From Rhodospirillaceae bacterium (GTDB lineage Bacteria; Pseudomonadota; Alphaproteobacteria; CACIAM-22H2), in the NCBI GenBank assembly GCA_027490975.1, contig JAIXXA010000145.1, positions 5,723 through 69,722 on the forward strand: a DNA stretch of 64,000 bases, read 5' to 3'. Positions within the stretch are counted from its first letter, which is position 1; the number at the start of each line of letters is the position of its first letter. The notes under the pieces are model-generated. The model ran no database searches. It was not told where the DNA came from and saw only the letters and a list, made by a program, of their open reading frames with translations. Of the stretch, positions 1 through 64,000 are shown one piece after another. The translations under genes and the position numbers were made by a program.

Positions 1-943
1 CGAGCGGCAGGCATTTCTCGTGCGCAAGCACGGCCTCGACAATCTGGTGCTGCTCGAAAAGAACATTCTCGACGTGGCGGAACTCGGCCGCGATTTCGAT
101 CTCATCGTCTCGACAGGCGTTCTGCACCATATGGGCGACCCGGACTCGGGCTTGCGCGCCCTTGCGGGCTGCCTGCGGCCCGAAGGCGTGCTCGACCTGA
201 TGGTCTACGGCAAGGGCTTGCGCGTGGGTGTCTACATGCTGCAAGAGGCGTTTCGCCTGCTCGGGCTCGATCAGTCCGCGCAGTCGGTCGAGATGGTCAA
301 GGCGGTGATCGGTGCCCTCCCCGCCCACCACACGGCCAACACCTACATCAACTCGACCAAGGACATGAAATTCGACGCCGGTATTGTCGACAGTTTTCTC
401 AATCCGGTGGACCGCGCCTACAGCGTGCCCGAGATCTACGCGTTTTGCGAAAACAACGGTCTCGCCTTCATGGCGTGGCAGGAGGGCTTCCGCTACAGCC
501 TTGCGGCGCGCTTTGCCGCCGATCATCCGATTCAGCGTCTCGCGGCAACGCTCGATGCGCGCACCGAAGCGCATGTGTGCGACCTGCTCACGCAAAGCCA
601 AGGCACCCACAGTTTCGTGGCAGCCCGGCCTGGCTATGTGGCGCGGACTCAGTTTGACATCGACGCAGCCGACTGGGCAAAAACGATCCCTGTCCGCCAT
701 CCGAGCCTTGTCGGTCCAACGGCCGAGGGCAACGCGCTGGCCTATGCGCGCGAGGGCCACCGGTTTTTCACGCCGAACGAAATCGGCCGCATCTTGGCGC
801 TGGTCGACGGGCAGCGCACGCTTGCCGACATCGAGATGCGCGCGGTCGCCGACGGCATCGTCGGGGCCGACGCCGCGCGCAAAATCGTGCATGCAGCGAT
901 CGCTCCCATGCTCGTCTACGGCCACGTCTTTGCGCTGTTCTAG
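1..943 (+). CDS. Class I SAM-dependent methyltransferase, 5'-truncated at window edge
   Basis: ORF open to position 1; post-motif-I methyltransferase motifs (DLIVSTGVLHHM, LRPEGVL); motif I missing so N-terminus lies upstream of the window. Confidence 0.6.
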   Translation, partial: ERQAFLVRKHGLDNLVLLEKNILDVAELGRDFDLIVSTGVLHHMGDPDSGLRALAGCLRPEGVLDLMVYGKGLRVGVYMLQEAFRLLGLDQSAQSVEMVKAVIGALPAHHTANTYINSTKDMKFDAGIVDSFLNPVDRAYSVPEIYAFCENNGLAFMAWQEGFRYSLAARFAADHPIQRLAATLDARTEAHVCDLLTQSQGTHSFVAARPGYVARTQFDIDAADWAKTIPVRHPSLVGPTAEGNALAYAREGHRFFTPNEIGRILALVDGQRTLADIEMRAVADGIVGADAARKIVHAAIAPMLVYGHVFALF

Positions 944-1977
944 AACTTCACCGACAGCGACACGGCCCCGAAGCGGTCGGCGTTGCGCTGGGTTTCGAAC
1001 TCGCGCGTGCGCACCACGTAGGTGAAGGTTGCGCGCACCGGTGCGACGATGGCGGCAAAACCGAACTGGATGTCGCCGACAAGCGGTCGCCGATCGACCG
1101 AATGGCTGTTCGCAAAACTGTTGCCGTCGAGCGTGATGTCGCGTGCGACCGCCCGCCCCTCGATGCCGACGAACCCGTAGAACGCGTAGGGCCGCTCGCG
1201 CGGCGTATCGAAATGCATCGAGCCCGCGAGGCCCGGGCGAATGCGCGGAGCGCCGTAGTCGGTCGACAGATTGTGGCCGATGCGCAGCGTGAGACCGGTG
1301 CCGGCATAGGTGAAGACGTTGCCGAGCGAAGCGCCGACATGCGGCGAGAAATCGCCCTCAATGCCGAGCAGCAGATCGGAGCGGCCGATATTGCGCCATT
1401 TGCGCTCGTAGAACAGCACCGCACCGGGCTCGTTGCGCAGCTGGTTGTTCCAGCCCTGCGGCACTTGTGCGCCGATCAGGCGATGGTATTCGCGTTGCGT
1501 TTCGCCGGCATAGCTTTGCGGGCCGACGATGCCGACATTGAGTTCGAGCGTGTCGAGGCGACCTTTGCCATCGTCGTCGCGGTCGCTGGTGATCGCCGCC
1601 CCCAGATAAGTCCAACCCGAATAGGGCCGGTCGCGCAGCTGCAGATCGCGCGCGACGATGTTTTCGGGCGTGTACATGTTCTGCCCTAGCGCATAGCCGA
1701 CGCGGGTGGTTCCGCCGTCCGGAAACATCGGGACCCAGGCTGCGAGCTCGCGGCCCCAGCGCGGCGTGGCACGCGGTTCGGAGATCCAGTTGAGGCGAAT
1801 GCCGTTGGTGAAGTTGCGGTCGGTCTGCTTGCTCTGGTCGAATGAGCCGAATTTGTCGTTCTCGACCACAATCGAAAGCGTTCCGGCTTGGGCGTCGGGC
1901 GCATTTTGGGCGCCCGCAAGCCCGGGTATCGTCAGGAACAACGCCGCTGTCGGCAAGAGACGGAAGAAAAAGCGCAT
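940..1977 (-). CDS. Outer-membrane beta-barrel protein, LpxR/DUF2219-like (possible lipid A deacylase)
   Basis: Internal Met followed by signal peptide (MRFFFRLLPTAALFLTIPGLAGA); C-terminal aromatic residue (…SVKF); alternating beta-strand pattern; the 555-aa track ORF is an upstream run-on. Confidence 0.5.
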   Translation of the reverse strand: MRFFFRLLPTAALFLTIPGLAGAQNAPDAQAGTLSIVVENDKFGSFDQSKQTDRNFTNGIRLNWISEPRATPRWGRELAAWVPMFPDGGTTRVGYALGQNMYTPENIVARDLQLRDRPYSGWTYLGAAITSDRDDDGKGRLDTLELNVGIVGPQSYAGETQREYHRLIGAQVPQGWNNQLRNEPGAVLFYERKWRNIGRSDLLLGIEGDFSPHVGASLGNVFTYAGTGLTLRIGHNLSTDYGAPRIRPGLAGSMHFDTPRERPYAFYGFVGIEGRAVARDITLDGNSFANSHSVDRRPLVGDIQFGFAAIVAPVRATFTYVVRTREFETQRNADRFGAVSLSVKF

Positions 1978-2024
1978 ATCGACCTTGCCGAGCGAACGCG
2001 CCAGGCGTTGGATTTGTTCCCGCA

Positions 2025-3128
2025 CTAGGCTTGCGCCGCGCTCTGGAGCGTCGTGAAGGCCGATATCAGCACGGCCTTGCGGTCGAGATTGAGCCCTTCG
2101 CCTGCGCTGCCGAGGCGCCCAAGCTTGTCCCACGCCTCGACCCACGGCAACGGCCCGCGGCGTGCACAGCGGGCGGCAAGCTGGGCTTCGGCCGCGAGGC
2201 TGCGTGCGTCGCCGGCGGCAATTCGCGCAAGACGATGGACGATGCCGCCCATCAGGTCGAGCGCGGTGCGCAAGCCCGTTTGCGCTTCCTCGCCTTTGCG
2301 GCCGAGCCCGTCGGCAAAACCCTGCACGGCCCCGTAATCGAGCTGCGGCAGTCCTGCCAAAAGATCGAGAAGCTTCTGGTAGAGGGCAGCCCCACCGCGA
2401 TCGGCAAGCTCGATCGCACGACCGATCGAGCCCTCGCACAAACCCATCAGCAAAGCCCGTTCGTCGGCCGCCAACGCCGGGCGATAAAGCTGCAGCAGCC
2501 GATCGACCTCGTCGCTCGGCAGGGGCTGCAGAAAAAGAGCACGGCAGCGCGAGCGGATCGTCGGCAGCAAGCGGCCCGGCGCGTTCGACACCAGGATCAG
2601 CAGGCAATTGGGCGACGGCTCTTCGAGCGCTTTAAGGAGCGCGTTGGCGGCCGGCATATTCATGTCTTCGGCCGTATCGACCACGACGACGCGCCAACCC
2701 CCTTCGGCAGCCGTGCGATGCAAAAGATCGACCGCACGCCGTACCCAGTAGACGGTGATGTCTTCGGACGGTTTGTTCTGCCGCTCAGGCTGCGCCATGC
2801 CCGAGGTGAGAGTCATCATGTCGGCATGGCCCTCGGCTGCCACGCGGCGGAAAACCGGATGGTCGGGCGCAAGGGCGAGCGTCGTCGGTTTGGCGGGCGG
2901 GCCGCCGAACAGGCCGCCGCTTTCGCCTCCCCCTTGCGCCAGTGCGAAGCGCGCGAACCGGAAGGCGAGCGTGGCCTTGCCCACGCCGCGCGGGCCTGCG
3001 ATCAGCCAAGCATGCGGCAGGCGCCCCGAATTCCACGCCGACAGCAAGGTTGCTTCGGCAGCCGGATGGCCGCGCAAATCGGGATTGGCCCGGGGATCGG
3101 GCGACTGGGTTTGGTTTTCGGGATTCAC
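2025..3128 (-). CDS. holB: DNA polymerase III subunit delta'
   Basis: AAA+ clamp-loader N-terminus (LIAGPRGVGKATLAFRFARFAL); 4-nt overlap with tmk. Confidence 0.85.
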   Translation of the reverse strand: MNPENQTQSPDPRANPDLRGHPAAEATLLSAWNSGRLPHAWLIAGPRGVGKATLAFRFARFALAQGGGESGGLFGGPPAKPTTLALAPDHPVFRRVAAEGHADMMTLTSGMAQPERQNKPSEDITVYWVRRAVDLLHRTAAEGGWRVVVVDTAEDMNMPAANALLKALEEPSPNCLLILVSNAPGRLLPTIRSRCRALFLQPLPSDEVDRLLQLYRPALAADERALLMGLCEGSIGRAIELADRGGAALYQKLLDLLAGLPQLDYGAVQGFADGLGRKGEEAQTGLRTALDLMGGIVHRLARIAAGDARSLAAEAQLAARCARRGPLPWVEAWDKLGRLGSAGEGLNLDRKAVLISAFTTLQSAAQA

Positions 3129-3793
3129 GGCGCGAGCTTAACCCCAAACCGCTTGCCCACCAGCATGGCAATACGGGCCGCCACCTGGTTTTCGCTGCCG
3201 CTTGCATCGACAAGCGCGCAGCGCTTGGGGGCTGCCCGTGCAATTGCCCGAAATCCTTGGCGCAGTCGCTTGTGGAACGCGATGTCCATGCGCTCGTACC
3301 GCGTTTCGGCGCCGGCGCGCGACAGTGCCCGCTTGAGCCCGATTTCGACCGGCAGGTCGAACATCAAGGTGAGGTCGGGTTGCAGGTTTCCCAGCACAAG
3401 ACGATGCAGTTTTCGGACAAATTCGGGCCCCAACCGGTGCCCATAGCCCTGATACGCCATCGTTGAATCGGCAAAGCGGTCGCACAGCACCCAGCGCCCG
3501 GCTGCGAGTGCAGGCGCGATCGCACGGCGCACATGCTCGAGGCGCTGCGCATAGTTGAGAAGTGCCTCGCTCTCGGGCTGCCAAGTGCCCGGCTCGCCTT
3601 CGACCAGCAATTGTCGGATCGCGTTTGCTTGGGCGAGCAGCCCCGGCGCTGCGCCTGGCTCGCGTGTGACAAGTACATCGACCCCGGCCGCAGCAAGGGA
3701 GGCGGCAAGGCGGCGAATCTGCGTCGATTTGCCGACCCCTTCCCCGCCCTCGAATGTAACAAACCTTCCTTTATTGGAAGGCTTTAGGGTCAT
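3125..3793 (-). CDS. tmk: Thymidylate kinase
   Basis: P-loop FVTFEGGEGVGKST, LID region, conserved tmk-holB order. Confidence 0.9.
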   Translation of the reverse strand: MTLKPSNKGRFVTFEGGEGVGKSTQIRRLAASLAAAGVDVLVTREPGAAPGLLAQANAIRQLLVEGEPGTWQPESEALLNYAQRLEHVRRAIAPALAAGRWVLCDRFADSTMAYQGYGHRLGPEFVRKLHRLVLGNLQPDLTLMFDLPVEIGLKRALSRAGAETRYERMDIAFHKRLRQGFRAIARAAPKRCALVDASGSENQVAARIAMLVGKRFGVKLAP

Positions 3794-5019
3794 TTCTTCG
3801 CACCGAATATGAGGTAATTGACCGCCGCTCCCAAACGCCCCGAATAGCCCAGCCGGTCAACGCCTTCCTGGGCCACCAGCGGCACTTCGACCGTCGGCAC
3901 GCCGGGTGCCGTCAGTGTGATACGGCCGATCTGTTGGCCCGGTAGAACCGGTGCTGGGACGGGCGAATCGTAGCTGATCTTGGCCTGCAGCTGGTTGCGC
4001 AAGCGCCGCGGCATGGTGATGGCCACGTCTTGGCCCGCGAGCAGCGGCACGCTCGATTTGAGGCCAAGCCAGATGTCGGCCCGGTCGATCTCCTGGCCGG
4101 CCGAAAACACGCGGTAGGTCTGGAACTCGCGGAACGCCCAATCGATCATGCGTTCGGACTCTTCGGCGCGCAGCCGCATCGACGCCCAGCCGTTGAACAC
4201 AGCGATCACGCGCCGGCCGTCGCGGGTGGCCGAGGCGGTGAGCCCGTAGCCGGCCGCTTCCGTATGGCCGGTCTTGATGCCGTCCGCCCCCATATTGCGG
4301 TAGAGCAGCGGATTGCGGTTGCCTTGCGTGATCTCGCGGCCCGTGCGCTCGTCGCGGCCGAAGGTGAAATTGAGCTGCCGGTAGTAGCCGTAATACTCGG
4401 GGTGGTCGTCGATGACGCGGCGCGCCAGCGTGGCAAGATCGCGCGCGGTTGTGTAGTGGTCGGGATCGGGCCAGCCGGTGGCGTTGCGGAAGTTCGTGTT
4501 GGCGAGGCCGAGATTGCGGCCGACCACGTTCATGCGTTCGGCAAATGCCTCTTCGCTGCCTGCCAGCGCTTCGGCCAGCACGATGCAGGCGTCGTTGCCG
4601 GACTGTATGATCATGCCCTTGATCAGGTCCTCGACCTTGACGCGCCCGTTGAGCGGTACGAACATTTTTGAGCCCTGCATGCGCCAGGCGCGTTCGGACA
4701 CGGGCAGCATGTCGTCGAGCGCAAGCTGCTTGTTCTTGAGCGCCTCGAAGACCATGTAGGCGGTCATGATCTTGCTCATCGACGACGGCGGCATGCGCTC
4801 GTCGGCGCTGCGCTCGAACATCACGAAGCCGGTCTGATAGTCGACCACGATCGCCTGCCGAGCGGTGATGTCGGGCATCGCATCCGGATTGACCGGCGCG
4901 CGCGGCTGGGCCGCAGGCGCCGCTGGGCGCGCATTTTGGCGCTGCTGCGCCGGATTCTGCGCAAGCGCCGCGCTCGAAACAAAAACAAGGCTTGCCGCGA
5001 CAACGAGATGCCGGATCAT
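3790..5019 (-). CDS. dacC: D-alanyl-D-alanine carboxypeptidase (PBP5/6 family)
   Basis: Signal peptide; SxxK active site (SMSKIMTAY), SGN and KTG motifs. Confidence 0.85.
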   Translation of the reverse strand: MIRHLVVAASLVFVSSAALAQNPAQQRQNARPAAPAAQPRAPVNPDAMPDITARQAIVVDYQTGFVMFERSADERMPPSSMSKIMTAYMVFEALKNKQLALDDMLPVSERAWRMQGSKMFVPLNGRVKVEDLIKGMIIQSGNDACIVLAEALAGSEEAFAERMNVVGRNLGLANTNFRNATGWPDPDHYTTARDLATLARRVIDDHPEYYGYYRQLNFTFGRDERTGREITQGNRNPLLYRNMGADGIKTGHTEAAGYGLTASATRDGRRVIAVFNGWASMRLRAEESERMIDWAFREFQTYRVFSAGQEIDRADIWLGLKSSVPLLAGQDVAITMPRRLRNQLQAKISYDSPVPAPVLPGQQIGRITLTAPGVPTVEVPLVAQEGVDRLGYSGRLGAAVNYLIFGAKK

Positions 5020-5031
5020 TTTTTTGCTCCG

Positions 5032-6318
5032 TCAATCGACGACGATGCGCGCTTCGGGCACATCGGCGGCCATCTGATCGAGGACTTTATCCGCTTCGCC
5101 GACATCGGCAAGCGGCCCCACGCGGACACGAAAGACCTGCGCGCCATTGACCGTTGCGGGCAGCACCCGCGCCGATCCGTAGCGCGACAGGCGCACCGAC
5201 AGACGATAGGCGTTTTCGTAGTTTCCGAAAGACCCGGCTTGTACCCACAGATTGGTGCGCAGGGCCTGGCCTTGCGTCAGCGTCGGGCGCGCGGTTGCCT
5301 GCTGCTCGACCGGCAGGGCGGCAACTTCGACCGAACCGCCCGCATTGCGCGGTACGGCGGGAACTGGCGGGCCAGCGACCGCTTGGTTGTTGCGGCCCGT
5401 CGCCGGCTGGGCCGGGCGGGCTGCCGGGGCGGCACTGGGTGCTGGCGGCACAGGATCGTTGGCCGCTTGCGTTTGGATCGGCGCCGCCTGGCGCGCCAAC
5501 GGGGCTTGGGTCTCGCGCGGGCGCCCCTGGCGCGTGGTCGGCTGGGCGGCGCGCGCTGGGTCGGTGCGCGCGCTCGGCAGGGTCGCCGAAGGCGGCGGAA
5601 GGGCCGCCGCTTGCGTGCGCGTTTCGCGCGCACCGGGCGGGGGCGGCAGCGCATCGGACACCACAGCCGTGCGCGGAACCGCGGCAACCGTCTGGTTTTC
5701 GTCGCGGCCCGTGAGGGCGGCCTTGAGGCGCTGGCTTTCCTCGGCCTGGATTTCGACGCGCACGCGCGCCGTCCCCTGCCCTTCGAAGCCCAGCAGCTGT
5801 GCGGCCCGGCGCGACACGTCGATGATACGACCGCGCGCAAACGGCCCGCGATCGTTGACGCGCAGCACGATCGAGCGGCCGTTTTCGAGATTGGTCACGC
5901 GCACGAGGCTCGGCATCGGCAAAGTGGTGTGGGCGGCCGTCAGCGCGTTCATGTCGTAAAGCTCGCCGTTGGCCGTGAGCCTGCCGTGGAAATCGATGCC
6001 GCTGCGTTCGCCGCCGTAGAACGACGCGATGCCGCTTTCGGCATAGGACCAATCCTCGGCCGGATAGTACCAGGTTCCGGCGATCTGGTAGGGCTCGCCG
6101 ACCTTGTACACGCCCTGCGGCCGTACGGGCGGCGAGGCGGCCTGATCGGTCGCGGGGCCCTGGATCTTTTTGACCGCATTCACGCCGAATTTGAGCTCGG
6201 CGCAAGCACCCAGCACCAGCGTTGCCGCTGACACGGCGAAAATCGCCCGAAGACGCTTGGCTGACGCAGTCACGATGCCCAAAACCCCTGGATCTGCGCC
6301 CGAATCGATGCGGCGCAA
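5032..6318 (-). CDS. rlpA: Septal ring lytic transglycosylase RlpA (DPBB + SPOR)
   Basis: Lipoprotein-like N-terminus, double-psi beta-barrel core (SFYGGE…NDRGPF), proline-rich linker, C-terminal SPOR. Confidence 0.8.
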   Translation of the reverse strand: MRRIDSGADPGVLGIVTASAKRLRAIFAVSAATLVLGACAELKFGVNAVKKIQGPATDQAASPPVRPQGVYKVGEPYQIAGTWYYPAEDWSYAESGIASFYGGERSGIDFHGRLTANGELYDMNALTAAHTTLPMPSLVRVTNLENGRSIVLRVNDRGPFARGRIIDVSRRAAQLLGFEGQGTARVRVEIQAEESQRLKAALTGRDENQTVAAVPRTAVVSDALPPPPGARETRTQAAALPPPSATLPSARTDPARAAQPTTRQGRPRETQAPLARQAAPIQTQAANDPVPPAPSAAPAARPAQPATGRNNQAVAGPPVPAVPRNAGGSVEVAALPVEQQATARPTLTQGQALRTNLWVQAGSFGNYENAYRLSVRLSRYGSARVLPATVNGAQVFRVRVGPLADVGEADKVLDQMAADVPEARIVVD

Positions 6319-6336
6319 GCGATACTCATCAAAAAG

Positions 6337-7323
6337 CTAAACTTCGCCAATCGCGTCGGCAAGCAGTCCGACGGAGGCGGCGAAATTGACCGAGCGGTTC
6401 CAACGCATGATCACGCGGAAATTCGGATAGACGAGGAAAGCGCGCGTCCCCTCGCCATCCGGCTGGGCGATCGCCGCGCGAAGATCGCGCGTCGGCAAGT
6501 CGCGTCCGTCCGGCAGGCGCACGCCGAGCGCCTGCCATTCGCCAAGCGGCTTCCAGACATTGTTGTGGTCGACGAGGGCGCGCTCGAAGCCTGCCGGCAG
6601 CTGCGCCTGGCGGCCCCAGGTTTCGTCGGACTTCCAACCGACTCTAACGAGATAATTGGCGATCGAGGCGAAAACGTCGGCGCGCGTGTTCCAGATATCG
6701 GCTTTGCCGTCGCCATCGAAATCGACCGCATAGGCCAGATACGACGACGGCATGAACTGGCTCTGCCCCATCGCCCCCGCCCACGAGCCGCGCATCTCCG
6801 ACGGGTTCATCACGCCTTTGTCGGCAATGCGCAACGCGTTGAGCAGCTCCTCGCGGAAAAACGCCGAGCGCCGCCCATCGTAGGCAAGCGTGGCAAGGGC
6901 CGCAAAAACGTTGTGCCCGCCGGTCAGGCGCCCGAAATCGGTCTCGACCGCCCACAGTGCGACGATGAAGCGCGGCTGCACAGGATAGCGCTGCACGACC
7001 TGCCCCAAAAGCGCGCTGTTTTCGGCCAAGCGACTGCGTCCGGTATCGATGCGCACGCGATTGACCACGCGCGCGAAATACTGCTCGAAGGTGAGGCGCA
7101 CCTCGGGCTGGGCGCGGTCGAGTTCGAGAATGCGCGGCAGCGGTGCGACCCCTGCGAAAGCCTGGTCGAGCGTGGTGCGTCTGAGGCCCTTCTGCAGCGC
7201 TTCCTCGCGAAAGCCGCGCAGCCACGCATCGAACGGCATGTCGTTGGCAAAGGCGTTCGTCGGCAGGGCAGCTGCAGCCGCCATTCCCGCCAGCACAGAA
7301 CGCCGACTCGTCGGGTAATCCAT
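6337..7323 (-). CDS. Lytic murein transglycosylase, MltB family
   Basis: Tat-like signal (SRRSVLAG) at internal Met; MltB family motifs; start moved from the track ORF to MDYPTS. Confidence 0.75.
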   Translation of the reverse strand: MDYPTSRRSVLAGMAAAAALPTNAFANDMPFDAWLRGFREEALQKGLRRTTLDQAFAGVAPLPRILELDRAQPEVRLTFEQYFARVVNRVRIDTGRSRLAENSALLGQVVQRYPVQPRFIVALWAVETDFGRLTGGHNVFAALATLAYDGRRSAFFREELLNALRIADKGVMNPSEMRGSWAGAMGQSQFMPSSYLAYAVDFDGDGKADIWNTRADVFASIANYLVRVGWKSDETWGRQAQLPAGFERALVDHNNVWKPLGEWQALGVRLPDGRDLPTRDLRAAIAQPDGEGTRAFLVYPNFRVIMRWNRSVNFAASVGLLADAIGEV

Positions 7324-7460
7324 GGCTATCAACTGCCATGCCGCAGCCACACGATGCAATCGACGAATTGTTGCCGTTTGCGACGGTGCTGCATGTTGCG
7401 CAAGTCATGGAAAAGAGGCACTTTCCGGACGTTTCGCGAAACTCGACAAGGTTGGTTCCC

Positions 7461-8270
7461 ATGGGTGTTGCCGTCGTTATCCCCGCCCGGTTTGCTTCGA
7501 CCCGCTTTCCGGGCAAGCCATTGGCCCTGGTCGCTGGCGTGCCGATGCTGGCGCGCGTCTGGGCGATCGCCAAGGCGGCAGCGGGTGTGGACCGCGTCGT
7601 GGTCGCAACGGACGATGCGCGCATCGCCCACGCTGTAGCGGCTTTCGGCGGCGAAGCGGTGATGACGCCCGAATCCTGCCGCAACGGCACCGAGCGCACG
7701 AAGGCGGCCGTCGATGCGCTCGATCTGCGCGCGGAAGCGATCGTCAATCTTCAGGGCGATGCCGTGCTCACCCCGCCCTGGGCGATCGGCGCCTTGGCCG
7801 CGGCGATGCTCTCGAACCCGCAGATTCGCATCGCCACTTTGGCCACGAAAATGTCGGCCGACGCCTATGCGGCCCTCAAGCGCCAGAAGGCCGACGGCCA
7901 AGCCGGCGGCACAACCGTGACCTTCGACCGTTTCGGCGACGCGATGTATTTTTCCAAAAGCCTGATCCCCTTCGTCAAGAAGACCGACGGCGATCCGCCG
8001 CTCTACCGCCATATCGGCATCTACGCCTACCGGCGCGACGCCCTTGCCGACTATGTCGGCTTTCCGATGGGCCCGTTCGAGCGCGCCGAAGAGCTCGAAC
8101 AGCTGCGCGCCCTCGAGAACGGCATGCGCATGCGCGTGGTGCAGTGCGACTATCGCGGCCGCACGCATTGGTCGATCGACAGCTCGAGCGATCTCGTCGA
8201 GGCCGAGGCGATCATCGCGCGCGAGGGCGAGCTTCTTGCCCGCTACGACGGCACGCAGAGGCTCGTCTGA
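7461..8270 (+). CDS. kdsB: 3-deoxy-manno-octulosonate cytidylyltransferase
   Basis: N-terminal VVIPARFASTRFPGKPL motif; start placed at internal ATG 7461. Confidence 0.85.
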   Translation: MGVAVVIPARFASTRFPGKPLALVAGVPMLARVWAIAKAAAGVDRVVVATDDARIAHAVAAFGGEAVMTPESCRNGTERTKAAVDALDLRAEAIVNLQGDAVLTPPWAIGALAAAMLSNPQIRIATLATKMSADAYAALKRQKADGQAGGTTVTFDRFGDAMYFSKSLIPFVKKTDGDPPLYRHIGIYAYRRDALADYVGFPMGPFERAEELEQLRALENGMRMRVVQCDYRGRTHWSIDSSSDLVEAEAIIAREGELLARYDGTQRLV

Positions 8271-8917
8271 TGCGCCGCCTGCTCCTCGTGCGCCACGGCA
8301 ACACGTTCGAAGACGGCGTAGTGCCCACGCGCGTCGGTTCGCGCTCCGACCTCGCACTCACGCAGAAGGGTGTAGCGCAAGCGCTGACGTTCGCCGCCGC
8401 CGTGCGTACGGCCGGTCTGTGCGTGGGACCGTTTTTGGCGGGGCCGCTCCAGCGCACGCGCGATTTTCTCGCACGCGGGTTCGACGCGACGCCGACGCTC
8501 GATGCGCGGCTGCGCGAAATCGACTACGGCGACTGGGAGGGACTGACCGACGCCGAGATCGCCGCCCGCGTTGGGGCCGCCATGCTCGAGGATTGGAACC
8601 GGCGATGCGTGTGGCCGCACGGACAGAACTGGGCGCCCGACGAAGCGGCACTTGCCGCCGGTGCGGCATTGCTGGTGCTGGAACTCGCGCATGGGTCGCC
8701 GCGGTGCCTGCCGATACTGTGCAGCTCGCAAGGGGTGCTGCGCTATTTCGCCAAACTCGACGCGACGTTCTTCGTGCAGGCCCAGCGCGACAGCAAACTT
8801 GGCGTTGCGACCGGCGCCTGTTGTGGCGTGCGCCTAGCGCCGTCGGGCGCGCTCACCGTCGATTTCTGGAACGACAAACCGGACGCCGCAAGACTTGCGG
8901 CGTGGGCGCATGCTTAG
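8270..8917 (+). CDS. Histidine phosphatase (phosphoglycerate mutase-like) family protein
   Basis: LLLVRHGNT RHG motif at start; ATG overlaps kdsB stop (TGATG). Confidence 0.75.
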   Translation: MRRLLLVRHGNTFEDGVVPTRVGSRSDLALTQKGVAQALTFAAAVRTAGLCVGPFLAGPLQRTRDFLARGFDATPTLDARLREIDYGDWEGLTDAEIAARVGAAMLEDWNRRCVWPHGQNWAPDEAALAAGAALLVLELAHGSPRCLPILCSSQGVLRYFAKLDATFFVQAQRDSKLGVATGACCGVRLAPSGALTVDFWNDKPDAARLAAWAHA

Positions 8918-8932
8918 GCGCGAACCGTAGCC

Positions 8933-10030
8933 CTATTTCGCCAATTGGAGTTTGAGGATCACGGCGGCACCGGTCCGTGTGTCGGCGAGCGACAGGTTGC
9001 CGCCCATGCGAGCTGCCAAGCGTTTGGAGATCGCGAGGCCAAGGCCCGTGCCCTTGTGCGTCGCGACAGCATCGGGATCCTGCGCATAGGCTTCGCCGAA
9101 TTTCGCGCGCATGAAATCCGAAAATCCCGGGCCCTGGTCGCGAACGGTGATGCAGGCGTGATGCGCTGTGCGCGCTGCGTCGAGCAGTACGGGCTTGCCG
9201 TTCGGGCTCATCTTGATTGCGTTCGAAAGCAAATTGAGAACGATCTGCAAAAGGCTGCGTCTTTCGCCGACGGCGCGCAGTCGTTGGTCCGCCGAATGGC
9301 GGACGATTTCCACGCCTGCAGCCGCGGCGATGGGGAGCACAGTCCGCGCCGCTTCGTCGAGCACCTCGTCGATTTCGACGATCTTGTCGCCGGTCGGATC
9401 CGCCCCGCTTTCGGCACGGCTGAGATCGAGCAGATCGTCGATCAGGCTCAGCAGATGGTGCGCCGATCTGCCGATGTCGCCCGCGTAGCTCTTGTAGCGT
9501 GCATTGCCGACGGGCCCGAAAAGCTCCATTGCCATGATATCGGAAAAGCCGATGATGGCGTTGAGCGGTGTGCGCATCTCGTGGCTCATCGAAGCGAAGA
9601 ACAGCGCTTTCGCGCGCTGTGCGGCTTCGGCGCGCTCGAGCGCATTTTGCGTGTCGCGTCGCGCGGTCTGGATCTCGCGCTCGAAACGGCGCCTTTCGCG
9701 GATCGCGAAAAACGAAAAGACGAACTCGTCCGATGGCGTCAGTTTTCCGTGCATCAAGCACGGAACTTCGACGCCCGCCCTGCCGACGAGATTGCACGCG
9801 ATCTCGTCGATCTTGCCGGCCGTCAACAGCACCGGCAGAACTCGGCTTTCGAGAAAAATCTTGCCGCCGACGTCGAAGAGATCGCCGATCGACATTTTTT
9901 CCACGATGTCGGTTTCTGCAAGTTCGACGAGATCGAGGAGCGTGCGGTTCACGCGCCGGATGATGCGGTCGTAGTTGCACACCACGTAGCCGCACGGCGC
10001 TTCGTTGAAATAGTCGAAGAGAGCGCTCAT
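8933..10030 (-). CDS. Cytoplasmic PAS-sensor histidine kinase
   Basis: N-terminal PAS-like fold, intact H-box (SHEMRTPLNAI), N-box (LLSNAIKMS), G1 (DQGPGF), G2 (GTGLGL); start at internal ATG (MSALFDYF). Confidence 0.8.
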   Translation of the reverse strand: MSALFDYFNEAPCGYVVCNYDRIIRRVNRTLLDLVELAETDIVEKMSIGDLFDVGGKIFLESRVLPVLLTAGKIDEIACNLVGRAGVEVPCLMHGKLTPSDEFVFSFFAIRERRRFEREIQTARRDTQNALERAEAAQRAKALFFASMSHEMRTPLNAIIGFSDIMAMELFGPVGNARYKSYAGDIGRSAHHLLSLIDDLLDLSRAESGADPTGDKIVEIDEVLDEAARTVLPIAAAAGVEIVRHSADQRLRAVGERRSLLQIVLNLLSNAIKMSPNGKPVLLDAARTAHHACITVRDQGPGFSDFMRAKFGEAYAQDPDAVATHKGTGLGLAISKRLAARMGGNLSLADTRTGAAVILKLQLAK

Positions 10031-10043
10031 CGCCGGCCGTCCT

Positions 10044-10844
10044 TCAGCTTTGCGCGAGGAACGCGCGCATGTGCGCTGCGACCTCGTCGGGTGCGGACTG
10101 GTGCGGGCAATGGCCGGTCGCGCGCAGGATCGCCAGCCGGCAGTTCGGCATCGTGCGCGCGACATAGTCGCCGACGAAAGCCGGCGCGATGGCGTCGTTG
10201 CTGCATTGCAGGGCGAGGCTGCGCACGCGCACGTTCGGCAGCATCGCGCGGCAATCGGACAGAAACGTCGCGTGGGCAAAGTCTTTGGCGATCTCCGGAT
10301 CCATGCGGCAGAAGCTTTCCCCGAGTTCCGCTGCTAGCTCGGGGCGCGCGGGATTGCCCATGATGACCGGGGCGTAGGCCGCACTCCAGCCGATATAGTT
10401 GCTCTCGAGATACTCCAGCAGCTGGTCGATGTCGTTGCGCGAGAAGCCGCCGCGATAGGCCCCGTCGTTGAGATAGCAGGGCGACGGCGCGATCATGACG
10501 AGATTGGCGACACGCTTCGGCGCCTCGGCGGCCGCCAGCATTGCGATCGTCGCTCCGACCGAGTGGCCGACGAGCGTCACCGTTCCGCCGCCGAAGGCTT
10601 CCACAATCTCGAGCATGTCTTGAGCGTAGCTGTCGAGCGTTGCGTAGCGGTCCTTGGCATAGGCGGAAACTTCCGACATGCCCGAGCCGACATGGTCGAA
10701 ACAGACGATCCTATGGCTCCCTTCGAAATACGGCACGAGCTGGCGCCAGACCGACTGGTCGCAGCCGAAGCCGTGCGCGAAGATGACCGTGTCCTCGCCG
10801 CTGCCCGCGACGTTCACGGCATTTCGCGAGGCGAGAGGGGCCAT
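10044..10844 (-). CDS. RsbQ-family alpha/beta-hydrolase
   Basis: Near-colinear match recalled to B. subtilis RsbQ (FAHGFGCDQSVW, GHSVGA nucleophile elbow, PSPCYLND, GHCPH); 13 nt upstream of the PAS-HK. Confidence 0.85.
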   Translation of the reverse strand: MAPLASRNAVNVAGSGEDTVIFAHGFGCDQSVWRQLVPYFEGSHRIVCFDHVGSGMSEVSAYAKDRYATLDSYAQDMLEIVEAFGGGTVTLVGHSVGATIAMLAAAEAPKRVANLVMIAPSPCYLNDGAYRGGFSRNDIDQLLEYLESNYIGWSAAYAPVIMGNPARPELAAELGESFCRMDPEIAKDFAHATFLSDCRAMLPNVRVRSLALQCSNDAIAPAFVGDYVARTMPNCRLAILRATGHCPHQSAPDEVAAHMRAFLAQS

Positions 10845-10927
10845 GGTGTCTCCCCAGTTTTGTCGTTCGTGGTAAGCGCAGGATGGCGCCGGAACGATTA
10901 AGGTCCGGTTAATCCGGCCTGTCTCCG

Positions 10928-11794
10928 CTAGCCTTCGTCGGCGGGCGGCGGTGCCGTTTCGCCTTGCGGCATTTCGGGCTCCGGGCTCGGGAACAGCGCG
11001 TCGGTGCGCCCGAGTTTGTAGTAATAGGCAAGGCCGATATATTCGCGGATCGCCTCGGACAGGAAATTGAGATTGTGCCCGAGACGGAAAGCGCTTTCGA
11101 AAGGCTGGTTGGGATCGGTCGCAAAATCGATCGGATATGCCAGAAGGTGCGGCCAGCCCGCCTTGCGGAACGTGCCGATCGCGCGCGGCATGTGGCGCGC
11201 CGACGTGATCAGGAGCCAGGTTTCTTCGGGCTCCGGCTTGATGAGGGCGAGGCTCAGCTTCGCGTTTTCGTAGGTGTTGCGCGACTGGTTTTCGAAGATG
11301 ATGCGCGTCGTGTCGAGGCCGATGCGCGCGAATATGCGCCGCACGACGTCGGCCTCGGTGTCCTTGCCGTCGATGAGTTCGATCGAACCGCCCGTGAAGA
11401 CGTGCCGGGCCGCCGGATAGCGGCGTGCCAGTTCGATGAACGCGTCGAGCCGCGGGCTGCCGGCGGCTAGCTGCGAGGATGGCACGCCGCGTTTGCCGAT
11501 CACGTAGTAGTCGATGACGCCGCCGAGCACGAGGATGCCGTCGATGCGCGGCGGCAGCGTGGCGCGCGGCGGAAAACGGTCTTCGATCGGGCGCAGCGCC
11601 ATCTGCCCGAGCGGGAACATTGCGACGGCGAGCGAGAACACGGCGGCGAGGCACACCAGCAACCGTCCGAGGCGCCACCACGGGGTCCACAGAACCAAAC
11701 AACCTGCAACCCACACCGACAGCAACAGGCTCGCCGGCTCGGCCACGAGCCAGAAGAGTTTGGAAAGATAGAGTTGGAAATCGCCGGCGCTCAT
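10928..11794 (-). CDS. YdcF/ElyC (DUF218) family membrane protein
   Basis: N-terminal TM helices plus DUF218-like core. Confidence 0.65.
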   Translation of the reverse strand: MSAGDFQLYLSKLFWLVAEPASLLLSVWVAGCLVLWTPWWRLGRLLVCLAAVFSLAVAMFPLGQMALRPIEDRFPPRATLPPRIDGILVLGGVIDYYVIGKRGVPSSQLAAGSPRLDAFIELARRYPAARHVFTGGSIELIDGKDTEADVVRRIFARIGLDTTRIIFENQSRNTYENAKLSLALIKPEPEETWLLITSARHMPRAIGTFRKAGWPHLLAYPIDFATDPNQPFESAFRLGHNLNFLSEAIREYIGLAYYYKLGRTDALFPSPEPEMPQGETAPPPADEG

Positions 11795-12147
11795 TTTTTA
11801 CGGCGTGCACTCTAGGCCGTCGCACGCTCGCAGCGCAACCGCGCCGACGCAAAATCGGCGGGATTATCAACGTCGTCGGCTCACGCCAGCACGGCGGCGA
11901 CAGGGAAAGCGTGTCTGGCGCGCAAGCTTCGCGCGCCGAAAGACTGCTTGATCTTGCCGTTCCAGTATCTGGCCGCACCCGAATACAAATCGACGGATCG
12001 CCCGCTTCGGGGCGGACTTCCCACCGGATCTTCTAAATCGAAACCGCCGCGCAAAAGAGCCGAACGGGCACCAAGCGGTCTCTAGCCTCCGTGCGCGTCG
12101 GCGGCTATAAGGCAGGGAACCGTTCTTGAGCGTCGGCGCGGCGATGC

Positions 12148-12237
12148 GGATGGGTGGCCGAGTGGTTTAAGGCAGCGGTCTTGAAAACCGCCGTCGGTGC
12201 AAGCCGACCGTGAGTTCGAATCTCACCCCATCCGCCA
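12148..12237 (+). tRNA. tRNA-Ser (anticodon UGA), 90 nt with long variable arm
   Basis: Acceptor GGATGGG/CCCATCC, anticodon loop cUUGAaa, long extra arm, T-arm GTTCGAATC, discriminator G plus CCA. Confidence 0.85.
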
Positions 12238-12340
12238 GCGGCCCGCAAGTTTGGCAAATGCCCTTCGTTTCCGCCCTGTTTCGTGACAGGATGATAGGCG
12301 TTGTTTAATCCATAGTTTCCGCAAATGAAATTGGACGAAA

Positions 12341-12904
12341 ATGCGTTTGGTTCTGGCAAGTCGGCGCAATGCGACGCTTTACGCCCATTGGGTGACGGCA
12401 AGCTTGCGCAAAGCAATGCCGACCAGCAAAGACATTGGACCCGCCACCCTGTCGCCGGATCTCATTCCCGATCTGCCGTATATTTACATCGCGCGCGTGA
12501 TGCGCGACGAACTCGGCACGTGGTTCAAATTCCGCCTGATGGGATCAAATCTGGGCGACAGACTGCAACAGGACGGCACGGGCCGCATGCTGCTCGACCT
12601 GCAGATCGGCGGCTGGGAAGAAGAATGGCGCCGCAACCTCGTCCAGACGGTGCAGATGAAACTGCCGGTCGTCGATGAAAGCATCATCAAGACCGAGGCT
12701 GGCTACGATCTCGACATCGAGCATCTGGCGCTGCCGATTTCCGAGGACGGCACGACCGTCGACCAGATATTCGGCTCGATCGATTTCATCGGGCAGACGG
12801 AAGCCGATCTTCAGAAGATGATCCCGCAGCTCGACTGGAAGAAGATCACTTCTGTCGAGCTTGCCAAGCGCATCATCATTTCGAACCTGCGCCTGCAGGT
12901 GTGA
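12341..12904 (+). CDS. PAS_5-type (alphaproteobacterial PAS-like) small protein, paralog 1
   Basis: About 180 aa; shares SRRNAxxYAHW…GGxE(D)EWRR…GSIDF blocks with the next gene. Confidence 0.6.
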   Translation: MRLVLASRRNATLYAHWVTASLRKAMPTSKDIGPATLSPDLIPDLPYIYIARVMRDELGTWFKFRLMGSNLGDRLQQDGTGRMLLDLQIGGWEEEWRRNLVQTVQMKLPVVDESIIKTEAGYDLDIEHLALPISEDGTTVDQIFGSIDFIGQTEADLQKMIPQLDWKKITSVELAKRIIISNLRLQV

Positions 12905-13025
12905 CTCAACGGCTCTGGTCTGTCGTGCCGCAGCGTCGCATCTATGCGGTAGTGCAAATGTCGGGGTTTTGCTACCATTCAGCGGCAAGGCGTTTCTGAG
13001 CGACATGTTCGTCGGCCCCCAATAG

Positions 13026-13604
13026 ATGGTGATGGCAGTGCGACCCGTGCTGACGAGCTCACGCAACGCGCATATCTACGCTCATTGGCTGTTGGCGCGC
13101 GGGGCCAAAAAAATGCCCTGTCGGCGCGAGTTCCAGCCCGACGTGATCCCTTTCGATCTCAGTCTCGAACTGCCGCAGATTTACATTGTCGAAATCCAAG
13201 GCAACGGCCCGCGTGCGGAATTCAGATTCAGCTTGATTGGCACGCTGCTCGCCGAACGCCTGAAACAGGACGCGACCGGCAAATATCTGTCGCAAATGAA
13301 GCTCGGCGGCTTCGAAGACGAATGGCGACGCAGCCTTACTTTTGCGCTCGAAACCAGGATGCCCGTCGTCTCCGAAAGCCAGATCGTCGCGGCGTCCGGC
13401 ATGCGGGTCGAGATCGAACATCTGCTCGTGCCGCTGTCCGAGAACGACGAGCATGTGGATCGGATTCTCGGTTCGATAGATTTCCTGAAAGCCGCCGACG
13501 TCGAAGCGCTGCGGCGCATACGCGAAATCGACTGGAACGCGATCGCCTCGCATGAACTCGCCAAACGCATCGTCGTCGCGAATTTGCGGATCGACGACGC
13601 GTGA
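13026..13604 (+). CDS. PAS_5-type small protein, paralog 2 (tandem)
   Basis: Colinear paralog of 12341..12904. Confidence 0.6.
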   Translation: MVMAVRPVLTSSRNAHIYAHWLLARGAKKMPCRREFQPDVIPFDLSLELPQIYIVEIQGNGPRAEFRFSLIGTLLAERLKQDATGKYLSQMKLGGFEDEWRRSLTFALETRMPVVSESQIVAASGMRVEIEHLLVPLSENDEHVDRILGSIDFLKAADVEALRRIREIDWNAIASHELAKRIVVANLRIDDA

Positions 13605-13634
13605 GGCTCGGCGACGAAGCTGCGGCTTTAGCCG

Positions 13635-13796
13635 TCAGGACTTATGGTCGCCGCTCTGCGCCTGCAGCTTGGCGAGAATTTTGCGCTGGTTCTCGAGCGT
13701 CTGGTTGATCTTGAAGTACCAGCAGAACGGCTCGCGAAAAACCAGCAAGGCAACGCCGAACATCGCGACGAGCAGGACTATAGTGACGTTGTCCAC
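13635..13796 (-). CDS. Small (53 aa) single-TM protein, GTG start; absent from ORF track
   Basis: GGAGA Shine-Dalgarno 6 nt upstream of GTG; hydrophobic helix (IVLLVAMFGVALLVF) then basic/amphipathic tail; below track size cutoff. Confidence 0.35.
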   Translation of the reverse strand: MDNVTIVLLVAMFGVALLVFREPFCWYFKINQTLENQRKILAKLQAQSGDHKS

Positions 13797-14103
13797 TTAA
13801 ATCTCCATTTTGACTTTGCGACTGCCTCGTAGAATTCGAACGATACTCCAGTTGGGCACTCGATTTGAAGGGGAAGGTTGGCGGCGCATGCGGCGCAACG
13901 CAGAAATCGCCGTTCTCGGATACCGAGTTTCCGTCAACAAAGGCAGTCCGCGACGTTGCTGTCGAGGCGAAGGAAAGGATAGCAATAGGGCTGGGCTGGT
14001 GAACGAAGTGAAGTCGCGCGCCGCGGCCGAAGTCGCCAACCGCGCCAAATCGAGTTTTGCGGCGGCAATGCTTAACTGAAATGCTTGACTGAAAGGATCG
14101 AAA

Positions 14104-14868
14104 TTGAGCGACGACAGCCGAATGGCGACGGGCGGCAAGCCGCTCTACGGAGCAAGGCTCGGGATTCTGATGCTGGAAGCACGCTTCCCGCGGATCCCGG
14201 GCGATATGGGCAATGCCGCGACTTGGCCGTTCCCGGTGCTCTATCGGCTCGTCAAAGACGCCTCGCCCGAGCGCGTCGTGCGCAACCGCGCCGAGGGCCT
14301 GCTCGATGCGTTCAAGCAGGCCGCCGCCGACTTGGTCGCGCAAGGGGCGGACGGCATCACGACGAATTGCGGTTTTCTGTCGCTGTTCCAGCGCGAGCTT
14401 GCGGCACATGCGGGCGTGCCGGTCGCAACGTCGAGCCTCATGCAGGCCCAGGCCATCCAAGCCCTGCTGCCGCCCGGCAAGCGCGTGGGCATCCTCACGA
14501 TCGACGCGGCGGCACTCACGCACGCGCATCTGGCCGCCGCCAATGTGCCCGCCGATACGCCCGTGATGGGGACCGAAGGCGGGCGCGAGTTCACGCGCGC
14601 CATTCTCGGCAACGAAGAGCGGCTCGATTGTGCGGCAGCCGAAGCCGACATGATCGATGCCGGGCGCGCCCTCGTTGCGCGCGATCCGTCGGTCGGTGCA
14701 GTGCTGCTCGAATGCACGAACATGGCGCCCTATTCGCGCGCGCTTGCGCAGGCGATCAAGCGGCCTGTGTTCGACATCTACGCGTTCGTGAACTGGTTCC
14801 ACGCCGGACTCGCGCCGCGCGATTTCGGGCCGCCCGGATCGGCCCCGCGCCCGTGGTCCGACCGGTAG
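14104..14868 (+). CDS. Asp/Glu/hydantoin racemase family protein
   Basis: Two-domain racemase-like pattern (GITTNCGFL … LLECTNMAPY). Confidence 0.65.
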   Translation: MSDDSRMATGGKPLYGARLGILMLEARFPRIPGDMGNAATWPFPVLYRLVKDASPERVVRNRAEGLLDAFKQAAADLVAQGADGITTNCGFLSLFQRELAAHAGVPVATSSLMQAQAIQALLPPGKRVGILTIDAAALTHAHLAAANVPADTPVMGTEGGREFTRAILGNEERLDCAAAEADMIDAGRALVARDPSVGAVLLECTNMAPYSRALAQAIKRPVFDIYAFVNWFHAGLAPRDFGPPGSAPRPWSDR

Positions 14869-14875
14869 TTCAGGG

Positions 14876-17800
14876 TCAATCGTCGGCGCTCGAGGCGGTT
14901 TTGGCTTCAGGGGCGGCGCGCAACGTGCGCTCGGGCGGAAACACGAGTGTGGCGACCGCGCCCTCGCCGATCCGGCTCGTAAGCTTGAGTTCGGCCCCGT
15001 GCAGTTTTGCGAGCGTCTGCACGAGCGCAAGGCTGCGGCCGCCGTCGCGCTCCACGTCGCGGCCGCCGCCGCTTTTCGACTTGGCAAGTCCCGCCTGGCG
15101 TCGTTTGAGAACTTCGTCGGCCGAAAAGCCGGGGCCGCCGTCGCGTACCGAAATCTCGATCTGGCCGTCGCGTTCGCGGATATGGATCGACACCAGCGAG
15201 TCGGGCGGCGAAAACCGCACGGCATTGCCCACGAGATTGAGCAGCATCTGGCGCACAAGCCCGGTGTCGCAGCGCAGGCGCGGCAGATCGCGCGCGATCG
15301 CGGCCGACAGACGGTGCCCGCGCCGGCCCGCATCGGCCTCGAGCATGCGCACGACCGAGCGCGCGATTTCGCCGGGATTGCCGTCGCTTTCGCGCAACAG
15401 GCCGGGGCCCGCATCGAGCTGCGAGAGATCGAACATGCGTGCGACGAAATCGAGAAGGTGTTCGGCGCTGTCGTGGATGTCGTGGGCACCGGCAGCGATG
15501 CTCGCCCCCCCTGCCCGCTCGAGCGCTTCGGAAATGCCGAGGATCGTGTCGAGCGGTGCGCGCATCTCGCGGCTCGCGTCGGCAAGGAAGCGCTCGCGGA
15601 ACGCCGCCTCTTCGCGCGCCTTGCTCTCGGCGGCACGCTGGGTGATCTCGGCGAGCTTGCGGTCGGAAATATCGATGTGGCTCACCACCGCCGCGCGCGC
15701 GCCGTCGAGCCAAACGGGCCGGCACGTGCAGCGGTACCAGCGCTGCAGGTCCGGCGAATGGCACGGATATTCGATGCTGAATTCGGCAAGTTCGCCCGCC
15801 AGCACGCGCGACAGCCCGCTTGCCACGTCGTGCGCCTCTTCGGCGCAGTCGCCGGTCGAGCTGCGGCACACTTCGATGTAGTTGGACCCCGCCCCGAAGC
15901 CTTCGCCCACCAGGCCGTTGAGGCGCGCGAAATCGTCCCAGGCTTTGTTGGTGGCGACGATGCGGCCGACGGCGTCGACAAGGGCCAGATGCGCGGGAAC
16001 CCCGTCGAGGGCCGCACTCTGCGCGCCCGCGAGCGCGCGCAACGCGGTTTCCTGCTCCTTGAGCACGCGCTGCGAGCGCACCGCTTCGGTGTTTTCGTAG
16101 AAAAACAGCAGAGCGCCGATCGTGGCCTCGCTGTCGTCGCGATTGGCGACGATGCTGAGCTGGTAGTCGCGGTCGGCGAGCGAAACCTGGCGCTCGAAGG
16201 CGCGGCCGCGCTGCAGCACGTTGTCGATGCGGCCGGCCAGATCGTCGAAGCCCGTCGCCTGGCGGATGCGCGATACGCCGTCGGCAAGATTTTCGACCGT
16301 GAGACCGAACGCTGCCCCCGCCGCCGAGTTGAAGCGCCGCACGCGGCCCACCCGATCCACCACGACAAGCGGAGCCGCGATCGAGTTCTGGATGTTCACG
16401 AGGTCGGTGTTGGCTTCGTGCAGCTCCGAGCTTTTCTGCTCGAGCTCTTCGTTGATCGTCTGCAGCTCCTCGTTGGTCGACTGCAGCTCTTCGTTCGAGG
16501 TTTCGAGTTCCTCGTTGGTGGATTGCAGTTCTTCGTTTGCCGATTGCAGCTCTTCGTTGGCCGACTGCAGCTCTTCGTTGGCGGTCTCGAGCTCCTCGGT
16601 CACCGTCTGCAGATGCTCGCGCGCGGCTGCAAGTTCGTGGCGGATTTCGACCACCACCTGCTCGGCACCCGGCTCGGGTGCTGCAAGATTGGCGGCAAGG
16701 GTCGATGCCGTGTCGAGGAAACTCACCAGATAATACTGGAGATTTTCGCCCGGCACCGGCACGAGGCGCACGGCCACGCGCACGCCCTTGCCGGTTTCGG
16801 GGTCGATGTCTGTCGCCTCGACCGCGATGTTTTCGCGCCGCGCCTTGTGCACGAGCATGCGGATCATCGTTCCGAGTTGTCGCGTGACGAGGCCCGCGAG
16901 CGTGAGATCGGGTTTGCCCGCCGTGATCTGCAGCACGCGCGCGACGTCGCCGTGCGCCTGCAGCAGGGTCAGGTTCTCATCCACGAGCACGGATTTCGGC
17001 GCAAACGCCTCGGCGAGGGCGCGCTCGATCAGCGTCTGGGTGGAGAAGCGCGGCGGGATTTCGACGCGCGGGCGAGCGGTCGGATAGGCCGCCCCGATCT
17101 GCACGAGATTGCGGATGCTGGGTTCGGCCCCGGCCGGCACGTCGCGGCGGCGCGACAATTTGGCCTTGCGGTCGATGGGCTCGAACAGGTCCGAATGCGC
17201 CCCCAGCGTTTCGGATTTGCCGAGCAGCAAGAGGCCGTTCACGCGCAGCGCCCGATGGAACAACGCGATCAGCTGCGCGTTCACTTCGGCCTTGAAATAG
17301 ATCAACAGATTGCGGCACGACACGATGTCGATGCGCAGGAAGGGCGGCTGGCGCAGCAGATTGTGCTTGGCGAAAACCAGGCGCTCGCGCACGTCTTTGG
17401 CGACCTGGTAGGCCTCGCCCGTATCGACGAAGTATTTCTGCACGAGATGCGGATCGACCGTCGTCAGCGCGTCGTACGGGTAGATGCCGCGCCGCCCGAC
17501 CGCGATCGCTTCCTCGTCGATGTCGGTCGCGAAAATCTGGACCTTGCGCGCGGTCTTGGCGCGCTCGAGCGCTTCGACGATCGAGATCGCGATCGAATAG
17601 GCTTCCTCGCCGGTCGAACAGCCTGGGATCCAGACGCGCAACGGTGCCGTTCGGTCGCCGACGGTCAGCAGCGAGTCGAGGGCGCTCGAGAACGCGTCGA
17701 ACACTTCCGGATCGCGGAAGAACGACGTGACCGGAATCATGATCGCCTGCGCCAGCCTGTCGAGTTCGTTGGGCTTGGCGCGCAGCAAGGCAAGGAAGGC

Positions 17801-18565
17801 GGCCGTGTCGGCCATGCGCGACGCGGCCATGCGCGATTCCACGCGCCGCTGCACCGTGCCGGGTTTGTAGTTCTTGAGGTCGATGCCGTGGCGCTCGTTG
17901 AGCAACGAGAAAATCTCGTCGATGTCCGAGAGCTGAACAACCGGCGGGGCCGGCGGGGCGAAGTCGCGCGGCGCATCGGCGATCTTGGGCAACTGCGCGC
18001 CGATCGCGTCGGGCGGCAGGATCACGTCGATCACGCCTGTATCGATCGCCGCCTGCGGCATGCCGTTGTACTTGGCGCTCTCCTCGTTCTGGACGATCGC
18101 GAGGCCGCCCGCCGCCTTGATCGCGCGAATGCCGGCTGCACCGTCGGTGCCGGTCCCCGACAGCACAATCGCGATCGCGCGCGGGCCGTAGGCTTTGGCG
18201 AGGCTCTCGAACAGAACGTTGACTGACGGTTTGGGACCGCGGTCGGCATGCGGTCGCTGCAGCACGATGGCATCGCCGCGCACCGATATGTCGCAATTGG
18301 GAGGCGTGATGTAGATCCGGTTGGCGGCAAGCCGCACCCCGTCGCGCGCCTCTTCAATGGGCACGCGGCTTTCGCGAGAGAGCAAGGCAGCCAGCATGCT
18401 GGCATGCTGTGGGGCAAGATGCTGGGCCACGACCACGGCAAAGCCGGTGTCGCTGGGCAGATTGCCGATGAGGGCGCGCAACGCTTCCAAGCCGCCGGCC
18501 GAGGCCCCGATCGCCACATAGGCGCGCGGCGCGTCACTTTCAGCAGGCTTGGCGTTGTCGCTCAT
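14876..18565 (-). CDS. CheB methylesterase-CheR methyltransferase-coiled coil-PAS-HisKA/HATPase fusion protein (1229 aa), H-box His replaced by Arg
   Basis: N-terminal CheB catalytic domain (GASAGG, GTDG), CheR SAM-MTase domain, about 10 heptad repeats (NEELQS), PAS region, kinase core with SREMRAPL in place of SHELRTPL and weakened G2 box. Confidence 0.85.
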   Translation of the reverse strand: MSDNAKPAESDAPRAYVAIGASAGGLEALRALIGNLPSDTGFAVVVAQHLAPQHASMLAALLSRESRVPIEEARDGVRLAANRIYITPPNCDISVRGDAIVLQRPHADRGPKPSVNVLFESLAKAYGPRAIAIVLSGTGTDGAAGIRAIKAAGGLAIVQNEESAKYNGMPQAAIDTGVIDVILPPDAIGAQLPKIADAPRDFAPPAPPVVQLSDIDEIFSLLNERHGIDLKNYKPGTVQRRVESRMAASRMADTAAFLALLRAKPNELDRLAQAIMIPVTSFFRDPEVFDAFSSALDSLLTVGDRTAPLRVWIPGCSTGEEAYSIAISIVEALERAKTARKVQIFATDIDEEAIAVGRRGIYPYDALTTVDPHLVQKYFVDTGEAYQVAKDVRERLVFAKHNLLRQPPFLRIDIVSCRNLLIYFKAEVNAQLIALFHRALRVNGLLLLGKSETLGAHSDLFEPIDRKAKLSRRRDVPAGAEPSIRNLVQIGAAYPTARPRVEIPPRFSTQTLIERALAEAFAPKSVLVDENLTLLQAHGDVARVLQITAGKPDLTLAGLVTRQLGTMIRMLVHKARRENIAVEATDIDPETGKGVRVAVRLVPVPGENLQYYLVSFLDTASTLAANLAAPEPGAEQVVVEIRHELAAAREHLQTVTEELETANEELQSANEELQSANEELQSTNEELETSNEELQSTNEELQTINEELEQKSSELHEANTDLVNIQNSIAAPLVVVDRVGRVRRFNSAAGAAFGLTVENLADGVSRIRQATGFDDLAGRIDNVLQRGRAFERQVSLADRDYQLSIVANRDDSEATIGALLFFYENTEAVRSQRVLKEQETALRALAGAQSAALDGVPAHLALVDAVGRIVATNKAWDDFARLNGLVGEGFGAGSNYIEVCRSSTGDCAEEAHDVASGLSRVLAGELAEFSIEYPCHSPDLQRWYRCTCRPVWLDGARAAVVSHIDISDRKLAEITQRAAESKAREEAAFRERFLADASREMRAPLDTILGISEALERAGGASIAAGAHDIHDSAEHLLDFVARMFDLSQLDAGPGLLRESDGNPGEIARSVVRMLEADAGRRGHRLSAAIARDLPRLRCDTGLVRQMLLNLVGNAVRFSPPDSLVSIHIRERDGQIEISVRDGGPGFSADEVLKRRQAGLAKSKSGGGRDVERDGGRSLALVQTLAKLHGAELKLTSRIGEGAVATLVFPPERTLRAAPEAKTASSADD
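16435..16615. repeat. Tandem 21-nt coding repeats (about 8-9 units) encoding NEELQ(S/T) heptads
   Basis: Repeated ctgcagctcttcgttgg-like units visible directly in the DNA. Confidence 0.8.
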
Positions 18566-18616
18566 TTGGACGGTATTCTAGCGCCCTTTCCGGTGCCGTC
18601 CACCCCTTCCCTGACC

Positions 18617-18655
18617 TGTTCCCGGCATTGGGTTTGTTCCCGGCATGGGGTTTGC
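18617..18655. promoter_or_regulatory. Tandem direct repeat (2 x 19 bp GTTCCCGGCAT(T)GGGTTTG) in divergent intergenic region
   Basis: Seen in sequence between the CheB/CheR fusion gene (-) and the monooxygenase gene (+). Confidence 0.4.
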
Positions 18656-18702
18656 TTTTGTCTCAAGGGCATGTCCGCCCCGCGCCACCGCCAGAAATCC
18701 AA

Positions 18703-19908
18703 ATGAAGCGCCGTCCGCGCATTGCGATCGCGGGGGCTGGGGTTGCGGGCGCCTTGCTGGCGGGGCTTCTCAAGGATCATGCAGGGCTCGATGTGATCGT
18801 CTATGAGCGCGTGGGCGAAGACGACCATTCGCAGTCGGGCACGGGGCTCAATGTTGGGCCCAACGCGCTGAAAGCGCTTGCGGCATCGAGCCCCTACCTC
18901 GAACGCTCCATACGCGCCGATAGCTTTGCGTGGGCACGCTGGACCGTCGCGCTAGTCGACGGCACGAATCTTATGGATCTCGACCTCGCGCGCGTCGCCG
19001 ACAATCCGGGCATCCGCATTCGGTGGTCGCAGCTCTACCGCTTGCTGCGCGCCCACGCGGGCCCGGCCATCCGCTATCGCCGTAGCATTGCGGGTGCTGT
19101 CCCGCATGAAAGTGGGGTCGATCTAAGCATCGTCGATGCGACGAGCGGTGCCGAGATCGGGCGCGACACGGTCGATCTTTTGGTGGTCGCCGAAGGACGT
19201 TTTTCGCCCCTGCGCGATAGCCTGTTCGGCCCAATGGCGACGAACTATGTGGGGGCCGCGACGTTCCGCGTGCTGATCGACGGCATTGCCGATCCCGCTG
19301 CGTGCCCGATCGGCGACTACGGCCAATGGTTCAACGGGCCCAACCGCATCTTGGCGTTCCAGGTGCCCGGCAATGCGGTTTACGGCTCTGGCTCGTTTCC
19401 GCTTGGCATCGATGCCAAGCTCACGGACGATCTCAAGCAGCCCGATTTCCTGCGCGCCCTCTATACGCCGGCATGCGGCACGCTGTGCCCGGGCGTTGCC
19501 TTCATGGTCGAGCATATCGTGCGCAACACCGGGCGCATCCATTGGGCGCGCCTGCAGGAGGGCGAACTCGTCTATGCGCATCCCTCGCGGCGCGTGCTGG
19601 CCCTTGGCGATGCCGCCCATCCGATGGTGCCGACCTTGGGCCAAGGGGCCACGCAAGCGGTCGAAGATGCGTGTGCGACCGCACGCCTCATTCGCGACGC
19701 GTTGCGCGACGCGCGCCCGCTCGCCGAGATTCCCGACGCGGTCGCAGCATTGCGCACCGCGCGCGTGCAGACTTGCATGGAATTCTCGCGCCAAGCTTCG
19801 GATACGATGCTGGCCGGTTCCGATCCGGTCGTCGGCACGCGCTGGAAGACGCAGCCGGAATTTTTGGCGCGCTTGTCCAATCTCTATCGCGACGTTGCGT
19901 TCCAGTAG
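18703..19908 (+). CDS. FAD-dependent aromatic-ring monooxygenase (salicylate/3-hydroxybenzoate hydroxylase-like)
   Basis: GxGxxG FAD fold (IAIAGAGVAGA), DG and GDAAH motifs; start at internal ATG. Confidence 0.8.
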   Translation: MKRRPRIAIAGAGVAGALLAGLLKDHAGLDVIVYERVGEDDHSQSGTGLNVGPNALKALAASSPYLERSIRADSFAWARWTVALVDGTNLMDLDLARVADNPGIRIRWSQLYRLLRAHAGPAIRYRRSIAGAVPHESGVDLSIVDATSGAEIGRDTVDLLVVAEGRFSPLRDSLFGPMATNYVGAATFRVLIDGIADPAACPIGDYGQWFNGPNRILAFQVPGNAVYGSGSFPLGIDAKLTDDLKQPDFLRALYTPACGTLCPGVAFMVEHIVRNTGRIHWARLQEGELVYAHPSRRVLALGDAAHPMVPTLGQGATQAVEDACATARLIRDALRDARPLAEIPDAVAALRTARVQTCMEFSRQASDTMLAGSDPVVGTRWKTQPEFLARLSNLYRDVAFQ

Positions 19909-19929
19909 CGCGCCTGCACGTCGGCCGCC

Positions 19930-20266
19930 TCCGTCTCGAAACAGGGGCCGTGGCTCTCCATCGGTGCGGCGGCATGCGCCAGCACTTCGCGGCACGAAAA
20001 ACCGAGCCCGGTCGTCTCGGCGCGCGTCGCCGTACGCGGCTACTTCGTCTTCCAGGCAAGGCCCCACCACCGCAAAGCCCGGCATGGCGGCCGATCCGGT
20101 GCTCGTCGATCTCGCCGATCTTGCCTACCAGCCCTTCAACAGTGCGGTGCGCCAGCTCGTCTATTGCGAGACCGGGCGCGGCGGGGACACCGTTCTCGTC
20201 GGCGGCGAGATCGTCGTTGCGGGCGGGCGCAACCAACGCATCGACGAAGCCGCGATGCGCTTCTAG
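19930..20266 (+). pseudogene. Relic of the C-terminus of an amidohydrolase (TRZ/ATZ or guanine/cytosine-deaminase-like), frameshifted
   Basis: Terminal about 60 aa (PGMAADPVLVDL…LVYCETGRGGDTVLVGGEIVVAGGR…) matches the amidohydrolase C-terminal beta-sandwich; a further EPGRLGA fragment upstream is in another frame; no N-terminal catalytic domain. Confidence 0.45.
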
Positions 20267-21243
20267 CGATGGTCCTGGACGGCGTGCGGCTTGTAAGGCG
20301 CTTCGAGCGCAGCGACCTCGTCGGCCGTCAGCGCAATCTTGAGCGCGCCCAACGCGTCGTCGAGCTGTTCGAGCTTCGAGGTCCCGATAATCGGCGCCGT
20401 GACGCCGGGCTTGGCGAGCAGCCAGGCGAGTGCGATCTGGGCGGGTTTGACGCCGCGCTTGGCTGCGACTGCTTCGACCGCCGCGACGACCGCAAAATCG
20501 TCGTCCTGGAAATAGTAGCGGTGCGCGATGTCGTCGGTCTTGGCGCGCGGGGTTTCGCCGTAGCCCTGCTTGTGGCGATTGCCGGCAAGGAAACCGCGCG
20601 CGAGTGGGCTCCACGGGATCACGCCGATGCCCTCCTCGCGGCACAGCGGCAGCATCTCGCGCTCTTCTTCGCGATAGACGAGATTGTACTGGTTCTGCAT
20701 CGACACGAACTTGGCGTAGCCGTGGCGTTCGCTGACGGCGAGCGCCTTGGCGAACTGCCAGGCCCACATCGACGACGCGCCGATATAGCGCGCCTTGCCC
20801 GCGCGCACGACAGCGTCGAGCGCGTCCATCGTCTCTTCGATCGGCGTTTCGGCATCGAAACGGTGGATCTGGTAGAGATCGACATGGTCGGTCTTGAGAC
20901 GGCGCAGGGAGCCGTCGATCGACGCAAGAATATGCTTGCGCGACAGGCCGCGGTCGTTCGGGCCCGGCCCCATTGCGTTGTAGACTTTGGTGGCAAGCAC
21001 CATCTGGTCGCGCGGCAGCAGCGCGGCGAGGCACCGTCCGACAACCTCTTCGCTCACGCCGAGCGAATACATGTCGGCCGTATCGAAGAAATTGATGCCG
21101 GCTTCGACCGCCTTGCGGAAGAACGGCACGCTGGCCGTCTCGTCCAGCACCCAGGGCCGCCAGGTCGGCGTGCCGTAGGTCATGGTGCCGAGGCAAAGGC
21201 GCGAAACTTTAAGGCCGCTGCGGCCAAGACGCACGTACTCCAT
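20263..21243 (-). CDS. Aldo/keto reductase
   Basis: AKR signature (GINFFDTADMY, catalytic Y/K/H, IPWSPLARG); start at MEYVRLG. Confidence 0.85.
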   Translation of the reverse strand: MEYVRLGRSGLKVSRLCLGTMTYGTPTWRPWVLDETASVPFFRKAVEAGINFFDTADMYSLGVSEEVVGRCLAALLPRDQMVLATKVYNAMGPGPNDRGLSRKHILASIDGSLRRLKTDHVDLYQIHRFDAETPIEETMDALDAVVRAGKARYIGASSMWAWQFAKALAVSERHGYAKFVSMQNQYNLVYREEEREMLPLCREEGIGVIPWSPLARGFLAGNRHKQGYGETPRAKTDDIAHRYYFQDDDFAVVAAVEAVAAKRGVKPAQIALAWLLAKPGVTAPIIGTSKLEQLDDALGALKIALTADEVAALEAPYKPHAVQDHR

Positions 21244-21367
21244 CCGTTCACCCCGCTTGCATTTCAACTATTTGGTACTGTAGCTAATTTGGGCGATCTT
21301 AACCGTAGATTCCCATTACAAAACGTCATCCTCCTGTCTAGAATCCGAATCGGTAACAGGAACGCGA

Positions 21368-22618
21368 ATGGACACAGTCAACCAACGCACCGACGAGGAA
21401 GCGCTGCTTTCCGATCTCGACCGCATCAAGCGGACGGGAAACACTGTGCCGCGCATGGCCGTCGTCATATCGATGCAGCGCCAAGCATGGTTCAATCGGC
21501 GGCGCGAGAATTTCTACGTGATCTTCCATGCGATCCGCGAAATGGTCCAGCGGGCCGAAGGGACCGTGTATTCGCAGGCCAATTTCGACATCGTCTTCGT
21601 TTTCCGCGTCGACAACCCGCAGCAGTTCGAAAACATCGTGACCGAGCTCGACGAGCTCTTGCGCCGCCATTCGGTTGCGACTGGCATGCCGGACGAAAAC
21701 ATCGAAGAAGCCTGCACCTGGTTCAGCTTCGAAACGCAGTTCAACGATTTCTACGACTACGCCAAGCGGGCGCTGGAAGACCAGAAGAGCCAGCAAGAGC
21801 AGCGCCAGCGCGCCGCCCAGCGGGCCGCAGGTGCCGCGCAGCAGGGCGGCATCGGCCCAGTGTTCCAGCCTTTCACGCCTGCAATTCTGAGCACGTTCGA
21901 CGAGCTCATTGCCAAGACCGACGTTAAATCGCTCGTGCGCAACCAACCGATCGCGATAGCGCTCACGGCCAACCAGCTGCGCCCGATTTTCCGCGAGTAC
22001 CATTTTTCGGTCAACGATCTGCGCAACATGATCGTGCCGCGCGTCAATATGCGCGGCCAGCGCGGCCTGTTCCAGATTCTGTCGCGCAGCTTCGACCAGC
22101 GCATGCTGCGCGCGCTTTCCGAGGGGTTCCTCACGAAGGCTGCGGGCAACATCTCGATCAATCTCAATGTCGAGACGATCCTGTCGGACCGGTTCCGCGA
22201 ATTCGACCAGCGCATCCCCAATTTCATTCCCAAGGGCAGCATCATCGTCGAGATTCCGCGCCACGACGTGTTTGCGGATTTCGAGGGCTACAATCGCGCC
22301 CTCGACACGCTGCAGAAATCCGGCTTCCGCACGCTGCTCGACGGTCTCACGCCCGATACGCTGACCTTCTTCCGGCGCGCCGAATTGCGCGCCGATCTCG
22401 TCAAGATGTTCTTCTACAAAGACCATGCTGAAGACTGGCGCATGAAGGGGCTGGCCGCGATGCTGGCCGAGGCGGACATCAACCGCATCATCATGGGGCG
22501 CTGCGAAACGCCCATGGCCTTCGAACTCGGCCAGGCGGTCGGCATTCGCATGTTCCAAGGCTGGCATGTCGACGCTCTTCTGCGCGCGATGACGCCGGCC
22601 ACACCGCCTGGCCGCTGA
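21368..22618 (+). CDS. Protein with unknown N-terminal domain and a degenerate EAL-like C-terminal domain
   Basis: EAL-fold landmarks retained (ISINLNV, Lys, final Q in MFQGW) but DDFGTGYSS replaced by DGLTPDTLT and other metal ligands lost. Confidence 0.5.
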   Translation: MDTVNQRTDEEALLSDLDRIKRTGNTVPRMAVVISMQRQAWFNRRRENFYVIFHAIREMVQRAEGTVYSQANFDIVFVFRVDNPQQFENIVTELDELLRRHSVATGMPDENIEEACTWFSFETQFNDFYDYAKRALEDQKSQQEQRQRAAQRAAGAAQQGGIGPVFQPFTPAILSTFDELIAKTDVKSLVRNQPIAIALTANQLRPIFREYHFSVNDLRNMIVPRVNMRGQRGLFQILSRSFDQRMLRALSEGFLTKAAGNISINLNVETILSDRFREFDQRIPNFIPKGSIIVEIPRHDVFADFEGYNRALDTLQKSGFRTLLDGLTPDTLTFFRRAELRADLVKMFFYKDHAEDWRMKGLAAMLAEADINRIIMGRCETPMAFELGQAVGIRMFQGWHVDALLRAMTPATPPGR

Positions 22619-22632
22619 GCGGCCGAGCGCCG

Positions 22633-23778
22633 ATGCGCCTTCGCGACCTGCCAACGCCCTGCCTCGTGCTCGACCGCGCGCGCCTCAAGCGCAACGTTGC
22701 CCGCATGCGCGACCGTGCCCGCGAACTCGGCGTCGCGCTGCGCCCGCATCTCAAGACCGCGAAGTCGGTCGACGTCGCCTTGCTCGTGCATGGCGGCACG
22801 CCCGGCCCGATCACGGTTTCGACGCTTGCGGAAGCGGCGCATTTCGCGGCCGCGGGTTTCGCCGACATTCTCTACGCCGTGGGCATCGTTCCCGCGAAGC
22901 TCGCGCGCGTTGCAGCAATGATGGCGCAAGCGCCTTCCCTCAAGATCGTCCTCGACGAAATCGACACGGCGCGCGCGGTGGTGGCCCAGGGGCGCGCACT
23001 TGGATGCCGCTTCAACGTCGCGATCGAAATCGACACGGGCGGCGGGCGCGCCGGCATTGCCCCCGACGATCCGGCGCTTGTCGAGATCGGTGCCGTGTTG
23101 AGCGGCGCCGGCATGCTCGCGGGCGTGATGGCGCATGCGGGCCATTCCTACGGCTGTAAGAGCCTCGACGAAATCGTCGAGGTCGCCGAGGCCGAACGCG
23201 TCGGCGTCGTCGCCGCTGCCGAACGGCTGCGCGCGGCCGGCTGTGCGGTCGGGCTTGTCAGCGTCGGTTCGACGCCGACGGCGCTGCATGCGCGCCATCT
23301 CGAAGGTGTGGGCGAAATGCGGCCCGGCAATTTCGTGTTTTTCGACCTGTTCCAGCACGGGCTCGGCATGTGTGCGGCCGAAGACGTCGCGGTGAGCGTG
23401 CTCGCAAGCGTGATCGGCCACCACAAAGGCCGCAACCATGTGCTGCTCGATGCGGGCGCGCTAGCCCTGTCGAAAGACGTCGGGGCGAACGCGGTCACGC
23501 CGCAGATCGGCTACGGCCTTGTGCGTGCGCCGGCCGAGGCCGCGCCACGGGCGGACGTGGCCGTGCTCGACGTGCACCAGGAGCACGGCATCGTCAGTGC
23601 GCGCAAAGGGCTCGACGCGATCGCCCCGCTGCCCTTCGGGGATTTTGCGATCGGCGACCGGCTGCTCGTCTTGCCCAATCACGTGTGCATGACGGCCGCC
23701 ATGCACGATCGCTATTACGTGGTCGAAGGGCTCGACGACACGATCGTGGCTGAATGGCCGCGCATCGCGGGCTGGTAG
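22633..23778 (+). CDS. PLP-dependent DSD1/alanine-racemase-N family enzyme (D-serine dehydratase / D-threonine aldolase-like)
   Basis: PLP-lysine motif (RPHLKTAKS), barrel plus C-terminal beta-domain. Confidence 0.75.
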   Translation: MRLRDLPTPCLVLDRARLKRNVARMRDRARELGVALRPHLKTAKSVDVALLVHGGTPGPITVSTLAEAAHFAAAGFADILYAVGIVPAKLARVAAMMAQAPSLKIVLDEIDTARAVVAQGRALGCRFNVAIEIDTGGGRAGIAPDDPALVEIGAVLSGAGMLAGVMAHAGHSYGCKSLDEIVEVAEAERVGVVAAAERLRAAGCAVGLVSVGSTPTALHARHLEGVGEMRPGNFVFFDLFQHGLGMCAAEDVAVSVLASVIGHHKGRNHVLLDAGALALSKDVGANAVTPQIGYGLVRAPAEAAPRADVAVLDVHQEHGIVSARKGLDAIAPLPFGDFAIGDRLLVLPNHVCMTAAMHDRYYVVEGLDDTIVAEWPRIAGW

Positions 23779-23779
23779 T

Positions 23780-25126
23780 TCAGAACGGATATTTCGGATT
23801 GAACAGCAGCGTTCGCGCTTTGGCGTCGTCGCGCAAAGCGCCGTGCAGGCCGCGCTCCGAATCGTGGGCGCCCTTGCGGATCGCCGCTGCAAGTGCCCGA
23901 TTGCCGTCGCCTTGGTTGCGCGGCTCGAGCGCCAGCGTACGCGCCACAATGCCGAGCGCATTGGCGAGCATCAGCCCTTTGAGGCGCGCGCCCTCGGCCA
24001 TCTGCTGCAGGAGTTCGCCCGTCAGCACGTCGCGCGCAAGGGCGGCGAGCTCGGCAGCGTCCGCGCGGTCGTGCGGCAGGCCCGGCGGCAGTTCGCCCGC
24101 GGGCGCGTGTGCGTCGATTGCGGCGAGCAATTCGTATTCAAGCTCGGCAATGCGCCGTCCGGTCAAAGCCAGATCGAGCGAAGCTTCGCCCCCGGCCACG
24201 AAGCGTTCGTTCTGCTGGAGGGCGATCACCGCCCAGCGCGCATGCGCCATGATCTCCCAATAGCGCAGTTTTGCGGGATCGATCGCGCCGCCGCCTGCAC
24301 CTCCATAGCCGCGCAGAAAATCCTCGCGCGCACCAATGCCACCCGCCTCGCGCGCAACCTGGCCGAAACGCCAGCATTTTGCGCAGAACCACCCGATATC
24401 CTCGTGCCGGTCGCCCCAGCCCGCGAACTCCCAATCGAGAATGCCCGCCAGGCCCGTTTCGTCGGCCATGAAATTGCCGGTGCGAAAGTCGCGATGGCAC
24501 AGAACCAGCGTGTCGGTCGTGGGCGCATTGACCTCGAGCCAGCGCAATGCCAGCTCGAGGGCGGGGCGCGCCACACGATAGCCGTCGAGCCATGTGCGAT
24601 AGGCTGCGACCGCAGCCAATGCCGGCGACGCGGGCGGCGCGTCCAAGAAGCCGAGGGCTGCTTGCGGCGGTCGGATCTTGTGCAGCTTGGCCAGTTCGTT
24701 GCCGAGGCTTGCAACCAACGCCGAACGGTCGCCGGTCCATTTGGCGTCGTTGACGAGAATATGGCCGAGTGCGGTGCCCTCGAGCCGCCGCATCACGTAG
24801 AAGGGTTTGCCGATCACGCTCGGATCGGCGCACACGGCAAGCGGTTCGGGCACTTTGACGCCGGCTTTGTGCGCGGCATCGAGAATCGCGTATTCGGCAA
24901 GGCGGCCGTGGCTTGCCGCGACACCTGTGGGCGCGTCGGTGCGCAAGACGGCGTCGAGCGTGCCGGCATGAGGTCCGCCGCGCAGGCGCGCTTGGAACGC
25001 CCAGTTTTCCTGGATCGCACCGCCCGACAATTGCCGCCACGCCAGAACCTGGACCTGGGCAGCACCGAGAGCGCTCACAAGCCAACCCGCCAGTCCCGGC
25101 GGGGCCGCATGCGCGTTCAGCGCCAT
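23780..25126 (-). CDS. APH/CHK-family phosphotransferase (LvaA-like)
   Basis: Kinase Brenner motif HRDFRTGNF, DWE motif; start at MALNAHAAPP overlapping the ACAD stop. Confidence 0.8.
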   Translation of the reverse strand: MALNAHAAPPGLAGWLVSALGAAQVQVLAWRQLSGGAIQENWAFQARLRGGPHAGTLDAVLRTDAPTGVAASHGRLAEYAILDAAHKAGVKVPEPLAVCADPSVIGKPFYVMRRLEGTALGHILVNDAKWTGDRSALVASLGNELAKLHKIRPPQAALGFLDAPPASPALAAVAAYRTWLDGYRVARPALELALRWLEVNAPTTDTLVLCHRDFRTGNFMADETGLAGILDWEFAGWGDRHEDIGWFCAKCWRFGQVAREAGGIGAREDFLRGYGGAGGGAIDPAKLRYWEIMAHARWAVIALQQNERFVAGGEASLDLALTGRRIAELEYELLAAIDAHAPAGELPPGLPHDRADAAELAALARDVLTGELLQQMAEGARLKGLMLANALGIVARTLALEPRNQGDGNRALAAAIRKGAHDSERGLHGALRDDAKARTLLFNPKYPF

Positions 25127-26313
25127 CCCCAGAACTCCGTGCCCTCGTTCGCAAGGAAGCGCGCCAGCACCATCTTGTGCACTTCGGAAGCGCCGTCCAC
25201 GAGGCGCGCCTGGCGCGCATAGCGGTACATCCATTCGAGCGGCGTGTCCTTGGAGTAGCCACGCGCGCCCATAAGCTGGATCGCCGTATCGATCGATTTG
25301 TGCAGCACGTCGGCGACCGCGACCTTGGCCATCGACACCTCCTTGCGCGCGAAATCGCCCTGGTCGAGCTTCCAGGCCGCACGCATCGTGAGCAGGCGGC
25401 CGATCTCGATCTGCATGGCGGCTTCGCCCAGCATCCACTGCACGCCTTCGTGGTCGATCAGGTTGTGGCCGAAGCTCTTGCGCGCCTTCACGTAGGGCAA
25501 CGCGATCTCGAGTGCGCGGCGCGCCATGCCGAGCCAGCGCATGCAGTGCGTAAGGCGCGCAGGGCCCAAACGGATCTGCGTGACCTTGAGCCCGTCGCCG
25601 ACCTCCATGAGCCGGTCGGCATCGTCGATCTCGAGCCCGTCGAATTCGATCTCGCAATGCCCGCCGTGTTCTTCGGGGCCCATGATCGGGATGCGTCGCT
25701 TGATGCGCCAGCCCGGCTGGTCGGCATGGAAAAGGAAAGCGCTGAGGCCCTTGCGCGCATCCTTCGAGGTGCGCGCGATCAGGATGAAATGTTTCGCCTC
25801 GCCCGCCCCGGTGATGAACCATTTGCGGCCCGAAATGCGCCATGTGTTGCGCCGCTTGGTGGCGGTCGTCAGCATCATGCCGGGATCCGAGCCGGAGCCC
25901 GGATCGGGCTCGGTCATCGCAAAGGCCGAGCGCACGTCGCCGTTGGCGATGGGTGCGAGCCATTTTTTCTGCTGGGCGATAGTCGCGACTTTCGCCAGCA
26001 CCATCATGTTGCCGTCGTCGGGGGCGGCCGAGTTGAAACAAACCGGCCCGAACAAAGCGCGGCCCATCTCCTCGTAGCACGCGGCCATGCCGACCATGTC
26101 GAGCCCGCCGCCGCCATGGGCAGCAGGCAATTGCAGCGACCACAGCTTCGCCTTCTTGGCCTTGTTGCGCAGCTTTGCGAGCGTGTCGAGGCGCACGTTT
26201 TCGCCGTCGCCCCAACTCGCAAGATCGGCTTCGGCCGGGAACAATTCGCGCTCGACGAAGGCACGTACCGCAAGGCGCGTGCGCTCCGCCTTCGGCGACA
26301 GCGTGAAATCCAT
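25117..26313 (-). CDS. Acyl-CoA dehydrogenase family protein (LvaC-like)
   Basis: ACAD N/M/C domains (FAMTEPDPGSGSD; C-terminal helical domain). Confidence 0.85.
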   Translation of the reverse strand: MDFTLSPKAERTRLAVRAFVERELFPAEADLASWGDGENVRLDTLAKLRNKAKKAKLWSLQLPAAHGGGGLDMVGMAACYEEMGRALFGPVCFNSAAPDDGNMMVLAKVATIAQQKKWLAPIANGDVRSAFAMTEPDPGSGSDPGMMLTTATKRRNTWRISGRKWFITGAGEAKHFILIARTSKDARKGLSAFLFHADQPGWRIKRRIPIMGPEEHGGHCEIEFDGLEIDDADRLMEVGDGLKVTQIRLGPARLTHCMRWLGMARRALEIALPYVKARKSFGHNLIDHEGVQWMLGEAAMQIEIGRLLTMRAAWKLDQGDFARKEVSMAKVAVADVLHKSIDTAIQLMGARGYSKDTPLEWMYRYARQARLVDGASEVHKMVLARFLANEGTEFWGWR

Positions 26314-26324
26314 GGGGGCGGCTC

Positions 26325-26969
26325 TCAGGGTTTGAAGAACGGCGCGTTGACGAGCAGCTGCACGTCCATGCGCTGCAACAGCGGCGTGCCGCGCTTGAGA
26401 TAGTCGCCCCAGGCCGGATCGGCCGCCATCGCGGCGCGCTTGGCTTGGCGCTCGCCCATGTCCTTGTAGCCCCACATATGCAGAACCTGGTTGAGACCGC
26501 CAATGTCCGACTGGTACCAGCCCACGCAATTGCCGAGATATTTGAGCTGCAGCTGCAGCGCCATGTCGCGATAGACGGCAAGGAACTCCGGCAGCTTGCT
26601 GTGGTGGGCGGTGTAGACGCGGAAATCGAGCACGCCGTAGCTGCCCGAAGGCTGACCCGCGATCGGCCAGAACGGGGCGGGCTTCATGATGCGGTTTTCC
26701 TGCGAGATGAAGGTGCCCGCCGATTTGCCGAGCCACGCCGCCCAAGCAGGATCGGCCTGCATCGCGTCGCGTTTGGCTTGGCGCTCGGCAATGTCCTTGT
26801 AGCCCCAAATATGGATCGCCGTGTTCATGGCGCCGATTTCCACGCCGTAATAGCCGAGCGGATTGCCAAGATGGCGCTTCTGCACCTCGAACCCTTCGGC
26901 CGCGTAGCCTACAAAATAACCCGGCAGCTTGCCGGGCTGGGCCGTGTAGCTGCGCACATCGACGATCAT
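26325..26969 (-). CDS. Tandem NIPSNAP-domain protein
   Basis: Two repeats of the HIWGYKD…ERQAKR…ADPAW pattern. Confidence 0.7.
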   Translation of the reverse strand: MIVDVRSYTAQPGKLPGYFVGYAAEGFEVQKRHLGNPLGYYGVEIGAMNTAIHIWGYKDIAERQAKRDAMQADPAWAAWLGKSAGTFISQENRIMKPAPFWPIAGQPSGSYGVLDFRVYTAHHSKLPEFLAVYRDMALQLQLKYLGNCVGWYQSDIGGLNQVLHMWGYKDMGERQAKRAAMAADPAWGDYLKRGTPLLQRMDVQLLVNAPFFKP

Positions 26970-26986
26970 GGAACCCGCTCCGTCCT

Positions 26987-27751
26987 CTAGAGAAAAGCCA
27001 ACGTATGGCCGCCATCGACGACGAGCGTGGTCCCCGTCATGAAGCGGCCCGCATCCGATGCCAACAGCAGCAAGGCGCCGTCGAGATCGCTCGCCTGGCC
27101 GAAGCGGCCAAGGGCAATGCGCTCGACCAACCTAGCACCTGCGGCAGAGCGCAGATAGTCGCGGTTGAGATCGGTTTCGATATAGCCGGGTGCGATCGCG
27201 TTCACGCGGATTCCATGCGGCGCGTAAGCCAATGCCAGCGACTGGGTGAGGCTCACGATCGCGGCCTTTGCAGCCGAATAAGCGGGGACGCGCACGCTCG
27301 GGCGCAAGCCGAGGATCGACGCGATATTGACGATGGCGCCGCCCTTGCCCTGCGCGCGCATAATGGCGGCGGCGTTGCGCGCAACCAGATTCGCACCGTC
27401 GAGATTGGTCGCCATCGTGTCGCGCCAGCCCGCATCGTCGGCGATGTCGGGCGATTCCTTGCGCACGATGCCGGCATTGTTGACGCAGATGTCGAGCGCC
27501 CCAAGTTCTGTCTGGGCGCGCGCAAAACCCTGGGCCACGCTCGCCGCATCGGTCACGTCCATGGCGACGGCAAGGGCGCGCCCGTCGAAAGCCGCGATCT
27601 CGGCGCACAGGCTTTCGAGCCGGTCGACGCGGCGGGCGGCCACCGCCACTTTCGCACCGGCGCGCGCAAGCGTGACGGCCATCGACCGGCCGAGCCCCGA
27701 CGAAGCGCCCGTCACGAGGGCGGTCTTGTCCGACAGATCGAACGGGCCCAT
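26987..27751 (-). CDS. SDR-family oxidoreductase (LvaD-like)
   Basis: TGASSGLG cofactor motif, NNAG, YSAAK catalytic motif; ATGA overlap with upstream synthetase. Confidence 0.85.
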   Translation of the reverse strand: MGPFDLSDKTALVTGASSGLGRSMAVTLARAGAKVAVAARRVDRLESLCAEIAAFDGRALAVAMDVTDAASVAQGFARAQTELGALDICVNNAGIVRKESPDIADDAGWRDTMATNLDGANLVARNAAAIMRAQGKGGAIVNIASILGLRPSVRVPAYSAAKAAIVSLTQSLALAYAPHGIRVNAIAPGYIETDLNRDYLRSAAGARLVERIALGRFGQASDLDGALLLLASDAGRFMTGTTLVVDGGHTLAFL

Positions 27752-29391
27752 CAGCCAATCTCCTGCGCGCGTTGGCGCAAAACGAATTTCTGGATCTTGC
27801 CGGTCGAGGTTTTGGGCAAGGCGCCAAACACGACATAGCGCGGGCACTTGAAGCCCGCAATGCGCCCGCGCAGCCAGGCGATGATCTCAGGCCCCGAAAT
27901 GCCGACCGCGTCGGGCTTGAGGGCCACAAACGCGCACGGCGTTTCGCCCCATTTGGGATCGGGTTTGGCGACGACGGCCGCTTCCATCACCGCCGGATGG
28001 CGATAGAGCGCTTCTTCGACCTCGAGCGAGGAGATGTTTTCGCCGCCCGAGATGATGATGTCCTTGCTGCGGTCTTTGACCTCGATATAGCCGTCCTTGT
28101 GGCGCACGGCGAGGTCGCCCGTGCGGAACCAGCCGTTTTTGAAGGCGCGCTTCGTGGCTTTGGGGTTCTTGAGATAGCCTTTCATCACGGTGTTGCCCTT
28201 GAGGGCGATTTCGCCGAGCGTCGCCCCGTCCGACGGCACCGGGCTTCCTGTTTCGACGTCGAGTACGGCGAGTTCGCCCAAGGTCGGATAGGCCACACCC
28301 TGGCGCGACATGAGGCGCGCACGCTCTTCGAGCGGCAGATCGGGCCAGCCCGGCTGCCATTCGCACAAGGTGGCCGGACCGTAGCTTTCGGTAAGGCCGT
28401 AGGCGTGCGTCACGCGAAAGCCGAGTTCTTCCATCGCCGCAATGATGGCCGAGGGCGGGGCTGCCCCACCCGTCATCACCTCCACGCGATGCGGCAATTT
28501 GCGGCGCAGATTCGCCGGCGCATGGGCAAGCGTGTTCAGCACGATGGGGGCGCCGCACATATGCGTGACGGCGTTTGCCGCGATCGACGCGAAAATGGCA
28601 CCCGGCTCCACCTTGCGCAGGCACACATGCGTGCCGCCGACCGACGTAACCGCCCACGTATAGGACCAGCCCGAGCAATGGAACATCGGCAAGGTCCACA
28701 GATACACGCTCTCGGGCCTGAGTCCGAAGGTCAGTGCATTGCCGAGCGCGTTCAGGAATGCGCCGCGATGGTGGTAGACGACCCCCTTGGGATCGCCCGT
28801 GGTGCCGGACGTGTAGAGCAGGCAGATCGCCTGCCATTCGTCGGAAGGCCAGCGGCCGGCATAATCGGGCGTGCCTTCGGCCAAAAACGATTCGTAGTCG
28901 AGCGCCGACAGACGCGGCCCCTCGCCCGTATAGGCGCGGTCGTCGATGTCGATGACCGTCGGCTTGCTTTTGCAAAGCGCCAAAGCCGCCTGAAGCGTGG
29001 CGGCAAATTCGCGATCGGCGAGCACGAATTTGGCTTCGCCATGGTCGAGGATGAAGGCGATCGTCGCGGCATCGAGCCGGTAGTTCAGCGCGTTCAGCAC
29101 GCCGCCTGCGAGCGGCACGGCGTAATGCGCTTCGAGCATGGCCGGGATGTTGGGCGCAAGGATTGCCACCGTCTGGCCCTGCTTCAAGCCGCGCCTCACC
29201 AGCGCATGGGCAAAACAGCGCACGCGCGCCGCGAAGCGCGCATAGCTGGTGCGCGTCTCCCCGTGCACGATCGCGGTCTTGGTCGGATAGACCGCCGCCG
29301 CGCGGAACAGGAATCCGAGCGGCGTGAGGGCCGCGAAATTGGCCGCCGTCTGGGGCAGATCGGTTTCGAAGATCGAGCGCTTTGGCGCCAT
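27751..29391 (-). CDS. Acyl-CoA synthetase, AMP-binding (LvaE-like)
   Basis: AMP motif YTSGTTGDPKGV, TGD and SGGENI motifs, terminal K; start at MAPKRSIFE. Confidence 0.85.
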   Translation of the reverse strand: MAPKRSIFETDLPQTAANFAALTPLGFLFRAAAVYPTKTAIVHGETRTSYARFAARVRCFAHALVRRGLKQGQTVAILAPNIPAMLEAHYAVPLAGGVLNALNYRLDAATIAFILDHGEAKFVLADREFAATLQAALALCKSKPTVIDIDDRAYTGEGPRLSALDYESFLAEGTPDYAGRWPSDEWQAICLLYTSGTTGDPKGVVYHHRGAFLNALGNALTFGLRPESVYLWTLPMFHCSGWSYTWAVTSVGGTHVCLRKVEPGAIFASIAANAVTHMCGAPIVLNTLAHAPANLRRKLPHRVEVMTGGAAPPSAIIAAMEELGFRVTHAYGLTESYGPATLCEWQPGWPDLPLEERARLMSRQGVAYPTLGELAVLDVETGSPVPSDGATLGEIALKGNTVMKGYLKNPKATKRAFKNGWFRTGDLAVRHKDGYIEVKDRSKDIIISGGENISSLEVEEALYRHPAVMEAAVVAKPDPKWGETPCAFVALKPDAVGISGPEIIAWLRGRIAGFKCPRYVVFGALPKTSTGKIQKFVLRQRAQEIG

Positions 29392-29467
29392 TGGCATTTC
29401 CCTCCCTGCCCCATTCTCGGGAACCGCCCCTAGCCGCGTCAATGGCGACGATGCTACACTGCATTTC

Positions 29468-30097
29468 ATGATCCGCATCGACATCGTCTCCGACGTGATC
29501 TGCCCCTGGTGCTTCATCGGCAAGCGCCGCCTCGAACGCGCTTTGGCCGCCGAAGCGCCGGGCAGCATCGTCGTGGGCTGGCGCCCCTTCCAGCTCAATC
29601 CCGACATGCCGGTCGAGGGCATGTCGCGCAAAGACTATCTGCGCGCCAAATTCGGCACCGACGACGGCGGCGAGCGCTACAAGCACGTGGTCGCCGCCGG
29701 CCTCGAAGAAGGCATTCCGTTTGCGTTCGAGCGCATGCAGCGCACGCCCAACACCGTGCGCGCCCATCGCCTGATACGCTTTGCGGAACGCTTCGGCGCT
29801 GCCGATGCGACTGTCGAAGCCTTGTTCGTGGCATATTTCGCAGGCGCGCGCGACGTGGGCGATCTCGACGTGCTCGTCGATGTCGCAGGCTCGGCCGGGC
29901 TCGATGCAAGCGAAGCGCGCCGCTATCTTGCCTCCGACGAAGACGACGCGCTGATCCGCGCGGAAGACAAGTACGCGCGCGAACTCGGCATCCAGGGCGT
30001 GCCGTGTTTCGTCATCGAGCGCAAATACATGGTCTCGGGCGCGCAGCCCGCCGAATTGTTCGCCGACGTGTTCCGCCAGGTGCGCGAAGCGGCCTGA
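29468..30097 (+). CDS. DsbA-family thiol oxidoreductase (FrnE/HCCA-isomerase-like)
   Basis: N-terminal CPWC thioredoxin motif. Confidence 0.75.
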   Translation: MIRIDIVSDVICPWCFIGKRRLERALAAEAPGSIVVGWRPFQLNPDMPVEGMSRKDYLRAKFGTDDGGERYKHVVAAGLEEGIPFAFERMQRTPNTVRAHRLIRFAERFGAADATVEALFVAYFAGARDVGDLDVLVDVAGSAGLDASEARRYLASDEDDALIRAEDKYARELGIQGVPCFVIERKYMVSGAQPAELFADVFRQVREAA

Positions 30098-30104
30098 CGC
30101 GTCC

Positions 30105-30806
30105 ATGGCTTGTTCCTGCCTGTCGCGACGCGTTTTCCTGCGCGGCCTTTGCGCCGCCGCCGCAACACCGCTTGTCGCGCCTCCCGCAGCCGCCCAAATG
30201 CGCGAATGTTTCGGCGCGCCCGCGCGCTTCGTGGTACGCACGAAGCCGCTTGGGGCGGCCGTCGACTATTCGCTGCAGGTGGCCGATCTTGCGCGCGTCG
30301 CGGGCGCGCGCGAAGGGCTGTTCGGCACGCGCACGCAGCACGGCCAGCGTCCGGCCGGCCTCACGCTCGCCGACATCAAACTCGATTGGAGTGTGGGCGT
30401 CGTGGCGCGCGGCCAGGGGCGCCAAGCCTGCATCGAGCCCGAACGCGTCGAGGTCACAGTGTCGATGGATCGCCATCGCATCTACGTAGCGCGCGATGCA
30501 ACGCGCTCGGGCACGTGCCAGCGCGACGTGGTGCTCGAACACGAAAGCCGCCATGTGCGCATCAATCTCGACCTGCTCGAGGATGCCAAGCAGCGCATCG
30601 AACGCAGCTTGGCCGATCTCGTGCCGCAGCTCGGGCCCACCGACGGCGGGCGCGAAGTTGCCAATGCCGCGCTCGCCCGCTACCGCGCGATATTGCGCAA
30701 ACCCATCGAAGGCGGTTTCGAGCGCGCTTTTGCCACGGCGAATGCGCGCCATGCCGAGATGGACACGGCTCAAGCCTATGCGCGCGACTGGGGCCGCTGT
30801 GCCTGA
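30105..30806 (+). CDS. Tat-signal secreted protein with HExxH motif (DUF922-like putative Zn-metallopeptidase)
   Basis: SRRVFLRGLCAAAA twin-arginine signal; LEHESRHV HExxH motif. Confidence 0.45.
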   Translation: MACSCLSRRVFLRGLCAAAATPLVAPPAAAQMRECFGAPARFVVRTKPLGAAVDYSLQVADLARVAGAREGLFGTRTQHGQRPAGLTLADIKLDWSVGVVARGQGRQACIEPERVEVTVSMDRHRIYVARDATRSGTCQRDVVLEHESRHVRINLDLLEDAKQRIERSLADLVPQLGPTDGGREVANAALARYRAILRKPIEGGFERAFATANARHAEMDTAQAYARDWGRCA

Positions 30807-30809
30807 GCG

Positions 30810-33800
30810 TCAGGCCGCGATCTTGGCGAGTTCGCCGAGCAGGCGGCGAATGCCTTTGACGCGGTCGCCCGCATCGTCCCAGGCACGCAAGTACACAAGC
30901 CGATGGTCGGGGCGCAGTTTTAGCAAAGTCGGCTGCTTGAACACCATCTGGATCAGCTTGTCGGGGTTCGCAAATTTGTTCTTGCGGAAGCCCAGCACGG
31001 TGCCCTTGGGCCCCGCATCGACCTTGTCCACACCCGCAAGCTTGCACAGCCGCTTGAGTTCGATGATGTCGAGAAGGTTCTGCACCTCGCTCGGCAATGG
31101 CCCGAAACGGTCGATGAGCTCGGCCGCAAACGCGTCGATCTCGCTGCGTTCGACGAGGCCCGACAGACGGCGATAGAGGCCCAAGCGCACATTGAGGTCG
31201 CGCACATAGTCTTCCGGGATCAGCACCGGCGTGCCGAGCCCGATCTGGGGCGCCCATTCCTCCGCCCCCTGCTTGGGACCGGCCGTGCGGGCGGCGCGCA
31301 CGGCGTCTTCAAGCATCTGCTGGTAAAGCTCGCCGCCGACCTCGCGGATATGGCCGGACTGTTCTTGGCCCAGAAGATTGCCCGCCCCGCGAATGTCGAG
31401 ATCGTAAGAGGCGAGCTGGAAACCAGCTCCGAGACTGTCGAGCGTTTGCATCACTTCGAGGCGCTTCTGGGCACCGGCCGTCAGCACGCGATCGCCGGGC
31501 ACGGTGAAATAAGCGTAAGCGCGCAGCTTGCCGCGCCCGACGCGCCCGCGCAGCTGGTAGAGCTGGGCAAGGCCGAACATGTCGGCGCGATGGATGATCA
31601 TCGTATTGGCACTCGGGATGTCGAGGCCGCTTTCGATGATGTTGGTGGACAAGAGAATGTCGAAGCGGCCTTCGACGAAACCGACCATCACGTCTTCGAT
31701 CTGGGCGGGCGTGAGCTGGCCGTGGGCCACGGCGAGTTTGCATTCAGGGACAAGCTGAACGAGCCGTTCGCGCACGGCGCCCAGATCCTCGATGCGCGGA
31801 ACCACGTAGAACGTCTGCCCGCCGCGGAATTTCTCGCGCATGATCGCTTCGCGGATCACGACCGGATCGAACGGCAGGATGAAGCTGCGCACCGCCAAGC
31901 GGTCGACCGGCGGGCTTGCGATCAGCGACAGGTCGCGCACGCCCGCAAGCGCCATCTGCAAGGTGCGCGGGATCGGCGTCGCCGAGAGCGTGAGCACGTG
32001 CACGTCGGCGCGCAGCTCTTTGAGGCGTTCTTTCTGCGCCACGCCGAAATGCTGCTCCTCGTCCACGATCACGAGGCCGAGCTGCTTGAACTTGACCGCT
32101 TTGGCGAGCAGCGCCGTGGTGCCGACTACGATCTCGACGTGGCCGGCTTCCGCATCGATGCGCGTCTGCGCTTGGTCCTTGGCGGGGACGAGGCGCGAAA
32201 GCTGGGCCACGCGCACGGGGAAGCCATCGAAGCGCGCTTTGAAATTGCGGTAGTGCTGGCGCGCGAGCAGCGTTGTGGGCACCACGACCGCGACCTGCAC
32301 GCCCGCCATGGCAGCGACAAACGCCGCGCGCAACGCGACTTCGGTTTTGCCGAAACCGACGTCGCCGCACACAAGCCGGTCCATCGGCTTTCCGGCGGCG
32401 AGATCGTCGAGCGTTTCCACGATCGCGCGCGCCTGGTCCTCGGTTTCGACGAAGGGGAAGCGCGCGCAGAATTCGTCGAACAGGCCTTCGGCGGGCGCCA
32501 GACGCTCGCCCTCGCGCAACTGGCGTTCGGCCGCGAGCTTGATGAGGTGGTCGGCGATTTCGAGCACGCGCTTTTTGACGCGCGCCTTGCGCGCCTGCCA
32601 GCCTGCCCCGCCGAGCTTGTCGAGCTGCGCGCCGGCATCCTCCGAGCCGTAGCGCGACAGCATCTCGATGTTTTCGACAGGCACAAAGAGCTTGTCGTTG
32701 TCGGCATAGACAATGCGCACGCAATCGTGCGGCGCCCCGGCCACTTCGATCGTCACAAGCCCGTCGTAGCGGCCGATCCCGTGGTCGACATGCACGACGA
32801 GATCGCCCTCGCCGAGGGCCGCCGCCTCGGTCAGGAAATTGTCGGAGCGCCGCCGCTTGCGCGCCGCGCGCACCAGCCGATCGCCGAGAATGTCCTGTTC
32901 GGTGATCGCGGCAAGGTCGGGCGTGGTGAAACCGTTGTCGAGCGACAGGACGGTCGTTGCCACGATCTGCGGCGCCAGCTTTTCCGCCTCCGCCCAGTCG
33001 CGCACGACCGCCGTTTCGGTGAGGCCATGTTCTTTCAGGAGATGCGCAAGTCGTTCGCGCGAGCCCGGCGAATAGGCGCAGACCAGCACGCGGCGGCCGG
33101 CCGCGCGCTCCGCCGCCACGCGCACGCGCACGGCGTCGAACAGATTGGCGTCCGCCTTGGCGCGTTCGGACGTAAAATCCACGCCCGTGCGCCCGCCCGC
33201 ATCGATGCAGTCGGCCCCCACGGGGCGCGCAAATGGTGTGAGCGCAACAACCGCGCGCTTGGCCAGGATGCCGCGCCATTCGCTCGGCTTCAGATAAAGC
33301 AATTCGTTCGGCAGCGGATTGTAGCTTGAGGCGGCCTCGCCGAACTGGTCGGCGGCCTTGCCTTTGGCGAAAGCTTGGCGCGCGAGCACGCGCGCCTCGT
33401 AGAACTCGTCGATCTGTTCGAAGCGCGCGGCGGCCGCCTCGTCGATCTGGTCGTCGAGCGAGACGACCGCGTTGGGCAGATAGTCGAACAGCGTCTCGAG
33501 TCCGTTGTGGAACAAGGGCAGCCAATGTTCGAGGCCCGCATAGCGCTGGCCCGCCGACACGGCCGCGTAGAGCGCGTCGCGCGCATCGACGGCCCCGAAC
33601 TGGGCGCGGTAGCCCAAACGGAAATTCTCGATCGAATCCGGATCGAGCAGCACTTCGCTGACGGGCTTGAGCGCGAACGCATCGAGCGTGCCGGTACTTT
33701 TCTGCGTCATCGGATCGAACCGGCGGATCTGCTCGATCGCGTCGCCGAACAGGTCGAGCCGCACAGGCTCGGCCAAGCCCGGCGGGAAAAGATCGACGAT

Positions 33801-34310
33801 GCCGCCGCGCAACGCGTATTCGCCGGGCTCGCGCACAGTCTCGGCCCGCCGGTATCCGTCGCGCACCAGGAAGGCCGAGAGCGCGTCGAGCTTCAGCGCA
33901 GCACCGCGCTTGGCCTCGAACACGGCTTGCGCGAATTTGGCGCGCGGCACCACGCGCTGCGAGATCGCGTTCACGGTCGTAAGCACGATGCGCCTGCCGC
34001 CGGTGGCCATGGGCCGCGCGAGATCGACAAGCGCGTCGAGGCGGCGGCTCACGACCTCGCTGTTCGGCGAGACGCGGTCATAGGGCAAGCAGTCCCAGGC
34101 CGGGAAGCTCAGCACCTGCGCGCGGGCACCGGCAAAGGCGAGCGCTTCGGCAAGTTGGCTCAGCCTGGCGTCGTCGCGCGCGACATGCAGCACGTCGTGG
34201 CCGTGGCGCACGAGGGCCGCCAAAACGGCACCGTCCACGCCAGCCGGCGCCCCGGCAATTTCAAGCCTTTTTCCGGAGGCAATTCGGCTCTGAAGATTTA
34301 TATTTAACAA
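30810..34310 (-). CDS. mfd: Transcription-repair coupling factor
   Basis: UvrB-like N-terminus, RNAP-interaction domain, SF2 helicase motifs (GDVGFGKTEVA, DEEQHFG), TRG motif; TTG start. Confidence 0.9.
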   Translation of the reverse strand: MLNINLQSRIASGKRLEIAGAPAGVDGAVLAALVRHGHDVLHVARDDARLSQLAEALAFAGARAQVLSFPAWDCLPYDRVSPNSEVVSRRLDALVDLARPMATGGRRIVLTTVNAISQRVVPRAKFAQAVFEAKRGAALKLDALSAFLVRDGYRRAETVREPGEYALRGGIVDLFPPGLAEPVRLDLFGDAIEQIRRFDPMTQKSTGTLDAFALKPVSEVLLDPDSIENFRLGYRAQFGAVDARDALYAAVSAGQRYAGLEHWLPLFHNGLETLFDYLPNAVVSLDDQIDEAAAARFEQIDEFYEARVLARQAFAKGKAADQFGEAASSYNPLPNELLYLKPSEWRGILAKRAVVALTPFARPVGADCIDAGGRTGVDFTSERAKADANLFDAVRVRVAAERAAGRRVLVCAYSPGSRERLAHLLKEHGLTETAVVRDWAEAEKLAPQIVATTVLSLDNGFTTPDLAAITEQDILGDRLVRAARKRRRSDNFLTEAAALGEGDLVVHVDHGIGRYDGLVTIEVAGAPHDCVRIVYADNDKLFVPVENIEMLSRYGSEDAGAQLDKLGGAGWQARKARVKKRVLEIADHLIKLAAERQLREGERLAPAEGLFDEFCARFPFVETEDQARAIVETLDDLAAGKPMDRLVCGDVGFGKTEVALRAAFVAAMAGVQVAVVVPTTLLARQHYRNFKARFDGFPVRVAQLSRLVPAKDQAQTRIDAEAGHVEIVVGTTALLAKAVKFKQLGLVIVDEEQHFGVAQKERLKELRADVHVLTLSATPIPRTLQMALAGVRDLSLIASPPVDRLAVRSFILPFDPVVIREAIMREKFRGGQTFYVVPRIEDLGAVRERLVQLVPECKLAVAHGQLTPAQIEDVMVGFVEGRFDILLSTNIIESGLDIPSANTMIIHRADMFGLAQLYQLRGRVGRGKLRAYAYFTVPGDRVLTAGAQKRLEVMQTLDSLGAGFQLASYDLDIRGAGNLLGQEQSGHIREVGGELYQQMLEDAVRAARTAGPKQGAEEWAPQIGLGTPVLIPEDYVRDLNVRLGLYRRLSGLVERSEIDAFAAELIDRFGPLPSEVQNLLDIIELKRLCKLAGVDKVDAGPKGTVLGFRKNKFANPDKLIQMVFKQPTLLKLRPDHRLVYLRAWDDAGDRVKGIRRLLGELAKIAA

Positions 34311-34314
34311 TGTT

Positions 34315-34578
34315 TTATCTTGCTATTTTAAAGCTTTGAAGGAGTTTCATGACAGGGCCATCATAGGCCGGCGGCGGGGCAGCACGCCCAAGCGCCCAAT
34401 CGAGGATATTGGGGTCGCCTGCCGCCAGCAGATTTTCGTATTCGCCAAGCTGAGCGGCGTCGAAATCCGGCACGTGCGCGCGCGCAAACGCCCCCAGCAG
34501 GATGTCGGTTTCCTTCATGCCGGTATAGACGCTGCGATGGATCAGGCGCTTGCGGCGGACTTCGAGGGATTCGGACAT
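34315..34578 (-). CDS. sdhE: Succinate dehydrogenase FAD-assembly factor SdhE (DUF339)
   Basis: 87 aa with RxxxRxxxRGxxExD-like pattern; directly upstream of mfd. Confidence 0.75.
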   Translation of the reverse strand: MSESLEVRRKRLIHRSVYTGMKETDILLGAFARAHVPDFDAAQLGEYENLLAAGDPNILDWALGRAAPPPAYDGPVMKLLQSFKIAR

Positions 34579-34663
34579 AGCGGCCTTGCTGGAATCGGGG
34601 CATGGATATAGCGCCGCACGCCCCTCCTGTCACGGACCCCGAAAAAGGCCCTGCCGCCGCCCG

Positions 34664-36760
34664 ATGCGCCCCGCGATCCTGTTCCCGCTTTTTGCCGATA
34701 TCCGCACCTTGCCTGGCATCGGCCCCAAGATCGCCCCGCTGCTCGAACGCGCGGCGGGGCCGGCGGTCGTCGACGTGCTGTGGCATCTGCCGACGGGCCT
34801 CGTCGATCGGCGCTTCAGCCCGAGCGTGGCGCAAGCGCCCGAGGGTACGGTCGTAACCCTCAAACTGCAGGTGCTGAGCCACGAGCCGGGACGTACGCCG
34901 CGCCTGCCCTATCGCGTGCATTGCCGGGACGAGTCCGGCCCGATCGATCTCGTGTTCTTCCGCGTCAAGGGCGACTATCTCGAGCGGCAATTGCCGACGG
35001 GCGAGATGTGCGCGGTCAGCGGCCGGGTCGAGCGCTATCGCGACGATGTGCAGATGGCGCATCCAGACCATATCGTGCCGCTCGCGCGCTTCGACGAGAT
35101 CGCGATCGTCGAGCCGGTCTACGGGCTCACGGCGGGTCTGTCGCCCAAGACCGTCGCCAAAGCCGCCAAGTCGGCGGTGGCGGCCGCACCCATGCTGCCG
35201 GAGTGGGCCGATCCGCATCTTGTGGCGAAAAACGATTGGCCAGACTGGCACACCGCAATCGGCCGTGCTCATGCGCCAGGCGACCAGGCCGATACCGCAC
35301 TCGACACCAAGTGGCGCTGCCGCCTTGCCTACGACGAATTGCTTGCCAATCAATTGGCTTTGGCGTTGGTGCGCGCGAACCAGAAGCGCCGCAAGGGCCG
35401 CGCGCTGAAAGGCGACGGACGCCTGCGGGAGAAAGCGCTGAAGGCCCTGCCCTTCGATCTTACCGGCGCGCAAAAAATGGCGCTGGCCGAAATCCTCGGC
35501 GATATGGCGCTGGCCGGCCGCATGCAGCGGCTGCTGCAGGGCGATGTCGGCAGCGGCAAAACGGTCGTGGCGCTGCTCGCGATGCTCAACGCGGTCGAAT
35601 GCGGCCTGCAGGCCGCCTTGATGGCGCCGACCGAGATCCTGGCGCGCCAGCATTTCGAAACCATAAAACCTTTGGCCGAGGCGGCCGGCGTGCGGTTTGC
35701 CGTGCTCACGGGCCGCGACAAGGGCAAAGCCCGCCAAGCTATCCTCGACAGGCTCGCGTCGGGCGAACTCGATCTTGTGGTCGGCACGCATGCTTTGTTC
35801 GAAGACGAAGTCGAATTCAAAGAACTCGGCTTCGTCGTCGTGGACGAGCAGCACCGGTTCGGCGTGCATCAGCGCGTGGCGTTTTCGGCCAAGGGCCTGT
35901 CCGAGGCGGGCGAAGTGGACACGCTGATCATGACCGCAACGCCGATCCCGCGCACGCTGGTCATGTGCGCCTACGGCGACATGGACGTGTCGAAGCTCGG
36001 CGAAAAACCGCCGGGACGCAAACCGGTAAAAACCGTCGCGGTCCCGCTCGAACGGCTCGACGACATCGTGGAAGCCGTGCGCCGGCAGATCGCCAAGGGT
36101 GCCCGCGTCTATTGGGTGTGCCCGATCGTCGAAGAGTCGGAAGTGCTCGATCTTGCGGCGGCAACCCAGCGCCATGCAGCCTTGACCGAAGCGCTGGGCG
36201 AGACGCGCGTCCATCTGATCCACGGCAAGCTCAAACCTGCCCAGAAAGACGCCGCGATGGCCGCCTTCGTCGACGGCCCGCCCGGCGTGCTTGTGGCGAC
36301 CACGGTCATCGAGGTCGGAGTCAATGTGCCGAGCGCAACCGTTATGGTCGTCGAGCATGCCGAGCGTTTCGGCCTCGCCCAGCTGCACCAGCTGCGCGGC
36401 CGCGTGGGCCGCGGGGCGGACGAAAGCAGCTGCGTGCTGCTCTATGCGCAGCCGCTGGGGGCGACCGCCAAAGCGCGCATCGAGATCCTGCGCGAGACCG
36501 AAGACGGTTTTCGCATTGCCGAGGAAGACTTGCGCCTGCGCGGCGCCGGCGAAGTACTGGGCACCAAACAATCGGGCCTGCCGCAGTTCCGCTTGGCCGA
36601 TTTGGCCGTCCACGCCGATTTGGTCGAGATCGCGCGCAGCGATGCGACGGCCGTGCTCGAGCGCGATCCCAAACTCGAAAGCGAACGCGGAAGCGCTTTG
36701 CGCACGCTGCTCTATCTGTTCGCGCGCGACGAAGCGTTCAAGCTCGCGCGGTTCGGCTAG
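34664..36760 (+). CDS. recG: ATP-dependent DNA helicase RecG
   Basis: Wedge domain plus helicase motifs (GDVGSGKTVVA, DEQHRFG); start at internal ATG. Confidence 0.9.
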   Translation: MRPAILFPLFADIRTLPGIGPKIAPLLERAAGPAVVDVLWHLPTGLVDRRFSPSVAQAPEGTVVTLKLQVLSHEPGRTPRLPYRVHCRDESGPIDLVFFRVKGDYLERQLPTGEMCAVSGRVERYRDDVQMAHPDHIVPLARFDEIAIVEPVYGLTAGLSPKTVAKAAKSAVAAAPMLPEWADPHLVAKNDWPDWHTAIGRAHAPGDQADTALDTKWRCRLAYDELLANQLALALVRANQKRRKGRALKGDGRLREKALKALPFDLTGAQKMALAEILGDMALAGRMQRLLQGDVGSGKTVVALLAMLNAVECGLQAALMAPTEILARQHFETIKPLAEAAGVRFAVLTGRDKGKARQAILDRLASGELDLVVGTHALFEDEVEFKELGFVVVDEQHRFGVHQRVAFSAKGLSEAGEVDTLIMTATPIPRTLVMCAYGDMDVSKLGEKPPGRKPVKTVAVPLERLDDIVEAVRRQIAKGARVYWVCPIVEESEVLDLAAATQRHAALTEALGETRVHLIHGKLKPAQKDAAMAAFVDGPPGVLVATTVIEVGVNVPSATVMVVEHAERFGLAQLHQLRGRVGRGADESSCVLLYAQPLGATAKARIEILRETEDGFRIAEEDLRLRGAGEVLGTKQSGLPQFRLADLAVHADLVEIARSDATAVLERDPKLESERGSALRTLLYLFARDEAFKLARFG

Positions 36761-37632
36761 GTGCCGAGAAATTCTTCGAGCGCTTGGGCCGTGGCGTCCG
36801 GCGCTTCTTCGGGCAGGAAATGGCCGCACGGCACGGCGTGGCCGCTGACCTCGATCGCCCATTGGCGCCAGATCGCAAGCGGGTCATCGACGCGTTTGGC
36901 TAGGCCCCCCTCGCCCCACAGCACGAGCGTGGGGGCGACGATCTTCCGACGGCCGAAATCTTCGCCGTCGTTCGCATCGTCGGTCGTCGCGCCCGCGCGG
37001 TAGTCCGCACAGGTCGCCGCGACCGAGGCCGGATCGCGGAACGCAATTTTGTAGGCTTCGAGCGCTTCGGGCGCGAAAGCAGAAAAATCCTTCGACCAGC
37101 GCTTGAGCTTTTCGAGCAGATAATAGTCGGGATCGGCACCGATCATCTTCTCGGGCAACCCGCCGCCCTGCGCCAGAAACTGCCAATGGTACATGCCGAG
37201 CGCCAAGCCCTTCTCCATCCGCCGCCAGGTCGAATAGGTCGGCAGAATGTCGAGCACGCAAAGTTTTTCGACGGCGTCGGGATGGTCGAGAGCAAGCCGA
37301 TAAGCCACTCGCGCGCCGCGATCGTGGCCGCAAACGGCGAATTTTTCGAAGCCGAGGCCGCGCATGAGGCCAGCCATGTCTTTGGCCATCGTGCGCTTGG
37401 AATAGACCATGCCCTCGGCATCGGCCGCCGGTTTGCCGGACGCCCCGTAGCCGCGTGTATCCGGGCACACGACCGTGAAACGCTGGGCAAGGCGTGGCGC
37501 GATCTTGTGCCACATCGCATGCGTCTGCGGGTAGCCGTGCAGCAGCAGCAGAGGCGCGCCGGCACCCGCTTTGCGATAATGGATGGAAACCCCCTCGGGG
37601 GATGCGGTGCCGACGTTGAAATTCTCGAACAT
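36757..37632 (-). CDS. Alpha/beta-hydrolase, haloacetate dehalogenase H-1 / epoxide-hydrolase-like
   Basis: Nucleophile Asp in GHDRGARVAYR, HW motif, C-terminal catalytic His. Confidence 0.7.
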   Translation of the reverse strand: MFENFNVGTASPEGVSIHYRKAGAGAPLLLLHGYPQTHAMWHKIAPRLAQRFTVVCPDTRGYGASGKPAADAEGMVYSKRTMAKDMAGLMRGLGFEKFAVCGHDRGARVAYRLALDHPDAVEKLCVLDILPTYSTWRRMEKGLALGMYHWQFLAQGGGLPEKMIGADPDYYLLEKLKRWSKDFSAFAPEALEAYKIAFRDPASVAATCADYRAGATTDDANDGEDFGRRKIVAPTLVLWGEGGLAKRVDDPLAIWRQWAIEVSGHAVPCGHFLPEEAPDATAQALEEFLGT

Positions 37633-37692
37633 TGCGGCAGTTAGCCACGAAATCTTTGCGCTGGCCAGGGCGAGGCTTTAGACTCGCTCCGC

Positions 37693-38379
37693 ATGATCGA
37701 CAAACAAAAAGCCACGCTAGGCGACGCGATGGCCGGGATCAAAGACGGCGCTGTCGTGCTGATCGCGGGCTTCGGCAATTCCGGCATTCCGGTCGAGCTC
37801 ATCGACGCGCTGATCGACCAGGGCGCCAAAGACCTCACGGTCGTTTCGAACAACGCGGGCTCGGGCCGCACGGATGTGGCGAAGCTGCTGGCTTCGGGCC
37901 ATGTGCGCAAGCTCGTATGTTCGTATCCGCGCACCTCGGGCTCGGTCGTATTCGAGGAGATGTACAGTGCCGGCCGCCTCGAGCTTGAGCTCGTGCCGCA
38001 GGGCACGCTCAGCGAGCGCCTGCGTGCCGCGGCCGCCGGGATCGGCGGCTTCTACACGCCCACGGCCGCCGGCACCAAACTCGCCGCCGGCAAGGAGACC
38101 CGCACGATCAACGGGCGCGACTACGTGCTCGAAATGCCGCTCAAAGGCGATGTGGCGCTGGTCAAGGCCGAGCGGGCAGACCGCTGGGGCAATCTCACCT
38201 ACCGGCTGGCCGCGCGCAATTTCGGGCCGACCATGGCTGCGGCGGCCGATCTCACGATCGTGCAGGCGCGCCACATCGTCGAGCTCGGCGGCATCGATCC
38301 CGAACAGGTCGTAACCCCCGGCCTGTTCGTCGATCGCGTCGTGCATGTGCCCAACCCCAAACAAGCAGGCACGCCGTGA
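37693..38379 (+). CDS. scoA: 3-oxoacid CoA-transferase subunit A
   Basis: Family I CoA-transferase alpha-subunit motifs. Confidence 0.85.
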   Translation: MIDKQKATLGDAMAGIKDGAVVLIAGFGNSGIPVELIDALIDQGAKDLTVVSNNAGSGRTDVAKLLASGHVRKLVCSYPRTSGSVVFEEMYSAGRLELELVPQGTLSERLRAAAAGIGGFYTPTAAGTKLAAGKETRTINGRDYVLEMPLKGDVALVKAERADRWGNLTYRLAARNFGPTMAAAADLTIVQARHIVELGGIDPEQVVTPGLFVDRVVHVPNPKQAGTP

Positions 38380-39056
38380 TGAAACCGCTCGCCCTGAAAG
38401 GTCTGGATCGCGAAGCCATCGCGCGACGCGCGGCCCAAGATCTGTGGGACGGTGCCGTCGTCAATCTCGGCATCGGTCTGCCGACTTTGGTCGCCAACTA
38501 CGTGCCCGCCGGCCGCGAGATCGTCTACCACTCCGAGAACGGCGTGCTCGGCGTTGGTCCCTCGCCGCTGGCAAACGACGTCGACCCCGATCTCATCAAC
38601 GCGTCGAAAACGCCGATCACGCTGGTGCCCGGTGCGTCGATCTTCCACCACACCGACGCGTTCGTCATGATTCGTGGCGGGCATATCGATCTGGCCTTGC
38701 TCGGCGCCATGCAGGTCTCGGAAGCGGGCGATCTTGCCAATTGGTCGACCGGCGACGAGAAGATGCCGCCGGCCGTGGGCGGCGCCATGGATTTGGCGGC
38801 CGGGGCCAAGGGCGTTTACGTGCTGATGGAGCACACGACCAAAGACGGGGCGCCCAAAATCGTTCCTTCCTGCACCTATCCGCTGACGGCCGCGCGTGTC
38901 GTCACGCGGATTTTCACCAATTTGGCCGTCATCGACGTGACCGATGGCGGGCTTGTGGTGCGCGAAATGGCGCCCGGAGTCGATTTCGAAGCGCTTTGCG
39001 CCCGAACTGGCGCCAAACTTCATCTGGCGTCGGATTGGCGGCAGATAGGGGCTTGA
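38376..39056 (+). CDS. scoB: 3-oxoacid CoA-transferase subunit B
   Basis: Beta-subunit with SENG catalytic Glu motif; ATGA overlap with scoA. Confidence 0.85.
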   Translation: MMKPLALKGLDREAIARRAAQDLWDGAVVNLGIGLPTLVANYVPAGREIVYHSENGVLGVGPSPLANDVDPDLINASKTPITLVPGASIFHHTDAFVMIRGGHIDLALLGAMQVSEAGDLANWSTGDEKMPPAVGGAMDLAAGAKGVYVLMEHTTKDGAPKIVPSCTYPLTAARVVTRIFTNLAVIDVTDGGLVVREMAPGVDFEALCARTGAKLHLASDWRQIGA

Positions 39057-39193
39057 TTTTGGTTAATTTTGCATTTATCTCTTGACGGCTGACTGCGATG
39101 GCGAATTTGAACACGCCGCGGGCGAGAACTGGCCCCGTTGTCCGAGCATAACTTGACACGGCCCCTGCTTGCGGGCGCGTTGTGGAGGTTGTC

Positions 39194-40036
39194 TTGGTCG
39201 CTTCGCTGTCCACCTCGGTCAATACGAATCTGGGCGCCATTTCGGCACTTGCGTCGCTGCGCAAGATCAATGCCGAACTGCTGGTCGCCAACAAGCAACT
39301 GCAGACCGGCTACCGGGTCGCGGACGCGAGCGACGACGCCTCGACCTTCTCGGTTGCGCAAGGCCTGCGCGGCGATCTGCAGGCTTTCTCGGCCGTGCAG
39401 AGCTCGCTTGCCAACGGCGTCGGCCTCGGGGCCGTAACGCAAGCCGCGCTGACCTCGATCTCGGACACGGCCGGCAACATCCAAGCCAAGCTCGTGCAGC
39501 TGTCCGACGGTTCGATCACGGCCGCTCAGCGCACGATCTACACGGCCGACTACAATACGCTCACGTCCCAGATCAACAATTTCATCGCGCAGGCGAACTA
39601 CAACGGCACCAACCTGATTTCGTCGGGCTCGACCGCGCGCACCTATCTTTCGAGCATAACCGGCAGCACGCTGAGCCTGTCGGGCCTGGGCGCGACGGCA
39701 ACGGCGCTGACGACCTTCACCGGTGCCGTGAACGTCTCGACCGCTTCGGACGCCGCGAACTCGCTGACCGCACTCACGACCTTCCAGAACGCGATCGCGT
39801 CGTCGCTTTCGACGAGCGCGACGGAGTCGCGCACGCTCTCGGTGCAGTCGAGCTTCCAATCGGCCGTGACCGATGCCGTCACGACGGGCCTTGGCGCTCT
39901 CATCGACGCCGATATCGGCAAGGCCTCGGCGCAGAGCCAGTCGCTGCAGGTGCGCCAGCAATTGGCCGTGCAGTCGCTGGCGATCGCCAACCAGCAGCCG
40001 GGCGTGCTGCTCGGCCTGTTCAACAACAGCCGCTGA
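39194..40036 (+). CDS. fliC: Flagellin (about 280 aa, short alphaproteobacterial type)
   Basis: Conserved D0/D1 N- and C-terminal flagellin segments; TTG start with GGAGG Shine-Dalgarno 5 nt upstream. Confidence 0.8.
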   Translation: MVASLSTSVNTNLGAISALASLRKINAELLVANKQLQTGYRVADASDDASTFSVAQGLRGDLQAFSAVQSSLANGVGLGAVTQAALTSISDTAGNIQAKLVQLSDGSITAAQRTIYTADYNTLTSQINNFIAQANYNGTNLISSGSTARTYLSSITGSTLSLSGLGATATALTTFTGAVNVSTASDAANSLTALTTFQNAIASSLSTSATESRTLSVQSSFQSAVTDAVTTGLGALIDADIGKASAQSQSLQVRQQLAVQSLAIANQQPGVLLGLFNNSR

Positions 40037-40053
40037 ACCTTCGTCCCTAAAGC

Positions 40054-41001
40054 CTAATTGACGGGCGTCAGCTTCGGGCGCCCTTCGAGATGCGCCACGA
40101 GATTGTCGACCGTGAGGTCGCCCATCGCTTTGCGCGTCTCGACCGTAGCCGAGCCGACATGCGGGGCCAGCGCCACGTTGTCGAGCGCGAAAAACGCCGG
40201 CGGAACGCGCGGCTCGTCGTCGAACACGTCGAGCCCCGCCCCTGCGATCGTGCCGTTCTGCAAGGCCGCCAGCAGGGCCGTTTCGTCCACGACCGAACCG
40301 CGCGCCACGTTCACGAGATAGCCGCGCGGGCCCAGCGCCTTCAGCACATCGGCGTTCACGAGATGGCGCGTCGCCGCGCCGCCCGGCGTGATTACGACCA
40401 GCACGTCGCACCAGCTGGCAAGATCGACGAGTTTGTCGAAATAGCGCAGCGACACGTCCGCCTGCTTGGTGCGGCCGTGATACGCCACTTCCATGTCGAA
40501 TCCGCCCGCGCGTTTGGCGATCGTTTTGCCGATGCGCCCGAAGCCCAGAATGCCGAGTTTCTTGTGGTGCACCGACGTGGTCAGCGCCTGCGCGCCTTTG
40601 AGCCAGGAACCGTCGCGCACGAAACGGTCGGCCTGCGGCAATCTGCGCATTGCCCCCAGGATCAGGCCGAACGTCGTGTCGGCGACGCAGTCGTTGAGCA
40701 CGTCGGGCGTATTGGTCACGACGATGCCGCGCGCCGAGGCTGCCGCCACGTCGATCCCGTCGTACCCGACGCCGTTGCTCGCGATGATTTCAAGCTTCGG
40801 CAAAGCCGCGATCATCGCCGCCGGCACGATGCTGCCGCCGCTCGCCTGCATGAAACGGACATTGGCGGCGTGCGCCGCGAGGAACGCGTCGCGCTCCGCA
40901 CCGGCAGGCGGCAGCAGATGCGCCGTGAACCGCTCCTGCAGCCGCGCCCAGCTGCTGTCGGGAAGTTTGGCGGTCGAGATCAGATCGGGCTTGGCGGCCA
41001 T
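40054..41001 (-). CDS. D-isomer-specific 2-hydroxyacid dehydrogenase (glyoxylate/hydroxypyruvate reductase-like)
   Basis: GFGRIG NAD motif; catalytic R/E/H pattern. Confidence 0.85.
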   Translation of the reverse strand: MAAKPDLISTAKLPDSSWARLQERFTAHLLPPAGAERDAFLAAHAANVRFMQASGGSIVPAAMIAALPKLEIIASNGVGYDGIDVAAASARGIVVTNTPDVLNDCVADTTFGLILGAMRRLPQADRFVRDGSWLKGAQALTTSVHHKKLGILGFGRIGKTIAKRAGGFDMEVAYHGRTKQADVSLRYFDKLVDLASWCDVLVVITPGGAATRHLVNADVLKALGPRGYLVNVARGSVVDETALLAALQNGTIAGAGLDVFDDEPRVPPAFFALDNVALAPHVGSATVETRKAMGDLTVDNLVAHLEGRPKLTPVN

Positions 41002-41020
41002 GGCGGCAACCCTTTCGGCT

Positions 41021-41785
41021 TCAGGATTTGAAACGCTGGGCGAGCGCGTCGGTGTTCTTGAGCAGCACGCCGTTGTCGGAACCGACGGCGACGAACTGGT
41101 AGCCTTCGGCCAAACGCTTTTTGGCCTCGTCTTCCACGCCCGTGAGATAGCCGCCGGCCTTGCCCGCCGCGCGAATTTCGCCGATCGCGGCCGTGATCAC
41201 CTTCTGCACGTCCGCATGCTGGAAGTTGCCGAGATGACCCATCGAGGCCGCAAGGTCCGACGGGCCGATGAACACGCCGTCCACGCCGTCGACCGATGCG
41301 ATCTCGCGCAGGCGGCCGATCGCTTCCATGGTTTCGACCTGCACCAGCACGCAGATCTCGTCGTTGGCCTTCTTGAGATAGTCCTTGACGCGCCCGAAAT
41401 TCGAGGCGCGCGCCGTGGTGGCGACGCCGCGAATGCCGTGCGGCGGATAGCGCGTTGCCGCAACCGCGCGTTTGGCCTCTTCGGGCGTCTGCACGAACGG
41501 AAACAACAGGCTCTGAACGCCGATGTCGAGCAGGCGCTTTACGAGCACGGCGTCGTTCCAGGCCGGGCGCACGATCGGCGTGGCCGTACCGCCCTTCATG
41601 GCCTGCAGCTGCGAGACGAGGCCCGGCAATTCGTTGGGCGAATGTTCGGTGTCGAGCAGGATCCAGTCGAAGCCCGAATGCGCAATGCCCTCGGCGACCA
41701 TGTTCGAGCCCAGGCTCGACCACAGGCCGATCTGCGGCTTGCCTTCTTTGAGCGCTTTCTTGAAGGCGTTGACTGGCAATTCCAT
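41021..41785 (-). CDS. HpcH/HpaI-family 2-keto-3-deoxy-acid aldolase
   Basis: TIM-barrel aldolase motifs (LLDTEHSP, VQVET). Confidence 0.8.
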   Translation of the reverse strand: MELPVNAFKKALKEGKPQIGLWSSLGSNMVAEGIAHSGFDWILLDTEHSPNELPGLVSQLQAMKGGTATPIVRPAWNDAVLVKRLLDIGVQSLLFPFVQTPEEAKRAVAATRYPPHGIRGVATTARASNFGRVKDYLKKANDEICVLVQVETMEAIGRLREIASVDGVDGVFIGPSDLAASMGHLGNFQHADVQKVITAAIGEIRAAGKAGGYLTGVEDEAKKRLAEGYQFVAVGSDNGVLLKNTDALAQRFKS

Positions 41786-41829
41786 GGCGACGTTCTCCCC
41801 CTCGTCTTTCGCGTGTTGTTGATAGCGTC

Positions 41830-42948
41830 TTAAGCCGGTCCGTCCTGTTGTGCAACAAGATCGGCGACATGGGCCCCGATCGCGCCCGATGCCGTGAGGC
41901 CGGGCGATTCGATGCCGTAGAGCGCGAAATAGCCCGCAACGCCGTGCGTTTCGGGCCCCTGGATCAGGAAATCCGGGTTGCTTGCCCCTTGCGGCACGAT
42001 CTTGGGCCGGATGCCCGAGTAGGAGGGTTGGATCGCCCCGTCTTTGAGGCCGGGCCAATAGCGGCGCACTTCGGCATAGAAGGATTCGCTGCGCTTGGGA
42101 TCGACGTCGTAGTCGATCGCGTCGATCCATTCGACGTCGGGGCCAAAACGCGCCTGGCCTGCAAGGTCGATCGTGATGTGCACGCCGAGCCCGCCCGGAG
42201 CGGGAACCGGGTAGATGAGCCGCGAAAACGGCGGGCGGCCCTGGAGTGCGAAGTAGTTGCCCTTGGCGTAATAGAGGGGCGGCACATCGGTTTGCTTGAT
42301 GCCGTCGATCGCATTGGCGATCTTCTGGGCGCCCAAGCCTGCGGCATTCACGAAAGTGCGCGCTTTGATCTGCATCGGCGACGCCCCCCCGGTCGCGAGC
42401 ACGATGCCGTCATTGGCGACGTAGCCGCCCACGACTGGCGTTTCGAAGGCGAGCATGGCGCCGCGATCCTCGGCCTCGCCCTGATAGGCCAGCATCAGCG
42501 CATGGCTGTCGACGATGCCGGTGGAGGGCGAGAGCAGCGCCGCAACGCACGTGAGCTCGGGCTCGATTGCGCGGGCGGCAGCGCCGTCGATGAGTTCGAG
42601 GTCGTCGACGCCGTTGGCAGCAGCCTGGGCGCGCAGTTTTTCGAGCGACGGAATCTGGCCGGCGTCGGTCGCGACGATCAGTTTCGTGCAGCGCCGATGC
42701 GCAAGCCCGCGCGCGGCGCAATAGTCGTAGATGAAGTGTTTGCCCGCCACGCACAGGCGCGCTTTGAGGCTGCCGGTCGGGTAGTAGATGCCGGCGTGGA
42801 TCACTTCGCTGTTGCGCGACGAGGTTTCCGTGCCGATCGCGTCGGCGGCTTCGAGCACGATCACGTCGCGCCCGGCAAGGGCGAGCGCGCACGCAACGGC
42901 AAGTCCCACCACGCCTGCCCCCGCGACGACGCAATCGGCCGTTTCCAA
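41830..42948 (-). CDS. FAD-dependent oxidoreductase (L-2-hydroxyglutarate oxidase/dehydrogenase-like)
   Basis: N-terminal GAGVVG FAD motif; LhgO/YgaF-like length and C-terminus. Confidence 0.7.
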   Translation of the reverse strand: METADCVVAGAGVVGLAVACALALAGRDVIVLEAADAIGTETSSRNSEVIHAGIYYPTGSLKARLCVAGKHFIYDYCAARGLAHRRCTKLIVATDAGQIPSLEKLRAQAAANGVDDLELIDGAAARAIEPELTCVAALLSPSTGIVDSHALMLAYQGEAEDRGAMLAFETPVVGGYVANDGIVLATGGASPMQIKARTFVNAAGLGAQKIANAIDGIKQTDVPPLYYAKGNYFALQGRPPFSRLIYPVPAPGGLGVHITIDLAGQARFGPDVEWIDAIDYDVDPKRSESFYAEVRRYWPGLKDGAIQPSYSGIRPKIVPQGASNPDFLIQGPETHGVAGYFALYGIESPGLTASGAIGAHVADLVAQQDGPA

Positions 42949-42960
42949 GCGCAGGCCCTT

Positions 42961-43227
42961 TTATTCGCCGTAGGGGCTGGGGCGCGCGTCGAGCATCGCG
43001 TTCCAGATCGGCATCACGACGTCGCCGGGCCGCTTGGTGCCGTAGACGATGGCCTTGACGGCCGCGTCGAACATCGGGCGCGACGGCACGGCCGGCACGA
43101 TATGGTAGCCGGCGCGCTCGAGCGCTTGGATCGCGGCCTGCGCCTGGACGCTGTAGTTCTCGAAAAAATAGCGCGTGTCGGCTTCGCGGATAGCGCGCGC
43201 GAGGATGAGATCGGGCGTTTCGGGCAT
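42961..43227 (-). CDS. Small (88 aa) hypothetical protein translationally coupled to cheZ-like gene
   Basis: ATGA overlap with upstream gene; no recognisable family. Confidence 0.45.
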   Translation of the reverse strand: MPETPDLILARAIREADTRYFFENYSVQAQAAIQALERAGYHIVPAVPSRPMFDAAVKAIVYGTKRPGDVVMPIWNAMLDARPSPYGE

Positions 43228-44000
43228 CAGTCGAAGAGCTTGTCGATGTCGGACTGCGAGTTGGTTTTGTCGACGTCCTGCGGCCCGTGCAGCACCACGC
43301 CGCCGACGTCCTTGATGTGGATGCTGTCGGCGTCCGACACCGGCAGCAGCTTGATCTCTTCGGTGCCCCAGATTTCCATCATCTTCTGCACGCGCTCTTC
43401 GATGAAGGCGAGCGTGCGCACGACCTTGTTGATGCGCTGGCCGGTCAGATCCTGGAACGAGCAGGCCTCGATGATCGCGGTGCACATGTCCGAGATTTCG
43501 GCGATGCGCTGCTGGCCGTATTCGTCGATCTTCATCGTGCGCAGCTCGCGCGCGATCTCCTCGATCTTTTCCACGCCGTCGAAAATCTGCGAGGTTGCGG
43601 TTTCGGTCTGCGAGACGACCGAAGACAGTTCCATCGATGCGCTCGCGAGTTTGTCTTCGGTCGCAAGCGGATGCTTGAGGGCGCCGATTTCGCGTTTGGT
43701 CTGCGCGATGCGCGCGGCGATGCCGTGCACCTCGTCGCGGATCTTGTTGATCTCCGTCATGTCGAACCCGGGGGCCGCAGCGGCCGCCGTGCCGATGCCG
43801 TCGATCTTCTTGCCGAGATCGGCGATGTCGGCCCGCAAGGCCGCGATCGCGGCGGCCGCATCACCGCCCAGCGCTGCCGCCGGCAGCGCAAGCGCGCCCG
43901 TTTTGGCGAGCGGGGCCGCCGTATGGCCGTTCGCAGGCATCTTGCCTTCGCGGATCAGCAGCTTTTCGGCCGTGAATACGGATCTTTGCAGCGGCGGCAT
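43227..44000 (-). CDS. cheZ: CheZ-like CheY-P phosphatase
   Basis: Catalytic CheZ motif FQDLTGQRI and acidic C-terminal CheA-binding-like tail (SQSDIDKLFD). Confidence 0.65.
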   Translation of the reverse strand: MPPLQRSVFTAEKLLIREGKMPANGHTAAPLAKTGALALPAAALGGDAAAAIAALRADIADLGKKIDGIGTAAAAAPGFDMTEINKIRDEVHGIAARIAQTKREIGALKHPLATEDKLASASMELSSVVSQTETATSQIFDGVEKIEEIARELRTMKIDEYGQQRIAEISDMCTAIIEACSFQDLTGQRINKVVRTLAFIEERVQKMMEIWGTEEIKLLPVSDADSIHIKDVGGVVLHGPQDVDKTNSQSDIDKLFD

Positions 44001-44078
44001 GGCGTCATGACCTCACGTTTGGGCATCCCCGGAAACGGCCGTTTTTATCACGAACGACTCGCCGAAATCCCGAGATAA

Positions 44079-44999
44079 TTAAGGACGGGCCAGCGAGGCT
44101 TCGATGCCGTTTTTAACCACCACATTCAGCACGTCCGGGGCCACGCCGGCAAGCCAGCGCAGATATTCGAGCGCTTGCAAGGCGCGCCCTGCCCCCACCC
44201 GCACGCCGTGATTCAGGCTTATGCTCGTAAGGCCGGCCAAAATGCGCAGATCGAGGATCTGGGCGGGGGTCTGGGCTAGCACCGTGTTGGCGGGCAGGCC
44301 CGCAAGCGGCAGGAGATCGGTCGCAATGTCGAGATTGACGATATTCTGGGCATCACCCCAGCCCGGATGGGACGGCCCCCAGATCCCGGCAAATCGAGCA
44401 AAGTCGCCGGCCGCGCTGCCGCGGCTTTTGTCGGGCGCTTGGCCGGCCCCGCCGCGATCGGCGACAGCGCGGATGATCGCACCGGGGGCGAATTCGCAGC
44501 GCCCGCCGGCCTTCCAGATGCGCAAACCCAGATCCGGGTCGGCGTGGAATTTGACGTATCCCTCGTCGAATCCGCCGCCGACAGTCGCAAGGGTCGTGCG
44601 ACGCAGCATGAAAAAATACGGGTAGTAGCGCCCATAGACGCTGCCGACGGCCGTAATCCCGCGCACCCCGAGCGGAAATCCGACCGCAAGCAGCGGCACT
44701 TCGGGCTCGCGCGTCTGCAGATGCGCAAGCGCGAGGCGCAAAGCGCCGGGATCGAGCCGGTTGTCGTCGGCCAGCAGCACCAGAATGTCGCCACTCGCAG
44801 CCGCAAAACCGAGATTGCAGGCGGCGATCGATCCGCGCGGGTTTTCCTCTTTGACCCATCGCAGGTGCGGGCCTGCGATTTCGAACGGCGAGACGACGAC
44901 GATTTCATGGTCGAGGCCGGCTGCCTCGGCGCGGGCCGCGTCGATCGCCCCGGCCACGAGCGTGGGAAAGATCGAGGGCAGCACGAAGCTGATTTTCAT
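44079..44999 (-). CDS. Glycosyltransferase family 2-like protein
   Basis: GT-A N-terminal fold with DD acidic motif; ATGA overlap with epimerase. Confidence 0.5.
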   Translation of the reverse strand: MKISFVLPSIFPTLVAGAIDAARAEAAGLDHEIVVVSPFEIAGPHLRWVKEENPRGSIAACNLGFAAASGDILVLLADDNRLDPGALRLALAHLQTREPEVPLLAVGFPLGVRGITAVGSVYGRYYPYFFMLRRTTLATVGGGFDEGYVKFHADPDLGLRIWKAGGRCEFAPGAIIRAVADRGGAGQAPDKSRGSAAGDFARFAGIWGPSHPGWGDAQNIVNLDIATDLLPLAGLPANTVLAQTPAQILDLRILAGLTSISLNHGVRVGAGRALQALEYLRWLAGVAPDVLNVVVKNGIEASLARP

Positions 45000-45982
45000 G
45001 GCACAGCGGCCGGCGCAAGATCGGGCCGATTCTGTCGCCACCAGGCAAGCGTGCGCTTGATGCCGTCGTCGAGAGCGACCTGCGGCGTCCAGCCAAACTC
45101 CGTGGCGAAACGGCTGCAATCGAGCGCTGTACGCGTGTCGATCGTCGGCCGGCTCGGGTCGAGTTCGATCGCCAGCGTGCGGCCCGAAAGCGCAATGATG
45201 CGTTCGGCCAACGCCAGCGTCGAGATCGTTTTTCCGCTCCCCAAATTGTAGAGCCCGAACGCTGCGCGCTGGCGCTCGACCGCAAGCTTGACGGCCGCGC
45301 AAAGATCGTCGGCATGCAAGAGATCGCGTTCGGCAAGCCCCGTGCCCCAATGCACGAGTTTGCCGTTGGTCGCGGTCAGCGCCTTGGTGACCGTGGCGCC
45401 GAAAACGTGGCTGCGCGCGAGGTCGAACTTGTCGTAAGGACCGTAAACATTGGTGTGGCGAAAGGCCGTGAAGCGCGTGCGCCCGAGGCTCGCGTACCAG
45501 GCGCACATGCGTTCGAAATAGACCTTTGTCGTCGCCGCCCCCACATAGGCCGGGTGGAGCGGCAGCGCGGGATCGTAGTCGTCCTCGCGCTGCGGCTCGG
45601 GCGTATCGGCATACATGACGGCGCACGAGAACCAGACCACATGCGCCACTCCCGCCTTGTGGGCCGTCGCGAAGATCCGTGCGGTCATCACTTGGTTGTC
45701 GACCACAAGCGACAGCGGATCGTGCAGATTGGCGGCCGACCCTGCGGTTGCAGCCGCCGCGTGGATCGCGAGCGCAGCCCCCTTGAGGGCCGCGTCCACG
45801 CCTGCCTGCGTGGTGAGATCGGCCGACCGCCACGCAATGCGCGGATGCTCGAAGGCCGGACGGCGATGGCAGATCGCCGTCACGCGGTAGGCGGGATCGG
45901 CCGCAAAAAACTCGGCGATATTGCGACCGACGAACCCGGTGGCGCCGAGGACGACGACGTCGGTCACGGCCAGGTCAGCCAA
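44996..45982 (-). CDS. NAD-dependent sugar epimerase/dehydratase (extended SDR)
   Basis: GATGFVG Rossmann motif, YxxxK. Confidence 0.8.
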   Translation of the reverse strand: MADLAVTDVVVLGATGFVGRNIAEFFAADPAYRVTAICHRRPAFEHPRIAWRSADLTTQAGVDAALKGAALAIHAAAATAGSAANLHDPLSLVVDNQVMTARIFATAHKAGVAHVVWFSCAVMYADTPEPQREDDYDPALPLHPAYVGAATTKVYFERMCAWYASLGRTRFTAFRHTNVYGPYDKFDLARSHVFGATVTKALTATNGKLVHWGTGLAERDLLHADDLCAAVKLAVERQRAAFGLYNLGSGKTISTLALAERIIALSGRTLAIELDPSRPTIDTRTALDCSRFATEFGWTPQVALDDGIKRTLAWWRQNRPDLAPAAVP

Positions 45983-46033
45983 GACAGAACGCGCCGCCGC
46001 ACCGCCTTGCGCATGGCAAGCGACGCGGCCGAC

Positions 46034-46255
46034 TTACGCGAGCAGATTGATTTCGGTGCCGCGGCTCTGCAGGGCCGTGGTCGAAACGTCCGACGTTTCG
46101 CCGGCAGCTGCCTGGATGCCGCGCTGCACTCGCGTTGCGACAACCTGGGCAACCTGCTGGGTGGTGTCGTTGTAAAGCTCGCCGCGATTAAGGGCCGCTT
46201 TTTGGACAGGCAGAAAACTGGCCGTAAGGCCGGACGCACCAATTGCTGACGCCAT
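46034..46255 (-). CDS. Small (73 aa) hypothetical protein with strong RBS
   Basis: GGAGAA 7 nt upstream of ATG; Ala/Thr/Gln-rich. Confidence 0.45.
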   Translation of the reverse strand: MASAIGASGLTASFLPVQKAALNRGELYNDTTQQVAQVVATRVQRGIQAAAGETSDVSTTALQSRGTEINLLA

Positions 46256-46337
46256 CGGGATTCTCCATGGACAAAAATTCGTTAACCTTTTTTAACCCAA
46301 CGGCGCCCAATCTGTCGAGGTCCTTGAAGGGGTCCGC

Positions 46338-46892
46338 CTATTTGCGGGTCTTTTTGGCCTTTTTCGCCTTTTTGGCGCGATCGATGCCCTCGGCGATCAG
46401 CTTTTCGGCGCCTTTGGCATCGACCCACTTTACGATCGTGACCCACTTGCCCTTCTCGAGATCCTTGTAATGCTTGAAGAAATGCGCGATCTGCTCGATC
46501 AGGATTTCGGGCAGATCGGTGTAGTTTTTGACGCCCGTGTAGAACGGATGCAGTTTGTCGACCGGGACCGCGACGATTTTCTCGTCGGGCCCGCCCTCGT
46601 CTTCCATCAGGAGCGCGCCGATCGGGCGCGAGCGGATCACAGCACCGGGAACGACCGGCACGTGGCCGACGACGATCACGTCGACCGGGTCGCCGTCGCC
46701 CGACAGCGTGTGCGGGATGAAGCCGTAATTGGCGGGATAGCGCATGGCCGTGTGCAGGAAGCGGTCGACGAACAAGGCGCCCGAGGCCTTGTCGATTTCG
46801 TATTTGACCGGTTCGCCGCCGAGCGGAATTTCGATGAGCACGTTGACGTCGTGCGGCGGCTTGGCACCGATCGAGATTTTTTGGATGTCCAT
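46338..46892 (-). CDS. ppa: Inorganic pyrophosphatase
   Basis: Family I PPase signature (DGDPVDV, EIP motif); start at MDIQKIS, frame-derived coordinate. Confidence 0.9.
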
Positions 46893-46899
46893 TGCGATT

Positions 46900-47193
46900 C
46901 TAACCCTTGCGTTTGGCGCCGTTGAGGCGGTCGGACGTGATGTGGTAGCCGAGTTTGGGATCCATTTCGCCGGCCGCGTACATGACCGAGGCGAGTTTGT
47001 GGATGCGCGCCATGTTCGAGCGGTAGATCGAAACAAGCGCGCCCGGCGAGGTGCTGGAGATGCCTTCAAGATCGGCCAAAGCGCGCTGATCCACCGTGAA
47101 CTGCACGATTTTGGCGCCGTCGCGCGCCTCGATGACGACGCCGCCCTTCATATTGTCGAATTGGGCGCGTGCCCCTCCGAAATCCAACGGCAT
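46900..47193 (-). CDS. DUF1488-family small protein
   Basis: 97 aa from internal Met ([13 protein letters not shown]…); resembles DUF1488 N-terminus. Confidence 0.55.
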
Positions 47194-47320
47194 TTTCGTC
47201 TCCGAATCCTGCAGCTCGAAGCTTTCGCAACGCCGCCGACCGACGGCGCGCGTTTTGTAGCGAGTTTCCGGGCGCGGCGCTAGCCGCGCCAAAGCTCGAC
47301 GACAAACCGGCCGAGGATCG

Positions 47321-47366
47321 AAAAACAGCCGCCCCAAAGCCGCGCACGCGTGGGGCGGCGCTTTTG
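47321..47366. terminator. GC-rich hairpin (GCCGCCCCA…TGGGGCGGC) with flanking T-runs
   Basis: Inverted repeat with 9-bp stem; T-run on plus side (GCTTTTG) and on minus side (TGTTTTTCG); no upstream gene on either strand. Confidence 0.3.
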
Positions 47367-47908
47367 ACCCTCACGAAGCGCCAAGGCTGGCAGTTGCCGA
47401 CCGACGCTGCATGCCAAGCGATCGCCAGAATTCTGTCGTGCACGGTTTCGGCACGGGGCGTGTCGCGGCAGTGCGTAACTTCCCGCCACCAGACGAACAG
47501 ATCCGCGAGGTACAAGCAAAGGCCCGCGTCGATTCCCGGTGCGCCGCTGGGCCCGGAAACTTCCGTATCGCATTGCGCGGGGCTGCGTCGGCGGAGACCC
47601 GTGCCGCTTTCGGCATGCGCCGATCGAAAGCATTTTGGTCGCAATCAAAAGACATTGCAGCACGCCGAATCATCGACGAAAAAACCGAATTAAATCAGCG
47701 CTTTATCTGCATGTATACGAAGGTCTTCTTGTAATATGGTTAATTGGCATCATATCAGGATGAGTTGTCGTACAACTCGCTCCTCACTACGATTGTAGCG
47801 AAAGACATCGTCGCAAACGAAACAACGAGATCACGCAGAACTGGCCCACCCATCGCCAAAAAGTCCGCAAAAATTGCGGCGGGCAACTTGCCTCCTGGAG
47901 CATCCCGA

Positions 47909-49933
47909 ATGTCGTTTTTTGCCTCGCTCAACAGCAATTTTCGTATCGGAACGCGTATCGGCGCCGGGTCCGCTCTCATTCTGGCCCTTCTCGCCGCCGT
48001 GGCTCTATTCGGCTGGAAAGGCTTGACCGACACCGAAGCGCTCTTCCTGCGCTACAATACCGTGAGCGGCAACACGATCCGCATGGGCGACGTCGATGCC
48101 GACTTCCAAAGGTTGCGGCGCTTTGTTCTGCGCTACGCCGACGGCGGCGCCAGCGCCGACCGCGCCGGCATCGAAAAGACCGCAGCATCGATCCGCGAGG
48201 CTCTCGCCGCATCGATCGCTGCGATCATTTCCGAAGAACGCCGCGCGATCGCGCGCGAAGCACAGGCGGCCTTCGAAGAATACATGCGCAATCTCGACCG
48301 GCTCTACCAGCTGCGCGACGCACGCGAAGCTGCCGTCGAGCGCGGCATGAACGAGCTCGGCCTGCAGGCGCGTACGGCGCTCACAAATGCGATCGACGGC
48401 GCCATTGCGGCCGGCGAATACCGCGCAGCTTCCTATACCGGAAAAGCGCAAGAGCAGCTCGGCCTGTTCCGCCTCAACGCGCTGCGTTACCTGATCAAGC
48501 CGGACCCGGCCTTGATCCAGACGGCCGAGCGCCAGATGAACGCGCTGAACCTGCATCTGGCGCAGGCGCGCGACGCGGCAACGGGCGAGCGCCGCGCGCT
48601 GGTCGAGCAGGCCGCCGCAATCGTCCCGCGCTATCTCGCTTCTTTCCGCCAAGCGACGGAGGCGGTGCGCGCGATGGACGAACTCGTAAACACGACCAAT
48701 GCGCAGGTTGCCGCGCGCGTGGGCGAGCGCATCGACACGCTGAAGGAGCGCCAGAAAACCGCGACGACGCAGATCGCTGCCGACGCAGCCGATGCGGTGC
48801 ATGCGAGCGTTACGACGATGCTGACTCTGTCGGTCGCGGCCCTCGTTCTGGGGCTGCTGGCCGCGTATGCGATCGCCAAAGGCATCACGGGGCCAGTCGG
48901 CGCCATGACGGCGGCGATGGAGCGTCTCGCGGGCGGCGATCTCGGCACCGAAGTTCCGGCCAAGGCCAACAAAGACGAACTCGGCACGATGGCGCAGGCG
49001 GTGCAGGTGTTCAAAGACAACGCCATCCGCGTCAAAGCGCTCGAAGACGCGCAAGCGGCCCTCGAAGCCAAAGCTGCGGCCGAGAAAAAAGCCGCCATGG
49101 CCGCCCTCGCCGACCGTTTCGAGGCCGAAGTGGGCACCGTCGTCGCCGGCGTGTCGCATGCGGCCGAACAGCTGCAGGCATCGGCCGGTGCGATGTCGGC
49201 CATCGCCGAAGAAACAAGCCGGCAGGCGACCGCCGTTGCCGCCGCATCCGAGCAGGCTTCCAGCAACGTGCAGACGGTCGCCTCGGCGGCCGAGGAGCTG
49301 TCGAGCTCGATCACGGAGATTTCGCGCCAGGTCGCTGAATCGAGCCGCATCACGGCCCAAGCGGTCGAAGATGTCCGCCACACCGGCGAAACGGTCGAAA
49401 CGCTGGCCTTGGCGGCGCAGAAGATCGGCGACGTCGTGAAGCTCATCTCCAGCATCGCCTCCCAGACAAACCTGCTCGCGCTCAACGCCACGATCGAAGC
49501 GGCGCGCGCGGGCGACGCCGGCAAGGGTTTTGCCGTCGTCGCGTCGGAGGTCAAAAACCTCGCGAGCCAGACGGCAAAGGCGACCGACGAAATCGGCGGC
49601 CAGATCGCCGAGATCCAGACGGCGACGGGTGCCTCGGTCGAAGCGATGCGCGCGATCGGCCAGACGATCGCCAAGATGAACGAGATCGCCACCGGCATTG
49701 CCTCGGCCGTCGAAGAACAAGGGGCGGCGACGCAGGAGATTGCGCGCAACGTTCAGCAGGCGGCCGCCGGCACAAACGACGTGTCGTCGAACATCGCGGG
49801 CGTGACGCAGGCCGCCAGCGAAACCGGTGCGTCCGCAAGCCAGGTCAAAGACGCGGCTTCGACGCTGGGCACGCAGTCCAGCGATCTGCGCCGTTCGGTT
49901 GCGGGCTTCCTCACGGAGGTGCGCGCGGCCTGA
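47909..49933 (+). CDS. Methyl-accepting chemotaxis protein (periplasmic helical sensor, HAMP, MCP signalling domain)
   Basis: TM1, about 290-aa periplasmic region, TM2, HAMP, signalling hairpin ([15 protein letters not shown]); start at internal ATG MSFFASL. Confidence 0.85.
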
Positions 49934-50244
49934 GGCGCCGAGCCGTCGCCGTCGCGATCGCGTATTCGTCGGCGCTTTATACGGAACATCCACGTCCGCA
50001 AAGAGACCAGTTCTTTACAGAGAGTTAACGCGGATACCTTTGATCGAATTCGAACATATTCTTCTTGCAATTCGATCCAAGAGCGGAAATAACTTAGCTC
50101 TCTCTGACTGCATTAGAATATCATACACACCCAGAAAGTAGCCGCAATGGTTGGCCAGTCGGTACCCGCCAGGTCGCCGAGCAGTCGCCAGAAAATGGCG
50201 ACGCCTATCCGGCGTGCGCTGGGAACCGCGCGGTACTGCGTTGT

Positions 50245-52380
<2,136 letters not shown>

Positions 52381-52507
52381 CCGCGCGCCGTTCGGCACCT
52401 GCCGCAGCATGCGAATGTATGCTGCACGCGCCGGAAAAGTCTGGCGCGGCGCGCGTCGGGGAGGCTAAGAATGTCTCTTTGCCGAGACATCTCCGAGAGA
52501 GCGGCAC

Positions 52508-53026
52508 GTGGAGTTCGACGACGTCATCGACCATCCGGATCTGCTGGCGCTTTACCGCCATTGGCGGGCGCTTGCCCGCGGCGCCACACCGCCGCGTGCG
52601 GCCTTCGACCCCTTCGCGATGCCACGCTTGATGCCGAATCTGTTTCTGATGGATGTTCTGCCGGACGGCGGCTTCCGGTACCGGCTGGTCGGAACCGCCA
52701 TCGACGCGCATCTGGGCGTTTCGTTCACCGGGCGACGGCTCGACGAAGTGCGCGCGGGCAAAACGCGCGACGACCTTGCCCATCTCTTCGCAACCGTGGC
52801 GAACGAACGCCGCCCCGGCTACTACGCCTCGCGCCTTGCGAGCGAGACGAACGCCCATGCCAGCTACCGACGGCTCGTGCTGCCGCTTGCGGCAGCCGAC
52901 GGCTCGGTGGCCGTGCTGCTCGGCGGCTTCTGCGTCGTATGGGCGAACGAGAGTTTGGATCCGATGCGCATCACGTCGTTCGCCAACGCGCCCGAAATCG
53001 GCGGCACGCTGATGTTTCGGCGGTAG
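52508..53026 (+). CDS. PAS_5-type small protein, paralog 3
   Basis: GTG start; same family as 12341/13026/60733. Confidence 0.55.
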   Translation: MEFDDVIDHPDLLALYRHWRALARGATPPRAAFDPFAMPRLMPNLFLMDVLPDGGFRYRLVGTAIDAHLGVSFTGRRLDEVRAGKTRDDLAHLFATVANERRPGYYASRLASETNAHASYRRLVLPLAAADGSVAVLLGGFCVVWANESLDPMRITSFANAPEIGGTLMFRR

Positions 53027-53091
53027 GCGTCGACGCGTCCGCGCAGCCGAAAACAACAAAATTTTTTCGTATAAATCAGCCGCACATCGAC

Positions 53092-53547
53092 ATGCATCTT
53101 TGGCCGATGGGGGCATTGAATCTGCCGATCTCGAACCACATATACAGCGATGTTCGAGAAAACACCGTCGAGGGTCCCTCTTCCCTCTGGCATACGCGAA
53201 ACGGGAATTGGGTGCCGATGTTCGAAGCTTTTTTTGGCGCGCTCGACGCGTCGCTGCCTTGGCTCATGGCGATCGCCGCAGCGGCGATACTGACCGGAAA
53301 CCATTTTGCGCGCGCCGTTCTCGTCGATTACGGCCTGTCGCTGCGCGCGCGCCAATATGCCGGCCTGGGATGCGCGACGGCCGCTTTGGCGATGTGGTCG
53401 GGCATCACGTCGTGCCATGCGACGACGGGTTTGATCGCCGTTCTGATCGGCTTGAGCGTCAATGCGATCCGCCTCAATCGCTTTGCACATGCGACCGCTT
53501 CGAGCGTGTTTGCGGCCACCCTCGTGCCTGTCGTGGCCGTGTCGTGA
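53092..53547 (+). CDS. Hypothetical membrane protein (3-4 TM)
   Basis: Hydrophobic segments; TATAAAT-like -10 in AT-rich upstream DNA; competing out-of-frame ORF 53100..54317. Confidence 0.35.
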   Translation: MHLWPMGALNLPISNHIYSDVRENTVEGPSSLWHTRNGNWVPMFEAFFGALDASLPWLMAIAAAAILTGNHFARAVLVDYGLSLRARQYAGLGCATAALAMWSGITSCHATTGLIAVLIGLSVNAIRLNRFAHATASSVFAATLVPVVAVS

Positions 53548-54317
53548 ACGGCGCGCGTCTCTTCTTCCCGGCCGCCTGGCCGCTCGATTCCTTCGCCGTG
53601 CTCGATGCGATGCGCCCGCTTTACCAGGCCGGCGCCAAAAAAATTACGCGCTATCCGCTCAAGCATCTTCGCTACTGGTTCATGCGCCACCTGCTCGAGC
53701 AGAAGGCGGCGAAACTGGGGCGTCCGCTCTCGGTCCTCGAAGTGGGCGTCGATCGCGGGCAGATGCTCGCTTTCATGGGCGGCCCGGCGCGCAAAGCCGC
53801 GCTGATCGAACGGTGGGACGCGATCGACGTCGCGCCCGCGCACGAGATGCTGGCGCGCGTCGGTTACGACGACGTTCGCACCATGAACGTCGATGCCGGC
53901 GCCGATCCGCATCTCGAGCGGCGCTACGACGTCATGATCTTTCTGCATCTGCTGGAACATCTGCATGCGCCCGAGCAATGCTTGGCGCGTTTCCAGCAGT
54001 ATCTCCCGCGCGGCGGCACGATGATCGGCGGCAGCCCGACAATGCCGCGCTTGGTTGCCGATGCGGGCTACGAGCAGCGCCTTGCCCGTCGGGCGCGGCC
54101 TTTCGGGCACGTGAGCGTCCTGTCGCCCGAACGCATCGACAGCTTCGCCGAACAGGCCGGCCTGCGCGTGGCTTTCATGTCGGGAGCGTTCTTCATGCGG
54201 CGCCAGGGCAGCCGGCTCGAAAATTCGCGGCTGTGGCTGCGCGCGAACCTGGCTTTTGGCGGACTTTTTCCGTCGCTCGGCAGCGAAATCTATTTTGCGC
54301 TCGAGCGCGCCGAATAG
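53544..54317 (+). CDS. SAM-dependent methyltransferase-like protein
   Basis: LEVGVDRGQ motif-I-like; GTGA overlap with preceding ORF; start uncertain. Confidence 0.5.
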   Translation: MNGARLFFPAAWPLDSFAVLDAMRPLYQAGAKKITRYPLKHLRYWFMRHLLEQKAAKLGRPLSVLEVGVDRGQMLAFMGGPARKAALIERWDAIDVAPAHEMLARVGYDDVRTMNVDAGADPHLERRYDVMIFLHLLEHLHAPEQCLARFQQYLPRGGTMIGGSPTMPRLVADAGYEQRLARRARPFGHVSVLSPERIDSFAEQAGLRVAFMSGAFFMRRQGSRLENSRLWLRANLAFGGLFPSLGSEIYFALERAE

Positions 54318-54330
54318 CGCCGGAACCGGC

Positions 54331-54376
54331 TGCCAAGCCCGCCGGGGCTCGAACCCGGAACCTCGACCTAAAAGAG
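54331..54376 (-). repeat. Diverged copy of tRNA 3'-end segment (T-arm + acceptor, no CCA)
   Basis: agcccgccggggctcgaacccggaacc… aligns with copies at 60451 and 63985. Confidence 0.5.
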
Positions 54377-54394
54377 CAATTGCCGCGGCAACGG

Positions 54395-55300
54395 TCAGGC
54401 CTCGCTGGCGGTGCGATCGAGAAGCTGGTTGAGCCGCTCATTCGCCTCGGTCGTGAGGTTGATGTGCGAGCGTCGCTTGTCGCGCGGATCCTCGTGGCGC
54501 ACGATCAGCCCTGCTTCGACCATGTCCTGCACCCGGCGCAGCGCCGTCGTCTGGCTGATGTTCGCTGACATGCACAAGCCCGACACCGACGTCGCCTTGC
54601 CGCTTCTTTCGAGAAGTGCGAGCTCCAGAAACATGAACCAAGCAGGATCCCCGAACATCTCCTGCGGCAGCAGCTCCGATCGCTGGTTGCGGAAACGGAG
54701 CAGCGATCTGAGGGTATCTATCCGACGTCGCTCGCGGCTCTCCGGCGTCTCCGCGCCGCGGCCCGACTTGGCGAGGCCCGACTTGGCGAGGTCCGACTTG
54801 GCGAGGTCCGGCGCTGCGCTGCCCGGCGTCGGGGCAAGCAGAAGCGCGCGCAGTGCCGAAACCGCCGTATCGTTGGCGTTCGACGATTCGACGGCGCGTC
54901 GGTAGTTCGAAACGGCGGCGGCGACCACGGCAAGCGCCTCGTCGGGCTCGAACGGCTTTTGCAGATACCTTGCGACGCGCAGATCGATGGCCTCGATGGC
55001 GCTCGATATCTCCGGAAACCCCGTCATCAGGATCAGCGCGCACGCAGCGCCGCGATCGCCGCACCGCCGAATCTTCTGCAGAAAACCGATGCCGTCCTGC
55101 AGCGGCATTCGGATGTCGGAAACGACGACGCCGATGCGGTCGTCCTTGAGAAAACGTTCGAGTCCCTGCGAGGCGCTGATTGCGCCGACGGCGTCGAAAC
55201 CGGCAGCGCACAGCGCAAAGACGAGTTCTTCGACGGCCGACTCCTCGTCGTCGACAACGAGGATCTTTACGGCGTCGTCGGATTGCTGGCTTTTCTGCAT
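54395..55300 (-). CDS. Response regulator: REC domain, repeat linker, MarR-like winged-helix
   Basis: REC residues (VVDDEE, VVVSDIRMP, ILMTG, LQKPF); C-terminal wHTH (…CMSANISQTTALRRVQDMVEAGLIVRH…). Confidence 0.75.
   Translation of the reverse strand: MQKSQQSDDAVKILVVDDEESAVEELVFALCAAGFDAVGAISASQGLERFLKDDRIGVVVSDIRMPLQDGIGFLQKIRRCGDRGAACALILMTGFPEISSAIEAIDLRVARYLQKPFEPDEALAVVAAAVSNYRRAVESSNANDTAVSALRALLLAPTPGSAAPDLAKSDLAKSGLAKSGRGAETPESRERRRIDTLRSLLRFRNQRSELLPQEMFGDPAWFMFLELALLERSGKATSVSGLCMSANISQTTALRRVQDMVEAGLIVRHEDPRDKRRSHINLTTEANERLNQLLDRTASEA
54762..54810. repeat. 3 x 15-nt tandem repeat (cccgacttggcgagg) inside the REC-wHTH gene, encoding LAKSD/LAKSG repeats
   Basis: Seen directly in the DNA. 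Confidence 0.7.
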
Positions 55301-55324
55301 GCTTCGAAACTCGTCGAGAGGATG

Positions 55325-57475
55325 CTATGAGGCAAGCGTTGCCGCACCGACGGCGGTGCGTATCGGCAGCGACACCACGAAACAGGCGCCGCGATCGCCA
55401 TTCGAAACTTCGATCGTTCCTTTCAGGCTTTCGACCGTCGCACGGCAGATGGCCAATCCAAGACCGGTGCCGCCGGTGCCGGACCGTGTGGTGAAAAACG
55501 GCTGAAAGACGTTCGCGATGATGTCGGCAGGAATGCCCCCGCCGCTGTCTTCGACGAAAATCCGCACGATCTCGGGCGCCAGCGGATCCGCTTCCATGCG
55601 GATTCCGACGATGTCCGGCGCGCGCGCGCGGGAACCGGGAATCGCCTTTCCTTCCGAGCGGCTTCTCAGAATGGCATCGTAGGCGTTTGCCAGCAGATTC
55701 ACGAAGACCTGTTCGAGTTCGATGCGGCTGCATTCCAGTTCGCACGCGACGTCCGTCTCGACGATCAGATGGATACCGTCGATCCGAAACTGCTCTTCGT
55801 ACATGCCGATGGCCGCGTGTATCGCATCCGACAGCTTGGCAAGCTCGACGACGTTTCTGTCCTGCCGAATGAGCGAACGAAAACGCGTGAGGATGCTTCC
55901 CGTGCGATGGATGTTTTCGACCGCTTTGCCGGCGCGCGCGAGGAGGTCTTCCTTGGGCGCGCCCCGCTCGATAAGCGTGGTCAGGTTCGCAAGTCCGAGC
56001 CGGACCACGTTCAGCGGCTGGACCATCTCGTGGTTCAGCGTGGCCGCCAGCCGCCCGAGCGACGCCAGCTTTGCGGACTGGATGAACATCATCTCCTTGG
56101 CGCGCAATTCGGTGTTGTCGATGCCGACCCCGATGAATCGGACCGTCGAATCCACTGCTGTCTTGCTCTGCGTCCAGCTCCACATGATGTCGCGCCGCAG
56201 GCTCGAGGAATCGTTCGGGGTGAACGAAGACTCGAAACGCACCGGATACTCTTCGGCGGATCGAATTCGGCTGAAATGCCCGACCTGGTCGGCTGCGAGG
56301 CCGCCGGCCGCGACGACCGAGTCGAAGGGCCGCCCGACCAGATCGCCGCGATCCGCGACGCCGAACATCACGGCAAACGCCGAATTGCAGGCCGCAATCT
56401 GGCCGGCGGCGTCGGTCTGCACGAGGGCCGCACCGCAGCCGTCCATGATCCCGATGAGGTCCGCCGATTGCTGTTTCTGCAAGGCGGCAAGCGCATCGCC
56501 CACCCGGGCCCTGTCCTGCGCGCGCAAGAACTTCTCGAACAGAACGGCGAGGCCGATGACGAAGGCGGCCGAAAGGAAACCGATCGTCAGATAGAGACGG
56601 CGCTGCTCGTAGAAGTCGGCAAACACGGCATCGGTGTTCTTGCCGACGAGAACCGTCAGCGAAATGTCGTCCAAGCGTCGGAAGGCGAAGATCCGTTCCA
56701 CCGTGTCCAGGCGACTGACGGCTCGAAACGTCCCTTCCGACGCAACCTTGACCAACGCCTCGACTTCGAACCCGGCGATCGAGCCGCCGATGAACTGCCG
56801 CCCAGGACCGCTCGGCGCGCGCGCGCGGATGATGCCATCCAGCCCGAAAAGATTGACGAGCGTGTTGTTCGGCTCGCCCAGAACTTCGAGGAAGTTCGAA
56901 AAAAGCTGGGGGTCGACCGAAACGACGACCACGCCCAGAAACGGGCCGCCCGCGTAGCGCACCGGTCGGCTGATATTCAGCGACAAGCGCCCGGACGCGC
57001 GCCCGACAAGCGGTTTGCTGATGAACATGCGATCGGCGTCCGTGTCGCGATGCACGCTGAAATGCTCGCGATCCGACAGGTCGACGCCAATGCTCGAGGC
57101 GTTTTCGGTGGTGGCCAGCAGCTTGCCGTCCGCGCCGATCACGGCGATCTGGAACAAGGGCTCGCGCAGCACGCCCCGCCGCGCCGACCATGTCGAGATG
57201 TCGGCCGGCGGGCCGTCGTCGAGCACTTCCTCGCGAAGGAGCAGCAGCACCTGGTCGAAGCGCTGCAGCAGATTCCGGGTGAAAACCTCGAACAGCTGCG
57301 CCTCGTATTTCGCCTGAAGAACGGCGCGGCTTTCGAATTCGCTTTCGGCGCGCTTGGTCAACCCGATCGCGCCAAGCAGGATCGCGGCAGACAGCGACAC
57401 GGCGATCGCCAGCAACGTGAGCAGACGCCCCGATCCATTGGCCAAGGGTGCGAAGGATTTGTGCATTGCGTTCAT
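55325..57475 (-). CDS. Membrane sensor histidine kinase with periplasmic Cache-like domain and PAS
   Basis: TM-periplasmic-TM topology; H-box NHEMVQPL; N, G1, G2 boxes intact. Confidence 0.8.
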   Translation of the reverse strand: MNAMHKSFAPLANGSGRLLTLLAIAVSLSAAILLGAIGLTKRAESEFESRAVLQAKYEAQLFEVFTRNLLQRFDQVLLLLREEVLDDGPPADISTWSARRGVLREPLFQIAVIGADGKLLATTENASSIGVDLSDREHFSVHRDTDADRMFISKPLVGRASGRLSLNISRPVRYAGGPFLGVVVVSVDPQLFSNFLEVLGEPNNTLVNLFGLDGIIRARAPSGPGRQFIGGSIAGFEVEALVKVASEGTFRAVSRLDTVERIFAFRRLDDISLTVLVGKNTDAVFADFYEQRRLYLTIGFLSAAFVIGLAVLFEKFLRAQDRARVGDALAALQKQQSADLIGIMDGCGAALVQTDAAGQIAACNSAFAVMFGVADRGDLVGRPFDSVVAAGGLAADQVGHFSRIRSAEEYPVRFESSFTPNDSSSLRRDIMWSWTQSKTAVDSTVRFIGVGIDNTELRAKEMMFIQSAKLASLGRLAATLNHEMVQPLNVVRLGLANLTTLIERGAPKEDLLARAGKAVENIHRTGSILTRFRSLIRQDRNVVELAKLSDAIHAAIGMYEEQFRIDGIHLIVETDVACELECSRIELEQVFVNLLANAYDAILRSRSEGKAIPGSRARAPDIVGIRMEADPLAPEIVRIFVEDSGGGIPADIIANVFQPFFTTRSGTGGTGLGLAICRATVESLKGTIEVSNGDRGACFVVSLPIRTAVGAATLAS

Positions 57476-57701
57476 GGGGCCCCGGCCATCTCGATGCTGT
57501 TGTCTCTATCCCATGACAATAAAATCAACATCTTCTACCGGGACAGAACGACCCATGTCGATCCCCGTCAAAGTTCAGATTGGAATCCAAACTGAACCAG
57601 ACTGTTCTGTCGGCCGGTTCAAAGTGCGACTAGCGTGCTTAACAAGCGATTAACGGCGTGTCGGCGCGATTTGGCGCAACAAGCGGGATGGGCGTAGTCA
57701 G

Positions 57702-58640
57702 ATGTCGAAACAGATGCTGAAACCAGACACCGACGGCGCAAGCGGCCCAGGCGCAAACGGTGAAGCGCAATTGAAGCTTCGGATGGGCATCCGGCGCCTG
57801 CGCCCTGCGCTTTCGTCGGCCCGCGCCGGCGCACAGGCCAACGCCCGGGCGGCGCCCGCCCCTGTGTCCGACGAGGCGAATGCTGCGCTGATTGCCGCCA
57901 AGAATGCGGCCGAAGCCGCCAACCGAACCAAAGCAGCCCTGCTTGCCAACATGAACCACGAGCTTCGCGCGCCGCTGAACGCGATTCTCGGCTTCTCCGA
58001 AATTCTCGCCGACAACACCGTCGTCGCGCACGGACCGCTTCAGGTCGCCCGGCAAACCGAATTCGCCGGCCATCTGAACAACGCCGGCCACCAGCTTCTC
58101 GACATCGTCGAAAGCATCCTCGACCTTGCGACCATCGAAGACGAAGCGCGCGACATTCGTCCTTCGCCGACTTGCCTGGGCGGCCTCGTCGCGGATGTGG
58201 TGGCGCGGCTGCAGCCGCTCGCGTCGCAATTCGGCGTGCAGATTCGCACCGACCTCGATGCCGATCTGCCGAACTGCGCCATCGACGCCGCCCGCATCCG
58301 CCAGGCGCTTCGCAGCGTCGTCGACAACGCAATCAAGTTCTCGAACAGAAACGGCACGGTGACTGTCGCGGTCTCGCGCTCGAACGCGGCCAATGCCGTC
58401 GTCACCGTTTCGGATACCGGCGTCGGGATCGGCCCGGCGGACATCGCCGACGTCTTCCGCGAGTTTCACCATGGCGATTCGTCGTTCACGCGACGGTACG
58501 ACGGCGCCGGGCTCGGCTTGACCTATGCGAAGAAGTTCGTCGAACAGCACAAGGGCCGCATCACGCTGGCGAGCGAACGGAACGTCGGCACCACCGTGAC
58601 GATCGAATTGCCTTTCGTCGCCGCGACGCAAGAAGGATGA
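57702..58640 (+). CDS. Soluble histidine kinase (HisKA + HATPase)
   Basis: H-box NHELRAPLNAI; N, G1, G2 boxes intact; low-complexity N-terminus. Confidence 0.8.
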   Translation: MSKQMLKPDTDGASGPGANGEAQLKLRMGIRRLRPALSSARAGAQANARAAPAPVSDEANAALIAAKNAAEAANRTKAALLANMNHELRAPLNAILGFSEILADNTVVAHGPLQVARQTEFAGHLNNAGHQLLDIVESILDLATIEDEARDIRPSPTCLGGLVADVVARLQPLASQFGVQIRTDLDADLPNCAIDAARIRQALRSVVDNAIKFSNRNGTVTVAVSRSNAANAVVTVSDTGVGIGPADIADVFREFHHGDSSFTRRYDGAGLGLTYAKKFVEQHKGRITLASERNVGTTVTIELPFVAATQEG

Positions 58641-59071
58641 GCGAAATGGCGACGCCAAGCTGCAGAGTGCTGATCATCGACGACGACGCAAGCTGCGCCG
58701 AAGAATTGTGCCTGCTGCTCTCGGCCGCGGGCTTCCCCACCGAACACGAACTCAGCGCGGCCGACGGCATACGCCATTTTCTGCGCGATCCGAGCGTGCG
58801 GGTCGTCGTTTCGGACATTCGCATGCCGGATTGCGACGGGGTGCGGCTGCTCGACCAGATCCGCAGTTCGGGCGTGCGCGGCCTGGACGCGACCGTGATA
58901 CTGGTGACCGGACAGCCGGATCTCCACACCACGATCGACGCGCTCAATCTTGGCGCGTCTGCGATGCTGATGAAGCCGCTCGATCCGGTCGAGATCGTCA
59001 GCGCGGTTTCCAAGGCCGTCGACATCCAGATGGAGCTGGTGGACTCACTTCAGCCGAAGAAGGTCTCGTGA
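58637..59071 (+). CDS. Single-domain response regulator (CheY-like)
   Basis: ATGA overlap with HK; LIIDDD, VVVSDIRMP, ILVTG, LMKPL. Confidence 0.8.
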   Translation: MSEMATPSCRVLIIDDDASCAEELCLLLSAAGFPTEHELSAADGIRHFLRDPSVRVVVSDIRMPDCDGVRLLDQIRSSGVRGLDATVILVTGQPDLHTTIDALNLGASAMLMKPLDPVEIVSAVSKAVDIQMELVDSLQPKKVS

Positions 59072-59877
59072 TCTTGTCCGCGTCCGGGCCGAGACATGCC
59101 GCGCATTGCGATGCGCCATCCCAACTCGACGGCGGCGGGGACGCGCATGCGGACGTTTCGGCTTCCAAAGCGCGGCTTCTTTCGCGCTTGATCGACGAAT
59201 CGCAGGCGCCTCTGAACGCAATCATCCGGCTCTCGGCGGTCCTTCTGGACAAGGCCGACGCGCCGTCCGCAATCGGCAGTCTTTGCCGGACGGACGATCT
59301 GATCGCGCACATAAACACCGCCGGCAACCAGCTTCTCGACCTTCTCGAGAACGCCGCCGACATTGCGCAGATCGAAGACGGTCGATTGCCGCCCGCATTC
59401 AGGTCGCTGTGCGTAAACGACCTGATCTTGGATGTCGTCGGACGACTGGCGCCGATGTCCGAGCAGTTCGGGATTCCGGTTCAGATGTCGCTCGATCCCG
59501 ATCTGCCCTGCTGCATGATCGACGCGGTGCGCATGCGATGCGCGCTGCGAAGCGTGATCCGCAATGCGATCGAATTCTCGAAGCCCAATGGCGTCGTCGA
59601 CATCTGGACAACCCGGTCTGCCGAACGCGGAATTGTAGTTACCGTCGCCGATCGAGGCATCGGCATTCCCGATAAAGATCTCGAAGAAATCTTTCTGCCG
59701 CTTCATCGCCGTGTTCCTGCCGCCGCGGAATGTCCTCTCGGGCCGGGGAACGGGCTCGTTCTGGCGAAGAGGTACATCGAATACCATCGGGGAAACATCT
59801 GGTTGACGAGCAAGCCGGGGATCGGAACGACGGTCGAAATCGATCTGCCGCATGTCGCGCCGAAGCGCTGGGAGTGA
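59068..59877 (+). CDS. Histidine-kinase-like paralog with H-box His replaced by Asp (pseudo-HK)
   Basis: LIDESQAPLNAI versus MNHELRAPLNAI in the paralog 1.4 kb upstream; ATP-lid N and G1 boxes retained; GTGA overlap. Confidence 0.7.
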   Translation: MILSASGPRHAAHCDAPSQLDGGGDAHADVSASKARLLSRLIDESQAPLNAIIRLSAVLLDKADAPSAIGSLCRTDDLIAHINTAGNQLLDLLENAADIAQIEDGRLPPAFRSLCVNDLILDVVGRLAPMSEQFGIPVQMSLDPDLPCCMIDAVRMRCALRSVIRNAIEFSKPNGVVDIWTTRSAERGIVVTVADRGIGIPDKDLEEIFLPLHRRVPAAAECPLGPGNGLVLAKRYIEYHRGNIWLTSKPGIGTTVEIDLPHVAPKRWE

Positions 59878-59883
59878 CGTGCC

Positions 59884-60414
59884 GTGACCGCCGATTCCTG
59901 CAAGGTGCTTGTCGTCGACGACGATGCGAACTGCGCGGATGAGTTATGTCTTTTGCTTGCCGCAGTCGGCATCCAGACCATGAGCGCTCATTGCGCGGCA
60001 GACGGCATCATCAAATTTCTCGACGATTCGACAATCCGCGTCGTCGTGTCCGACGTTCGGATGCCCGATTGCGACGGCCTCGAACTTCTTGAGATGGTCC
60101 GCTTGTGCCGCGAACGCGGCGGCGGTGCCAGCTTCATTCTCGTCACCGGGCATCCCGAAAAGCTCACGAGCCGCGAGGCGTTGGAGCGCGGCGTGTCGGA
60201 TGTGCTGCTGAAACCGCTCGATCCGGTCCGTGTCGTCGACGCGGTCGCGCGCGCGGTCGCGCTGCAGACGGGGGCGACGCGCCGGACCGAAGACCGGGCT
60301 CGGACTGCGGAGATGGCGCGCGAGTTCCGCAATGCAGGAGCGGTCGACGATGTTCTGCTCGACGACGTCCTGGCCGCATTGAAAAAAATTCTGCGCGACG
60401 ACAAGCGCCACTGA
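59884..60414 (+). CDS. Response regulator (REC with about 50-aa C-terminal extension)
   Basis: GTG start; VLVVDDD, VVVSDVRMP, ILVTG, LLKPL. Confidence 0.75.
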   Translation: MTADSCKVLVVDDDANCADELCLLLAAVGIQTMSAHCAADGIIKFLDDSTIRVVVSDVRMPDCDGLELLEMVRLCRERGGGASFILVTGHPEKLTSREALERGVSDVLLKPLDPVRVVDAVARAVALQTGATRRTEDRARTAEMAREFRNAGAVDDVLLDDVLAALKKILRDDKRH

Positions 60415-60450
60415 GACGGGACAGCGCGCACCGGATATCCGAGCGAAGGT

Positions 60451-60495
60451 TGGTGAGCCCGCCGGGACTCGAACCCGGAATCCCTGCATCAAAAG
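60451..60495 (-). repeat. Copy of tRNA 3'-end segment (anticodon-loop-like to CCA) without the tRNA 5' half
   Basis: Reverse complement reads …cttttgatgcagggattCCGGGTTCGAGTCCCGGCGGGCTCACCA; lies in an AT-rich spacer. Confidence 0.6.
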
Positions 60496-60732
60496 TTTTG
60501 GAATTATCTATATATTTCAATGACGTTCTCCGCCTGAAACGTCAGAATCGCGCAGATTCTGTTAAGATCGTGCCGTGCTTGACCGCTCAGGCCGCCTGTA
60601 GCTTCCGGCGAACAATGCCACGCACATTCGAGATGCAGCACAAGCCGATCTGCTCGAAGGACAGATTTGACGGTTCATCGTCAGACGGCGGTCGCGTACG
60701 TTATGTAAATGCGGAACGGCGAAAAAGCGGGC

Positions 60733-61275
60733 TCAATCGTCTATCAGCGCAATGAAGTCATTCAAGAAGGGCTTCGCCGAATTTTGTAACCCGCTCTTGG
60801 CGTCAGCCGCCGGATGGATTGATATGCGCCGCAGAAAACACAGTATCGAGGTCACCTGTTCTGCGCCAAACGGGAGCAATAGCCGCTCGAATTCGACTGG
60901 ATACCCTTGCACGGCCTCACGATGAAGCTTCGAGTAAACCGGCTTTCCCGACGAAACAACCACACTGTAGTCCCGAAGGATAGAGTCGCTCATTTCCGGC
61001 GGGAGTACGTCGTCGAGCAGACGCCCGGTAAAGTTCCCGCCGTCGGATGCTACGGCATGTTCGCCGTGGACGCGGAACCGATAGCCAATTCGGCCGTCGC
61101 TCCTTTCCACATCGTACAAGATAATGTTCGGCCACCAACGCGCGATGTCTTCGGGGTAAAAATCCGTCCGACTTGGCCACCGGCGATCTCGACGCAACGC
61201 GATCCACCATTCCACCAGGTTCTTGGCTTCTCCCGGCTGGATTGCCGCAGCAATGGTGGCAATGGGATACGGCAT
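60733..61275 (-). CDS. PAS_5-type small protein, paralog 4
   Basis: Same family architecture as 12341, 13026 and 52508. Confidence 0.55.
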   Translation of the reverse strand: MPYPIATIAAAIQPGEAKNLVEWWIALRRDRRWPSRTDFYPEDIARWWPNIILYDVERSDGRIGYRFRVHGEHAVASDGGNFTGRLLDDVLPPEMSDSILRDYSVVVSSGKPVYSKLHREAVQGYPVEFERLLLPFGAEQVTSILCFLRRISIHPAADAKSGLQNSAKPFLNDFIALIDD

Positions 61276-61426
61276 CGATCGGTCCTGCTGGGTTTGTGCC
61301 GAGGTCAGAAATCGCGCACTTCAATCGAATACGTGTTGGACGTCTTGCTTGCCATGGCGCTGCTTTCCCAAGAGTTAGAGTCTCCGGCAACGCCGTAGCA
61401 GGTTAGAAAGGCGGTTCCGGACCGCC

Positions 61427-63778
61427 TCATGCCGCTTTGCTGCGCTCCACGAAGTTGAGCCAACCCGAATCCTCGGAGATCTCTAGAAACGCGACATGCG
61501 CATAGCCGTCCGCAATCGAGCGCGCAACAAACCTAATTGGTGCAAAGTATCCGTCGATCGTCAAAGTGTCGCTTTGCCCTGGAGTCAACGCAGCAGCACC
61601 AGTCAATTTTGCACCCGCAGCCGAGAGATCCACAAGCGACACGCTCGCACCGCTGCCCAGCCGCCCACGAAGCGAGACCTCGTGCCGAGTAAACATGCGC
61701 CTGTCCGCCTCGGCAGTTGATGTACGCACCACGCGAACCAGCGCTGCCCGCAAGTCCTCGATGTTCTGAGTGACCCCCGTCACCGCCGTCCGGATATCGA
61801 CGGATTGACGGCCGACAGAATCCGCGTCGTTCGAGACCAGCGCAATCCGTTCTGCGATCTCCCGCGCCGCGTTGCTGGTTTCCCCAACATTGCGCGCGAT
61901 CTCTTGGGTCGCAGCTCCCTGCTCTTCAATCGCGGCTGCCACGGCGCCAGAAACGCCGTCGATTGAAGAAATTCGCGCCCCAATAGCGCCCACCGCTTCG
62001 ACTGCGGCGTTCGTAGCGGCGCGGATCTCCGCCACTTGCCGGTCGATGTCTTCGGTCGAGCGCGACGTCTGGTTTGCGAGATTCTTCACTTCCGACGCGA
62101 CAACCGCAAATCCCTTTCCAGCATCGCCGGCCCTCGCCGCCTCGATCGTCGCGTTCAATGCAAGAAGATTTGTCTGCCTCGCAATATCGCCGATCAACTT
62201 TGCGACTTCGGCAATCTTGCCGACGGCCAAAGACAATTCTTCGATCTTTTGCCGCGCATTTTCGCTTGTCGATACTGCAGCACGCGTTTCGCCGCTGGCA
62301 CGGCTGATCTGCGAGGATATTTCATGGATCGCACCGGACAATTGCCCTGCCGACGACGACACGCTCTGGACATTTGCCAACGCTTCTTCGGAGGCAGCGG
62401 CAACGGACTGGGAATTCTCCCCGACCGCGACAGCGCGCGACGCCATTTCCGCCACGACACGATCCACGTCGCGAGCGGACTGGGCGATTGTCTCAATCAC
62501 CGAATTCGTTTCGCGCTCGACGGTCTCAGCCATCTCACGCAGCGCCTGCCGCTTCAAGCGTTCCGCCTTTGTCGCGGCGACGGTCTGTTCTGCCTTCAGG
62601 CGCTCGTTCTCGACGGCACTGGCTTTGAAGACATTGACTGCGCCGGCCATAATGCCGATTTCATCTCGTCGATCCCCACCCGGAATGGACGCATTATGGT
62701 CGCCATCGGCGAGGTTCCGCATCGCCGCCGCCATCGCGAGGAGAGGTCGCACGATTTGCGCGCCAACCACCCAAAAAGAAAACATCGCAAGACCTAGGAC
62801 GACAGCGGCAACAGCCCCGGACTCGGCCAGTTTTGCCTGAGCAACTCCACTTTCGCGTTCAATTACGCGCCGGGCAAGCTGCGTCGCGGTCCCTTGCGCC
62901 GCAATGATCCGTTCAATTGCCGTCGTCGATTGCGCAAACCACTCCGGCGCCGTGATCGGATAAGGCTGCGAGGCGTTTGCAGCTGAAAAAACGCGTGTCC
63001 GCAACTGTCCGAATGTATCAAAATATGCGGCGCGCATATCCCCCAGTACGGACGCCAGTTCCTGGGGCACGCTGTCCCGCAGGACGTCGAGCCGGTTCCA
63101 AGCCAAGCTTATCTGGCCACGATTTTCGCCCTGCAAAAGAAACTGCAGGCCACTCAGCGGCTTGCCAGTCGCGATAACGCCAGCTACGCCGCCACGTTCA
63201 CGCCCGGCATATTCGCTCATCGAAGCAAGCAGTCCCTTGACCTCGAACAATGCGCGGATTTCGGGCGGGACTTCCGCATCGATCTGGCGCTCGAGACGCA
63301 TGCGAATGTCGCTGCTCGCAACGATGACCGAACTGATGGCTGGGAACCAATCCCGGATCAGTGCTTCATCGGCTGCGGTCGCTGCATCGACCCGTCCCCG
63401 AAGCGCGCCCAATTCTGCGATTCGCTGCGACAGGCGAACATGCTCCTGCCCCAAGGATGGGGGGAGCCCAGGCAAGGCTTTCATCATTTCGCCGGCTTGA
63501 GCGAACGCAGCATCCCCGGATGTCCGACGCTGCGCGACAGTCTGTCGCTGTGCAGATGTCGCGGCAACGGGATTGGAAATGATCGTGTTCGCCGTCCCGC
63601 GCTCGACGGCCCAATCGGCTGCGGCAGCCAGAAAACGATCCGCAATCTCGTTGATCGCCTGCGCTTGCGCGAGTGCATCGCGATATTCGACTGCACTCAT
63701 TGCACGCAGACCGACAAACATGAGGGCGACGATGCTGAGAATTGCAGTAAGGGAGAAAACCTTGATGCGGAGCGTCAT
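61427..63778 (-). CDS. Methyl-accepting chemotaxis protein with C-terminal PilZ domain (Tlp1-like)
   Basis: TM1, about 300-aa periplasmic domain, TM2, HAMP, MCP signalling domain, C-terminal RxxxR (RRMFTRHE) and DxSxxG (DLSAAGAKL) PilZ motifs. Confidence 0.8.
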
Positions 63779-63984
63779 TTCTACTCTCCGTTTGTCGGTT
63801 TAGAATACGCGACGATAGCGACAGACAATTTAAGAGAACGTTAAAGCGATACCGCCTTGTCAGCAGCTACGGCCCTCCCGATAGCTGAGACGCGCCAGTG
63901 TCCCGCGCCGGTAAATGCAACCGGGCGAGACCGGCGTCAGCGAGAAGAGGCGGGCAATGGATGTACAACAAATATACAAATCGT

Positions 63985-64000
63985 TGGTGAGCCCGCCGGG
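63985..64000 (-). tRNA. 3' end (acceptor-CCA) of a minus-strand tRNA gene truncated by the window edge
   Basis: Window ends in tggtgagcccgccggg, identical to the start of the 60451 copy; body would lie beyond 64000. Confidence 0.45.

Follow-up and report, generated by a model that had tools for sequence, protein, structure and literature searches.

A putative two-gene RsbQ-PAS-type sensor with a histidine kinase output in a Tagaea-like Rhodospirillaceae bacterium

Layout of the gene pair and properties of the hydrolase

The window, i.e. the whole stretch of 64,000 nucleotides of Rhodospirillaceae DNA that was analysed, encodes on its minus strand an RsbQ-type alpha/beta-hydrolase of 266 aa (10044..10844; ATG at 10844, TGA at 10044), followed by a soluble PAS-coiled-coil-HisKA-HATPase histidine kinase of 365 aa (8933..10030, minus strand; ATG at 10030, TAG at 8933). 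By direct reading of the sequence, the two genes are separated by exactly 13 nt (10031..10043, minus strand), as the original prediction had stated, and this spacer carries an AGGA Shine-Dalgarno-like motif. Both reading frames are intact with every catalytic residue present, and neither pca nor bio genes were found beside the pair. Almost certainly one transcript covers both genes; no terminator-like site was found in the spacer when positions 8700-12300 were scanned. The same scan returned two promoter-like sites (0.6 expected from shuffling), both on the opposite strand, and five terminator-like sites (4.4 expected); these counts are near the shuffled expectation and are uninformative.

The hydrolase aligns with RsbQ of B. 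subtilis (PDB 1WOM; ~50% identity) over residues 2-256 with a single 1-residue gap (E=4e-82, 279 bits), and the motifs FGCDQSVW (residues 26-33), GHSVGA (93-98), PSPCYLND (120-127) and GHCPH (244-248) are all present; the near-colinearity with RsbQ that had been claimed with these four motifs is borne out. In a PDB sequence search, solved KAI2/D14 structures matched the hydrolase with E=1e-54 to 1e-41 (145-186 bits) and the next unrelated esterase with E=4e-11 (47 bits); Pfam returned generic Abhydrolase_6/1 matches. The catalytic residues Ser95 (codon 10562-10560, minus strand), Asp217 (10196-10194, minus strand) and His245 (10112-10110, minus strand) align gap-free with S96, D219 and H247 of RsbQ, and the three columns are invariant across all complete homologues aligned. 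The Ser-His-Asp triad, for which a check had been proposed with the original prediction, is thus found at the RsbQ-equivalent positions, and its putative geometry rests on the 50% identity to 1WOM; a single-sequence AlphaFold model of the hydrolase was discarded (pLDDT 47). In the family, a V-shaped lid of four helices covers a hydrophobic pocket, and the pocket residues F26, Y124 and L142 are conserved in the hydrolase (F27, Y125 and L144 in RsbQ). Where Bacillus RsbQ has F197, a residue that makes its pocket narrower, the hydrolase has Leu195, and its ligand preference may therefore differ. Judged by its sequence, with all three triad residues in place, the protein belongs to the RsbQ/KAI2/D14 family, to which it had originally been assigned, and resembles an RsbQ orthologue. 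Identities as 3-oxoadipate enol-lactonase or BioH were rejected, with bit scores against the curated NCBIfam cut-offs of 94/390 (PcaDC), 81/207 (BioH) and 77/256 (PcaD).

PAS domain, linker and catalytic part of the kinase

Residues 1-112 of the kinase (9695..10030, minus strand) were assigned to an N-terminal RsbP-type PAS domain by homology and predicted fold. No Pfam PAS match was obtained for the kinase at E<=1; among its homologues of the same architecture, 28 of 31 had a Pfam PAS_9 match. With phmmer, residues 7-124 matched the proteins encoded downstream of RsbQ homologues, Bacillus RsbP included, at E=1e-10 to 1e-16 (residues 4-127 of Bacillus RsbP homologues at E=1e-10 to 1e-12), and BLASTP with the PAS against B. 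stercoris RsbP gave E=3e-12 and ~27% identity over the whole PAS length; these phmmer and BLASTP values are a different measure from the PSI-BLAST cut-off of E <3e-18 that Nadezhdin 2011 set for similarity to RsbP residues 1-109. The PAS region, searched by sequence against the PDB, yielded chance matches only (E>1) and no RsbP-PAS structure, and AlphaFold2 predicted a five-strand PAS topology at pLDDT 92-95. Homology and predicted fold agree, and they confirm indirectly that the kinase N-terminus is a divergent RsbP-type PAS, in line with the PAS domain that had been placed there.

An APCG motif is located at residues 11-14, and the F-alpha helix (residues 54-71) contains Phe59, the counterpart of RsbP F55. 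Nine RsbP positions distinguish the class (C10, L13, L48, Q53, F55, C56, Y59, E72 and P86), plus the conserved P62; the kinase PAS matches with C13, V16 (hydrophobic), K57 (basic), F59, E76 and P90, and also with P66. The remaining three of the nine are mismatches, namely F52 for L48 (conservative), L60 for an aromatic residue (C56) and R63 for His/Tyr (Y59). Two of the mismatched positions (RsbP L48 and Y59) are null upon alanine substitution in RsbP, and non-aromatic residues, Arg included, occupy RsbP position 59 also in the paired homologues L048, L032 and L041. The PAS ends with ...FVFSFFAIRERRRFE and has no closing DIT motif. It is joined to the phospho-acceptor helix by a helical coiled-coil-type linker (residues 110-140; 9611..9703, minus strand; AIRERRRFEREIQTARRDTQNALERAEAAQRAK), which likewise contains no DIT. 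For residues 110-170, a single continuous helix into HisKA was predicted by AlphaFold2 (the module criterion being a linker of at least 21 residues), and the linker is predicted to be of the helical/coiled-coil type.

The HisKA dimerisation/phospho-acceptor domain (residues 141-209; 9404..9610, minus strand; PF00512, E=9e-18) and the HATPase_c ATP-binding catalytic domain (residues 256-364; 8939..9265, minus strand; PF02518, E=1.4e-18) both exceed the Pfam gathering scores. The phospho-acceptor His150 in SHEMRTPLN (codon 9583-9581, minus strand) is nearly invariant in the homologue alignment, as are N266, G329 and G331 of HATPase_c, and N270 and G300 are invariant. With its H-box His and its N and G boxes, the protein is by these residues a class I (HisKA) sensor histidine kinase. 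No membrane-spanning hydrophobic segment was found in it (maximum Kyte-Doolittle 19-residue mean, 1.36), consistent with the cytoplasmic kinase originally described. The AlphaFold2 model of the kinase (mean pLDDT 87) has the order PAS, long helix, HisKA and ATPase, and its best full-length Foldseek matches were the PAS-kinases YF1 (4gcz), SB2F1 (8a52), VicK (4i5s) and WalK (9a5d).

A regulator gene beside its histidine kinase is usual, not defining. At the other kinase-type loci, no response regulator was found within 6 kb, apart from L006, which is a hybrid kinase, and L049, where an ORF lies at a distance. A search of the window detected no receiver-domain ORF within ~44 kb of the kinase, the nearest ones being located at 54395-55300, 58172-59071 and 59884-60414; this, and the Arg at RsbP position 59, are minor local peculiarities of the pair.

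Conservation of the pairing and comparison with known systems

Through a hydrolase search, 53 loci/genomes with an RsbQ relative were collected. A protein with an RsbP-PAS is encoded directly downstream of the hydrolase in 45 of the 53, and its output domains comprise PP2C (27 loci), GGDEF with or without EAL (11), kinase (five), and PAS alone (two). The gaps between the hydrolase and PAS genes range from -28 to +87 nt in these paired loci, with L049 (313 nt) as the sole exception, and the paired loci span Bacillota, Actinomycetota, Cyanobacteriota, Gemmatimonadota, and Alpha- and Betaproteobacteria. The hydrolase-then-PAS order is kept across phyla with interchangeable outputs; a recurring pair with a changing output domain is the pattern expected of a functional sensor pair. 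The synteny check proposed with the original prediction thus found the pairing widely. It is also present in a Tagaea MAG (L001), the closest genome available. Over 6.5 kb this MAG is colinear with the window, at 84% nucleotide identity, and it encodes a hydrolase (79% identical) and a kinase (82% identical) with the same 13-nt gap. The F, L and R substitutions of the kinase PAS are common to the Tagaea orthologue, and the two kinases align over 354 residues without gaps or frameshifts, which at this level of protein identity and with shared substitutions points to purifying selection on the kinase.

For the PAS alone (141-aa query), 1167 homologues were obtained by exhaustive HMMER search and two by word-indexed search, the latter number reflecting the sensitivity of the tool and not rarity. 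Kinases and hybrid kinases make up 74 of the best 150 library representatives of this PAS domain.

The RsbQ-PAS module, including its histidine kinase output in Gram-negatives, was defined by Nadezhdin, Brody and Price (PLoS One 2011; PMC3183031), with 45 published RsbQ/RsbP-PAS pairs whose outputs are PPM phosphatase, histidine kinase (Gram-negatives) or diguanylate cyclase and whose RsbP-PAS is N-terminal in all 45; the description is repeated in eLife 2025 (PMC12143880). The pair described here resembles this module in the hydrolase gene directly upstream of a protein with the most N-terminal RsbP-PAS, in the Gram-negative host, in the helical linker followed by a histidine kinase, and in a PAS without DIT and with APCG and the F-alpha Phe and Pro; it differs in its origin from a Tagaea-like Rhodospirillaceae and in the three of nine signature positions that deviate (F52, L60, R63). 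In B. subtilis, RsbQ binds directly to the PAS, which is both required and enough for this binding, and neither binding nor signalling survives the F55A substitution (PMC3183031); in an AlphaFold 2:2 RsbP/RsbQ model, RsbQ sits where the PAS meets the linker (PMC12143880). The B. subtilis RsbQ/RsbP energy-stress pathway shares with the present pair the triad, the RsbQ pocket (F27/Y125/L144), the gene order and the close spacing, whereas its output is a PP2C phosphatase acting on RsbV and sigma-B and not HisKA/HATPase, and RsbQ F197 and RsbP Y59 are replaced here by Leu and Arg, respectively.

The predicted domain order of PAS, coiled-coil, DHp and catalytic domain is also that of FixL and of the engineered YF1 (PDB 4gcz); the PAS of these proteins uses a heme or flavin cofactor and is usually DIT-ended, whereas the PAS of the present kinase has no known cofactor and no DIT, and its expected reader is a separate protein, the hydrolase. 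The plant karrikin/strigolactone receptors KAI2/D14 are homologous to the hydrolase and have the same triad, and by analogy a similar receptor-enzyme logic is predicted here; their partners are the F-box proteins MAX2/D3 and the SMAX1/SMXL/D53 repressors, in contrast to a bacterial PAS-kinase. Proteobacterial RsbQ is the reported donor lineage of plant KAI2/D14. In plants, ligand hydrolysis by KAI2/D14 drives protein-protein interaction, and the hydrolase itself is the receptor (bioRxiv 10.1101/2023.12.05.570042).

The ligand had originally been called unknown, which stands for the natural ligand and not for synthetic compounds: synthetic butenolides are bound and hydrolysed by B. subtilis RsbQ (bioRxiv 10.1101/2023.12.05.570042), and strigolactone analogues are hydrolysed by a proteobacterial RsbQ (bioRxiv 10.1101/2025.03.14.642314). 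Butenolide hydrolysis with covalent modification of the catalytic His was reported for RsbQ of B. subtilis and of S. rhizophila (bioRxiv 10.1101/2023.12.05.570042, 10.1101/2025.03.14.642314).

Proposed mechanism, alternative readings and meaning

We consider it likely that the two genes form a cytoplasmic RsbQ-PAS-type sensor that acts through a two-component output. It would operate as follows. The RsbQ-like hydrolase would bind, and probably slowly hydrolyse, a hydrophobic ester or lactone of small size, which is plausibly butenolide-like; this would take place at the Ser95-His245-Asp217 site beneath its helical lid. It would dock, in a ligand-dependent manner, on the PAS of the kinase dimer, i.e. 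on the F-alpha face near Phe59 and on the start of the linker; docking would alter the long helical linker in its conformation or its rigidity and thereby set the autophosphorylation of His150, from which the phosphoryl group would pass to a response regulator encoded elsewhere. A physical hydrolase-PAS contact is suggested by analogy with B. subtilis RsbQ/RsbP, and the class of ligand, the direction in which the kinase is regulated and the target further downstream are inferred. Since no experimental study of a kinase-coupled RsbQ-PAS pair was found in the literature searched, every functional step is proposed by analogy with B. subtilis. The wiring of this hydrolase/PAS logic to a two-component output, as put forward in the original prediction, is supported by the family and intact triad of the hydrolase, by the RsbP-type PAS at the start of the downstream protein, and by the gene order kept across phyla with interchangeable outputs.

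Within the same module the signal might instead be chemical, with the hydrolase product diffusing into the PAS pocket as the ligand of the kinase. Signalling by a diffusible product is the older hypothesis for RsbQ/RsbP, and it would be compatible with the intact triad, invariant across all complete homologues aligned, and with the conserved interior-facing F-alpha region of the kinase PAS; however, RsbQ binds the PAS directly in B. subtilis, the binding is lost with F55A, and F55 is kept here as F59, while the plant D14 and KAI2 hydrolases act as receptors themselves. We therefore regard a diffusible product as an unlikely signal here. Alternatively, the pair could be a decayed remnant in which the divergent PAS is uncoupled from the hydrolase, and in which the orphan kinase acts on its own or has lost signalling altogether. 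Such decay could account for the three changed signature positions of nine (two null as alanine in RsbP), the lack of a PAS Pfam match in the kinase and the lack of a nearby regulator; it is made very improbable by the intact reading frames with all catalytic residues, by the purifying selection indicated by the Tagaea MAG orthologue (F, L and R shared, 82% protein identity, no gaps or frameshifts), by the non-aromatic position 59 also in the paired homologues L048, L032 and L041, and by the modelling of the kinase PAS region at pLDDT >90.

Hardly credible, finally, is an ordinary metabolic esterase or lactonase (3-oxoadipate enol-lactonase or BioH-like) with an unrelated kinase in the same operon. 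The partial NCBIfam matches to PcaD, PcaDC and BioH (E=1e-21 to 1e-26) and the generic Pfam Abhydrolase families would agree with a metabolic enzyme, but all these NCBIfam scores lie far below the curated cut-offs, RsbQ scores 279 bits, pca and bio genes are not adjacent, and the hydrolase-then-RsbP-PAS order is found in 45 of 53 loci while the output domain varies.

As an RsbQ-PAS-type sensor, the pair is of a type already described in 2011; it adds one more example and changes little by itself. The small, soluble hydrolase and kinase would offer a simple in-vitro readout, autophosphorylation, for ligand screening and for hydrolase-PAS communication, and many similar pairs in other bacteria would be equally suitable for such use. 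A bolder reading, which we hold tentatively and with some doubt, is that the pair serves the cell as a functional receptor in the cytoplasm for a lactone signal, butenolide-like or other, which comes from the cell itself or from a neighbouring organism and enters a two-component pathway via an unlinked regulator. The altered contact helix (Arg63, Leu60) and the wider pocket (Leu195) would then perhaps set apart a sub-lineage of other partner or ligand specificity; if true, the hydrolase and its soluble kinase alone, as a minimal set-up read out by autophosphorylation, could serve in the search for the natural ligand class of the whole family.

Gene pair and hydrolase

The gene for the RsbQ-type alpha/beta-hydrolase (266 aa) runs on the minus strand from ATG 10844 to TGA 10044 and is followed by the minus-strand gene for a histidine kinase (365 aa; ATG 10030 to TAG 8933); the spacer between them, 13 nt as in the original prediction, was found to contain an AGGA motif (sequence read directly). 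The G+C content of the region is ~65%, and the remaining ORFs listed there reflect overlapping reading frames on one stretch of DNA and were given no weight. On the same strand, 83 nt upstream of the hydrolase gene, is a DUF218/ElyC-like gene (10928-11794, minus strand) within the block that is colinear with a Tagaea MAG. Downstream, genes for a KdsB-like cytidylyltransferase (7338-8270, plus strand) and a histidine-phosphatase-family protein (8267-8917, plus strand) overlap by 4 nt and are convergent with the kinase gene, approaching its 3' end with 15 nt between the stop codons.

The motifs FGCDQSVW, GHSVGA, PSPCYLND and GHCPH were all found in the hydrolase, and its predicted near-colinearity with B. 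subtilis RsbQ was confirmed: among all PDB sequences, RsbQ (1wom) was the best match (E=4e-82; alignment over residues 2-256 with one gap of a single residue), followed by Oleispira Olei00960 (3qvm) and, in agreement with the proposed KAI2/D14 family membership, by ~50 KAI2, D14, HTL and DAD2 structures (E=1e-54 to 1e-41); the first unrelated esterase appeared only at E=4e-11. Pfam reported generic Abhydrolase families only. An identity as metabolic lactonase or BioH was rejected because the NCBIfam PcaD, PcaDC and BioH scores were far under the curated cut-offs.

In an alignment that includes the RsbQ homologues of 13 genomes, the putative catalytic triad S95/D217/H245 falls, as judged by sequence, at the positions of RsbQ S96/D219/H247, with no variation in these columns among the complete sequences; the ~50% identity to a solved structure suggests that its geometry is retained. 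The pocket residues F27, Y125 and L144, conserved in RsbQ and KAI2 (Melville et al.), are kept as F26, Y124 and L142. F197, which narrows the pocket of Bacillus RsbQ, is replaced by Leu195, as in several other non-Bacillus homologues aligned.

Kinase architecture and RsbP-type PAS domain

The kinase comprises HisKA (141-209) and HATPase_c (256-364) Pfam domains, with H150 (in SHEMRTPLN) as phospho-acceptor; no membrane-spanning segment was found in it, and a PAS domain is recognized by homology and predicted fold, so that the description as a PAS-bearing cytoplasmic histidine kinase holds. Pfam gave no match N-terminal of HisKA, even at E<=1. Among the 31 sequences of an alignment of the kinase with 30 homologues of equal size and architecture, 28 matched Pfam PAS_9, which identifies the N-terminal domain of the kinase as a divergent PAS-family member. 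The AlphaFold2 model from this alignment (mean pLDDT 87; residues 11-110 at 92-95) predicts the PAS elements in canonical order, with a flanking helix, two strands, short helices, the long F-alpha (54-71) and three strands, and after them a continuous helix (110-170) running into the kinase core; its top whole-length Foldseek matches are the PAS-kinases WalK, VicK, and the LOV-kinase chimeras SB2F1 and YF1.

Residues 7-124 can be aligned along their whole length with the N-terminal domains of proteins whose genes directly follow those of RsbQ homologues, Bacillus RsbP among them (E=1e-10 to 1e-16 by phmmer); BLASTP against B. stercoris RsbP gave E=3e-12 and 27% identity. The class-distinguishing residues of Nadezhdin et al. 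(PMC3183031) were mapped by alignment. Matches are RsbP C10 (kinase C13, in APCG), L13 (V16, hydrophobic), Q53 (basic consensus; K57), F55 (needed for RsbQ binding; F59), P62 (P66), E72 (E76) and P86 (P90); departures are L48 (F52, conservative), C56 (aromatic consensus; L60) and Y59 (His/Tyr consensus, null as Ala in RsbP; R63), and the DIT motif is absent from the kinase PAS.

An exhaustive search of 1.84 billion representative proteins with the N-terminal 125 residues gave 1167 matches (E<=1e-3), nearly all at the extreme N-terminus of the targets. Kinases dominate the closest relatives: the best 150 of these matches comprise 74 kinases or hybrid kinases, 16 PP2C phosphatases and three GGDEF proteins, the remainder being mostly short fragments.

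Conservation of the pair and other signalling genes

One genome per species was scanned with hydrolase peptide patterns, yielding 53 loci, a sample skewed to Bacillota by the patterns used. The synteny proposed as a check is conserved: an RsbP-PAS protein is encoded directly downstream of the RsbQ homologue, on the same strand, in 45 of the 53 loci, and in 44 of these the intergenic distance is -28 to +87 nt; the exception, L049, has a gap of 313 nt and an apparently truncated hydrolase frame. Among the eight loci that lack a PAS protein are a 503-nt contig, two matches of only 24-27% identity, and several from Bacteroidota, Acidobacteriota and Planctomycetota. Outputs at the paired loci are PP2C/SpoIIE (27), GGDEF with or without EAL (11), histidine kinase (five, one hybrid) and PAS alone (two). 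The latter, in a Pseudoduganella MAG (L002:6797-7306) and a Solirubrobacterales MAG (L003:6732-7196), are stand-alone RsbP-type PAS proteins of 169 or 154 aa without output domain, a type not covered by the three output classes reported in 2011 (PMC3183031). In Paenisporosarcina quisquiliarum (L035:6741-7738), counted among the pairs, the PAS-GGDEF gene appears split between two frames, possibly by frameshift, sequencing error or pseudogene formation.

The closest genome, a Tagaea sp. MAG (L001; Rhodospirillaceae), aligns colinearly with window 5384-11904 (84% nucleotide identity) and has both genes of the pair, likewise 13 nt apart (hydrolase 79%, kinase 82% identity); public data hold two more near-identical copies of each protein. 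Behind tRNA-Ser(tga) (12148-12237, plus strand) come two PAS_5 (PF07310) genes, paralogues in tandem (12341-12904 and 13026-13604; 43% mutual identity), which lie in a stretch of lower GC content (58% versus ~65%). This ~1.4-kb block (window 12148-13634) is missing from the otherwise colinear Tagaea MAG and is therefore a tRNA-adjacent insertion or deletion; no direct repeats were found flanking it.

No receiver-domain ORF was found near the pair, and those in the window lie only at 54-60 kb; the RsbQ-linked kinase is an orphan. Nor was an adjacent regulator found at the other kinase-type loci, save the hybrid kinase of L006 and, in L049, an ORF with a receiver domain that is distant from the pair. 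A separate signalling cluster (50245-60414), >40 kb from the pair, contains histidine-kinase ORFs (50245-52380, 57702-58640, 58708-59877) and receiver-domain ORFs (54395-55300, 58172-59071, 59884-60414); at least one of 57702-58640 and 58172-59071 is probably spurious because the two overlap. A 1229-aa ORF (14876-18565, minus strand) matches the histidine-kinase core in its C-terminal part, looks, judged from its sequence, like a CheB/CheR-type N-terminal fusion, and carries a striking ELQSxNEEL heptad repeat run mid-ORF.

Proposed signalling mechanism

In the 45 adjacent RsbQ/RsbP-PAS pairs of Nadezhdin, Brody and Price (PLoS One 2011, PMC3183031), the PAS domain is always N-terminal, usually with a coiled-coil after it, and the outputs are PPM phosphatases, histidine kinases (in Gram-negatives) or diguanylate cyclases; PAS is both required and sufficient for the binding of RsbQ, and F55A eliminates this binding as well as signalling. 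An AlphaFold 2:2 RsbP/RsbQ model places RsbQ on a hybrid PAS/linker interface, and coupling of the module to kinases and cyclases across phyla was restated (eLife 2025, PMC12143880). Beyond the observed gene order, homology, intact residues, predicted architecture and conservation of the pair, we infer the hydrolase-PAS contact, ligand class, sign of regulation and target. On the best-supported reading, the ligand state of the hydrolase is probably relayed to the kinase dimer by direct contact with its PAS F-alpha face and linker. Such contact would alter the long helix and thereby autophosphorylation at H150, and phosphotransfer would then proceed to a regulator whose gene lies elsewhere.

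GR24 and dGR24 are bound and hydrolysed by B. subtilis RsbQ, whose catalytic His becomes covalently modified (preprint, bioRxiv 10.1101/2023.12.05.570042), and RsbQ of the proteobacterium Stenotrophomonas rhizophila hydrolyses strigolactone analogues (preprint, bioRxiv 10.1101/2025.03.14.642314, in which plant D14/KAI2 are said to derive from proteobacterial RsbQ). That a hydrolysis product is itself the PAS ligand is an unlikely alternative to relay by contact. A decayed remnant pair is considered highly improbable: the F52, L60 and R63 departures are common to the Tagaea orthologue, Arg at RsbP position 59 recurs in a paired homologue (L048) and other non-aromatics in two more loci (L032, L041), and we read these departures as lineage variation, not decay. 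Least probable is that hydrolase and kinase are unrelated operon partners.

No paper testing a kinase-coupled RsbQ-PAS pair was found among the open-access papers searched. The proposal that RsbQ hydrolase/PAS logic is wired here to a two-component output is supported by homology, gene order and architecture, and was already published (PMC3183031) as exactly this arrangement; the peculiarities of the window pair (R63, L60, F52, L195, no linked regulator) are minor, and the pair is a further example of the RsbQ-PAS sensor published in 2011.

Follow-up and report, generated by a model that had tools for sequence, protein, structure and literature searches.

We observed that the kinase end of a 1229-aa CheB/CheR-fusion sensor carries arginine where the phospho-acceptor histidine belongs, and that this replacement is shared by all of its close orthologues. 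The best explanation, to which we assign a probability of about 0.72, is that the DHp-CA module at the C-terminus has been conserved as a histidine pseudokinase with a non-catalytic role. Judging from its residues, the module is most likely incapable of autophosphorylation, of phosphotransfer to a response regulator and of phosphatase action of the HisKA type.

Domain organization of the fusion protein

The gene lies in a window of 64,000 nucleotides, which is the whole stretch of DNA analysed here. The list of open reading frames and Pfam matches confirmed the CheB-CheR-coiled-coil-PAS-kinase fusion that the first-pass annotation had placed at 14876-18565. The order of domains is CheB, CheR, cryptic PAS, heptad coiled coil, PAS_10, PAS_4, HisKA and HATPase_c, and the features are as follows.

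14876..18565, minus strand: whole gene, start codon ATG, 1229-aa CheB/CheR-fusion sensor with a degenerate kinase core (ORF list and Pfam)
17990..18517, minus strand: CheB methylesterase catalytic domain, residues 17-192 (Pfam CheB_methylest, 3.7e-59)
18500-18502, 18419-18421 and 18143-18145, minus strand: CheB triad S22, H49 and D141
17168..17926, minus strand: CheR_N and CheR SAM-dependent methyltransferase, residues 214-466 (Pfam CheR_N 214-264, CheR 279-466; alignment to 5FTW and 1BC5)
16715..17041, minus strand: cryptic PAS-like domain, about residues 509-617 (AF2 model and Foldseek)
16439..16597, minus strand: coiled coil with seven tandem heptads EE(L)(Q/E)[ST][AST]N, residues 657-709
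16097..16396, minus strand: PAS_10 domain, residues 724-823 (Pfam)
15656..16009, minus strand: PAS_4 domain, residues 853-970 (Pfam)
15407..15598, minus strand: degenerate DHp (HisKA) domain, residues 990-1053 (HisKA match; predicted helical hairpin)
15548..15574, minus strand: H box S-R-E-M-R-A-P-L-D, residues 998-1006 (translation and alignments)
14930..15262, minus strand: CA (HATPase_c) domain, residues 1102-1212 (Pfam 1.7e-15; fold predicted to be retained)
15206..15244, minus strand: N box LLNLVGNAVRFSP, residues 1108-1120
15128..15142, minus strand: G1 box D-G-G-P-G, residues 1142-1146, retained
15023..15124, minus strand: ATP-lid region, residues 1148-1181
14879..14887, minus strand: C-terminal tail ending -A-D-D-COOH, common to the clade and missing in canonical relatives

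The HisKA match was weak (30-34 bits against a Pfam cut-off of 26.9). An identical 1229-aa protein is encoded by the NCBI MAG contig JAIXVC010000027.1. Long antisense ORFs over the gene (e.g. 14999..18226, plus strand) were taken as high-GC artefacts. Pfam gave no match over the cryptic PAS-like region; in the AF2 model of residues 460-660 (pLDDT 81.5) this region resembles heme-PAS and LOV domains (Foldseek, E about 1e-4).

Both enzymatic domains appear catalytically intact, in agreement with the initial claim. Residues S22, H49 and D141 align with S164, H190 and D286 of 1A2O (alignment with 1CHD and 1A2O) and are conserved family-wide. The CheR motifs FFRD282, STGEE317, ATDID346 and IYF422 are all present, and FFRD, GEE, ATDID and CRNxxIYF are conserved in the family. 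In canonical chemotaxis CheB an N-terminal receiver domain controls the methylesterase, whereas no Response_reg match was found by Pfam in the fusion protein, in which the methylesterase begins at residue 17.

The coiled coil covers about residues 630-730, and its heptads are encoded by a 21-bp tandem repeat. Six of the seven heptads fit the methyl-accepting half-consensus EExx[ASTG][ASTG]. The full 10-residue chemoreceptor methylation consensus, [ASTG][ASTG]xx[EQ][EQ]xx[ASTG][ASTG], had no match in the heptads, which agree with its downstream half only. Heptads were present in all 121 family members examined, with 4 in most canonical fusions and 6-7 in the His-less clade.

The protein has the features of the CheB/CheR fusion family, namely the triad, the CheR_N and CheR SAM domain, and EELQS[AT]N heptads followed by PAS_10. 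Canonical fusion kinases (in KEGG style, 'two-component system, chemotaxis family, CheB/CheR fusion protein') have the same layout in about 1230 aa, CheB-CheR-PAS-heptad coiled coil-PAS_10-PAS_4-HisKA-HATPase_c, and the nearest of them are 36-42 % identical to the fusion over 98 % of its length. Since other family members have GGDEF-EAL outputs or no output domain, the CheB-CheR-coiled-coil-PAS core is independent of the kinase. In the literature on CheB/CheR fusion kinases and on the NEELQS heptad we found no functional or mechanistic study.

Loss of catalytic residues in the kinase core

Minus-strand bases 15571..15569 read CGC, which encodes Arg999 at the position of the phospho-acceptor His. 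In PDB alignments the Arg999 column corresponds to the phospho-acceptor His of GacS and ShkA and to Tyr550 of DivL. The codon and the reading SREMRAPL instead of SHELRTPL were thus called correctly in the first-pass annotation, the latter being supported by translation and by the alignment of relatives. The HisKA phosphatase motif, E/DxxT/N, directly follows the His (PMC12963549). Its acidic residue at H+1 (E/D) is retained in the clade, and at H+4 the Thr is replaced by Ala1003 (15557-15559). Asp1006 stands in place of the H-box Asn. All canonical members examined have the typical SHELRTPLN, F box and GxGLGL.

In the CA domain, Asn1110 and Asn1114 of the N box are retained, while Arg1117 (15215-15217) replaces a Lys found in 100 % of canonical relatives. 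The F box is gone from the lid, which has a basic stretch, LKRRQ (residues 1153-1157), instead. The G2 box is indeed weakened, as had been noted, and reads GGRSLAL (residues 1175-1181, 15023-15043) for GxGLGL; its glycines are lost and Arg1177 is specific to the clade.

The structure prediction points to retention of both the DHp helical hairpin and the Bergerat-fold CA domain. AF2 gave a confident fold for DHp and CA (pLDDT 83 overall, above 90 over the CA body), with low values in the ATP lid (55-68). Foldseek with this model returned ZraS, GacS, DivL, HK853 and RetS (E 1e-16 to 1e-12).

Conservation and selection

We found CGC at the acceptor codon in 12 of 12 orthologous loci (97-65 % protein identity), drawn from independent NCBI, ENA, JGI and Logan assemblies; the codons flanking it vary synonymously. 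All eight distinct clade proteins, at 97-65 % identity, have SR(E/D)MRAPL and xGR(S/N)LA(L/M). The clade members all come from uncultured freshwater MAGs and form about four well-separated lineages, so the invariance of Arg999 is modest evidence for selection on Arg itself. His occupies the acceptor column in all 96 other, more distant kinase-bearing relatives examined. The 149 nearest cluster representatives in a library of 1.84 billion proteins contain 207 kinase domains, and at least 203 of these have His there too. The Arg999 change is therefore far beyond chance.

Among those 1.84 billion representatives the degenerate module stands alone in one cluster, scoring 345 bits against the representative of that cluster and 179 bits or less against any other, and the exhaustive search found it there only. 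With the last 251 aa as query, a word-based search found the degenerate module elsewhere only in a fragment of the same gene, and the remaining 45 matches were all canonical.

The DHp and CA domains are under purifying selection in the clade. The dN/dS values were 0.018/0.068/0.30 for DHp and 0.072/0.105/0.26 for CA, similar to those of CheB and CheR, and 0.27-0.74 for the lid (dS was close to saturation in the 65 % comparison). Residues 1148-1176 evolve fastest of all segments. Compared with 119 canonical pairs whose overall divergence equals that of the clade, conservation was lower in the lid (0.40 v 0.72) and DHp (0.62 v 0.78), and higher in the CA body (0.71 v 0.59) and PAS_4 (0.70 v 0.55). 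These selection data are consistent with the proposal, made from the first reading, of a retained scaffold that would be kinase-dead.

Gene neighbourhood and other kinases

No response-regulator gene was found beside the fusion in the window, nor at the 97 % and 84 % orthologous loci. At the 65 % locus one lies about 3 kb downstream and adjoins another kinase. Receiver domains within the window occur at 54-60 kb only. Two canonical relatives likewise had no response-regulator gene beside them, and thus these two are orphans as well. A degenerate EAL-like protein is encoded by a conserved gene neighbour of the fusion; its comparison with PDB sequences gave nothing significant.

The second His-less kinase announced for the window does exist:

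about 59068..59877, plus strand: second His-less kinase, with Asp codon GAC (59194-59196) at the His position

The 365-aa kinase at 8933..10030 (minus strand) was considered for this role and rejected, being canonical (SMSHEMRTPLN and GTGLGL).

Discussion

The sequence hallmarks of a histidine pseudokinase are all present in the fusion: a predicted kinase fold without His, conservation among orthologues and purifying selection, with the loss of activity suggested by the residues. One of the closest parallels is DivL of Caulobacter crescentus (PDB 4Q20), the second-best PDB sequence match (1.6e-18) and among the top structural matches, which shares with the fusion several PAS domains, a C-terminal DHp-CA of the HisKA type and a conserved non-His acceptor site. 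Kinase and phosphatase activity are both absent from DivL, whose DHp-CA serves as a sensor of DivK~P (PMC4211667). The two differ in that DivL has Tyr at the acceptor site and keeps the F and G2 boxes, whereas the fusion has Arg and has lost both, and in that DivL is without the CheB/CheR domains and the heptad array. Orthology with DivL was ruled out by the Arg, by the presence of CheB/CheR and by identity of about 29 % over DHp-CA only. RetS of Pseudomonas aeruginosa (PDB 6DK7/6DK8/7N0E), also among the sequence and structural matches of the kinase end, has a kinase fold and signals by pairing with the DHp of another kinase, with no phosphotransfer of its own. RetS retains its His and is a membrane hybrid kinase with a known partner, GacS, whereas gene neighbourhood pointed to no candidate partner of the fusion. 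PsmA of Streptomyces has no H-box His and no D/ExxT/N motif, is conserved in a single lineage, carries PAS domains and shows no autokinase activity (PMC12963549). Its acceptor position is variable (E, D, Q, V, Y), while Arg is invariant in the fusion, and its architecture is different, since PsmA is a hybrid-kinase-like component of the actinomycete polarisome with a receiver domain (PMC12963549).

Other explanations have to be weighed against this reading. A sequencing or assembly error, or a decaying pseudogene remnant at the kinase end, would be conceivable for a window from a metagenome-type assembly in which CGC is one transition away from CAC. Its probability is close to nil: no orthologue has CAC, the reading frame is intact in all 12 loci (1224-1229 aa) and dN/dS is far below 1, and on these grounds we ruled it out as far as sequence goes. 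It is also highly improbable that the fusion is still a kinase using H1031, H1036 or H1084 as phospho-acceptor. None of the three varies within the clade, and at H1084 canonical relatives have Val/Ile. However, H1031 and H1036, on DHp helix 2, are also found in canonical relatives whose normal His is present, H1084 sits in the CA domain, and the degenerate G2 box and lid speak against catalysis. The first-pass annotation had asked about a nearby His of the HisKA_2/HWE type. At E<=10 the C-terminal region matched only HisKA, HATPase_c and HATPase_c_2, with no match to HisKA_2, HWE or HisKA_3, and it contains no [ED]xxHRxxN motif; an alternative phospho-His family is ruled out by these results and by the DHp histidines common to canonical relatives. 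Some HisKA kinases without His still show phosphatase activity, and the retained acidic H+1 would suit a homologue that acts only as phosphatase on a response regulator. The phosphatase role suggested earlier is nevertheless very unlikely, as every clade member has Ala at H+4, where 88 % of relatives have Thr, and the His is lost as well.

The CA domain might still bind ATP, ADP or another adenine ligand, and the module would then be a switch regulated by ligand or would phosphorylate in trans the His of a kinase with which it forms a heterodimer. In favour of this are the invariance of Asn1110, Asn1114 and Asp1142-Gly-Gly-Pro-Gly1146 in the clade, a CA body more conserved than that of canonical relatives, and clade-specific Arg999, Arg1117 and Arg1177 at positions that in canonical kinases face the phosphates, as placed from general kinase structures. 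We consider it unlikely, however, since the lid, having lost the F box and the G2 glycines, is under less constraint than any other segment. Mutations of G2 in EnvZ and NtrB abolish kinase activity. Retention of motifs also does not predict binding, as DivL has the H, N, G1, F and G2 motifs yet binds no nucleotide (PMC4211667). A long shot is that the dead core was rebuilt to recognise a phosphoryl group or a nucleotide, with the three arginines lining the former phosphotransfer and gamma-phosphate site. Signal flow would then be reversed as in DivL: what used to be the output domain would serve as input and control how the fused CheR and the receiver-less CheB act on the protein's own, expanded array of seven heptads. 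The protein could thereby be a self-contained, kinase-independent methylation memory device, possibly tied to the EAL-like neighbour.

Under the pseudokinase reading, a single CAC to CGC transition would have removed the acceptor His on the branch leading to a small clade of freshwater alphaproteobacteria. Loss of the Thr of the phosphatase motif, of the F box and of the G2 glycines, together with the N-box change from Lys to Arg, probably took place on that same branch. The module appears to have been kept folded and probably dimeric, as a helical hairpin and an alpha/beta-sandwich, and a folded module under purifying selection points to a non-catalytic job. The module may dimerise and couple its conformation to that of the PAS domains and the heptad helix. 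It may also, or instead, dock a partner (either a receiver domain or some other kinase), in the manner shown for DivL and RetS. Thus, the mode of action is most likely partner binding or conformational coupling, rather than phosphotransfer or phosphatase action. The likeliest substrate of the receiver-less CheB and CheR would be the protein's own EExx[AS][ST] heptads, which would amount to self-methylation.

In summary, the kinase end of the fusion is most likely a fresh example of an already known class, the histidine pseudokinases, of which only a handful of cases (DivL, PsmA, RetS-like proteins) have been studied. The clade is a cleanly dated natural experiment, in which acceptor His, phosphatase Thr, F box and G2 box disappeared jointly but the fold was retained under selection, whereas all other examined members of the family are canonical. 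Matched active and dead homologues offer a means to ask what role a kinase scaffold has after catalysis is lost. The CheB/CheR fusion family also gains attention through its universal heptads, which lie near the methyl-accepting half-consensus and suggest that receptor-style adaptation may be built into a soluble sensor.

Architecture of the fusion protein

The CheB/CheR fusion gene is an intact reading frame. Its domains were assigned with Pfam, except where another source is indicated.

14876..18565, minus strand: CheB/CheR fusion ORF with ATG start, 1229 aa
Residues 17-192, minus strand: CheB_methylest
Residues 214-264, minus strand: CheR_N
Residues 279-466, minus strand: CheR
16715..17041 (approximately residues 509-617), minus strand: PAS-like domain, blank in Pfam (AlphaFold2 and Foldseek)
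Approximately residues 630-730, minus strand: long coiled coil
Residues 724-823, minus strand: PAS_10
Residues 853-970, minus strand: PAS_4
Residues 990-1053, minus strand: HisKA, weak (30 bits, cut-off 26.9)
Residues 1102-1212, minus strand: HATPase_c

The motifs of the CheB and CheR parts were intact, as the first-pass annotation had suggested. The CheB triad S22/H49/D141 aligned with S164/H190/D286 of 1A2O, and the CheR motifs FFRD, STGEE, ATDID and CRNxxIYF were all kept. The CheB part contains no receiver domain. Residues ~509-617 are predicted to form a PAS-like fold, the C-terminal helix of which continues into the coiled coil. This prediction would bring the PAS domains of the protein to three, with the heptad helix lying between two of them.

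Histidine to arginine substitution

The minus-strand bases 15571..15569 read CGC and encode Arg999, within S-R-E-M-R-A-P-L-D. Aligned to solved kinases, Arg999 falls in the column that holds the phospho-acceptor His in GacS (7Z8N) and ShkA (6QRJ) and Tyr550 in the pseudokinase DivL (4Q20). Residues 1175-1181 form the G2 box, G-G-R-S-L-A-L. The H-box Arg codon at 15569-15571 and the weakened G2 box, both described in the first-pass annotation, were exact to the base.

We found an identical protein on an NCBI MAG contig, and a database search recovered seven more full-length proteins (97, 84, 84, 67, 67, 66 and 65 % identity). All members of this clade of eight distinct proteins read SR(E/D)MRAPLD and xGR(S/N)LA(L/M). 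The other kinase-bearing relatives, which we call canonical relatives (≤42 % identical, full length), carried S-H-E-L-R-T-P-L-N and G-x-G-L-G-L in 96 of 96 cases.

The clade is represented by 12 loci at the DNA level. Codons near Arg999 showed synonymous differences (GCG/GCC/GTC/ATC, AGC/AGT, CGC/CGA, CTC/CTG and others), therefore we regard these loci as independent sequences. CGC was present at the Arg999 codon in 12/12 of them, drawn from four assembly sources (NCBI, ENA, JGI and Logan), and this refutes, at the sequence level, a sequencing or assembly artefact, for which CAC in orthologues would have spoken. The simplest history would be one CAC to CGC transition on the clade stem. When 1.84 billion cluster representatives were scanned exhaustively with HMMER, the degenerate module was found as a single cluster (345 bits); the next match scored 179 bits at 31 % identity. 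Among the 149 next-best representatives, His occupied the acceptor position in at least 203 of 207 kinase domains, and Ser in one.

Further changes in the kinase core

Clade-specific positions were scored against the consensus (≥80 %) of the canonical relatives. Ten further positions were fixed in the clade and differed from this consensus. Fixed changes at the H box included L1001M, T1003A and N1006D. K1117R was also fixed, at the N-box Lys found in 100 % of the 96 relatives, as was L1177R within the G2 box. The G2 glycines 1178 and 1180 were replaced by Ser/Asn and Ala, and the F box (pF-eQ) was gone, with a basic stretch LKRR/K in its place. Asn1110, Asn1114 and D1142-x-G-x-G1146 were kept. 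Two further features were invariant in the clade.

15314..15316, minus strand: His1084, in RRGHRLSA, where the first CA strand begins
14879..14887, minus strand: C-terminal -A-D-D, residues 1227-1229, in all eight clade proteins

At the position of the clade-specific His1084, canonical relatives carry Val or Ile, and they lack the -A-D-D tail. The 10-15 residues before it were variable within the clade. The tail might serve in docking or tethering.

Selection and predicted fold

We calculated dN/dS for the window gene and three orthologues, and set the amino-acid identity of the clade against that of 119 canonical family pairs of equal overall divergence.

dN/dS (Nei-Gojobori) of the window gene against the 97 %, 84 % and 65 % orthologues; dS is close to saturation in the 65 % comparison
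Segment: 97 %; 84 %; 65 %
DHp: 0.018; 0.068; 0.30
CA: 0.072; 0.105; 0.26
CheB: 0.022; 0.056; 0.27
CheR: 0.031; 0.112; 0.25
ATP-lid segment 1148-1176: 0.27; 0.30; 0.74

Amino-acid identity in the clade and in canonical pairs
Segment: clade; canonical pairs
ATP lid: 0.40; 0.72 ± 0.14
DHp: 0.62; 0.78 ± 0.07
CA body: 0.71; 0.59 ± 0.07
PAS_4: 0.70; 0.55 ± 0.09

The dN/dS values of DHp and CA were similar to those of CheB and CheR, and the lid evolved fastest. Compared with canonical pairs, the lid and DHp were less conserved, while the CA body and PAS_4 were more conserved. The AlphaFold2 model of residues 956-1229 (mean pLDDT 83) had a long helical hairpin, an alpha/beta sandwich with pLDDT above 90 and a poorly defined lid (55-68); Foldseek matched it to ZraS, GacS, DivL, HK853, ShkA and RetS. 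These results point to a fold retained under a new, non-catalytic constraint, not to a decaying remnant.

Heptad array

The coiled coil contains a repeat visible in protein and in DNA.

16439..16597, minus strand: seven tandem heptads E-E-L-(Q/E)-[ST]-[AST]-N, residues 657-709
16443-16612: 21-bp tandem repeat encoding the heptads

Six of the seven heptads fit EExx[ASTG][ASTG] and keep strict register, where shuffling would give 1.5 scattered matches. This pattern corresponds to the downstream half of the consensus for chemoreceptor methylation; the full 10-residue consensus was not matched by the heptads. With Asn placed at heptad a and Leu at d, the second Glu would take position c, the usual methylation position (consensus quoted in PMC6829392). 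Heptads were present in 121/121 examined family members, with any output (kinase, hybrid kinase, GGDEF-EAL or none), and numbered four in most members versus six to seven in the His-less clade. Since the heptads occur in every examined family member and CheB has no receiver, we infer that the fused CheR and CheB may act on, and methylate, their own helix.

Gene neighbourhood

No response-regulator gene adjoins the fusion gene in the window or at the 97 % or 84 % loci, and none is adjacent at the two canonical relatives examined. At the 65 % locus a response regulator lies ~3 kb downstream, adjoining another kinase. No partner protein emerged from the gene neighbourhood. Only two neighbours were kept across the 97, 84 and 65 % loci.

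~21368..22618, plus strand: degenerate EAL-like protein, 416 aa (partial EAL, 34 bits)
~22633..23778, plus strand: D-serine-dehydratase-like gene

The EAL-like protein, without homologue among PDB sequences, was 92 % and 73 % identical across loci and thus more conserved than the fusion protein. Its gene is divergent from the fusion gene in the 84 % and 65 % loci (gap of 161-226 bp); in the window, aldo-keto reductase and FAD-monooxygenase-like genes are inserted between the fusion gene and this pair.

At the 97 % locus (L006, 14464..16317), a 617-aa dCache-HisKA-HATPase_c kinase lies between an Asp/Glu-racemase-like gene and a 53-aa ORF. It is absent from the window (~13600..14100) and from locus L001. 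Window GC falls to 0.58 at 12-14 kb. The near-identical orthologues L011, L012 and L013 are labelled as MAGs of Telmatospirillum sp., Tagaea sp. and Asaia bogorensis, the last implausibly; because these labels conflict, the public-record taxonomy of this lineage is unreliable. Isolate codes of the clade MAG records resemble what we take to be freshwater-lake samples.

Second His-less kinase

A dense two-component cluster extends across 50098..60411 of the window.

50098..52377, plus strand: membrane PAS kinase
54398..55324, minus strand: response regulator adjoining the dCache kinase
55325..57475, minus strand: dCache kinase
57702..58640: canonical paralogue kinase (NMNHELRAPLN), first gene of an apparent operon
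~58.65-59.07 kb: single receiver, between the canonical and the His-less kinase
~59068..59877, plus strand: His-less kinase
59878..60411: another receiver, directly after the His-less kinase

The last four genes form the apparent operon. A second His-less kinase in the window had been noted before, and we located it here, with Asp at the His position (GAC, 59194-59196). Its H box is L-I-D-E-S-Q-A-P-L-N, its G2 box is GPGNGLVL, and Pfam detected HATPase_c only. Its start codon is uncertain; GTG 59068 and the 3' end of the receiver gene overlap.

Role of the kinase core

The best-supported reading of the DHp-CA module is a histidine pseudokinase, a kinase fold that would signal without phosphotransfer, in line with the earlier suggestion of a kinase-dead output. 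One rival is an alternative acceptor His. No other histidine-kinase family model gave a match to the C-terminal 269 aa at a threshold as loose as E≤10, and no [ED]xxHRxxN motif was found in the C-terminal kinase region, so the HisKA_2/HWE type raised in the first-pass annotation has neither model nor motif behind it. H1031 and H1036, in DHp helix 2, are common in canonical relatives as well, and the CA-domain location of H1084 speaks against it as acceptor. A catalytic phosphatase would depend on the Thr/Asn of the HisKA E/DxxT/N motif (role summarised in PMC12963549). Residue 1003 is this position, and since Thr is replaced by Ala we argue that phosphatase activity was probably lost too. Less probably, the module might be a nucleotide-regulated switch: the N-box Asn residues and G1 are kept, whereas G2, the F box and the lid have gone.

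The pseudokinase reading places the fusion protein beside DivL, PsmA and RetS, in which the kinase fold likewise signals without phosphotransfer, although it belongs to none of these protein families. The DivL module reads the phosphorylation state of a receiver via the residue at the His position, and a contact between Tyr550 and the DivK~P phosphoryl group has been proposed (PMC4211667). By analogy, the guanidinium of Arg999 would be chemically well suited to such a contact. In PsmA the residue at this position varies freely (PMC12963549), whereas Arg is invariant in the clade; this invariance, which comes from only about four separated lineages, is suggestive.

In summary, histidine pseudokinases are already an established kind, and the fusion protein is a new clade-conserved one in an uncharacterised architecture. 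The loss of catalytic motifs in this clade is unusually complete and datable, which offers a clean system for asking why a dead kinase core is retained. A separate lead comes from the heptad array.

Follow-up and report, generated by a model that had tools for sequence, protein, structure and literature searches.

A predicted lva-type operon of an alphaproteobacterium with a fused LvaA-LvaB kinase and a tandem NIPSNAP gene

Introduction

Does a compact group of five genes in a Rhodospirillaceae genome, coding for an acyl-CoA synthetase, a short-chain dehydrogenase/reductase (SDR), a NIPSNAP protein, an acyl-CoA dehydrogenase (ACAD)-fold enzyme and an APH-family kinase, represent a true homologue of the lva pathway or only a look-alike? 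The genes are located within a 64-kb stretch of contig JAIXXA010000145.1, which was analysed as a whole and is referred to here as the window. The route in which a hydroxyl group is phosphorylated and the phosphate is then eliminated is already known, and PMC6692424, with reference to Rand et al. 2017, records lvaABCD homologues from Alpha-, Beta- and Gammaproteobacteria. The label of an uncharacterised alphaproteobacterial variant, given to the locus in a preliminary description, is a fair one, but the locus is less novel than was first supposed. The interest of the locus lies mainly in a natural LvaA-LvaB fusion and in the link that it draws between NIPSNAP proteins and 4-hydroxyacyl-CoA metabolism.

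Organization of the gene cluster

The five genes occupy positions 23780–29397 of the minus strand (Table 1), where the preliminary description had placed them; its end point at 29391 is an alternative ATG of the synthetase gene, which would yield a protein of 546 aa and is the start annotated in a Telmatospirillum relative. Read from the sequence, the synthetase/SDR junction is TGATG with an overlap of 1 nt, the SDR and NIPSNAP genes are separated by a 17-nt spacer with an internal GGAG, the NIPSNAP and ACAD genes by 11 nt, and the ACAD and kinase genes overlap by 10 nt (ATGGCGCTGA). The junctions are thus tight or overlapping as first described, including the ACAD/kinase overlap, but the 4-nt ATGA overlap assigned to the SDR/synthetase junction is not present. 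Terminator-like sites occur at chance level (7 found versus 7.9 expected), and the genes are predicted to form a single, probably co-transcribed unit that extends from the promoter candidate to the last stop codon (approximately 29442–23780). The same cluster recurs in relatives, so that a chance assembly of open reading frames can be dismissed.

Table 1. Features of the predicted operon and its upstream region (positions within the window)
Feature	Position	Strand	Description
lvaE-like acyl-CoA synthetase	27751-29397	minus	548 aa; Pfam AMP-binding and AMP-binding_C
lvaD-like SDR	26987-27751	minus	254 aa; Pfam adh_short, 191.9 bits
Tandem NIPSNAP protein	26325-26969	minus	214 aa; two PF07978 domains
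lvaC / ACAD10-11-type ACAD-fold enzyme	25117-26313	minus	398 aa; all three ACAD domains
APH-family kinase, whole gene	23780-25126	minus	448 aa
lvaA-like kinase domain of the fusion	24101-25126	minus	residues 1-342; PF01636 APH, 141.7 bits
LvaB-like DUF6285 domain, C-terminus of the kinase	23780-24061	minus	residues ~356-448; stop codon included
DSBA-family gene, divergent	29468-30097	plus	209 aa; PF01323, 145.6 bits
Sigma-70-like promoter candidate	29413-29442	minus	TTGACG, 18-nt spacer, GAGAAT

Homology to the Lva proteins

The annotated lvaR-lvaA-lvaB-lvaC-lvaD-lvaE-lvaF-lvaG operon of Pseudomonas aeruginosa plasmid p12939-PER (L005) was used as the reference and stands in for the Pseudomonas putida lva operon. 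Identity to the reference proteins amounts to 59.9% for the synthetase (LvaE, aligned over 539 aa), 51.0% for the SDR (LvaD, 251 aa), 41.1% for the ACAD (LvaC, 392 aa) and 50.5% for the kinase (LvaA, 331 aa, 318 bits), and the C-terminal part of the kinase shares 34% identity with LvaB over 111 aa. In tblastn searches, each Lva protein with a counterpart matches the window exactly once, and always inside the operon. The synthetase belongs to the same NCBIfam model as LvaE (NF006020, 848.6 and 856.4 bits, respectively; cut-off 677), and the SDR, which contains the TGxxxGxG and YxxxK motifs, has its two best NCBIfam models, NF005402 and NF005559, in common with LvaD. The resemblance to lvaABCDE put forward in the preliminary description therefore holds at the level of specific counterparts, and the comparison with LvaA-E and ACAD10/11 that it had proposed reveals an affinity of the Lva/ACAD11 type. 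Together with the ACAD signature described below, these identities support the core lva interpretation, with the operon as a true homologue of the pathway.

All five catalytic components of the P. putida operon are represented in the window, namely the CoA ligase, the SDR, the kinase, LvaB/DUF6285 and the ACAD-fold phosphate eliminase. However, their order is E-D-C-A/B, that is, the reverse of lvaABCDE as noted at the outset, LvaA and LvaB are part of one polypeptide, and a gene for a tandem NIPSNAP protein separates the lvaD-like gene from the lvaC-like one. The sigma-54 regulator LvaR and the uptake genes for LvaF and LvaG have no homologues within the 64-kb window (tblastn), which extends the earlier remark that an LvaR-type regulator is not adjacent. 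Also, in contrast to the plasmid-borne reference operon, the locus is chromosomal and adjoins mfd and a DSBA-family gene.

The ACAD-fold enzyme

The signature that defines ACAD10, ACAD11 and LvaC, namely R-x7-HCMR together with DGxxEVH, which holds the catalytic Asp, is found in the ACAD. In this protein, DGASEVH lies 125 residues past RLGPARLTHCMR, the spacing between R-x7-HCMR and the catalytic Asp is the same as in LvaC, and no other ACAD in the window has the HCMR/Asp signature. Conservation of this arginine, of HCMR and of the catalytic Asp is confined to ACAD10/11 homologues and LvaC, and HCMR is essential for activity (PMC12440821); all three elements are shared by the window protein and the ACAD domains of mammalian ACAD10/ACAD11. 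The top PDB matches are 4hr3 and ACAD11 (225–227 bits), whereas the best ordinary ACAD scores approximately 60 bits lower (166 bits), and LvaC itself has the same four top PDB matches. For the kinase, too, ACAD11 ranks among the best matches with a solved structure. By analogy, we propose that the protein acts as a 4-phosphoacyl-CoA phosphate-eliminating enzyme, the substrate range of which may differ from that of LvaC, as the two proteins are only 41% identical.

A kinase with a fused LvaB domain

Residues R62, E78, D213, N218 and the D231-W232-E233 motif of the kinase are invariant in 40 homologues and match those proven essential in ACAD10/11-type kinases. They correspond to the β3 Arg, the αC Glu, the HxD..N catalytic loop and the DWE motif of mammalian ACAD10/ACAD11, and the protein is accordingly a proposed 4-hydroxyacyl-CoA kinase. 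Unlike in ACAD10/ACAD11, where both activities reside on a single chain, the kinase and the ACAD are encoded by separate, overlapping genes and the window proteins lack a HAD domain; the match to the ACAD11 kinase domain is a distant one (~49 bits).

The last ~95 residues of the kinase form an LvaB domain (Pfam DUF6285). When scanned alone, this region is recognized by PF19802 with 33.8 bits (cut-off 28.1), the same model that recognizes the plasmid LvaB with 85.3 bits, and AF2 predicts four helices at residues 357–442 (whole-chain pTM 0.85). In unfused relatives, a DUF6285 gene coding for 106–109 aa is located directly 3' of the kinase gene. Because of its C-terminal DUF6285/LvaB domain, the kinase is a natural LvaA-LvaB fusion, in agreement with the reported LvaA-LvaB pull-down (PMC6692424). 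LvaB has thus not been replaced by the tandem NIPSNAP protein, as had been claimed, but is present within the kinase, and the NIPSNAP gene is an additional one. In ACAD11, the ACAD domain starts ~30 residues past the kinase match, which leaves no room for an LvaB/DUF6285 domain in the alignment. The C-terminal domain of the window kinase had been overlooked in the first reading.

Distribution in relatives

The same cluster is found in a Telmatospirillum sp. MAG, the kinase of which is 91% identical, and on at least 10 other alphaproteobacterial contigs, and it recurs in relatives with kinases 65–91% identical to that of the window. Several loci retain a part only, either synthetase-SDR-NIPSNAP (L008, L018, L055, L068 and L070) or NIPSNAP-ACAD-kinase-LvaB (L049 and L072), indicating that the five genes are not an obligate unit. 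Two clusters, SDR-ACAD-APH-DUF6285 in L001 and ACS-SDR-NIPSNAP-ACAD-APH-DUF6285 on the P0140 contig, share with the operon described here the chromosomal neighbourhood (a divergent DSBA gene, near mfd), the proteins and the ACAD signature, but encode LvaB by a separate gene, and L001 lacks the synthetase and the NIPSNAP protein. These unfused clusters show that, among the NIPSNAP-containing clade, the fused form is the derived one.

Proposed pathway and alternative functions

We consider it likely, with a probability of roughly 0.8, that the operon encodes a complete Lva-type pathway leading from 4-oxo and 4-hydroxy carboxylic acids to β-oxidation, with a chemistry modelled on the enzymes characterised from P. 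putida (Lva) and from mammals (ACAD10/11). The LvaE-like synthetase would form the acyl-CoA, and the LvaD-like SDR would reduce a 4-oxoacyl-CoA, for instance levulinyl-CoA, to the corresponding 4-hydroxyacyl-CoA. Next, the fusion kinase would phosphorylate the 4-hydroxyl group with ATP and the LvaC/ACAD10-11-type flavoenzyme would eliminate the phosphate in a net redox-neutral, FAD-dependent cycle, giving a 2-enoyl-CoA (or 3-hydroxyacyl-CoA) open to ordinary β-oxidation. Based on the similarity of the synthetase to LvaE, short-chain acids (levulinate and 4-hydroxyvalerate) are the first guess for the substrate, although induction by and uptake of levulinate are without support, since LvaR and LvaFG are missing from the window.

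The same mechanism could instead serve 4-hydroxy or 4-oxo acids of medium or long chain length, for instance γ-lactone-derived acids or lipid-peroxidation products such as 4-hydroxynonanoate, with the DSBA and NIPSNAP proteins as part of a detoxification system. This is a tentative alternative, to which the absence of LvaR and of the LvaFG acetate-type symporter, the higher score of the ACAD against ACAD11 (~225 bits versus ~198 bits for the plasmid LvaC), the use by ACAD10/11 of 4-hydroxy acids beyond valerate (C6 assayed, C8 modelled), the homologous SDR-kinase-LvaB-ACAD module inside a large β-oxidation cluster of Massilia and the conserved divergent DSBA gene all lend weight. However, the synthetase shares 60% identity and the NCBIfam subfamily with LvaE, LvaE reportedly acts on short acids, and the adjacency of the DSBA gene may only reflect shared ancestry of one neighbourhood near mfd. 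It is improbable that the kinase phosphorylates another hydroxylated lipid, a 1-O-alkylglycerol or hydroxysteroid, in an operon that serves a different lipid pathway. A 2026 preprint (PMC13596139) reports phosphorylation of 1-O-alkylglycerols by kinase domains of the ACAD10 type, bacterial ones among them, and of chimyl alcohol by bacterial homologues, so that kinases of the wider family are not all restricted to 4-hydroxyacyl-CoA; moreover, the best PDB sequence match is 9o56, presumably the Caldalkalibacillus thermarum kinase of that preprint, and a 25-hydroxysteroid kinase is among the best structural matches. The window kinase is nevertheless far closer to LvaA than to 9o56 (~60 bits) or ACAD11, it carries the LvaB subunit, its gene overlaps that of an ACAD with a phosphate-binding HCMR pocket, and LvaE and LvaD homologues are encoded in the same operon. 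The generic Pfam assignments (APH family, ACAD domains) would also fit an ordinary β-oxidation operon beside an aminoglycoside or macrolide phosphotransferase, but this is very improbable: APH(3') models score 45.8 and 23.3 bits (cut-offs 205 and 360) and FadE models 113 and 87 bits (cut-off 600), so that the affinity to aminoglycoside kinases or FadE named in the preliminary description as its counter-case was not found, an Asp replaces the catalytic Glu of true dehydrogenases, and the kinase and ACAD genes overlap.

The NIPSNAP protein has no Lva counterpart. Its domains are located at residues 1–103 and 113–211, approximately, and it differs from other members of the family (PF07978; the uncharacterised bacterial proteins of solved structure 2ap6, 1vqs and 5k9f; eukaryotic mitochondrial NIPSNAP1/2) in that a single chain combines two domains and that its gene is part of an operon for CoA-ester catabolism. 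In lva-type clusters of many Alphaproteobacteria, the same slot is taken by a NIPSNAP protein with either one domain or two in tandem, and a biochemical function for a bacterial NIPSNAP was not found in the literature searched. The protein is best read as a lineage-conserved accessory; as a low-confidence guess, it may be either a cofactor-free isomerase-type protein or a ligand-handling protein for a labile 4-oxo/4-hydroxyacyl-CoA intermediate. A passenger inherited with the locus and without a role in the pathway is possible but rather doubtful. Every lva-linked NIPSNAP found is alphaproteobacterial, 60 of 80 NIPSNAP loci are without lva genes, and the canonical Pseudomonas operon and the Massilia and L001 clusters work, or at least exist, in the absence of the gene. 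On the other hand, the gene lies inside the operon with spacers of only 17 and 11 nt, the slot is kept in Geminicoccaceae and Rhodospirillales loci whose kinases are only 46–54% identical, and NIPSNAP is retained with either surviving half of the cluster, synthetase-SDR or ACAD-kinase.

Upstream region and divergent neighbour

The promoter candidate is located in the 70–76-nt divergent spacer between the synthetase and DSBA genes. It was the one promoter-like site in a scan of positions 22500–31000, with a chance expectation of 1.1, so that the count by itself carries no weight; five loci have an unchanged CATTGAC in the equivalent spacer, whereas the -10 hexamer is not conserved. In L001-L003, L007, L008 and 13 of the genome loci, the DSBA gene is transcribed divergently to the operon, and it is thus a conserved neighbour with a putative functional link to the operon.

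Gene content and layout of the operon

The window DNA has a G+C content of about 65% and therefore contains many spurious long ORFs; since GC3-based gene calling did not tell these from real genes, the gene models were based on Pfam matches and homologues. Five genuine co-directional genes were identified by Pfam and NCBIfam scans, encoding an acyl-CoA synthetase, an SDR, a two-domain NIPSNAP protein, an ACAD and an APH-family kinase. The five-gene operon observed by eye in the preliminary description stands, its genes being found by these scans and conserved in relatives, with one correction at the synthetase/SDR junction, which had been given as ATGA and reads TGATG, a 1-nt overlap. Read from the sequence in the same way, the SDR and NIPSNAP genes are separated by a 17-nt spacer with a GGAG and the NIPSNAP and ACAD genes by 11 nt. 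The ACAD and kinase genes lie in different frames and overlap by 10 nt, whereas ACAD10 and ACAD11 contain kinase and ACAD in one polypeptide. We infer that the five genes are co-transcribed. A single sigma-70-like site was found in the interval 22500-31000, on the operon strand and inside the spacer to a divergent DSBA gene; the count of such sites in this interval is at chance level, and what makes this one a suggestive promoter candidate is its position together with a TTGAC that is invariant across five related loci. Terminator-like sites showed no excess over chance in a scan.

Positions of the operon genes and adjoining features, with BLASTP comparison to the Lva proteins of the P. aeruginosa plasmid p12939-PER
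Feature	Position	Strand	Lva counterpart (identity, aligned length)	Remarks
D-Ser-dehydratase/D-Thr-aldolase-like gene (Ala_racemase_N, D-ser_dehydrat)	22633-23778	+		convergent with the operon; stops 1 nt apart
APH-family kinase	23780-25126	-	residues 12-342, LvaA (50.5%, 331 aa); residues 356-445, LvaB (34%, 111 aa)	448 aa
ACAD	25117-26313	-	LvaC (41.1%, 392 aa)	
Two-domain NIPSNAP protein	26325-26969	-		
SDR	26987-27751	-	LvaD (51.0%, 251 aa)	
Acyl-CoA synthetase	27751-29397	-	LvaE (59.9%, 539 aa)	548 aa; second ATG at 29391, where the preliminary description had ended the operon
Candidate promoter (sigma-70-like)	29442-29413	-		
DSBA-family gene (PF01323)	29468-30097	+		divergent; 70-76-nt spacer to the operon

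Relationship to the Lva operon

The Lva reference was found by tblastn of plasmid records with the window kinase. In P. aeruginosa plasmids, the gene beside the kinase match is annotated '4-hydroxypentanoyl-CoA kinase subunit LvaB', and the annotated region of plasmid p12939-PER (L005) encodes, in order, a prpR-type regulator, the kinase, LvaB, an ACAD, an SDR, a synthetase, a DUF485 protein and a cation/acetate symporter. This layout agrees with the seven-gene lva operon plus LvaR of P. putida KT2440 (PMC6692424). The reciprocal BLAST comparison with LvaA-LvaE that had been proposed in the preliminary description returned the counterparts in the table, and in the reverse direction each of the five Lva proteins matched the 64-kb window once, within the operon. 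The synthetase and LvaE match the same NCBIfam subfamily model, NF006020, with 848.6 and 856.4 bits, respectively, and the SDR and LvaD have their two best models, NF005402 and NF005559, in common, so that LvaD- and LvaE-type homologues are both found within the same operon. In contrast to the P. putida operon, which has a divergent sigma-54 regulator, LvaR, and the uptake genes lvaF and lvaG, no LvaR, LvaF or LvaG was found in the whole 64-kb window (tblastn, E <= 1e-3).

The kinase and its fused LvaB domain

R62, E78, D213, N218 and D231-W232-E233 are invariant in 40 kinase homologues and correspond to residues that are essential in ACAD10/11-type kinases (PMC12440821; PMC13596139); the window protein is an LvaA-type APH-fold kinase with intact catalytic residues. 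The full-length protein gives a weak C-terminal match to DUF6285 in Pfam, and its last 113 residues scanned alone match this family (PF19802) with 33.8 bits against a cut-off of 28.1. The plasmid protein annotated 'LvaB', which stands in here for KT2440 LvaB, matches PF19802 with 85.3 bits; it has no matching NCBIfam HMM, so its name probably derives from a high-identity BLAST rule. By length, the kinase homologues form two classes, one of about 445 aa that includes DUF6285 and one of about 340 aa that lacks it, and unfused relatives possess a gene for a 106-109-aa DUF6285 protein that overlaps or abuts the kinase stop. Such a separate gene 3' of the kinase is present in the comparison locus L001, in P0140 (a contig matched by the kinase), on Massilia and Thermus plasmids and at seven genome loci, the highest identity to LvaB at the latter being 50%. 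LvaB is reported to be a 12-kDa protein recovered together with LvaA in pull-downs, both proteins being required for growth on levulinate (PMC6692424). Taken together, the PF19802 matches, the two length classes, the separate downstream gene of relatives and the LvaA-LvaB pull-down indicate that the window kinase is a natural LvaA-LvaB fusion. Hence, the NIPSNAP protein does not take the place of LvaB, as had been proposed: LvaB is present as the C-terminal domain of the kinase.

In a confident AlphaFold2 model of the fusion (pLDDT 87.3, pTM 0.85) the C-terminal domain consists of four helices at residues 357-442. A comparison of this region with the PDB gave no meaningful match, a literature search found no paper on DUF6285, and a fold search with the kinase model returned generic APH-fold neighbours (25-hydroxysteroid kinase, Rv3168 and 3dxp) that do not discriminate its function. 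The match places Pseudomonas LvaB in a Pfam family labelled as of unknown function, and the occurrence of the fusion in one alphaproteobacterial clade argues, by Rosetta-stone logic, for LvaA and LvaB making up a single enzyme. If true, this would make LvaB an integral part of the kinase structure, and for structural work the fusion provides a convenient single-chain construct.

The ACAD belongs with ACAD10/11 and LvaC

ACAD10/11 and LvaC carry aspartate rather than the usual glutamate at the catalytic position, together with an HCMR motif that is essential and an arginine upstream of it, and in mouse ACAD11 residues R626, H634, R637 and D753 accommodate the 4-phosphate (PMC12440821). The window ACAD contains RLGPARLTHCMR, followed 125 residues on by DGASEVH, a spacing as in LvaC. 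Among solved structures it matches 4hr3 (226.9 bits) and ACAD11 (221-225 bits) best, ordinary ACADs reaching 166 bits at most, and LvaC as a query returns the same four top structures. On the R...HCMR and Asp signature and these matches, the ACAD can be placed by sequence criteria in the phosphate-eliminating subgroup, and not among FadE-type dehydrogenases. When the window and nine loci, LvaC included, were scanned for the signature, one copy each was located in the window and in L001-L007; the ACAD bearing it is the one beside the kinase gene wherever a kinase gene is present (L007 is without one).

Proposed pathway and alternatives

Carrying chemistry and substrate over from the characterised systems to which homology and signatures link the operon, the synthetase would convert the acid to an acyl-CoA and the SDR would reduce the 4-oxoacyl-CoA to a 4-hydroxyacyl-CoA, which the LvaA-LvaB fusion would phosphorylate at the 4-O position with ATP. 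The ACAD would then eliminate the phosphate in an FAD-dependent, net redox-neutral reaction, and the resulting 2-enoyl-CoA could enter ordinary beta-oxidation. Levulinate or 4-hydroxyvalerate is our default guess for the substrate, given the 60% identity between the synthetase and LvaE. Other 4-hydroxy acids may be used instead, since the window is without LvaR and LvaFG, and its ACAD scores slightly higher against ACAD11 than LvaC does.

An affiliation with aminoglycoside kinases or the FadE clade, named in the preliminary description as what would speak against its reading, can be excluded, and with it a resistance kinase or plain beta-oxidation. Both scored far under the NCBIfam cut-offs: the kinase reaches 45.8 bits with the APH(3') model NF033068 (cut-off 205) and 23.3 bits with NF032898 (cut-off 360), its gene context also being against this reading, and the ACAD, with Asp at the catalytic position, reaches 113 bits with NF058590 and 87 bits with NF052270 (cut-off 600 each). 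Model scores and active-site residues thus contradict either role. An alkylglycerol kinase activity has been reported for ACAD10-type kinases in a 2026 preprint (PMC13596139), but is unlikely here because the window kinase is far nearer to LvaA than to the ACAD10-type group, carries an LvaB domain and is translationally coupled to an HCMR-type ACAD. 4-Hydroxyacyl-CoA phosphorylation is the role that we favour.

The pathway itself is established, reportedly since 2017 for P. putida and since 2024-2025 for mammalian ACAD10/11. Rand et al., cited in PMC6692424, had already noted alphaproteobacterial homologues of lvaABCD, and assays of bacterial orthologues from Burkholderia exist; therefore, the pathway assignment is unsurprising. 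The operon contributes nothing new to the chemistry. What appears to be new is that LvaA and LvaB are fused, that LvaB falls into DUF6285 and that a NIPSNAP insertion is conserved; the compact, regulator-free five-gene cassette could be tried for levulinate or gamma-valerolactone conversion.

Conservation and variants in relatives

The closest named relative, a Telmatospirillum sp. MAG (Rhodospirillales) with a 91% identical kinase, shares all five genes as well as the divergent DSBA gene and the convergent neighbour, and the cluster also occurs in contigs whose kinases are 65-75% identical to that of the window, indicating that the five genes are real and their arrangement conserved. A fused kinase of 67% identity lies on a contig (P0027) labelled as the cyanobacterium Halotia wernerae UHCC 0503; because all other close relatives are alphaproteobacterial, the contig may stem from a heterotroph contaminating that assembly.

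Several comparison loci carry half-operons, either synthetase-SDR-NIPSNAP with neither ACAD nor kinase in the vicinity (L008, L018, L055, L068 and L070) or, conversely, NIPSNAP-ACAD-kinase-LvaB without the synthetase (L049, L072 and L076), and the NIPSNAP protein is the component common to both types. L007 (6217-9619) is a degraded variant with the SDR split in two ORFs and inserted genes between the synthetase and the remainder of the cluster; the HCMR-type ACAD is kept, and a nitroreductase gene follows in the kinase's place. In L022 (5045-7687) two SDR copies lie in tandem and the tandem NIPSNAP is preceded by an additional single-domain one, an arrangement that may bear on the handling of both 4-hydroxy acid enantiomers. 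Among plasmid-borne kinases the closest, with 61% identity, is encoded on a Massilia putida plasmid (L006, NZ_CP019037.1, 2695-14915) in a large, beta-oxidation-like cluster of three ACADs (the third of HCMR type), SDR, kinase, DUF6285 protein, thiolase, adenylating enzyme, enoyl-CoA hydratase, MaoC dehydratase and further ACADs, which suggests that modules of the Lva type are built into a variety of fatty-acid pathways. In one relative (L002, 14288-16766) another APH-family gene, unrelated to the first, about 6 kb away and outside the lva-type cluster, adjoins NTP-transferase and histidine-phosphatase genes; we take the APH-family/NTP-transferase genes to resemble the AmgK/MurU peptidoglycan-recycling pair.

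The NIPSNAP protein

The NIPSNAP protein scores above the Pfam gathering threshold for its domain (PF07978) and has no counterpart among the Lva proteins of L005 by BLASTP. Each half resembles solved single-domain bacterial NIPSNAPs of unknown function, and the protein is modelled (pLDDT 93.9) as a dimeric alpha+beta barrel in fused form, for which a fold search returned NIPSNAP domains, tandem ABM-type proteins and cofactor-free oxygenases and isomerases, no specific enzyme being singled out among these NIPSNAP/ABM-type dimeric barrels. In a survey of 80 NIPSNAP loci, with one genome per species and the window proteins compared by tblastn, lva-type neighbours were present at 20, an HCMR-type ACAD adjoined the NIPSNAP gene at 13 and the kinase was found at 12. 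Geminicoccaceae and some Rhodospirillales have a single-domain NIPSNAP in the same slot, and the distant tandem NIPSNAPs of Dehalococcoidia and Rokubacteria are without lva genes. Its neighbours in the survey and its retention in half-operons thus mark the NIPSNAP protein as a long-retained, central accessory of the alphaproteobacterial lva version.

Literature searches linking NIPSNAP to acyl-CoA, to levulinic acid, to ACAD10 or to a function in bacteria returned nothing relevant. It is conceivable, if rather improbable, that the protein is a functional part of alphaproteobacterial 4-oxo/4-hydroxyacyl-CoA catabolism, either as a cofactor-free isomerase/epimerase or as a carrier preventing lactonisation of the labile 4-hydroxyacyl-CoA before it reaches the kinase. 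Eukaryotic NIPSNAPs are mitochondrial proteins. ACAD10 is likewise a mitochondrial enzyme, acting on 4-hydroxyacyl-CoA (PMC12440821), and the operon would therefore, if such a role were true, give the first biochemical lead to the molecular activity of the conserved NIPSNAP family. Its consistent position within the alphaproteobacterial cluster gives this widespread family, which has mitochondrial homologues, a concrete setting that can be tested.

Neighbouring genes

The operon is neighboured by genes for the DSBA protein, a 233-aa unknown protein, Mfd, the D-Ser-dehydratase-like protein and an EAL protein. The DSBA gene is divergent from the lva-type operon in nearly all alphaproteobacterial relatives (L001-L003, L007, L008, L010-L014, L018, L022, L046, L055, L068, L070 and L083), with a short spacer in which CATTGAC is invariant, and this adjacency could reflect functional coupling or merely shared synteny beside mfd. 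In L008 and L018, which are without the ACAD and kinase genes, the D-Ser-dehydratase-like gene directly abuts the NIPSNAP gene. The same family also occurs just 3' of unrelated tandem NIPSNAPs in L028 (8249-10567) and about 14 other Dehalococcoidia loci; in L028 it follows genes for an Asp/Glu racemase and an Abhydrolase_3 esterase.

Follow-up and report, generated by a model that had tools for sequence, protein, structure and literature searches.

How did three partial copies of one tRNA gene come to lie around the signalling and chemotaxis genes that close this 64,000-nt stretch of DNA (here called the window), and was the DNA between them brought in by mobile elements? The original prediction, made from the sequence alone, proposed nested, integrase-less islets left by successive integrations at a tRNA gene. 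The arrangement is instead tandem. With a probability of about 0.85, the end of the window is an array of two cargo-only, non-autonomous, att-flanked islets, CIME-like in structure, at the 3′ end of a tRNA-Lys(UUU) gene.

Table. Features of the array and of the adjoining backbone
Feature	Coordinates	Strand	Remarks
Conserved backbone beyond the array	42921..53026		Collinear with L194 11022-20876 at 82-88% identity
Glycosyltransferase	within 42921..53026		Backbone
Pyrophosphatase	46338-47069	-	Backbone
MCP	47744-49933	+	Backbone
PAS/Cache histidine kinase	50245-52380	+	Backbone
PAS_5	52508-53026	+	Backbone
Window-lineage insertion	53027..54330	+	151-aa ORF (53092-53547) and Methyltransf_23 gene (53544-54317); outside both islets
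Copy 1	54331..54374	-	Decayed tRNA-Lys 3′ fragment; distal scar of islet A
Islet A, signalling module	54378-60448		6.1 kb; cargo genes 54395..60414
REC-MarR	54395-55300	-	Islet A
Cache histidine kinase	55325-57475	-	Islet A
HisKA/HATPase kinase	57702-58640	+	Islet A
RR141	58646-59071	+	Islet A
HATPase-only protein	59068-59877	+	Islet A
RR176	59884-60414	+	Islet A
Copy 2	60451..60495	-	tRNA-Lys 3′ fragment, anticodon loop to CCA; attR of islet B
Islet B	60497-63984	-	3.5 kb; PAS_5 and MCP cargo
Distal arm of islet B	60496..60575	-	Element side of attR; tandem 10-mers ACAGAATCT GCGCGATTCT and CATTGA...ATAATTC block
PAS_5 protein, 180 aa	60733..61275	-	Islet B cargo
Methyl-accepting chemotaxis protein, 783 aa	61427..63778	-	HAMP and MCPsignal, NIT-like sensor, weak PilZ tail
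tRNA-proximal arm of islet B	63779..63984	-	GC 0.53; 16-nt box GTACATCCATTGCCCG at 63951-63966
Copy 3	63985..64000	-	3′ end of a probably intact tRNA-Lys(UUU) gene; attL of islet B; cut by the window end

The repeats and their tRNA identity

Copies 1 and 2 lie where they had been predicted, in the same orientation, and both are 3′ parts of tRNA-Lys(UUU) that run from the anticodon loop to the acceptor end. On the minus strand, copy 2 reads CTTTTGA-TGCAG-GGATT-CCGGG-TTCGAGT-CCCGG-CGGGCTC-A-CCA (60495 down to 60451) and copy 1 is CTTTTAG-GTCGA-GGTT-CCGGG-TTCGAGC-CCCGG-CGGGCTT-G-GCA (54374 down to 54331). Copy 1 is the more diverged, as had been noticed; its T arm is intact, while its acceptor end has mutated to CGGGCTT-G-GCA and has no CCA. 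The window holds the 23-nt core, CCCGCCGGGNCTCGAACCCGGAA, two times, where shuffled sequence predicts 0.01 occurrences. The window end leaves only 16 nt of copy 3. A Logan contig of the same organism (L001), bounded exactly by copies 3 and 2, extends it by 10 nt, all identical to copy 2 (26 nt in total), and shows copies 2 and 3 to be identical over at least GGGTTCGAGTCCCGGCGGGCTCACCA plus AC. Copy 1 is found with small variants in all six of six same-species Logan contigs. Copies 1 and 2 have no tRNA 5′ half or leader before them, in agreement with the original prediction, and the sole tRNA gene reported by ARAGORN in the window is a tRNA-Ser at 12148, downstream of which no tRNA-Ser fragments were found. 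An Rfam scan of 53-64 kb at E values up to 10 gave only a chance-level YrlA-like match over copy 1 (E 1.2), driven by the T arm.

The T-arm/acceptor 23-mer was present in 96 metagenome stretches, nearly all of them intact tRNA-Lys(UUU) genes; in about 14 only a 3′ fragment is present, with identity beginning in the anticodon loop. A tRNA-Gln identity of the fragment (anticodon TTG in the loop TTTTGAT) was rejected, the intact genes being tRNA-Lys. Copy 2 is the former tRNA end that once preceded islet A. Upstream of the T arm, however, it differs from the host tRNA, with TGCAG GGATT in the anticodon-stem/variable part versus TGTTG GGGTT in the host type. This comparison indicates that the anticodon-arm part of copy 2 derives from the incoming element, and copy 2 is not a simple duplicate of the tRNA end. 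Copy 3, to judge from synteny with relatives and the 26 nt of L001, is probably part of an intact tRNA-Lys gene.

The insertion site in relatives

Exact-protein look-ups with the window proteins returned only short Logan contigs, breaking at the repeats, and the exact junction at copy 3 had no match in metagenome contigs. Relatives about 86% identical across 42.9-60.5 kb of the window carry an intact tRNA-Lys exactly at the position of copy 2 or copy 3. The intact 76-nt gene is found at the equivalent position in L114, L131, L187, L194, L201-L204 and L207, and in relatives it is preceded by gyrA and a coaD-like gene. In six contigs (L194, L201, L202, L203, L204 and L207) the site of islet B is empty: an identical 76-nt tRNA-Lys is directly followed by ACCTTCGTTCGG, to which the flank ACCTTCGCTCGG downstream of copy 2 corresponds, and then by RR176, rather than by the methyltransferase gene at 53544 that had been expected there. 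The empty site is precise to the nucleotide.

The same nucleotide is occupied by other DNA in further contigs. A metabolic insert of 11.4 kb with GntR, BKACE, Ldh_2, ABC transporter, SDR and amidase genes is found in L114, L196, L197 and L199, and a toxin-antitoxin pair (HTH_66/DUF433 and PIN_10) in L200. A further proximal end lies at the tRNA-Lys site of L120, and VYKU01000040.1 holds a three-copy array with two other islets. Very close strains differ at this site by presence, absence or replacement. The intact tRNA-Lys genes and the empty and differently filled sites of relatives support the proposal of successive integrations at a tRNA whose intact gene sits just past position 64000.

The two islets

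The gene content of both islets is largely as it was first described, the PilZ tail of the islet-B MCP being the weak point: its Pfam E value is 0.0075, below the curated cutoff, although RxxxR and DxSxxG motifs are visible by eye. The AT-richer spacers are real, with a GC content of 0.52 (60497-60732) and 0.53 (63779-63984) against 0.65 for the window. The expected skew in GC and codon usage was found for islet B but not for islet A. Islet B has a GC content of 0.586 versus 0.651, lower than every 3.5 kb interval across the other 53 kb, and its MCP and PAS_5 genes have GC3 values of 0.64 and 0.65 versus about 0.80 in neighbouring genes. Islet A is near native (GC 0.632, only the 5th percentile; GC3 about 0.79).

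Identity between the MCP sensor domain of islet B and its closest homologues does not exceed 61%, and searching with this domain found no near-identical cassette elsewhere. In a genome scan for relatives of this MCP, the best among the matches listed was 41% identical; none of the matches listed, on generic MCP motifs, had a tRNA-Lys context. Islet B is compositionally foreign, and its low GC, the distance of its sensor homologues and the anticodon stem and variable loop of copy 2, which are unlike those of the host tRNA, suggest that it came from a different lineage; its arrival was probably recent. Duplication of the PAS_5 and MCP genes of the backbone was considered as a source of islet B and rejected on the identity of the paralogues, 33% for PAS_5 and 44% for MCP.

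Islet A is collinear with L194, L197, L198 and L200 at 86% identity. Islet A and its decayed distal fragment are common to all relatives found, and no empty site for it was seen among them. In relatives the equivalent of copy 1 (copy 1′) follows REC-MarR, with independent mutations and a decayed arm of the same family; the arm next to copy 1 is missing in the window, with 18 nt there versus 89 nt in relatives, having decayed or been deleted. VYKU01000040.1 has no islet A in the roughly 1 kb covered beyond its array. Because islet A is common to all relatives with a decayed scar, and because its composition is near native, it is not a recent arrival and is probably older than islet B.

Arms and the absence of an integrase

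Before each fragment lies an arm of about 95 nt, with GCGATTCT-like 10-mers in tandem, and these distal arms are conserved across islets with unrelated cargo. The arm of the window was aligned with those of L197, L200, L121 and L123a/b using MAFFT. An nhmmer profile built from the latter five had a single match in the window, at 60498-60556 (E 9.1e-8); on L207 it matched the arm of copy 1′ (E 2.3e-5). At the tRNA-proximal end the box GTACATCCATTGCCCG sits 18 nt after the CCA, and L114 and L123 have a box at an equal distance (GTACAGGTACTGTCCG and GTACAGCTATTGTCCG, respectively). Islet B is bounded on either side by a fragment and an arm, islet A by fragments.

The lack of an integrase in the islets, already noticed in the original prediction, was borne out by Pfam scans of all genes of islets A and B and by the annotated genes, which fill both islets and leave no room for one. 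Neither islet contains transfer genes, and no integrase was found among 20 further ORFs of the window. An integrase is absent from all four fully visible islets, namely islet B, islets 1 and 2 of VYKU01000040.1 and the 11.4 kb islet of Ga0315907_10000151. The search for an autonomous element related to the islets gave no candidate. The T-arm/acceptor 26-mer and the arm motif had no match in viral contigs, and there is thus no evidence of a phage carrying the tRNA-Lys att sequence.

Origin of the array

In the proposed mechanism, the tRNA-Lys gene would begin at 63985 and continue past the window end on the minus strand. An islet would enter by site-specific recombination between this gene and the attP of an element that carries a tRNA-Lys-like segment, probably through a tyrosine integrase, although this recombinase is hypothetical. 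The incoming DNA would rebuild the 3′ end of the tRNA, while the previous 3′ end would be pushed outward together with the existing content. Islet A would have come first and islet B later, a serial accretion in which the youngest islet adjoins the tRNA. The crossover for islet B would have taken place inside a block of about 32 nt, TTCCGGGTTCGAGTCCCGGCGGGCTCACCAAC.

The repeats might also be the remains of tandemly duplicated tRNA-Lys genes, pseudo-tRNAs with ordinary chromosome between them and no mobile element. Whole-gene duplication or replacement does occur at this locus: in L187 a full-length decayed tRNA-Lys with its upstream leader lies between a DUF3108 gene and RR177 in place of the 3′ fragment, and other rearrangement routes therefore operate here. 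Copies 1 and 2 of the window, however, are bare 3′ parts; the arm before them is conserved non-tRNA sequence common to islets of unrelated cargo, and neither the nucleotide-precise empty sites nor the foreign composition of islet B would be expected, leaving gene duplication very improbable. Still less probable is a dispersed tRNA-derived repeat of REP, ERIC or SINE type with three chance occurrences here. Such a repeat would share with the copies that they are short, structured, GC-rich and intergenic, but only three are present in 64 kb, in a single orientation; in relatives they adjoin the tRNA-Lys gene, and each coincides exactly with an insertion boundary. The REP/ERIC-type element named in the original prediction as the competing explanation fails on the same grounds.

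A further question is whether the att-flanked islets are dead relics. They may instead belong to an active family of cargo-only cassettes, the arms of which would be bound by a tRNA-Lys-specific integrase (and an excisionase) supplied from another genomic locus or by a helper element; excision and integration would then occur in trans and the tRNA-Lys site would be a somewhat integron-like platform. This is possible, if rather doubtful. The family, equally tentative, would belong to a Rhodospirillales clade and consist of a tRNA-Lys 3′ segment, the distal arm of about 95 nt with GCGATTCT-like sites and the proximal box, around signalling, transport or toxin-antitoxin cargo that the trans-acting integrase inserts, excises and exchanges at tRNA-Lys. 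Well-preserved arms without an integrase in four of four complete islets speak for it, as does the variation at the site among very close strains; the arms are kept across unrelated cargo, and their tandem 10-mers resemble arm-type binding sites, for which they are candidates. Against it, no integrase, excisionase, circular junction or helper element was found, the att sequence and the arm are in no viral contig, and four complete islets are a small sample. Moreover, islets without an integrase could pass from strain to strain by homologous recombination in the conserved flanks, with no site-specific activity, and loss of int after integration is common, as in CIMEs.

Relation to known systems

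CIMEs are defined by the retention of attL and attR and the absence of integration genes (PMC5704250). Islets A and B fit this definition: both att sites are kept, and integration and transfer genes are absent. As in the accretion of CIMEs with ICEs and IMEs (the ICESt1/ICESt3 family; the tandems of tRNA-Lys IMEs in Streptococcus), att-flanked units lie in tandem at one end of a target gene, the 3′ end of tRNA-Lys in both cases. The host here is in contrast an alphaproteobacterium (Rhodospirillales-like), the islet cargo consists of signalling, chemotaxis or metabolic genes, and the search for a related, integrase-bearing ICE or IME gave none. The islets are CIME-like by structure; their descent from an ICE or IME is putative.

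Classical islands and prophages integrated at tRNA genes by tyrosine integrases likewise have a direct repeat from the anticodon loop to the CCA and AT-richer arms with repeated short motifs, and restore the tRNA 3′ end. Of the features of such integrative islands, the locus has direct tRNA 3′ repeats and, for islet B, an empty site and a deviant composition. It has no element-encoded recombinase; unlike classical islands, the islets carry no integrase at the tRNA-proximal end and are very small (3.5 kb and 6.1 kb).

In Prochlorococcus, repeated tycheposon integration at the same tRNA pushes older elements deeper into an island and leaves partial tRNAs as scattered scars; mobility genes are missing from much of the island material, and the cargo is niche-adaptive (10.1101/2020.12.28.424599). 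These traits recall the islets, but tycheposons carry their own tyrosine or (large) serine recombinase and a replication module, neither of which is found here, and their arms, tRNA target and host clade are different. Integron cassettes offer an analogy only: they too are promoter-poor and carry cargo alone, lie between recombination sites, are stacked at a single platform and rely on a recombinase encoded outside the cassette. No intI, attI or attC is present here, however, gyrA and the coaD-like gene lie upstream of the tRNA in relatives, a long-armed tRNA 3′ segment serves as the recombination site, and the units are multi-gene. The islets thus qualify neither as tycheposons nor as integrons, nor as REP/ERIC elements.

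Stacking of islets at a tRNA hot spot is a well-known form of genome plasticity, unusually cleanly documented here by relatives. It offers a clean natural case of the remodelling of a signalling and chemotaxis repertoire: among close strains the site is empty, filled or filled with other DNA, each state being defined to the nucleotide. Of greater interest, none of the complete islets of the family has a recombinase and yet the arms are conserved. If a trans-acting integrase serves them, cassettes would be exchanged at this tRNA gene, and the locus would not be a graveyard of decayed islands. For annotation, tRNA 3′ fragments and arms can mark islands that integrase-based island finders overlook.

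The flank beyond copy 1

The methyltransferase gene and the 151-aa ORF next to copy 1 are absent from all relatives and are, on this comparison, a later lineage-specific insertion rather than the ancestral flank. In relatives the PAS_5 gene, whose counterpart in the window belongs to the backbone, starts within 25 nt after copy 1′, and the distance from REC-MarR to PAS_5 is about 145 nt (L194 10877-11021; L187 10883-10984) versus 1369 nt in the window.

The repeat copies and their tRNA origin

Serial site-specific integration at a tRNA-Lys gene, which would produce att-flanked islets without a recombinase, is the best-supported mechanism behind islet A (the signalling module between copies 1 and 2, with REC-MarR on the copy-1 side and RR176 on the copy-2 side) and islet B (a PAS_5 gene and an MCP gene between copies 2 and 3). 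The original reading, successive integrations at a tRNA, is supported with corrections: the islets, described there as nested, are instead in tandem, and the flank expected there, the methyltransferase, is not the ancestral one.

Copies 1 and 2 were confirmed at the positions first noted. They share a 23-nt core, for which the window has two occurrences where chance would give 0.01. On the minus strand both read as the 3' part of a tRNA (anticodon loop, 3' anticodon-stem strand, variable loop, T arm and acceptor 3' strand), and the T arm (CCGGG-TTCGAGY-CCCGG) is perfect. L001, a Logan contig of the same organism that runs from copy 3 to copy 2 and is repeat-bounded, encodes the exact islet-B MCP protein; through this contig, copies 2 and 3 are identical over 26 nt and the next AC. 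The spacers are indeed AT-richer, as first noted, with GC contents of 0.52 and 0.53. ARAGORN called no tRNA in the repeat-bearing part of the window, and an Rfam search over the repeat region gave a chance-level match only: a weak YrlA-like (Y RNA-like) match spanning copy 1 (54274-54386) scored 21 bits where the gathering score is 69 (E 1.2) and was rejected, being explained by the tRNA-like T arm.

Scanning metagenomes with the T-loop-to-CCA 23-mer gave 96 stretches, nearly all of them intact tRNA-Lys(UUU) genes with the pattern GAGCCCGTAGCTCA...CTTTTAAT...CCGGGTTCGAGTCCCGGCGGGCTCACCA; about 14 consist of a 3' fragment with no 5' half, in which identity starts in the anticodon stem or loop. 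Since these stretches are nearly all intact tRNA-Lys(UUU) genes or their 3' fragments, the repeat is the 3' part of tRNA-Lys(UUU). This gene is often used as a target by integrative elements in many lineages.

Strain-level microdiversity is seen at the scars: the same-species Logan contig L083 (28-75, against window 60414-60451) has about 10 extra nt between the RR176 stop codon and copy 2, and copy 1 reads CTTGGCA or CTCGGCA depending on the sample.

Features of the window and of related contigs
Feature	Sequence	Position or size	Description
Copy 1	window	54331-54374	terminus G-GCA, two other acceptor changes
Copy 2	window	60451-60495	terminus A-CCA
Copy 3	window	63985-64000	16 nt within window
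Arm-profile match	window	60498-60556	E 9.1e-8, sole match in window
16-nt box	window	63951-63966	GTACATCCATTGCCCG
Segment absent from relatives	window	53027-54330	151-aa ORF (no Pfam match), Methyltransf_23 gene
PAS_5 gene	window	52508-53026	
Collinear block	window	54395-60496	86% identity; L194, L197, L198, L200
Collinear block	window	47909-53025	79-82% identity; L194, L197, L198, L200
Collinear block	window	42920-47289	88% identity; L194, L197, L198 (L200 stops short)
Distal fragment past REC-MarR	L194		GGGTTCGAGTGCAGGCGGGCTCACCA
Distal fragment past REC-MarR	L197		...TCCAGG...CACTC
Distal fragment past REC-MarR	L207		one mismatch in 26
Islet	Ga0315907_10000151	11.4 kb	GntR regulator, two BKACE, Ldh_2, NMT1-type ABC transporter, SDR, amidase
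Islet 1	VYKU01000040.1	7.1 kb	adenosine deaminase, ABC transporter, 2OG oxygenase
Islet 2	VYKU01000040.1	3.1 kb	small unknown proteins

The empty site for islet B

L109, one of the 96 stretches (contig Ga0315907_10000151), shares 86% identity with window 55845-60532. A close-relative set was built from REC-MarR homologues, their cluster members and contigs, and four of these relatives are collinear with the window: L197, L198, L200 and L194, the last being 1.2 Mb long and from GCA_027532905.1 (labelled Magnetospirillum sp.). In six contigs (L194, L201-L204 and L207), gyrA and a coaD-like gene lie upstream of an identical 76-nt tRNA-Lys, which runs directly into ACCTTCGTTCGG and then the RR176 gene; the window equivalent is copy 2 followed by ACCTTCGCTCGG and RR176. 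This arrangement is a nucleotide-precise empty site for islet B, with RR176 following the tRNA where the methyltransferase had been expected. From it, the sequence beyond 64000 is predicted to hold the remainder of tRNA-Lys, then the coaD-like and gyrA genes.

Nor does the methyltransferase represent the ancestral flank. The segment that carries it, between the copy 1 downstream flank and the PAS_5 stop codon, is present in all same-species Logan contigs and in no relative. L194, L197 and L187 lack it: in them, REC-MarR and the equivalent of the PAS_5 gene at window 52508-53026 lie about 100-145 nt apart. No flanking repeats or tRNA fragment of its own were seen for this 1.3 kb segment.

Foreign origin of islet B

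The relatives' copy-2 orthologue is the same as the host tRNA, beginning with the anticodon-stem part (ACACTTTTAATGTTGGGGTTCCGGG...). Window copy 2 reads AAAACTTTTGATGCAGGGATTCCGGG..., and host-type identity begins only at TTCCGGG, a mosaic that agrees with what integration would predict. The left part of copy 2, the attR of islet B, would have been supplied by the attP of the element, from a donor tRNA-Lys with a different anticodon stem, and the right part and flank by the host; the crossover would therefore lie within TTCCGGGTTCGAGTCCCGGCGGGCTCACCAAC. The compositional deviation expected of the islets holds for islet B (GC 0.586, GC3 0.64), whose GC lies below every 3.5 kb window of the other 53 kb (minimum 0.603), but not for islet A, which is near native (0.632, ~0.79). 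The islet-B genes share 33% and 44% identity with backbone paralogues, and are not recent copies of them; for the MCP sensor domain, even the nearest homologues reach no more than 61% identity. Judged by the anticodon-stem part of copy 2, composition, paralogue distance and sensor homologues, islet B is foreign.

PF08376 (NIT, a nitrate/nitrite-sensing domain) is found in homologues of the sensor region of the islet-B MCP (gene at window 61427-63778). The description of this receptor as MCP-PilZ is borne out in part: RxxxR and DxSxxG motifs are present in its C-terminal 90 residues, but the Pfam PilZ match is sub-threshold (E 0.0075).

Conserved ends and varied cargo

Every fragment is flanked on the element side by an arm of about 95 nt, containing tandem RCGCGATTCY-type 10-mers together with a block, CATTGATTTNAAACNATAATTCTAAC; beside copy 1 the arm is cut down to 18 nt in the window. 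A five-arm profile that leaves out the tRNA-like part matches beside copy 2 (see table) and in L207 between REC-MarR and the copy-1 equivalent (E 2.3e-5). Three islets have in common, at the tRNA-proximal end, a 16-nt box, GTACAGNNAYTGTCCG, which lies 18-19 nt past the CCA. Because the architecture resembles known attP sites, the 10-mers are putative arm-type recombinase binding sites.

Different cargo is seen at this site in other contigs. Ga0315907_10000151 and two contigs like it carry an 11.4 kb segment between an intact tRNA (L114) and a fragment (L197 4811-4844). L200 carries an HTH_66/DUF433 and PIN_10 pair, and the proximal sequence of L120 differs again, its tRNA upstream region being the same as in L114. 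The further relative VYKU01000040.1, 90% identical over the gyrA-tRNA region, bears a window-like three-copy array.

Islet A as an older module

The signalling module of islet A is present in all close relatives, collinear and at ~86% identity, bordered in each by the tRNA or copy-2 fragment and, past REC-MarR, by a decayed fragment. The mutations in this distal fragment differ between lineages, as would be expected for independent decay of a single ancestral scar. Because it is conserved in all close relatives, with a decayed scar and near-native composition, islet A is an old member of islet B's element family, now stable in this group's chromosome. No empty site for islet A was found among the relatives compared. 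The module is also conserved in L187 (a 71% aa relative), with no recognisable distal fragment past it, and occurs in other contexts in the more distant relatives L192 and L193.

In L193 (1-2673), the REC-MarR module has a relative at 64% (aa) that adjoins genes for TniB and TniQ (Tn7-like transposition proteins) and extra MCP genes, a different and possibly transposon-associated context.

Mobility and alternative explanations

The evidence speaks against both simple duplication of a tRNA gene and a dispersed REP-like repeat as sources of the copies, which lack 5' halves, are preceded by arms and have precise empty sites. Within serial integration, two accounts of the present state may be considered. 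The islets could be inert relics, spread from strain to strain by homologous recombination through conserved flanks. They may instead be cassettes still mobilised by an integrase in trans. For this, the arms are kept across unrelated cargo and none of the four fully visible islets (window islet B, the 11.4 kb islet and both VYKU01000040.1 islets) encodes an integrase; against it, neither a recombinase nor a helper element nor a circle junction came to light, and 20 other window ORFs are ordinary chromosomal genes.

Att-flanked islets at a tRNA gene are an already known kind of feature. Being att-flanked and recombinase-less, those described here fit what has been published on cis-mobilizable elements (CIMEs) and on accretion at att sites (PMC5704250), and the array resembles tycheposon islands, with their stacked elements and partial tRNAs (10.1101/2020.12.28.424599). 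The family seen here, marked by its arm architecture and by carrying cargo only, appears to be undescribed.

Other observations

In L187 the locus holds gyrA, the coaD-like gene, an intact tRNA-Lys and a DUF3108 gene; DUF3108 also immediately follows tRNA-Lys in L095. A second, full-length but decayed tRNA-Lys copy lies just before the L187 signalling module (4985-5065) and retains the upstream leader ttcgacgacgtttcggcgacGAGCGCGTGGCTCAATTGG...; it represents duplication or replacement of the entire gene and is no att scar of the 3' end. Two tandem PAS_5 paralogues with 43% identity (12341-12904 and 13026-13604) follow the one intact tRNA of the window, tRNA-Ser UGA (12148-12237); the surroundings of 12148-13604 showed no repeats of tRNA-Ser fragments. 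The backbone MCP has 729 aa in the window (47744-49933) and 674 aa in L194, and is split into two gene calls (419 and 233 aa) in several relatives' contigs (L196/L197 14081-16105 against L194 14082-16106), which suggests that the gene is frameshifted or a pseudogene in those strains, or that the assembly is at fault.
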